22,471 bases of DNA. Origin: Candidatus Xenobia bacterium (GTDB taxonomy: Bacteria; Vulcanimicrobiota; Xenobia; Xenobiales; QWHO01). Positions 1 through 22,471 of this stretch are shown piece by piece; position 1 is the first letter of the stretch; every line of letters begins with the position of its first letter. The DNA is taken from positions 1 to 22,471 of the forward strand of contig BTUM01000110.1 of NCBI GenBank assembly GCA_045863235.1, read 5' to 3'. The notes under the pieces were generated by a model. That model saw only the letters and a list, made by a program, of their open reading frames with translations. It was not told where the DNA came from and made no database searches. A program made the translations under genes and the position numbers.

Positions 1-178
1 TTTTAAACCGGATTGACCCCGGATCCATGTCCAGTTCTTGACCGGAATTTTCACCAATAGTCAATAAGCCACTCGGAGCCATTTTGATCAAAGTTGGCAG
101 CACCGTAATCATATCCGGAGCGGTGTATCAGGCGGTAGAGACCTTCGAATACTTCCAGAATCGCTGAAGGAGACTGGT

Positions 179-457
179 TTGCAGAGGTTTACCATAGAGC
201 AACTACGATGGCTGTCTCGAAACATCTTTGAGGCGCTTATCTTTTCGGTACTAGCCATGGGTTCAGTTGCTTTTCTGTATCTGAAGTTTGGTTTATTTGG
301 CGAATACGTTTTGTTCTCGGTTCTCACCATAGTCTTTGTCGCTTATCAAATGTTCCTTGTCAGGAGAGAAATGAAAGTCCGAATTCCCCCTGACTCATCT
401 TCGACACGCACTGTCGAAGATGAGCCCGAGATCGATTGTCCGACTCGCGAGTCATAA
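179..457 (+). CDS. Small hypothetical membrane protein (2 TM helices)
   Basis: TTG start preceded by AAGGAG; hydrophobic segments IFEALIFSVLAMGSVAFLYL and YVLFSVLTIVFVAYQMFLV; lower GC than the core genes. Confidence 0.6.
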   Translation: MQRFTIEQLRWLSRNIFEALIFSVLAMGSVAFLYLKFGLFGEYVLFSVLTIVFVAYQMFLVRREMKVRIPPDSSSTRTVEDEPEIDCPTRES

Positions 458-511
458 ATGGCCTCATGCGCGACTACCATTTAGATAGCCAGCCGCAGTC
501 GGCCTCTACGA

Positions 512-536
512 GTTAGGGCCACACCAGATGGCGCGC
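512..536. repeat. 25-bp repeat, copy A (GTTAGGGCCACACCAGATGGCGCGC)
   Basis: 23/25 identical to 840-864. Confidence 0.75.
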
Positions 537-839
537 CGACTCGGCCCATCGGACATCGGAAACATAGCTGCGGTTCTAGCTTCTAGCTTCATGAGGAAGC
601 CCGGAAGGCCCAGCTTCATGCTTCTTGCACGCCGCCCACGCTCAAGTTTGAAGGGATCAGTACAGGGGCGTGCAAAACCATCCTCAACAGGTGGGCGCGC
701 CTTCGGCCTTCGATGCACGGAACCATGCAGCTCTGTCTGAAGCCGTGAAGACGACGGGGCGGGGAGCTTGCGACCCGACCCGTCATCTTCACGGCGCTTG
801 CTCACCTTCCCACGCGGCACAAGGGCCCGCAAGGCAAAG

Positions 840-888
840 GTGAGGGCCACACCAGGTGGCGCGCGCCGCGCTCGGAAGGGGTCGCCCA
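840..888. repeat. Repeat element copy B: 840-864 matches 512-536, and 867-888 (CGCGCTCGGAAGGGGTCGCCCA) matches 4023-4044 exactly
   Basis: Direct sequence comparison; contains hairpin GCCAC-ACCAG-GTGGC. Confidence 0.85.
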
Positions 889-904
889 GCCCAGCCCAGC
901 CCAG
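885..904. repeat. (CCCAG)4 tandem repeat
   Basis: CCCAGCCCAGCCCAGCCCAG starting in the last bases of the 22-bp repeat. Confidence 0.8.
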
Positions 905-996
905 CTCGCGCAAGACCATGCGTGAATCGTGGAATCTTGGAATCTGCTCATCTGCAGGCACGATTGCTGAACTACCTGAGATAACCGGAGGAAGGT

Positions 997-1430
997 ATGG
1001 AACGAGACGAACTCATCTTGCGAATAAATGGTGTAGAGAAAAGCCAGCGTCTCTGTAAGGCGATGGTGCTAGTCCTAATAATTGTTCTATCGCTAATCTT
1101 GCTGCAAGGAGCAGGTCCAAAGCACACCCAGTTAAAGGCCCACTCACTGAACATAATAAACGAAGAAGGCGATGTCGTTGCTACTATTGGAACGGACAAA
1201 GAGGGGGGGGTGTTCTCGCGCTCATGGAAGGCAAACAACCGGCCAATAAGGTTTCCTTATCATCTCGCGGCCTAGTTCTTTTGTCCCGAGGTGAGATGCA
1301 GTCAGCGCTGCTGAGAAATGAGTCCACCGCGTACTTCGTCATAAAGAACAAGCAAGGAACCTCCGTCGCCGAGATTCTGGAGAGTCAGGGTCCAAACCCT
1401 CGAGGATCAATCATCTTGAGAAATGCCAGG
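997..1430 (+). pseudogene. Membrane-anchored hypothetical protein, frameshifted at a G8 tract (1203-1210) and apparently 3'-truncated near 1430
   Basis: GGAGG RBS and ATG at 997; TM segment MVLVLIIVLSLILL. G9 or G6 would join it to the frame reading GVLALMEGKQPANKVSLSSRGLVLL (ORF 1224). Composition switches to high GC near 1430. Confidence 0.6.
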
Positions 1431-1570
1431 GGCTGGGCCTCCCTCAACTCTACCACCTGGAGCCCCACCCCGAGGCCCTTTACCGCGAAGGCCTGCGCGA
1501 TTGGCCCTTCGAGCTGGCCCGGGCTCCCGCCAGCGAGCTGGCTCAAGCCTTTGGAGGACAGGCCCGACGG

Positions 1571-2353
1571 TTGATCGCCAACCAGATCTGGCAGACCTAT
1601 CGCTACCGCGCCACGGGCCTCGAGCCCGACTACGGCACCGACCACCGAGGGTTTTGGTACATTCCGCTGGTGGCCACCCTGGCCCGGGCCGGACTGCTCT
1701 CGCAGCTGGACCTCGAGTGGGAGCCCCCGGAGCTGGCCGAGCCCGGATTGGAGGGTGCGGCAGGCCTCTATCTTCTCTACCAGACCTTGCTGGGCGAGCT
1801 GATCGGAGACGAAGCGCTGTTCACCTTTCGCGAGCTGGGCTTTCGCGACCCTCGCCCGGACCTGCGCAGCATCGGCCGGCGCCGCCCCGAGGTGGTCCTG
1901 GTGGCCGAGAAGACCAGCCTGATCCCCTTCGTGCAGAGGATTTCCGAGGAACTGGGGATCAGCACCCTCATCCTGGGCGGGTTGCCGGCGCTGGTGTCCA
2001 CCGAATTCTTTGCCTCCGCCCTGCCGACCGGGCTGGGCCGCCTGCGCGTGATCGCCTACGTCGACTTCGACCCGGGCGGTTGGATCGCGGCCGAGAGCTT
2101 CGCCGGCCAGCTACGACGCTTCGGGCTCGAATGCACCGAGCCGGAGTTTGTGGTGCGCCCCGAGCGCTTCACCCGCGAAGAGATCGAGCTCTACTCCATC
2201 CCCATCCCGACCCCCACTCCCCAGATCGAAGGCAAGGTTCGGGCCTGGCTGGCCAGAAGTGGAGGGATCGAGGGGGAGGCGCGGGTTCTTCATGCCGACC
2301 GCTTGCGTCCGGTGGAGCGGGTTCTGGAGGCAGTGCGGGAGATTCTCGCCTGA
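1571..2353 (+). CDS. TOPRIM-domain protein, Topo VI subunit A/Spo11/JetD-like; probably 5'-truncated (frame open and coding-like from about 1430)
   Basis: Motifs VVLVAEK and IAYVDFDPGG match the conserved Glu and DxDPxG of Topo VI-A-type TOPRIM; strong GC3 codon bias. Confidence 0.75.
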   Translation: MIANQIWQTYRYRATGLEPDYGTDHRGFWYIPLVATLARAGLLSQLDLEWEPPELAEPGLEGAAGLYLLYQTLLGELIGDEALFTFRELGFRDPRPDLRSIGRRRPEVVLVAEKTSLIPFVQRISEELGISTLILGGLPALVSTEFFASALPTGLGRLRVIAYVDFDPGGWIAAESFAGQLRRFGLECTEPEFVVRPERFTREEIELYSIPIPTPTPQIEGKVRAWLARSGGIEGEARVLHADRLRPVERVLEAVREILA

Positions 2354-2583
2354 TGTTCCCGCCGGCCTCTCCCGAGCGGGCGCGTCCCGGCCTGGTGGAG
2401 GACCCCGGGCAACCGGCTCTGCTCCTGTGTCGGGGAGGCCGGCGGCTCGGGATGGTATCGGCCCAGGTCTGCCTGTGGCAGCTCGGGCGCCGGGCTGGGC
2501 CTGGCGGTGACGCTGCGGCCCCCGCCGGCCGCTGCAGACGGCTCGCGCACGGGCGAACGCGTTCGCGCGAGGGCGGCTCCCGC

Positions 2584-2614
2584 TTGACGAGTTGCCCCGG
2601 GGGGCCGATAAGCT
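2584..2614 (+). promoter_or_regulatory. Possible sigma70-type promoter for the TA cluster (TTGACG-N19-TAAGCT)
   Basis: TTGACG at 2584-2589 and TAAGCT at 2609-2614, just upstream of ATG 2624; spacing is long. Confidence 0.3.
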
Positions 2615-2623
2615 GAGACAGCC

Positions 2624-2839
2624 ATGCCGGAGATCGCACCTCGCATCGTTGTGGACGAGAAAGTTCGCTTTGGAAAGCCCGTGATTCAGGGAACCCGGGT
2701 TCCCGTGGATGTCTTGATCGGGCAGCTCTCGACCGGGCTCAGCGTGGACGAGGTGGCTGAAGAGTATGGCGTGACGCGAGAAGACGTGCTGGCTGCCCTG
2801 GCCTACGCTGCTCGCTGCTTGGCCGAGGATGAGACGTGA
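2624..2839 (+). CDS. DUF433 domain protein (putative antitoxin)
   Basis: RIVVDEKVRFGKPVIQGTRVPV...GLSVDEVAEEYGVTREDVLAALAYAA is a typical DUF433 signature. Confidence 0.92.
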   Translation: MPEIAPRIVVDEKVRFGKPVIQGTRVPVDVLIGQLSTGLSVDEVAEEYGVTREDVLAALAYAARCLAEDET

Positions 2840-2985
2840 GCCAGGCCGTCGTGCAGGCGGTCCTGAAGCTGCTCGATCGCGTGGAGGCCATCGAGGCGAT
2901 CCGCGAGGTGGCAGACGTGGACGAGGACCGCACCCGCCCAGCCCGCCAAGCCAGTGTCGCTCCGGGCTCCTACATTGGATGCTAA
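2836..2985 (+). pseudogene. 49-aa ORF resembling the C-terminal half of a Phd/YefM-type antitoxin
   Basis: GTGA overlap with the DUF433 gene; KLLDRVEAIEAIREVADVDEDRTRPAR resembles the Phd-family tail ...KLLDRLEAIEGIRRGLADVxAGRTRPA. Confidence 0.45.
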
Positions 2986-3006
2986 TCGATGACCGGAGGT
3001 GACAGA

Positions 3007-3318
3007 ATGGCTGTGCGAGGCTACAATGGAGCCGTGGAATATCCCTACATCGTGAAGACTCCCGGCACGTGCGGCGGCGCTCCTCGACTCGACGGGCACC
3101 GCATCCGCGTGTCCCACATCGCGGCCTGCTCTGAGAAGGCGGGCTGGTCTCCCGAGGAGATCGCCCAGAACTTCAGTCTCACGCTGGCCGAGGTTCACGC
3201 AGCGCTGACCTACTACTTCGATCATCTCGAGGAGATCCGGGCCGAGTGGCGGGAAGCCGCGCGGCGCGGCGAGGAGATCAAGAAGCTCTTCCCCCCGCGG
3301 CTGCCCCAGATTGCCTGA
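3007..3318 (+). CDS. DUF433 domain antitoxin (VapB45-like)
   Basis: GGAGGT RBS at 2995-3000 before ATG 3007; IVKTPGTCGGAPRLDGHRIRV...GWSPEEIAQNFSLTLAEVHAALTYYFDH. Confidence 0.9.
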   Translation: MAVRGYNGAVEYPYIVKTPGTCGGAPRLDGHRIRVSHIAACSEKAGWSPEEIAQNFSLTLAEVHAALTYYFDHLEEIRAEWREAARRGEEIKKLFPPRLPQIA

Positions 3319-3643
3319 CAAGATCCGCTTCTATTTCGACGAGAGCTTCATGGGACCGGTGGCAAAGGGGCTCCGCCTTCGCGGGATTGATGTCGTCACC
3401 GTGGAGGACCTGGGACTCAAGGGGGCCGTCGATGAAGAGAACTTGACCCGTGCCGCAGCCGATGAGCGGGTGCTCGCGACCATGGATGATGACTTCCTGG
3501 TTCTGCACAACCACACCGAGCATTGGGGCATCGTCTACGCTCCGATGGGCGAGCGCAGCATTGGCTATCTCGTGCGCACGCTGCAGCGTATCCACGACGA
3601 GATGGTGCCAGAAGAGCTCCGCAACCGCGTTGAGTACATCTGA
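3311..3643 (+). CDS. DUF5615 family PIN-like toxin (VapC45-like)
   Basis: RFYFDE..., LRLRGIDVVTV, D-x-E...AAADERVLATMDDDF, HWGIV; overlaps the DUF433 gene by 8 nt. Confidence 0.9.
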   Translation: MPDKIRFYFDESFMGPVAKGLRLRGIDVVTVEDLGLKGAVDEENLTRAAADERVLATMDDDFLVLHNHTEHWGIVYAPMGERSIGYLVRTLQRIHDEMVPEELRNRVEYI

Positions 3644-3734
3644 CCCAGGTCCAACCCCCCCCCGCCCTCGAATTCAAATCCTAATGACAGCGCTCCCAAA
3701 AGTGCATCTTGCGTGCGCGGCACCATGGCCTCCC

Positions 3735-3925
3735 AACTACACCTGGGCCCCCGACGAGCCTCGCCTGACCCGGGTGTAGGGACCCGGCGGCATCGACGTG
3801 AGCTACTCGTACGACTCGGCGGGCTGCATGCTGACGCGCGTTCGGGCGGCGTGACCACTACCTTCGTGGGCAGAATCTGGGTCGTTTGATCCAACGACCC
3901 TATCAAAGCGTGGATGCAACTGGAT
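3735..3925 (+). pseudogene. Degraded Rhs/YD-repeat fragment
   Basis: Reading through the TAG at 3777 gives NYTWAPDEPRLTRV*GPGGIDVSYSYDSAGCMLTRV. After frameshifts come GGVTTTFV and LGRLIQRP..SVDATG, resembling YD repeats and the Rhs core end (LGRFxxxDP...DPxG). Confidence 0.6.
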
Positions 3926-4022
3926 TTGTGCATCACGGATTCGATGAAGAAGCTTGTGGACGGCGAGGCTTGAGTGGTTGGGTGCCGATGGCGTGCGCCG
4001 GAAACAGGCAGAATCAGGCCGG

Positions 4023-4044
4023 CGCGCTCGGAAGGGGTCGCCCA
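4023..4044. repeat. 22-bp direct repeat, exact copy of 867-888
   Basis: CGCGCTCGGAAGGGGTCGCCCA at both sites. Confidence 0.9.
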
Positions 4045-4242
4045 ACTCGGACGAGTCTCGGGGGAGTGGCGATGACGCCGACTCGGGGCCCTCAGCCGTA
4101 TAGTGCCCGCTACCGCCCCATTAGCCCCGACCTGCCCGGTTGGCGCAAAACTTTCCGCGTAGATCCGCTGCGACCGGCCCTCCCGAGGAACTCGGAGCGG
4201 ACGGGTAGGAGGTCTGCCCCTCGGGAGACGAATCTCCCCTCG

Positions 4243-4539
4243 ATGGGCAAGCTGTATCGTCATGGCGATGTGCTGATCCAGGAGGTGGAGCGCCTTCCGG
4301 GCGGGCTCGAGAAGCTCTCCCACCGCATTCTGGCCCACGGCGAGGTGACCGGTCACTGCCACCAGGCCCGCGGAGAGGCCGAGCTCTACCGGGGCGAAGG
4401 GGAGCTTTATCTGCGGGCGGTGGGGCTGGTGGAGGTCGTCCACGAGGAGCACCGGACCATCGAGCTGTCCCCCGGTTTCTACCGGGTCTGGCGGCAACGC
4501 GAGTACACGCCGCGCGAGGTTCGCATCGTCCGTGACTGA
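4243..4539 (+). CDS. Conserved 98-aa His-rich hypothetical protein of the type usually paired with DUF6745
   Basis: Motifs YRHGDVLI, LAHGEVTGHCH, VHEEHRTIELSPGFYRVWRQREYTP...VRD; the ATG at 4243 marks the onset of GC3-biased coding. Confidence 0.85.
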   Translation: MGKLYRHGDVLIQEVERLPGGLEKLSHRILAHGEVTGHCHQARGEAELYRGEGELYLRAVGLVEVVHEEHRTIELSPGFYRVWRQREYTPREVRIVRD

Positions 4540-5413
4540 GGCGACCCGCTTGGCTGGCCGGGTCAGCTTCGGGGGGGACACGCTGAGCGCCGGCCTCCAC
4601 TGCTACGAGCTGGACGCGCGCGGCGCCAGGCTCACCCACCTGCCGGACGACCTGCGGGTGGACGGACGACTGGTGCTGGACGAATGCCGCCAGCTGACCC
4701 ACCTGCCCGAAGGCTTGACGGTGGGGTCGCTGAGCCTGCGCAACTGCACCTCCTTGACCGCGCTGCCCGAGGGGTTGAGCACCTGGTTTTTGGACCTGAC
4801 CGGCTGCACGGCCTTCCAGCACTGGCCCCGCCGGGCCACCATCGAGCGGGGGGCGCTCATCCTGCGCGACTGCACCGCCCTCACCGCTCTGCCGGACTGG
4901 CTGGGGAGGCTGAGCACGCTGGACCTGGCCGGCTGCGCCGGCATCCGATCCATCCCTGACGGAGTCGAGGTGACGCTCTGGCTGGACATCGGGGGAACCT
5001 CCCTGAGCGCTCTTCCGCCCAGCCTCAAGGGCGCTCCGTTGCGCTGGCGAGGGGTGCGGGTGGACGAGCGGATCGCCCTGCGCCCCCACGAGCTGACGGC
5101 CCGCGAGGCGCTGCAGGAGCCCAACGCGGAGCGGCGCCGGGTGATGATCGAGCGCATGGGGACGCTGCGCTTCGTGCGCGAGGCCGACCCGGCGGTGCTC
5201 GATGAAGACCGGGACCCGGGCGGAGAGCGGCGCCTGCTGCGCATCGAGCTTCAGGAGGACGAGCCGCTGGTGGGCCTGCTCTGCCAGTGCCCCTCCACCG
5301 GGCGGCAGTATCTCATCCGGGTTCCCCCCCTGATGAAGTCGTGCCACCAGGCGGCCGCCTGGATCGCCGGCTTTGACGAGCCTTCCCTCTATCAACCGTG
5401 TCTGGAGACGTAA
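4532..5413 (+). CDS. Leucine-rich-repeat protein with C-terminal DUF6745-like domain
   Basis: About six ~21-aa repeats LTxLPxGLxVxxLxLxxCxxL, followed by WRGVRV...EPNAERRRVMIERMG...CPSTGRQYLIRVPP...AAAWIAG. Confidence 0.82.
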   Translation: MTEATRLAGRVSFGGDTLSAGLHCYELDARGARLTHLPDDLRVDGRLVLDECRQLTHLPEGLTVGSLSLRNCTSLTALPEGLSTWFLDLTGCTAFQHWPRRATIERGALILRDCTALTALPDWLGRLSTLDLAGCAGIRSIPDGVEVTLWLDIGGTSLSALPPSLKGAPLRWRGVRVDERIALRPHELTAREALQEPNAERRRVMIERMGTLRFVREADPAVLDEDRDPGGERRLLRIELQEDEPLVGLLCQCPSTGRQYLIRVPPLMKSCHQAAAWIAGFDEPSLYQPCLET

Positions 5414-5415
5414 GC

Positions 5416-6588
5416 ATGCGACGAGAGCTCATCTACATGGACGCCAAATCGAGCAAGTTCTGGACCATCGAGCTGCAGGGCTCAGGCCACACGGTGACCT
5501 ACGGGCGCATCGGCTCGGCCGGCCAGACGAGCAGCAAGTCGTTTGCCAGTGAGGAAGCGGCCCGCAAGGACTTCGACAAGCTGGTCAAAGAGAAGCTGTC
5601 CAAGGGGTACGTCGAGAAGGCCGGTCAGGAGACGAGCGGGGACGAGCTCCCCCTGGTGGCCTTCACCTCCATCAACCACCGCGACGAGATCTCGAGCAAC
5701 CTGGGCACGTTCATCGGGATGCGGGTGGTGGACTACGACCCCGACAAGCCGACCCGAAGCGACGTGGTCTATCGCCTGCGCGCCACCTGGGAGAAGGAGG
5801 AGCTCCCCCTGGAGAGCTTTCTGGCCTCGGAGGCGGCGGCTCAGGCCCGAGGGCTGGTGATCGGAGCCTGGCAGGTGGACGATTCCAGCGTGGACTCCTC
5901 GTCGGTGGTGAGCACCCTGGCGCGGGCGGCCGGGCGGCTGGGGAAGCTGGTGGCCCTCTACCTGGGCGACATCGTCAGCGAGGAGTGCGAAATCTCCTGG
6001 ATCAACCAGTGCGATCTGACTCCCCTGCTGCAGGCCTTCCCGAGCCTGCAACTGCTGCGCGTGCGGGGAGGCGAGGGTTTGGCCCTGAGCGCGCCTCGCC
6101 ACGCGTGCCTGCGAGGGCTGGCGCTGGAGGCGGGGGGGCTGGACGTGGGCGTGATCCGCTCGGTTTGCCAGGCCGACTTTCCCGAGCTTGAGTACCTCGA
6201 GCTGTGGCTGGGCACCTCCGACTACGGCGCTACCGCCACCGTGGCTGACCTGCAGCCGCTCCTGTCGGGTCGGCTCTTCCCGAAGCTGAAGTACCTGGGA
6301 CTTCGCAACAGCGAGCTCGCCGACGAGCTGGCCGGGGTGCTGGTCAACAGCCCGGTGGTGGAGCGTATCGAGACGCTGGATCTCTCGCTGGGAGTGCTCA
6401 CCGATGAAGGCGGGCAGTCGCTGCTCAAGCTCTCCAGCCCCACCCTCAAGAAGCTCAACCTGCACTACAACTACTTCAGCCCCGAGCTGAGCCGACAGCT
6501 CAAGGCCCTGCCGTTCGCGGTGGACGTCTCCCGACCGGCCGACATGGAGGAAGAAGAGGAGTGGCGCTTTGTCGCCGTGGGGGAATAA
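5416..6588 (+). CDS. WGR domain fused to STM4015-family LRR protein
   Basis: N-terminal SSKFWTI...VTYGRIGSAGQ...KLVKEKLSKGY (WGR); GLVIGAW, LYLGDIVSEECEISWINQ, LEYLELWLGTSDYG, LDLSLGVLTDEG; ends RFVAVGE. Confidence 0.85.
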   Translation: MRRELIYMDAKSSKFWTIELQGSGHTVTYGRIGSAGQTSSKSFASEEAARKDFDKLVKEKLSKGYVEKAGQETSGDELPLVAFTSINHRDEISSNLGTFIGMRVVDYDPDKPTRSDVVYRLRATWEKEELPLESFLASEAAAQARGLVIGAWQVDDSSVDSSSVVSTLARAAGRLGKLVALYLGDIVSEECEISWINQCDLTPLLQAFPSLQLLRVRGGEGLALSAPRHACLRGLALEAGGLDVGVIRSVCQADFPELEYLELWLGTSDYGATATVADLQPLLSGRLFPKLKYLGLRNSELADELAGVLVNSPVVERIETLDLSLGVLTDEGGQSLLKLSSPTLKKLNLHYNYFSPELSRQLKALPFAVDVSRPADMEEEEEWRFVAVGE

Positions 6589-7606
6589 GCCCGCTCTGGG
6601 GCTGCTCGGCAACCCCGACAACCGGCGCATCCGCGACTTTCAAGACACGGCCGAGCGGCTGGGCTGGCCCCGCCCACCCTGCCTGGCCTACCGCGACCTC
6701 TTGCGCGACCCGGGGTTGCTCGCAGCCTGGCAGGTGGAGGCGGTGCGCATCGACTCGCCGGGCGAGAACGAGGATGTGGCCCGGGGGCTGATCGCTCTGG
6801 GGGGCGGCCCCGCCCAGGCCGACCTCGAGCACGGCCAGATCGGCTATCTGCGCGAGTATCACCGCGGCTTTTGCCGGGTGCTCGAGTGGGTGGCAACAAG
6901 CGGCCTGCGCTGCTGGAACGAGCCGGGCGAGATCGCGGCGATGTTCGACAAGGAGGCGTGCCACCGGCGCTTCGTGGCGGCCGGGCTGCCCCGTCCGCGG
7001 GTAGGGCGCGACCTGCTCGAGCGCGCCGCGGGACGAGTGTTTCTCAAGCCGCTGCACGGCTCCTCGGCTTCGGGAGTGTGCGCGCTGCGCTGGCGTCCGG
7101 GGCGGCGCGAGCTCATCGCTCCCCTGCGAATCGTCCAGGGACGGCTCTTCAACAGCCTGAAGGTGAGCCGCACCACCGATCCCGGCGAGATCGAGCGCAT
7201 CCTGGGCGAGCTCGAGCCGCAGGGCATGATCTGCGAGGAGTGGATCCCCAAGCTCACCCTGGCAGGGGGCGCGGTCGACCTCCGGGTGCTGGTGATCGCC
7301 GGGGAGGCGCGCCACCGGGTGGTGCGCCAGAGCCGCCACCCGATGACCAACCTGCACCTGGGCAACCGGCGCGGGGAGGAGTCGGCCCTGCTCGCGGCCA
7401 TCGGCCCGGAGCGCCTGGAAGCGGCCCTGCGGCTGGCCGAGCAGGCGGCGGCCTGTTTTCCGGGCTCGCTGGCGGCCGGGGTGGACATCCTGCTGGATAC
7501 CTCCCACCGGGCCGTGGTGGGCGAGATCAATGCCTTCGGAGACCTTCTGCCCGGCCTGCGCCACCGGGGCGAGACCGCATATGAGGCCCTGTGCCGTGCC
7601 TTCTAG
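6569..7606 (+). CDS. STM4014-family ATP-grasp ligase
   Basis: GNPDNRR, VRIDSPGE, MFDK, FLKPLHGSSASGV, EEWIPK, DLRVLV, MTNLHLG, GVDILL, EINAFGDLLP are RimK-like ATP-grasp motifs. Confidence 0.85.
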   Translation: MSPWGNKPALGLLGNPDNRRIRDFQDTAERLGWPRPPCLAYRDLLRDPGLLAAWQVEAVRIDSPGENEDVARGLIALGGGPAQADLEHGQIGYLREYHRGFCRVLEWVATSGLRCWNEPGEIAAMFDKEACHRRFVAAGLPRPRVGRDLLERAAGRVFLKPLHGSSASGVCALRWRPGRRELIAPLRIVQGRLFNSLKVSRTTDPGEIERILGELEPQGMICEEWIPKLTLAGGAVDLRVLVIAGEARHRVVRQSRHPMTNLHLGNRRGEESALLAAIGPERLEAALRLAEQAAACFPGSLAAGVDILLDTSHRAVVGEINAFGDLLPGLRHRGETAYEALCRAF

Positions 7607-8207
7607 AAGTCCGGCCCACGTGGTGTCGGAGGAGGTTTCCGGCTGCGCTCCTGGAGCTATCCTGTTTGACCTGGACAACACCCTGGTCGACCGCGACCGG
7701 GCCCTGGGCGAGCTTCTGGCCGCCCGCTTTGCCGACCCCAAGGTCCGCGCCGAGCTGCTCTTGCTCGATCGCGAGCCGGGCCAGGCATTCCTGCGCGCCT
7801 GGAGCGAGCGCTCGGGCCGTCGGTTCACCCGGCAAGAGCTGGCTGAAGAGCTGGCCCTGAGACTGGCCCCCGACCCCGAGCTCATCGAGGCTCTGCGCGA
7901 GCTGGGGCGGCGCTGCCAGCTGGGGCTGGTCAGCAACGGAGGCAGCCGGAGCCAGCGCGCCAAGCTACGCGCCGCCGGGCTGGAGGAGCTCTTCGGAGCG
8001 GCGCTGGTGGTGTCGGGCGAAGTGGGCCTGGAAAAGCCCGACCCGGAGATCTTCTGGCTGGCCTGCCGGCGGCTCGGGCGCGAGCCGCACGATTGCCTCT
8101 TCATCGGCGACCAGGAAGCGGTGGACGGGGTGGGGGCCCGGGCCGCCGGAATGAGCTTCCGGCTGGCCACAAGGGTCCTGGACGCGGAAACGGTGCGCGG
8201 GCTGTGA
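7596..8207 (+). CDS. HAD-superfamily hydrolase/phosphatase (start uncertain: 7581, 7596 or 7620)
   Basis: Motif I FDLDNTL, II VSNG, III KPDPEIF, IV FIGDQEAVD. Confidence 0.88.
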   Translation: MPSRSPAHVVSEEVSGCAPGAILFDLDNTLVDRDRALGELLAARFADPKVRAELLLLDREPGQAFLRAWSERSGRRFTRQELAEELALRLAPDPELIEALRELGRRCQLGLVSNGGSRSQRAKLRAAGLEELFGAALVVSGEVGLEKPDPEIFWLACRRLGREPHDCLFIGDQEAVDGVGARAAGMSFRLATRVLDAETVRGL

Positions 8208-8980
8208 AAGAGCGAGTGGGCAGCCACGACCTGTTGATGGTGACTCTGGACACGCTGCGCTACGACGCGGCCCAGCGGGCTTTCGATCAGGGGCTCCTGA
8301 GCACGCTGGGACCCTACCTCGAGCCGGACGGCTGGCAGATGCGCCACAGCCCGGGCAGTTTCACCTACTCGGCCCACCAGGCTTTCTTCGCGGGGTTCTT
8401 GCCCACGCCGGTCGGGCCAGGGCCCCATCCCCGGCTGTTCGCGGCCGCCTTCGCGGGCAGCGCCACCACGGTGGACAGCACCTTCGTCTTTCCCGAGGCC
8501 AGCCTGCCCCGGGCGCTCGAGGCACGCGGCTACCGCACCCACTGCATCGGGGGCACGGGCTTCTTCAGCCAGCAAAACGAGCTCTCCCGGGTCCTGCCCG
8601 GGCTGTTCTCGCAGGCGGTGTGGCGTCCCGAGCTGGGGGTGACCTGCCCCGAATCGCCCGTCCACCAGGTGGAGGAGGCGCTGAGGGCCCTGCAGGGCGA
8701 GGGGCGGCGGCTGATCTTCTTGAACGTGGCCGCCATCCACCAGCCCAACTGGTTCTACGGGGGAGAGGAAGGCCAGGACACGCTGGCCACCCACACGGGG
8801 GCCCTGGTGGCGGTGGACCGCGCTCTGAAGCCCTTGCTGCGGGCGATGAAGGAGCGCGCCCCCACCTTCGCCCTGGTCTTCTCCGACCACGGCACGGCTT
8901 ACGGCGAGGACGGCTATCAGGGCCACCGGCTCGGCCACGAGGTGGTGTGGACGGTTCCCTACGCGGAGTTCGAGCTGTGA
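8204..8980 (+). CDS. STM4013/SEN3800-family hydrolase (alkaline phosphatase/sulfatase superfamily)
   Basis: GTGA overlap; TLDTLRYD, SPGSFTYSAHQAFFAG, FLNVAAIHQP, FSDHGTAYGEDG, GHR...VP. Confidence 0.85.
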   Translation: MKERVGSHDLLMVTLDTLRYDAAQRAFDQGLLSTLGPYLEPDGWQMRHSPGSFTYSAHQAFFAGFLPTPVGPGPHPRLFAAAFAGSATTVDSTFVFPEASLPRALEARGYRTHCIGGTGFFSQQNELSRVLPGLFSQAVWRPELGVTCPESPVHQVEEALRALQGEGRRLIFLNVAAIHQPNWFYGGEEGQDTLATHTGALVAVDRALKPLLRAMKERAPTFALVFSDHGTAYGEDGYQGHRLGHEVVWTVPYAEFEL

Positions 8981-10278
8981 GGCTGGCCGAGCGGCTCGAG
9001 CAGGACGGCTACGACGGCTACGCCTACTCGTATCCCCACAAGACGGCTTACCGGCCGCTCGAGCCGGCCGTGCCCCTCACGCAGGCCTGGCAGGAGGAGG
9101 ACAAGAGTCGTCTTTTTCTCTACGTGCACCTGCCATTCTGCGAGATGCGCTGCGGCTTTTGCAACCTCTTCACCACCGTGCGCCCCCCCGAGGAGCTGGT
9201 GGAGCGCACGCTCTCGTCCATCGCCCGCCAGGCCCGCGTGGTGGCCGAGTGCATCGCTCCCGAGGGGGTGGCCCAGGCCGCCGTGGGCGGGGGCACTCCC
9301 AGCTACCTCAGCGAGGTCCAGCTCGAGCGGCTCTTCGCCGATCTGAGCAGCTCCTGGCCGGTGCGCTGGTCGCGGATCCCGGTCTCGGTGGAGCTCTCGC
9401 CGGCCACCGTGACTCCGGGAAAGCTGGCCCTGCTGCGCGAGCTGGGAGTGGAGCGGGTCAGCCTGGGCGTGCAGAGCTTCGTGGCCGCCGAGCTGGCGGC
9501 CCTCAAGCGCCCGCAACAAGCCGGCGAGGTGGAGCGGGCCTGCTCGGCCATCCGGGCGGCCGGCTTTGCCATCTTCAACCTGGACCTGATCTACGGTCAG
9601 GAAGACCAGAGCGCGGCGAGCTGGGAGGAGAGCCTGGAGCGGGCTCTTGCGTGGCGGCCCGAGGAGCTCTACCTCTACCCGCTCTACGTGGGCAAGCGCA
9701 CCAACCTGGACGTGCTGGGCAAACGCCCGGGAGCGCGCCGCCAGGAGCTCTACCGGGTGGGGCGCGACCGGCTGCTGGCGAGCGGCTACCGGCAGCTCTC
9801 GATGCGCAGCTTCCGGCGAACGGAGGTGAGGCGCTGCTCGGACTACTGCTGCCAGGAGGACGGGATGGTGGGGCTGGGGCCGGGGGCACGCTCGTACACC
9901 CGCGCGCTGCACTACAGCTCGGAGTATGCCGTGGCCCAGACGGGGGTGCGCCGCATCGTCGACTCCTTCGCCGAGCGCGATTTCAGTCGGGCCGACTACG
10001 GGGTAAGGCTGGACGACTCGGAGCAGAAGCTGCGCTGGCTGATCAAGTCGCTGCTGCGGGCCGAGGGGGTGGCGCTCTCGGGCTATCGCGAGCGCTTCGC
10101 GAGCTCGCTGGAGGACGATCACCCGCGCCTGGGCGAGTTGTTGGAGGCAGGTCTGGCCGAGCGCTCTTGCGACCGCCTGAAGCTGACCGAGGAGGGGCTG
10201 GCGCGAAGCGACACGCTGGGGCCCTGGCTCTATTCCGAGGCGATGAGCGAGCGGATGGCCAGCTACACGCTCTGGTGA
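8977..10278 (+). CDS. STM4012-family HemN-like radical SAM enzyme
   Basis: GTGA overlap; YAYSYPHKTAY, LYVHLPFCEMRCGFC (CxxxCxxC), GGGTPS, RVSLGVQSF, NLDLIYG, GLGPGARSY. Confidence 0.9.
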   Translation: MRLAERLEQDGYDGYAYSYPHKTAYRPLEPAVPLTQAWQEEDKSRLFLYVHLPFCEMRCGFCNLFTTVRPPEELVERTLSSIARQARVVAECIAPEGVAQAAVGGGTPSYLSEVQLERLFADLSSSWPVRWSRIPVSVELSPATVTPGKLALLRELGVERVSLGVQSFVAAELAALKRPQQAGEVERACSAIRAAGFAIFNLDLIYGQEDQSAASWEESLERALAWRPEELYLYPLYVGKRTNLDVLGKRPGARRQELYRVGRDRLLASGYRQLSMRSFRRTEVRRCSDYCCQEDGMVGLGPGARSYTRALHYSSEYAVAQTGVRRIVDSFAERDFSRADYGVRLDDSEQKLRWLIKSLLRAEGVALSGYRERFASSLEDDHPRLGELLEAGLAERSCDRLKLTEEGLARSDTLGPWLYSEAMSERMASYTLW

Positions 10279-11237
10279 GGGAGCCTGGCACTCCGGTGAC
10301 CTGGAGCATCCTCTACCGGGGCTCGCTGTCGAGCTGCAACTACGCCTGCGACTACTGCCCGTTCGCCAAGCGGGCCAATACCCGGGCCGAGCTGGCCCGG
10401 GACTTTGACGAGCTGGAACGGTTCGTGGATTGGGTGAGCGGCTGCCCGCGCGAGCTGCGTCTGCTGCTCACGCCGTGGGGGGAGGCGCTGGTGCACCGGG
10501 CCTACCGGCGGGCGCTGGTGCGGTTGTCCTGGCTGCCCCGGGTGCGGCGGGTGGCCATCCAGACCAACCTGAGCGCTCCTTTGCAAGACCTGGCCGGGGC
10601 CGGGCCGTCACTGGCCCTGTGGGCCAGTTTCCACCCCTCCCAGGTCACTCTGGAGCGCTTCCTGTCCCGCTGTCTCAAGCTGCACGAGCTGGGCCTGCGC
10701 TTCAGCGTGGGGGTGGTGGGGCTGCGCGAGCATTTCGAGGCCATCGAGGAGCTGCGGGCCCGGCTGCCGCGGACGATCTACCTCTGGGTCAACGCGTTCA
10801 AGCGCTTGCCGGACTACTACCAGCCCGGGGAGGTGGAGCGACTGGTGGGGGTCGATCCCTACTTCCGGCTCAACCTGCCCCGCTACCGGAGCCTGGACCG
10901 TGCCTGCCGGACCGGCGAGACGAGCTTCACGGTGGATGGGAGAGGGGACGTGCGCCGGTGTCACTTCGTGGGCCAGGTGCTGGGCAACGTGTACGAGCCT
11001 GGCTTCGAGGCCTGCCTGAGAGAGCGGCTCTGCCCGGCCGAGCGCTGCGGCTGCCACATCGGCTACGTGCACCGGCCGGAGCTGCGGCTCGAGGAGGTGT
11101 TCGGAGAGGACGGGCTGCTCGAGCGGATCCCGGCCGGCTGGCCGGAGTTGGATTCTCGGCTCAGGAATTCTGGGAAGGACTCGCCCCGGCTGACCCGAAC
11201 TTTCGGCCACCGTGGACGCTCCCGTAACCCCCGATAG
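10275..11237 (+). CDS. STM4011-family radical SAM protein with Cys-rich SPASM/twitch-like C-terminus (alternative start 10296)
   Basis: GTGA overlap; LYRGSLSSCNYACDYCPF, TPWGEAL, IQTNLS, CRTG...GDVRRCHF...LGNV...CPAERCGCHIGY. Confidence 0.9.
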   Translation: MREPGTPVTWSILYRGSLSSCNYACDYCPFAKRANTRAELARDFDELERFVDWVSGCPRELRLLLTPWGEALVHRAYRRALVRLSWLPRVRRVAIQTNLSAPLQDLAGAGPSLALWASFHPSQVTLERFLSRCLKLHELGLRFSVGVVGLREHFEAIEELRARLPRTIYLWVNAFKRLPDYYQPGEVERLVGVDPYFRLNLPRYRSLDRACRTGETSFTVDGRGDVRRCHFVGQVLGNVYEPGFEACLRERLCPAERCGCHIGYVHRPELRLEEVFGEDGLLERIPAGWPELDSRLRNSGKDSPRLTRTFGHRGRSRNPR

Positions 11238-12276
11238 TCTTGCTCGCGCCAACAAGGTTCTGCAGAGCAATCCATCCCTCGACCTGCACACCCACCTGGG
11301 TTTGTGGGAGACCCGGGGTCTGCCGGACATCTCCGAGCTCCTTCGCTACATCGGCGACGACCGCATGAGGCAGAACGTGCTGGACTTCGTCGAGGGGGGC
11401 GTCAAGAGCGCTTCCATCTGTCTGACTCCGGATATTCCCATTATCGCCCTGGGCCAGCCCGGGAACATCGTAAGGCCCTTCGAGGAAGATCAAGCCTGGG
11501 AAGAGTATCAGCGGCAGCAGTTTCTCTTGCACGAGAACCTCCAGACGCTCCCCATGAAGAAGGTGACCCGTATCGACGAAATCGAGTCCGTGGCGGCCGA
11601 AGGGAAGCTGGCCGTCTTCCTCTCGACTGAGGGGGGTCACATGGTGGAGAAGGACCTGGGCCGCATGGAGCAGCTTTATCAGGACGGAATCCGCAATTTT
11701 CAACCGGTTCATTACGCGGCCAATGGTCTGGGCGACAACCAGACCGATCCGCCTCGTTTTGGCGGGCTGTCCCCGCTGGGCAAGGAAGCCGTGCGTGAGG
11801 CCTGTCGTCTCAAAATGACGGTCGACGCTGCCCACGCCTCGTTTGAATCCGCCCGGAGCATGGCGGAGATCGTTGGGGGCCCGATCGTGCTCTCGCACAC
11901 CATGCTCCGATATGACTCCCCACGTTTTGGCTCTTATCAGGACAACCGGCCTCGCTGGGTGACCGCCGACCACGCCCGACTGGTCGCCGAAACAGGTGGC
12001 GTGATTGGCGTTTGGCCCTACGGTCCCCCTTATGGCGTGGCAAGCATGGAGGCCTTCGTCGAGGCCGTCAAGGTCCTGGCCGACACGGTCGGTATCGACC
12101 ACATCGGCTGGGCGACGGACTGGGTCAATCCTCTGATGGGAAGCTGGTTCTCCAGTTGCCGAGAGTTCCCCCACCTGTGCGCCGCCCTGCTTGAAACCGG
12201 CTTCTCGGAGCAGGATCTGGCTCAGTTCATCGGTGGCAACGCGCTGCGCGTCCGCCGCCACGTGCTCCGTGCCTGA
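11212..12276 (+). CDS. Membrane dipeptidase family (peptidase M19) Zn amidohydrolase
   Basis: DLHTH, STEGG, GLSPLGKEAV, VDAAHAS, LSHT, GGVIGV, VGIDHIGWATD, FIGGNALRV. Confidence 0.88.
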   Translation: MDAPVTPDSLARANKVLQSNPSLDLHTHLGLWETRGLPDISELLRYIGDDRMRQNVLDFVEGGVKSASICLTPDIPIIALGQPGNIVRPFEEDQAWEEYQRQQFLLHENLQTLPMKKVTRIDEIESVAAEGKLAVFLSTEGGHMVEKDLGRMEQLYQDGIRNFQPVHYAANGLGDNQTDPPRFGGLSPLGKEAVREACRLKMTVDAAHASFESARSMAEIVGGPIVLSHTMLRYDSPRFGSYQDNRPRWVTADHARLVAETGGVIGVWPYGPPYGVASMEAFVEAVKVLADTVGIDHIGWATDWVNPLMGSWFSSCREFPHLCAALLETGFSEQDLAQFIGGNALRVRRHVLRA

Positions 12277-13192
12277 GGAGGTCCTTCCCGTTACCCTGGT
12301 CACGGGTTTTCTGGGCAGTGGCAAGACCACGCTGCTCAACCACATTCTGACCGCCCGGCGTGGCCATCGCACCGCAGTACTTGTCAACGAGTTCGGCGAG
12401 CTGGGCATCGATGCCGAGTTGATCGTCTCGACCGAGGGCGACATGGTGGAGCTGGCCAACGGGTGCATCTGCTGCAGCATCAACGAGGATCTCGTGAGGG
12501 CCGTGGCCCGGGTGCTCGAGCAGCGCCACCGGGTCAATTGTCTGCTCGTGGAGACGTCCGGCCTGGCTGATCCGATGCCGGTGGCCATGACCTTCGTCGG
12601 TCGTGACCTCGAGCAACTTACGCGGCTCGACGCGATCATCACGATGGTGGACTCAGAGAACTACGCCCATGCAGAGTCTACGGTCGCCGGCTACAACCAG
12701 ATCCGTTTCGCCGATCTCCTCTTGCTCAACAAGGCGGACCGGGTGGACGATGCCCGGCTGGAAGACCTGGAGGCTCGCCTGCGAGACATTAAGAAAGGGG
12801 TTCGCATCCTTCGGACGACGCGGGCCAGAGCGCCCTTGCCGCTCGTGCTCGATCTGGCTCGATTCAAGCCGACCGAGGTTGCGCAACCCTGTCCGGACCA
12901 TCTCGATCAGGACGGTTTCACCTCGCTCTCGTTCCAAAGCGACCGCCCGGTGGTGATCGAGAAACTTCAGCATTTCCTGGCCGAGCAGCTCCCACAGGAG
13001 GCTTTCCGCGTTAAAGGCCTTCTTTCCGTCGCCGGTCGCCCTGAGCGCTACGTCCTTCACATGACCGGACGCCGATTCACTCTCGACCGGGGCGAGTGGG
13101 GCGCTCCCGCTCACGGCACCCGTCTGGTGATCATCGGCCGCAACCTCGATCACGAGGTGTTGCGCGCGCAGCTTGGAGCTTGTTTCCAATAG
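12269..13192 (+). CDS. COG0523/CobW-family G3E P-loop GTPase metallochaperone
   Basis: PVTLVTGFLGSGKTT, VNEFGELGID, ELANGCICC (CxCC), ETSGLADP, NKAD, C-terminal RVKG and LVIIGRNLD. Confidence 0.93.
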   Translation: MPEEVLPVTLVTGFLGSGKTTLLNHILTARRGHRTAVLVNEFGELGIDAELIVSTEGDMVELANGCICCSINEDLVRAVARVLEQRHRVNCLLVETSGLADPMPVAMTFVGRDLEQLTRLDAIITMVDSENYAHAESTVAGYNQIRFADLLLLNKADRVDDARLEDLEARLRDIKKGVRILRTTRARAPLPLVLDLARFKPTEVAQPCPDHLDQDGFTSLSFQSDRPVVIEKLQHFLAEQLPQEAFRVKGLLSVAGRPERYVLHMTGRRFTLDRGEWGAPAHGTRLVIIGRNLDHEVLRAQLGACFQ

Positions 13193-13214
13193 CATTCCAG
13201 ATCAGGAGGCGTCC

Positions 13215-13589
13215 ATGGCAAAGAAAGTATTGATTGTCGGGGGTGGCACGATGGGTGTGGGAATCATCGCCACATTCCTGGCGGGCGGATGGAGGACGGT
13301 TCGCTTGAGCTTCGGATTTCGCTACGCGGCGGCCGGTCCCATCACGCAAAAAGAGCATTCCGGCTGGGACACCACCTGTGAGAGCTCGACAAGCATCTGG
13401 CCCCATTTGTGCAATGCCACCGGTCCACCCCCGGTGCTCTTGAAGCAAGTCCAGGAGGGGCACCTGGGCTTCAAGACCGGGAGGGGCTTCTTTCCCTGGG
13501 ACGAGGCTTCGATCGCGCGTGAAAACGCCCGCTACGACAACGCTTTGCACAAGTGTCTGGAGATCTTCCGGGGGGAGGGAATCATCTGA
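13215..13589 (+). pseudogene. 3-hydroxyacyl-CoA dehydrogenase with a large in-frame internal deletion
   Basis: AGGAGG RBS; Rossmann start VLIVGGGTMGVGI joined directly to C-terminal-domain motifs FGFRYAAAGP and GHLGFKTGRGFFPW; only 124 aa. Confidence 0.8.
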
Positions 13590-13623
13590 GCACTACTGTG
13601 CGAGGCTTCGGCACTAAACAACG

Positions 13624-13666
13624 CGCCAGAGCCGGATCCAGGAGTATTCCTGGAGATGCCCTGGCG
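13624..13666. terminator. Stem-loop between convergent genes, possible terminator
   Basis: TCCAGGA-GTAT-TCCTGGA (13637-13654) enclosed by CGCCAG/CTGGCG; T-rich tail on the minus strand. Confidence 0.4.
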
Positions 13667-13694
13667 AAAAATGGCTCACCAACGCAGAGCTCAG

Positions 13695-14963
13695 CTACTT
13701 CTTGCCGGCGGGCTGGGCCTTCAGCTCGGCCTGCACCTGCTTGAGCTGAGCCACCGCCGCCTCCATGTTGGGGAAGCGGTTGTTCTTGTCCTTGGCCATC
13801 ATGTACCAGACGCACTTGGCCAGCAGGTCGGGGATGGCGGCATTGAGCTTGCGGGGGTCTTGCAGGGGCTCGTTGAGGTGCTTCATCATGATCTGCACCG
13901 ACTGGTCGCCCTCGAAGGGGCGCCGCCCGGTGATCAGCTCGAACAGCACGCAGCCCAGAGCGTACTGATCGGCGCGCCCGTCCACATGCTCGTCATCGCG
14001 GATCTGCTCGGGCGACATGTAAGCGGGAGTTCCCAGGGCCGTGCCAGCCTGGGTCAGGCTCGACCGACCCTCGGGGCGGGCCAGGCCGAAGTCCAGGATG
14101 CGGGGGCCGGACTTGCTCAAGATGATGTTGTCGGGCTTGATGTCACGGTGCACCACGCCGAGTTTGTGGGCGTAGCCGAGCACGCCGGCGATGGCGATGG
14201 TCAGATCGACCGACTCGCCCAGGTTGGGCCAATCCTTCCGCAGCCGGCTGGAGAGCGTTTCTCCGTCGGCATACTCCATGGTCATGAAGTGAAGGTCACC
14301 CTGGTGACCGGATTTGAAGACCTTGACGATGCCGGGATGATCCAACCTCTGCAACAGCTCGATTTCGCGCTCGAGACGCCGGGTGAACTCCTCGTCCTTG
14401 ATGGCCTCCTCGTTGAAGATCTTGACGGCGATGGATTCGTCCTCATCGAGGGTGCGGTCGGGCACGGCCCGGTAGACCTTGGAGTAGGCTCCCGAGCCAA
14501 GGCGCTCGACGATGCGATACTCGTCGAGCTTGGACAAGATCATGGAATCTTCGGCGACCTTGGCGTTGTACTTCTCCAGCGTGCGGGCCCGCGAGGCGAG
14601 CCGCATCGAGCGCACCAGCCAGTTGACGAGCAGGACCCCGGCGAAGGCGGGGATGATGCGCACGCCGGCGATGGAGGGGCCCAGGGTGCCGAGCAGGCGC
14701 TGGCCGATGAGGGCCCCCACCAGGCCGAAGAGGGTCATGCCGATCAGGCCGTGGTTGTGCTTGGCGGGGTAGAACCGCTCGGCGGCGTAGCCCAGGCCTC
14801 CCGAGATGGTCACGACGATGATCAATCCCCACAGGCTCTTGACCAGAGAGAAAAAGAACCACAACAGCAGCAGGCCCACCACGCCCGCCCCGATGAGATA
14901 GGTGCGGTCACGCCCCTTGAGAAACGCCTCCGTCCACTCCACCAGGCCCAGAATGAATCCCAT
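13695..14963 (-). CDS. Hanks-type Ser/Thr protein kinase with multi-TM N-terminus (GlsB/YeaQ/YmgE-like)
   Basis: LGSGAYSKVY, VAVK-like IAVK, HRDIKPDN, DFG, GTPAYMSPE, DQYALG; AGGAGGAG lies 8 nt before ATG 14963. Confidence 0.92.
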   Translation of the reverse strand: MGFILGLVEWTEAFLKGRDRTYLIGAGVVGLLLLWFFFSLVKSLWGLIIVVTISGGLGYAAERFYPAKHNHGLIGMTLFGLVGALIGQRLLGTLGPSIAGVRIIPAFAGVLLVNWLVRSMRLASRARTLEKYNAKVAEDSMILSKLDEYRIVERLGSGAYSKVYRAVPDRTLDEDESIAVKIFNEEAIKDEEFTRRLEREIELLQRLDHPGIVKVFKSGHQGDLHFMTMEYADGETLSSRLRKDWPNLGESVDLTIAIAGVLGYAHKLGVVHRDIKPDNIILSKSGPRILDFGLARPEGRSSLTQAGTALGTPAYMSPEQIRDDEHVDGRADQYALGCVLFELITGRRPFEGDQSVQIMMKHLNEPLQDPRKLNAAIPDLLAKCVWYMMAKDKNNRFPNMEAAVAQLKQVQAELKAQPAGKK

Positions 14964-15111
14964 CCGTCCAGCTCCTCCTGTGCGGATGTTCTTCTCCATT
15001 GAGCGCGAACTGCCTTCGTCAGCGTATCGTCAGCCGGGGCGGGGACAAGTTAACAATCGGTCTTGAAATCGCAACAGCGCGTTCGGCGCGAATGGTTAAA
15101 ATGGCGCTCCG

Positions 15112-17199
15112 ATGGAGCTTCTCACTCCCGTCAGCCGTCCTGGCTCGGCCTTGCCGCCGGAGGTGGCGCGTTTCGTTCGCAAGATCGAAACCCGGGTGGA
15201 CGAGGTGTGCGCGGGGCAGGCCCGCGAGCTGGGCGAGCTGCCCGAAGACCTCAAGAAGCTGGCCCGGCTGGCACGCAACGCTCCCCTGGCGGCCTCGGCC
15301 CCGTTCGAGCCCCAGCACACCCGCTCGGTGGCCAACCTCATGGCCACTGTCAACCAGATCAACCTGTACGCCAGCCTGGCCGTCAGCCCGGCTCCGGTGG
15401 CGGGCTGCCACGAGGTGCTGCGCCAGGGCCTGGAAGAGCTGCAGAGCGGGCTGGAGACGGTCTATGGAGGGGCGCGCGAGCTGCAACGCAAGGCCCACGT
15501 GCTCGGTCCCCCTCCCCCGCCCGACCTGGTGCCGATGGTGGAGGTGCCGGCGGGCAGCTTCAAGTTCGGGCTCGACGACCGCCCCGAGAGCCTGCCCGCC
15601 TACCGCATCAGCCGCTACCCGGTGACCAACCGGCAGTTCGCCGCCTTCGTGGAGGCCACCAGGCACCAGGTGCAGGGGGGATGGACGGCGCCGGAGGAGT
15701 CGCGAGGAGATCATCCCGTCACCCAGGTGACTTTCTACGACGCCCAGGCCTTCGCGCGCTGGGCGGGAGGCCGGCTGCCCACCGAGCTCGAGTGGGAGAA
15801 GGCGGCCCGAGGCACGGACGGGCGGAAGTACCCCTGGGGAAACCAGTGGGACCCGCGCCGCTGCAACAACGACTCCACCGGCACCACCCCGGTCACGGCC
15901 TTCGAGCGCAAGGGGAACGTGTCGCCGTTCGGAGCGGTGGACATGGTGGGCAACGTGCTCGAGTTCGTGGACGGGGCGACGAGCCGAAGGCCCGGGGCGG
16001 TGCTGCTCAAAGGGGGGGCCTGGACCAACTACGTGACCCGGCACAACCAGCCGTTCGACTGCATCCGGCACACCTCCGAGACGCCCGAGTCGAGCTACAA
16101 TGGATTTGGCTTTCGCATCGTGATGGACGGGCCCGGGGAGCAGGCTGAACTCGGGCTGCACTTCGACGATCTCGACCCGCGCGAAGAGCCGGGGGCGCTC
16201 GAGAGCATTCCCGACCACCTGTCCGGGAGCTTCGGGGTGCTGCAGCGCCAGGTGAATCTGTCGCTCGAGGGCCGGCCCGAGGCGCTCAAGCCGCTCTCGC
16301 AGGCGCTGCGCGAGATCTGCCGCGAGACGCGCGAGCTGCGCCCCAGCGCCCAGGACCCTGCCAGCCAGCAGCTCCAGCAGCGGGTGGACCAGGTGCACTC
16401 GCTGGCCAACCGGATCGCGGCCACGGCGGCCCTGGTAGCCACCGGCAGCCCCCCTCACGGACTCAGCCTGGCCACGGCCGCCCAGGTGCTCGGCGACTCC
16501 ACCCAGGAGCTGTTCGCAGCCGCCTGCGAGGTTCACGAGGGAGCCACGCTGCGCTCGATCGCCGACCAGGCCGAGAGAGGGCCCCGGGCCGACCTGATCG
16601 AGTGGGTCTCGATCCCCGAGGGCAAGTTCCTGTTCGGGCGCGAGAACGCCTCGGTGCCGCTGGAGGCGTTCGAGATCTCCCGCTACCCGGTGACCAACGA
16701 GCAGTACCACGAGTTCGTGAAAGCCACCGGCTACGTGAGCGAGGGGGGCTGGCGGGAAGGTTACCCGGAGGCGGAGGCCCGCCACCCGGTGGTCAATGTG
16801 ACCAGCTTCGACGCCCGGGCGTTCTGCGAGTGGGCCGAGTGCCGCCTGCCCAGCGAGCAGGAGTGGGAGAAGGCGGCCCGAGGGACGGACGGGCGGCGCT
16901 ATCCGTGGGGCGACGAGTGGGACCCGGCGGTGTGCAATCACGAGGGCGCCGGGCTCTCGGCCGTGGACGCCCACGAGGAGGCGGGCAACGTCTCCCCCTA
17001 CGGGGTGGTGGACATGGTGGGGAACGCCCTGGAGTACGTGGACAGCACGTCCTCGCGCCGTCCAGGATCGACGGTGCTCAAGGGCGGGGCCTGGTCGAAC
17101 GGGTCGCTCAAGCCGTTCGACGCCATCCGGCACACGACCGAGGTGACCGGGGGGGCTTACAAAGGATTCGGGTTCCGGGTGGCGCGCAGCGCCTCCTGA
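15112..17199 (+). CDS. Protein with two FGE-sulfatase (SUMF1-like) domains, each preceded by a helical region
   Basis: Twice: [10 protein letters not shown], HPVxxVT, [23 protein letters not shown], SPxGxVDMVGN, KGGAW, GFGFR. Confidence 0.9.
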
Positions 17200-17341
17200 G
17201 GGGAGCGGCTGGGCGCCTAATGGGATCCCGAGCGCCGGGTGCGGGTGATGCTAAGTTCGTTCAATCAGCACTAGGGAATCTGGGCCTTCAACCGTGCACA
17301 CGCCTGATCGCCAGTTCGGCAACACCTGTACGTCCGGAAAC

Positions 17342-17370
17342 GGTGATCGAACGGTGATCATCTGGTGATC
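17342..17370. repeat. Three GGTGATC direct repeats with 11-bp period
   Basis: GGTGATC at 17342, 17353 and 17364. Confidence 0.7.
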
Positions 17371-17383
17371 AGGTTTGGTGGCG

Positions 17384-19870
17384 TCAAAATGCACCCGACC
17401 AGGCCGGCAAGCCAGCAGCATTCCAAGCGTTGACACGGTGATAGTATTCCTCTGTAGTGAGCTCGATGAGCCGATCTCCATCCAGACGCAAGCCTAGCCA
17501 GAGTTCGGCCAGGCCAGGCCCTGCTGGCAATGCCGCCGAGGGGAAGAGTTCATAAACACGGGCTGTATTCCCTGAGACAAACGCGAGACGCTGTCCGTCG
17601 GCGCTAAGTTCGAAGCCAGATAAACCATTGTCACCCCTATCCCTGATCTGGAACAGAAAGCGCGGAGGATTCACTGCCCAGACCTCAAGAGTGCTTAGTT
17701 CTTGCGTCTTCCAAAATACAAGCGTGTGACCTCCGAGTTTTCCGTCGCGACCACCTCGAACCTGGGTCAGCAACTTTCCCTGTCGAGTCCAGAGCTTCAG
17801 AGCGGCGTCGTAACCTGAACTGACTAATAATGTGCTATCCGGGCTCCAGGAATACTCTGTCATACGTGGATGAGCCAACTCCACTGGCTTGCCCGAGGGG
17901 AGTGCGGCCAGCGTCAACCCTGAACCTGACTGCCAAGCGACCATCTTGTCGTCAGGAGAAAAGGACAACTCGACGGCATCGGAATGCTTAAGCAGAGACA
18001 AGCGTTTCCCGGACTCGACATCCCAAAGGCTGTAACCTTCGCGCTCACGGACGGCCGCTGTTCGATCATCGTGACTCAAAGTGATGGCACGGCCGCTAAA
18101 CTCAGCCAGCAAGTGGCCGGAGTGGGCATCCCAGACGGCGACTTGGTCCGCGTCAACAGTCAGTACGCGCCGACGGCTTGGGCTGAAGCGGGCGGAAAAG
18201 CGTCTCGACTTGCCGCTCATCCGGACGATGGGCTTTCCCTTGCCATCAACCAGATCGGCGTAGTTCTCGAAGGGCTTGTTCTTGATCTGCCGGTCCGGCC
18301 CCACGTCCCGATTTGGTTCCAGTTTGGCGCCGGTAGTCAAATCCCACCCTTGGTGCTCGACCCAACCGCCGATGAGCAGCCGGGAACCTTGCAGTTCGAG
18401 CGATTCCACTCCGGCCGCATCCGTGAGGACCGCCAATAAGCGGGGGTAGCGAGTCAACTCGGACGCGGTTGCGCTGCGCCAAAGAAACCCGCCCGGATCG
18501 CCCAGGACCACTGCCAGCCCGCCCCGATCCGCGCCTAGACCACTATGCACCCATTTGCGCCATGCCTCCACATCGTGACCAAAGTCCATCCCCGTCTGGA
18601 ACTGCAGAGCGCGGAAGAGCCAGTCCTTTTCCACTTGCTTGCGGCCAAGGGCAATGATTAGAGATTCTTGACTGGGTAGATAGAGCACCTCGGAGAAATA
18701 CATCCCCAGCCAGTCGTCCTGAGCCGTTCCCTGCTCAAGCGCTCTCGCGAACTCGGGAGCCAAGCTCTCCTGATTAGGGACTAGCCGAACCAAGCCATTG
18801 AGAGCATTCTTGGCGACCTCCTCATCTGGATCGTTCACAGCTCTCAACAGGGCGGGCTTCGCCTCAGGATCACCAAGTTTGGACAAGGTTTCTGCCGCCC
18901 CAGCCCGAGCCTCCGCCGAGGAGCTTGTCGCCAGGACGGCCTCCAATGCCGGTCGAGCTGGCTTTCCTACCGCTTCAAGACCAAGTCCAGCGTAATACAC
19001 TGACGAGTTCGACTCGAGGCCTGTAATTAGCACAGGAATGGCGTCCTGGCCTAGAGCTGATGGCAGATTTTCGAGTATGTAATTCCGCTCGGGCCCTCGA
19101 AGGGCCGCCCTACGCAAAAAGGCCTTCGCCTGTTCATCACCTAAGACGGACAGGGCAAAAGCCGCTCGCACCTTCAGAGTTGTATCGCGGCCTAAGAGCA
19201 GTTCCCAGAGACGCGGGCCCAAATCACGAAGGGGCTGCTCGGTCAGGAGCTCAACAGCTTCAGCAGGCACGGAATACTGCGCCATTGCCCTCCGTAGAGA
19301 CTCGGCCCCCCCTTGGCTGACTGCACCATCAGCAAGTCCGATGCAGATCATCCGTCCCCTGCTGACGACCACCACTTGCTCGGCTACCAGATCAAACCAT
19401 TGACCGTGACGCCACCAGATACCGCTCGGCCCGGGATCCATCTTGCGGATCTCGTCCTCCGGAAGTAGGTCGGTCAACGACTTCTTCCACAGGGGCTTGC
19501 CGCTCGGGCCATAAGCAGCGACCACGTCCGAGCCCAAACCCACCATTGCATAGTTGTCCAACGTTACTACATAGCGCCCGTCGTCGGAGACGATCGCACT
19601 GAGTGGTGCCACCTCGTTTACCAGGGCCCCGCTCCAGACGCGAACTCGTTTCTTCCCCTCAAGGCGATACAGAGTGCCCAAGCACCGACCAGGAATTTGT
19701 CGTTGCTGAGACCTGGCGAGGACTAAGGCAAAGTGGCTGGTCTTTACCGGCTCGATATGGAGCAAGTAGCTGCGGTTCCCAGAAAAGATGTCTTCCGGCT
19801 CGGGCGGGCCCCAACTATCCGCTCGCAACGGAGCAACTACAAGCAGCCAAAAAAGAACGAGCCACCTCAT
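17384..19870 (-). CDS. Secreted multidomain protein: signal peptide, beta-rich N-domain, HEAT repeats, WD40-like beta-propeller
   Basis: MRWLVLFWLLVVAPLRA-D signal with upstream AGGAG; HEAT-like ARAGAAETLSKLGDPEAKPALLRAVNDPDEEVAKNAL; WD-like VAVWD, SLWD, FSPDD, WSPDS...SSGYDAALKLW. Confidence 0.8.
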   Translation of the reverse strand: MRWLVLFWLLVVAPLRADSWGPPEPEDIFSGNRSYLLHIEPVKTSHFALVLARSQQRQIPGRCLGTLYRLEGKKRVRVWSGALVNEVAPLSAIVSDDGRYVVTLDNYAMVGLGSDVVAAYGPSGKPLWKKSLTDLLPEDEIRKMDPGPSGIWWRHGQWFDLVAEQVVVVSRGRMICIGLADGAVSQGGAESLRRAMAQYSVPAEAVELLTEQPLRDLGPRLWELLLGRDTTLKVRAAFALSVLGDEQAKAFLRRAALRGPERNYILENLPSALGQDAIPVLITGLESNSSVYYAGLGLEAVGKPARPALEAVLATSSSAEARAGAAETLSKLGDPEAKPALLRAVNDPDEEVAKNALNGLVRLVPNQESLAPEFARALEQGTAQDDWLGMYFSEVLYLPSQESLIIALGRKQVEKDWLFRALQFQTGMDFGHDVEAWRKWVHSGLGADRGGLAVVLGDPGGFLWRSATASELTRYPRLLAVLTDAAGVESLELQGSRLLIGGWVEHQGWDLTTGAKLEPNRDVGPDRQIKNKPFENYADLVDGKGKPIVRMSGKSRRFSARFSPSRRRVLTVDADQVAVWDAHSGHLLAEFSGRAITLSHDDRTAAVREREGYSLWDVESGKRLSLLKHSDAVELSFSPDDKMVAWQSGSGLTLAALPSGKPVELAHPRMTEYSWSPDSTLLVSSGYDAALKLWTRQGKLLTQVRGGRDGKLGGHTLVFWKTQELSTLEVWAVNPPRFLFQIRDRGDNGLSGFELSADGQRLAFVSGNTARVYELFPSAALPAGPGLAELWLGLRLDGDRLIELTTEEYYHRVNAWNAAGLPAWSGAF

Positions 19871-19874
19871 TGAC

Positions 19875-20169
19875 TTACACTCTCCTGACTCTTGGGTTCT
19901 TGGCCTCTGTCTCGACCAGCTCCAACAATTTGGCCCGCTCGGAAAATTCGGAGCTAGGCTCGATAGCGGTAACAGACCATCGCCGAGACCGTTTGCTGAA
20001 ATTGTAAGTGATCGTGACCTCTGCCGGGCCATCCTCCTCGTTAGTTAACTCGGTATGCATCTTCTTGCCAATCAGAATAGTTGCGGCCACGAGTAAAGAG
20101 TGAGCCAACGAGGAGCACCAGTTCATCATCGGGTAGCCCCGAGCGCTGCAGTTCTTGCAGAATGTTCAT
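19875..20169 (-). pseudogene. Hypothetical gene interrupted by a 4-bp tandem duplication (GTTAGTTA, 20040-20047)
   Basis: ATG 20169 with purine-rich RBS gives MNILQEL...DAYRVN*. Removing one copy joins it to EEDGPAEVTITY...RVRRV (96 aa). Confidence 0.6.
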
Positions 20170-20182
20170 CTTGCGTCTCTTC

Positions 20183-20761
20183 CTATTTGGTCGAGCCTTC
20201 GTCGGCGTAGGACGACTTGCCTAGCATCCCGGTCTTGGAGAGCCAACCTAAATCAATGCTTGCAGTCGGGTGACGAAGCGCCTTTTCGTAGGTTGCACGC
20301 TCGAAGATGAATGGGCCCAGCCTATAGTCCCAATTGGGTCGGTGGAAACAATAGAACTGTGACCAGCGCACGGTTCTGTCGTCCACATCAATTCTACAAC
20401 AGAACGGGTCTATAGAGCCAGCAGCGCTCCCTCCGCTGTAAATGGGAACGCCACGGGCCTGAGGAGCATCCTCAAATTCCCCATCGGTGAAATCGACCTC
20501 TCCCAAGAGAAATCGGGATGGCGCCAAGAGGTATTTTCGGTGTCGGGGTTCCCAATGGCCTGCCATTGAGTCTGCCGTGGACTCAGGGGGGTCGTAAGTG
20601 TAATCGGGGTCCGGGTGTGTTCCCAGCCTTTGTTTCGCGTCCGCGACCCAAAGTGGGTACTCGATCTCCCGAACCCTGTCTAGCAGTGAGCGCCCGTTGA
20701 TTACGTAGTCCAGTAAATGCACATGATACCGAATCTCGGCCAAGCAAAATGTATCTGTCAA
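20183..20761 (-). CDS. Hypothetical protein
   Basis: TTG start with AGGAG 7 nt upstream; globular composition with motifs INGRSL and VRWSQF...HRPNWDY.LGPFIFERATYEKAL. Confidence 0.7.
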   Translation of the reverse strand: MTDTFCLAEIRYHVHLLDYVINGRSLLDRVREIEYPLWVADAKQRLGTHPDPDYTYDPPESTADSMAGHWEPRHRKYLLAPSRFLLGEVDFTDGEFEDAPQARGVPIYSGGSAAGSIDPFCCRIDVDDRTVRWSQFYCFHRPNWDYRLGPFIFERATYEKALRHPTASIDLGWLSKTGMLGKSSYADEGSTK

Positions 20762-20792
20762 AGTTCGGCTCCTGAGCTGAATATAACAGGTC

Positions 20793-21143
20793 CTACCGGA
20801 TTCGGGCGATGAGCCTCTGCCCTAGGACGCCCAAGCCGATCACAATGGGGCCACCTAGTAGAACGACCGTGCCGACCAGGACGCGGAAGGCGGTCGGGCT
20901 CAGAGTATCTGTCACTCCATGTGCCCGAACCACGGCCACGAAGAGCGCCCAGACCACCATAAGCAGGTGCGGCCCGAACGTGAATGCGAGCAGGTTGAAG
21001 CACCCGAGCTTCCTCGTTGGGCCGAGCACACTGAACCCGACGACCAGGCCCAGCAGCGCGAGGATGGCGCAGTCCCCGAAGAGCCCGGACAGTGCCATGA
21101 GGTTGTAGGTGTCGTCATCGTTCACGCCGTACGGATCGTCCAT
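20793..21143 (-). CDS. Hypothetical membrane protein (3 TM)
   Basis: Three hydrophobic stretches; co-oriented with neighbours. Confidence 0.6.
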   Translation of the reverse strand: MDDPYGVNDDDTYNLMALSGLFGDCAILALLGLVVGFSVLGPTRKLGCFNLLAFTFGPHLLMVVWALFVAVVRAHGVTDTLSPTAFRVLVGTVVLLGGPIVIGLGVLGQRLIARIR

Positions 21144-21211
21144 TCATCAGGAACATTCGCTGGGAGTGTGAACCCTCCGCTCGGGTGCCCGGCAGGGCGC
21201 GGGGCCGAAGG

Positions 21212-21613
21212 CTGACCCACCTGAATGCGGGCAGAGCCGACGGAACCTACGAACGTCGGTTCAACAACCTCGCCCGGGTGGAGCTCCTCATCATCGACGA
21301 CTTTGGGCTGAAGACACTGAAGCCACCAGCTGACGAAGATTTCCACGAGCTGGTTGCCGAGCGTTATGAGCGCGGAGCCATCGTCCTGACGAGCAACTTA
21401 GACTTCGGGGAGTGGGGCAATGCCTTCGCCAATCCACTGCTCGCGTCCGCCACCATTGATAGACTCCGGCACAACGCCCATTGCCTGACCATTGAAGGCG
21501 AGTCCTACCGGTCCCCGCGCTCCATGAACTCGAAAGAGCGCAATGGGAAGCCGATCGCTAAGGCCAAGCCGATGAACGGGCCTGACAGCCCCGTGGACGT
21601 TCCCAGGAAATAA
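21212..21613 (+). mobile_element. istB: IS21-family IstB helper ATPase, C-terminal fragment
   Basis: ADGTY..., LLIIDDFG (Walker B), ERYERGAIVLTSN, EWG, ATIDRLRHNA, IEGESYR; Walker A and istA absent. Confidence 0.88.
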
Positions 21614-21769
21614 GGGCTCCCCCGCATCTCAGCGGCCAGCCGGACAGCTCGGAAAGGCACTTCAGAGACCTGGTCCAGAGAAAGCGACCCCGCAACGACA
21701 ACTTGCAAAGCGCGCTCACGGGGTATCGAGATGCTACTCGAGGCGATCGACAGGAGAACCCATCCACCC

Positions 21770-22183
21770 TCAAGCAGGCGGTGGAGCTTCTCGAGCCGAT
21801 GCACCGGCGGTTGGCTGGACCGCGAATGTCCAGCCCTTAAGCAGGCCTGCCTGAATTTGCGCGTCCAGGAACTCCGGCGACAGGAGCTCGGTGTCAACAC
21901 GGGCGTTCAGCTTGAACCGGTCGAAGAACCTTAGAGCCAACCGCCCCTCGCATTTGACCAGGATCTCGCCCAGCGCCCAGCGGATGCCGCCTTGGTCGAG
22001 CGCTCGACAGAAGAGGTCCACGTTGTGATCGGTCAACTCAAGCTCTACAGACTCACCCGGATGGCCGAACCATTGCGCGAGTGACCCGCCGTGGGCGGTT
22101 AGTCGGCCACGTCCAGTAAGCTCGCGCGCAACCCGGCGCAGGAAACCTTCGGGGTTTCGAATCCGAATTCTGGCATCGATCAC
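21770..22183 (-). CDS. Hypothetical protein
   Basis: 137-aa ORF with GTG start 6 nt after a TATACT hexamer; no recognisable motif. Confidence 0.55.
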   Translation of the reverse strand: MIDARIRIRNPEGFLRRVARELTGRGRLTAHGGSLAQWFGHPGESVELELTDHNVDLFCRALDQGGIRWALGEILVKCEGRLALRFFDRFKLNARVDTELLSPEFLDAQIQAGLLKGWTFAVQPTAGASAREAPPPA

Positions 22184-22218
22184 GTTCCGAGTATACTACA
22201 ATGTGCTAGAATCGAAGC
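22184..22218. promoter_or_regulatory. Putative back-to-back leaderless promoters
   Basis: Plus strand TGcTAGAAT (22204-22212) lies 6 nt before ATG 22219; minus strand TATACT (22195-22190) lies 6 nt before GTG 22183; neither gene has an SD. Confidence 0.55.
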
Positions 22219-22471
22219 ATGGAGCTGTTCGAGGCCGTCCGTTGCGATGATATCGAGGCATTCACTCGCTTGGTGGAGTCCGACCCTGGTCTGCTCTGGT
22301 CCCGCGACCCGGACGGTTACGGAAATACCGTCCTGCACGAGGCGGCCCGGTGCGGAAGCGTCCAGGTGCTGCGCGACATTCTGGACTCGGAGCTCGACGT
22401 CGGCTTGCGCAGCCGCTCCGTTCTACCGACTGGACCAGATGCAGTCGTTGCTGGGAGTCCCACTTCCGGCT
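22219..22471 (+). CDS. Ankyrin-repeat protein, runs off the window edge
   Basis: MELFEAVRCDDIEAFTRLVESDPGLLWSRDPDGYGNTVLHEAARCGSVQVLRDILDS contains the G-x-T-x-L-H-x-A-A-x-x-G ankyrin motif. Confidence 0.82.
   Translation, partial: MELFEAVRCDDIEAFTRLVESDPGLLWSRDPDGYGNTVLHEAARCGSVQVLRDILDSELDVGLRSRSVLPTGPDAVVAGSPTSG

Follow-up and report, generated by a model that had tools for sequence, protein, structure and literature searches.

This locus raises the question of what is done by a widespread gene cassette that encodes a pair of radical SAM enzymes along with a ligase and a phosphoesterase, and that has a solved member (PDB 2RA8) yet no assigned function. The locus occupies positions 4243 to 11237 on the + strand of the window, which is the whole analysed stretch of 22,471 nucleotides. 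As originally predicted, it holds eight co-oriented genes with abutting or overlapping ends, called g1 to g8 here. The same gene set recurs across other genomes, which means the block is more than chance, and it is a real single operon. The answer favoured here, tentatively and with slightly less than even confidence, is that this one operon has two layers. One is a cassette that would modify the glutamate tail of its own STM4015 protein, the other a borrowed module made up of g1 and g2.

The genes are tightly packed. g1 and g2 share 8 nucleotides at 4532 (GTGACTGA), and the GTGA start/stop overlaps described earlier at 8204, 8977 and 10275 are all there. The supposed overlap of g3 with the end of g2 had to be corrected: in database gene calls of homologues the start corresponds to the ATG at 5416, which sits 3 nucleotides past the g2 stop and leads to a protein of 390 aa. 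The alternative is a GTG at 5398, which opens an ORF of 396 aa. The start codon of g4 is uncertain as well. In g5, the HAD domain only begins at residue 43 of the ORF that opens at 7530, so the true start may lie past the g4 stop at 7606.

Five of the genes belong to the catalogued STM4011-STM4015 cassette, each scoring above the curated NCBIfam cut-off. These are g3 (5416-6588; STM4015, NF038076, 306 bits against 275), g4 (6569-7606; STM4014, NF038074, an ATP-grasp ligase, 318.6 against 175), g6 (8204-8980; STM4013, NF038075, a phosphoesterase of the alkaline phosphatase superfamily, 345.2 against 250), g7 (8977-10278; STM4012, NF006067, a HemN-like radical SAM enzyme, 535.1 against 380) and g8 (10275-11237; STM4011, NF038073, a radical SAM enzyme with a C-terminal Cys cluster, 360.6 against 200). 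They are adjacent and co-oriented in the order 4015-4014-4013-4012-4011. In this copy STM4015 carries a fused WGR domain, and the ligase is followed by a HAD phosphatase, g5 (7530-8207), which sits between STM4014 and STM4013.

The core cassette is present in at least 548 species-level genomes from many phyla. The loci compared here are 80 relatives with at least eight phylum labels, retrieved via STM4015. They are the best-scoring relatives of the window's STM4015 among at least 548, which makes for a biased sample in which related genomes are not independent. What stays constant across these loci is the five-family core. STM4015, the family used to select them, is in 80 of 80, and phmmer finds STM4014 in 75, STM4013 in 70, STM4012 in 69 and STM4011 in 68. 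Short contigs account for several of the core-family misses. The WGR fusion (30 loci), the HAD phosphatase (detected in 20) and the pair of small His protein and DUF6745 (41) come and go. WGR and the pair are found together in 15 loci, WGR only in 15, the pair only in 26 and neither in 24; the two vary independently. The flanks of the 80 loci hold no further recurrent family except one large-protein cluster (13 loci). The M19 dipeptidase gene that begins inside the end of g8 in the window, the CobW gene also downstream and an upstream ORF of 260 aa are found in 0 of the 80 loci.

The conservation of this unit across loci supports the earlier view of a coherent enzyme set that points to unusual modification chemistry. 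That the STM401x families have no defined function also agrees with full-text searches, in which no characterised pathway matched. The same searches gave no functional paper on the cassette, its genes occurring only as incidental table entries.

The STM4015 protein itself offers the first clue to a substrate. It had been described as a WGR-LRR protein. The WGR domain (PF05406, residues 14-75 of the 396-aa ORF) is clear at 65.3 bits against a gathering score of 22, while the LRR region is only sub-threshold in Pfam and is seen through profile matches to ribonuclease-inhibitor LRRs (E 1.7e-5). The solved relative 2RA8 matches over both domains (E 4.4e-56). The window's protein terminates in Gly-Glu, and a terminal Glu is found in 79 of 79 complete STM4015 proteins from the sampled loci, preceded by a small residue and an R-[FY]-x-x-x motif. 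Among close homologues the tail has an acidic patch, an aromatic residue and the terminal Gly-Glu, with the final four residues invariant in 27 of 27. A conserved C-terminus can also be structural, and the ends of g1 (Asp) and g2 (Glu/Gln-Thr) are fixed too.

The second clue is the ligase. Profile searches place STM4014 closest, among solved structures, to LysX (1uc8, E 1.9e-7; 3vpd), matched over partial stretches, and to RimK (E 1.3e-5; 5zct and 4iwx at about 1e-5). The RimK family ligase model TIGR00768 stays below its cut-off on g4 (26.5 bits against 143.4). STM4014 homologues share invariant Lys, Arg, Asp and Asn residues, and the family appears to be remote kin of LysX and RimK. LysX and RimK modify the C-terminal Glu of proteins. 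The best reading of tail conservation together with this remote kinship (E 1e-7) is that the tail may be the substrate. RimK-family ligases also work on Glu-tailed small cofactors, which means that the acceptor need not be a protein.

The other enzymes could act further along the same route. Both radical SAM proteins match PF04055, g7 with 59.9 bits and g8 with 30.6 bits against a gathering score of 29.5. The translation of g7 has a visible CxxxCxxC motif and a sub-threshold HemN_C match. STM4011 homologues of g8 have an invariant C21, C25 and C28, plus C211, C229 and C260, and their sole solved match is weak (E 0.0033), to the C-terminal auxiliary-cluster region of SkfB. PqqE and MftC are radical SAM maturases with C-terminal or Glu-directed chemistry. 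In g6 homologues, D16, T54, H58, D228 and H229 are invariant. An NPP-type signature consists of a metal-binding Asp and Asp-His, and a Thr nucleophile within T-x-x-x-H; the nucleophile of g6 is probably Thr. Remote matches of STM4013, from sequence profiles only, are to sulfatases (E 4e-6) and to NPP (2gsn, E 3.9e-5). g5 is a HAD-IA phosphatase (PF00702, 84.1 bits) and an optional insert. Its matches to nucleotidase and phosphatase subfamilies, pyrimidine nucleotidases among them, are below cut-off.

From this we infer a substrate, a chemistry and an order of steps. The target would be the flexible, invariant Glu-ending C-terminal tail of the cassette's own LRR protein. The RimK/LysX-like ATP-grasp enzyme would activate the terminal Glu carboxylate and attach an amine there. 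Both radical SAM enzymes, one HemN-like and one with a SkfB-like auxiliary Cys cluster as in peptide-modifying enzymes, would next change the tail or the appended group. The putative Thr-nucleophile phosphoesterase and, where present, the HAD phosphatase would take off a phosphoryl or nucleotidyl moiety. An evident peptidase or release enzyme is missing from the cassette, which also holds no clue to the added group.

A first alternative is that the tail is a handle rather than a product, as in biosynthesis on a LysW-like carrier. The ligase would tether an amino compound, the radical SAM enzymes and phosphoesterases would remodel it, and a hydrolase elsewhere would free the metabolite or cofactor. 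The ligase does have LysX as its best solved match, and the acidic patch, aromatic residue and terminal Gly-Glu of STM4015 presumably recall the LysW tail. Small phospho-compounds are the usual substrates of HAD-IA and NPP-type enzymes, and in the window an M19 gene starts within the end of g8. The M19 gene is however in none of the 80 loci, and neither the kinase, the reductase, the aminotransferase nor the release hydrolase is conserved with the cassette. In addition, the carrier would be an LRR protein of 300-400 aa instead of a small zinc-ribbon protein. The carrier reading is unlikely.

Somewhat less likely still is that the product or substrate of the enzymes is a free small molecule or nucleotide, with the LRR protein as scaffold, regulator or receptor. 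Nucleotide chemistry would fit the putative NPP-type phosphodiesterase fold of g6 and the sub-cut-off pyrimidine nucleotidase matches of g5, and relatives of RimK cap Glu-tailed cofactors. Two things would then go unexplained: the terminal Glu in 79 of 79 STM4015 proteins, and a peptide-type auxiliary cluster as the sole solved match of STM4011. Modification of the protein's own tail is preferred; g1 and g2 are the second layer.

g1 (4243-4539) encodes an all-beta protein of 98 aa with no Pfam or NCBIfam match. The earlier label 'His-rich' is better put as 7 His in 98 aa, four of them invariant among 39 homologues. Its motifs are QGDV, GExTGHxH, HEEH and QREYxP, the C-terminal residue is always Asp, and it matches phrog_27831 with E 1.7e-13. 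Its AF2 model has a pLDDT of 86.8; Foldseek against the PDB gives nothing at E <= 0.001, and the best VIA match, with Z 3.2, is unconvincing.

g2 (4532-5413) was said to be an LRR-DUF6745 protein. Both parts are present, with visible Cys-containing LRRs, but DUF6745 (PF20530, 56.7 bits against 27) is there as its C-terminal half only, profile positions 84-206 of 206. In an alignment of 37 homologues, g2 always ends in (E/Q)T. The model of its DUF6745 domain has a pLDDT of 90.7 and no match in the PDB; the best VIA match (Z 4.6) covers a beta-meander only. Neither g1 nor the g2 domain has a recognisable fold. Full-text search for DUF6745 gave no match in the literature.

The two genes travel together. 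There are 0 cases of g1 without g2: the pair is complete in 41 of 41 g1 loci, and one extra locus has g2 only. Relative to the cassette, the pair is upstream on the same strand in 22 cases, downstream on the opposite strand in 12, upstream and divergent in 6 and downstream on the same strand in 1. The proteins are predicted to form a heterodimer, with an ipSAE of 0.77 (runs 0.76, 0.77 and 0.77; best control 0.00), a partner pLDDT of 84 and at least 90% of contacts agreeing between runs. In calibration of the complex tool, the mark was reached by 116 of 157 solved complexes and by 2 of 215 mismatched pairs, counts that are only roughly valid here because custom alignments were supplied. No solved relative was found for either chain, which makes it unlikely that the prediction merely reproduces a known structure. 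Of 85 longer homologues, 9 are single-chain fusions of g1 and DUF6745, one of them ordered g1-LRR-DUF6745. The g1-like domain is also fused to HNH nucleases (10 of 85) and to ASCH (1 of 85). The invariant g1 residues persist in these HNH and ASCH fusions, which lack DUF6745, so the interface with g2 alone does not explain them.

Outside the cassette, the pair has two further copies in the same genome, and it occurs in phages: Microcystis phage Ma-LMM01 (gp175, gp174) and siphovirus MW202476.1. It is a separate, optional module, independent of the cassette elsewhere. It is missing at 39 of the 80 loci, and in a sample of the phylum 9 of 13 genomes with the cassette lack it, which means the core works without it. 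We infer a role as an accessory borrowed from a much larger family. The small four-His protein would bind the C-terminal half of the DUF6745 protein, whose N-terminal region is variable and is an LRR here. That LRR would direct the constant heterodimer towards a target, for which STM4015 or its modified tail is plausible.

The original prediction saw the front half of the operon as the sensor layer of a defence system. This is not supported. The front half falls into separate pieces: STM4015, the LRR protein, is core, while WGR (30 of 80) and the pair (41 of 80) are optional. Front and back halves do not rarely co-occur; they do so in about half of the sampled loci. WGR is a sensor of nucleic-acid breaks in PARPs, and the domain here matches that of PARP3 (E 7e-4). 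The window carries a DUF433/PIN-like toxin-antitoxin pair and an IstB fragment, and GC is about 70% in the cassette compared to 65.8% in the genome.

The neighbourhood was examined at 25 loci. MoxR-vWA, ivWA or ARPP-1 type neighbours are found at 3 of these, yet only 4 of 122 flanking ORFs match PADLOC at E <= 1e-15, three of them generic AAA, kinase and ankyrin matches, and Pfam shows mostly housekeeping genes. The eight genes and one upstream ORF have no meaningful match to a PADLOC-DB 2.0.0 model. Sub-significant domain matches are seen in 3 of these 9 proteins: WGR_XIII (E 4.5e-6), PDC-M51A (E 4.1e-6) and pVip (E 0.0032, 15 bits). Integrases or transposases are not conserved beside the cassette. 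STM4011 is found in 13 of 72,556 plasmid records (11 non-mobilizable) and in two phage-collection records, both labelled Salmonella. One of the latter bears the title of a Salmonella enterica strain contig; the other is unannotated and 5.9 kb long.

A more speculative version, which must be called improbable, keeps the tail. The cassette would build a new covalent cofactor-like or signalling moiety on the Glu tail of the LRR protein, and the phage-derived g1-DUF6745 heterodimer, aimed by its LRR, would read or cleave that tail. WGR and the HNH-associated g1 domain would tie this to nucleic-acid events, making it a so far unrecognised tail-based conflict or signalling system that bacteria and phages share. 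Least probable of all is the triggered defence system proper, in which an invader or nucleic-acid damage is detected by WGR, LRR and the phage-type pair, and the enzymes respond with an effector or signal. For it speak g1-like domains on HNH and ASCH proteins, a phage-borne pair, the PARP3 match, the toxin-antitoxin pair and IstB fragment in the window, the MoxR-vWA, ivWA or ARPP-1 type neighbours at 3 loci and the higher GC. Against it are the optional, independently variable putative sensors, the mostly housekeeping flanks, the lack of meaningful PADLOC matches and of a conserved integrase or transposase, and the plasmid and phage-collection counts.

If self-modification of the tail is true, the invariant Glu end is a testable substrate that would lead to a new kind of protein-tail chemistry. 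The window offers a second handle: DUF6745 and its His partner, two fold-orphan families predicted to pair as a heterodimer, are abundant in phages and accompany the cassette at roughly every second locus sampled. Solving either half would give an annotation to thousands of 'hypothetical' proteins.

The cassette as such is not new. NCBIfam describes its five families, with the type locus in Salmonella Typhimurium LT2. The window's copy adds the WGR fusion, the HAD phosphatase in the gap between ligase and phosphoesterase, and g1 and g2 upstream. PDB 2RA8 (Q64V53, Bacteroides fragilis, 362 aa, uncharacterised) is like g3 in that it combines WGR with an STM4015-type LRR, and it matches the STM4015 family profile with E 8.2e-77. 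It is however a Bacteroides-type member, and loci of that type have another tail, still Glu-final. A full-text search for 2RA8/Q64V53 found no functional study.

LysX/LysW and RimK/ribosomal protein S6 similarly have an ATP-grasp gene beside a protein with an invariant terminal Glu. The kinship is remote, and the partner here is a large LRR protein, the 390-aa WGR-LRR. The LysW/LysX system has a small zinc-ribbon carrier, a kinase, a reductase, an aminotransferase and a release hydrolase. By NCBIfam and Pfam these partner families are absent among the eight genes, where radical SAMs and phosphoesterases follow the ligase instead of the lysine-pathway set.

SkfB-type radical SAM maturases also pair an enzyme with a C-terminal Cys cluster with a conserved peptide-like tail, although the match is weak, as noted above. 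The 'precursor' here is a folded protein of 390 aa, with neither an RRE/PqqD-type chaperone nor a protease. Only its conserved Cys residues and that SkfB match hint that g8 may belong to the SPASM/twitch group.

Finally, phage Ma-LMM01 has the same two families next to each other in gp174 and gp175, where g1 matches gp175 (tblastn, E 2e-10) and gp174 matches PF20530 (E 1.3e-14). Unlike in the phage, only the C-terminal half of DUF6745 is present here, behind an LRR domain and tied to an STM401x cassette.

The operon is real and intact. Open reading frames and family scans confirm the original prediction of eight co-oriented genes between positions 4243 and 11237, with small corrections to the starts of g3 and g5. 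All of them, called g1 to g8 here, are on the forward strand. The first, g1 (4243-4539), encodes a 98-aa protein with a His motif that is without a Pfam or NCBIfam match, and it overlaps by 8 nt with g2 (4532-5413), which encodes LRRs and the C-terminal half of DUF6745 (PF20530, 56.7 bits, profile positions 84-206). These are followed by g3 (5416-6588), a WGR domain joined to STM4015 (306 bits against a cut-off of 275), g4 (6569-7606), the STM4014 ATP-grasp protein (318.6 bits, cut-off 175), and g5 (7530-8207), a HAD-IA protein. The operon closes with g6 (8204-8980), which is STM4013 (345.2 bits, cut-off 250), and two radical SAM genes: g7 (8977-10278), the HemN-like STM4012 (535.1 bits, cut-off 380), and g8 (10275-11237), STM4011 (360.6 bits, cut-off 200). 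GTGA overlaps are present at 8204, 8977 and 10275. The operon is a novel form of the catalogued but uncharacterised STM4011-STM4015 cassette.

An Rfam scan of 3500-4400, covering the 600-nt gap 5' of g1, was used to look for a riboswitch and returned two chance-level lncRNA matches only. A consensus scan of 3300-12500 gave zero promoter-like and zero terminator-like sites. Pieces of the operon are matched at 95-100% identity by contigs of four RNA-labelled libraries (X1 to X4, from wastewater, soil and sludge), and some of these pieces span the g1/g2, g3/g4, g4/g5 and g6/g7 junctions. Because these are assembled contigs with a depth of 2-6, and DNA may be present in the libraries, the matches mean presence and not transcription. 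In X1, the bins bordering the operon (3321-3962 and 11346-11987) are without coverage, a gap that carries no weight here. One X4 contig has a 9-nt insertion at position 7614, past the g4 stop and ahead of the HAD domain of g5, which is probably strain variation in an intergenic or start region.

To separate the conserved core from its optional parts, an alignment of 27 g3 homologues served as the query for fetching loci from one-genome-per-species contigs, among which at least 548 stretches encode a g3 relative. The best 80 were kept as the locus sample, and the window's proteins were compared with all ORFs in it using phmmer. These loci are the closest kin of the window's STM4015 and are not independent of each other, so the fractions that follow describe the sample and are not frequencies. 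STM4015 is present in 80/80 by selection, STM4014 in 75, STM4013 in 70, STM4012 in 69 and STM4011 in 68; several of the loci without a match are short contigs (1.4-3.7 kb). Next come g2 (42 loci), g1 (41) and the HAD gene (20).

The M19 dipeptidase, CobW and an upstream 260-aa ORF each occur in 0/80 loci, and M19 and CobW were rejected as operon members on this count. The M19 dipeptidase gene, whose longest ORF (11212-12276, forward strand) begins 26 nt before the g8 stop, is lower in GC and is probably a chance neighbour. Clustering the remaining flanking ORFs of the 80 loci gave no further widely shared neighbour. The largest cluster consists of very large proteins that flank the cassette in 13 loci; one example is a 1898-aa ORF at about 12810-18506 on the reverse strand of locus L005, opposite a cassette that ends after the HAD gene.

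STM4015 is fused to WGR in 30/80 loci. Cross-tabulated with the g1-g2 pair, 15 loci have both, 15 have WGR only, 26 have the pair only and 24 have neither. WGR and the pair are therefore independent add-ons. No alternative N-terminal domain was found in place of WGR among the long STM4015 ORFs. One planctomycete homologue of STM4015 (L018, 2248-3855) carries two tandem WGR domains. Two further WGR-STM4015 homologues (P0104 and P0115, alignment A1) begin with an extra hydrophobic stretch of about 45 residues that resembles a signal or lipoprotein peptide and is absent from the window's protein.

The genes g1 and g2 occur together. They keep to the neighbourhood of the cassette while their arrangement varies: upstream on the same strand in 22 cases, downstream on the opposite strand in 12, upstream and divergent in 6, and downstream on the same strand in 1. 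The loci are labelled Planctomycetota, Verrucomicrobiota, Chloroflexota, Deinococcota, Actinomycetota, Acidobacteriota, Myxococcota and Pseudomonadota, and g2 of the actinomycete loci is a full-length DUF6745 protein that has no LRRs.

The pair also exists apart from the cassette. The window's own genome has two further g1-like genes with a DUF6745 neighbour on other contigs (L086 and L087), with no cassette nearby. One is on contig C73 (about 25069-26002, reverse strand), beside a ribosomal-protein/rpoA cluster. The other is on C17 (about 9627-10747, forward strand), where one TGA stop is marked inside the g1 match and the translated g1-like ORF ends before the residues with which the family normally finishes. 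The cassette enzyme families each have a single strong match in this genome, other tblastn matches being weak at 24-32% identity. In a sample of 201 genomes from the phylum, STM4014 scores above its cut-off in 13 and a g1 relative is found in 10; the two lie on one contig within about 3 kb in only 4 genomes, the window's included. In those 4 genomes the cassette-adjacent g1 scores at least 128 bits, and g1 copies that are not cassette-adjacent score at most 100.

There is also a connection with phages. g1 matches phrog_27831 (E 1.7e-13), and the protein-atlas clusters closest to it are viral. Microcystis phage Ma-LMM01 encodes a g1-like gp175 next to gp174, a DUF6745 protein (E 1.3e-14). In siphovirus MW202476.1 an unannotated g1-like ORF comes after a DUF6745 protein (E 1.1e-33). 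With 7986 of 8000 scored candidates at E <= 0.001, the g1 family is a very large one. A g1 tree of 43 rows, leaving out L021, L022 and L056, has very long branches for the paralogues and phage copies and gave no answer on a single cassette-linked clade. The pair appears to be an optional, phage-related accessory, predicted to form a heterodimer.

Cofolding, with alignments of 37 rows for g2 and 39 for g1, supports binding of g1 to g2. The ipSAE values were 0.76, 0.77 and 0.77, and all three controls were 0.00. Partner pLDDT was 84 and contacts agreed among runs at 90% or more. When the tool was calibrated, 116 of 157 solved complexes passed this mark, as did 2 of 215 mismatched pairs; the counts apply only roughly here, as the alignments were self-supplied. 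On g2 the predicted interface falls in the DUF6745 half (residues 199-203, 242-256, 262-266, 277-280 and the tail 286-293), and on g1 it comprises residues 1-11, 69-73 and 83-93; many invariant positions of the two proteins are among these.

Fusion proteins lend independent support to this predicted binding. PF20530 is present in 9 of the 85 longer proteins that carry a g1 domain (E <= 1e-5), and one fusion joins g1, LRR and DUF6745 in one polypeptide. Instead of PF20530, 10 of the 85 have HNH-type domains and 1 has ASCH, and the motifs are unchanged in those HNH-g1 and ASCH-g1 fusions that were inspected. This speaks against the interface as the sole reason for the invariant residues of g1. 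In P0262, P0291, P0295, P0309 and P0245, the g1-type domain is C-terminal in HNH/HNH_3 endonuclease proteins and an ASCH-domain protein. Such company hints that the function of the domain is connected with nucleic acids. Compared with the PDB, the g1 model (pLDDT 86.8) had no Foldseek match at E <= 0.001 and a best VIA Z of 3.2; the model of the C-terminal domain of DUF6745 (pLDDT 90.7) likewise had no Foldseek match, its best VIA Z being 4.6, covering a four-strand meander. This lack of PDB relatives for the two models does not make either fold a new one.

The front half of the operon had been read as sensor-like and the back half as the enzymes of a triggered conflict or defence system. That reading finds no positive support in the scans made here: PADLOC matches to the window's proteins are weak and at domain level only, and the flanks are mostly ordinary. 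For 25 loci, up to 3 ORFs upstream and up to 2 downstream of the cassette were picked greedily by length, giving 148 ORFs, of which 122 were scanned. By Pfam these are mostly ordinary metabolism, regulators and glycoside hydrolases, with no integrases or transposases among the scanned ORFs; 3 of the 25 loci have a neighbour of the MoxR-vWA, ivWA or ARPP-1 type. Four of the 122 reach PADLOC E <= 1e-15 (an AAA ATPase, a Ser/Thr kinase, an ankyrin protein and a mad3-like protein), a low rate that is descriptive only, there being no matched background sample.

Relatives of STM4011 are found in 13 of 72,556 plasmid records, 11 of these 13 being non-mobilizable. Two phage-collection records also have them, both labelled Salmonella: the title of one names a Salmonella enterica strain contig, and the second is unannotated and 5.9 kb long.

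Horizontal acquisition of the cassette is plausible given three features. GC content is about 70% in the cassette, 65.8% genome-wide and about 62% in the flanks. About 600 nt upstream of the operon, a DUF433 gene (2989-3318, forward strand, E 3e-16) overlaps a DUF5615/PIN-like gene (3311-3643, forward strand, E 2.4e-14), and together they look like a toxin-antitoxin pair. Downstream, a 142-aa ORF (21185-21613, forward strand) matches positions 132-233 only of the model for IstB, the IS21 helper, and looks like an insertion-sequence fragment.

Published mentions of these families are brief in the parts of the sources consulted. STM4013 has an entry in a table of sigma-54 binding sites (PMC3844500), STM4011 has one in an expression table (PMC12413039), and WGR domains are noted in Leptospira LRR proteins (PMC11674859). 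Full-text searches found no paper on DUF6745, nor one on WGR with radical SAM, ATP-grasp and phage.

What the cassette might do is suggested by the end of the g3 protein. Glu is the last residue in all 79 complete STM4015 ORFs, the 80th running off its contig. The final four residues do not vary among the 27 close homologues, and before them lie an acidic patch and an aromatic residue. The best-supported mechanism is that the cassette's enzymes modify this Glu tail of their own LRR protein, based on the tail itself, the ligase kinship of STM4014, features of STM4011 and STM4013, and a solved relative of g3. It is a tentative reading that falls slightly short of an even chance, and each chemical step is one that we infer.

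The ATP-grasp ligases LysX and RimK have protein C-terminal Glu residues as their targets, in LysW and in ribosomal protein S6. When g4, g6 and g8 were compared with PDB sequences as single sequences, no useful match came up, and profile searches were needed. With a profile of 40 STM4014 sequences, the best solved relative is LysX (1uc8, E 1.9e-7; 3vpd), with RimK next (5zct and 4iwx, E about 1e-5). STM4013 conserves D16, T54, H58, D228 and H229 and remotely matches sulfatases and the NPP phosphodiesterase 2gsn, which fits a putative Thr-nucleophile phosphoesterase. In STM4011 the conserved cysteines are C21, C25 and C28, plus a C-terminal cluster of C211, C229 and C260.

Measured against known systems, the kinship of STM4014 with RimK is remote, the RimK family model giving 26.5 bits against a cut-off of 143.4. 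The sole solved match of STM4011 is to the auxiliary-cluster region of SkfB, which is peptide-modifying (E 0.0033). The g3 protein has a solved relative in PDB 2RA8 from Bacteroides fragilis (E 4.4e-56), itself annotated as uncharacterised.
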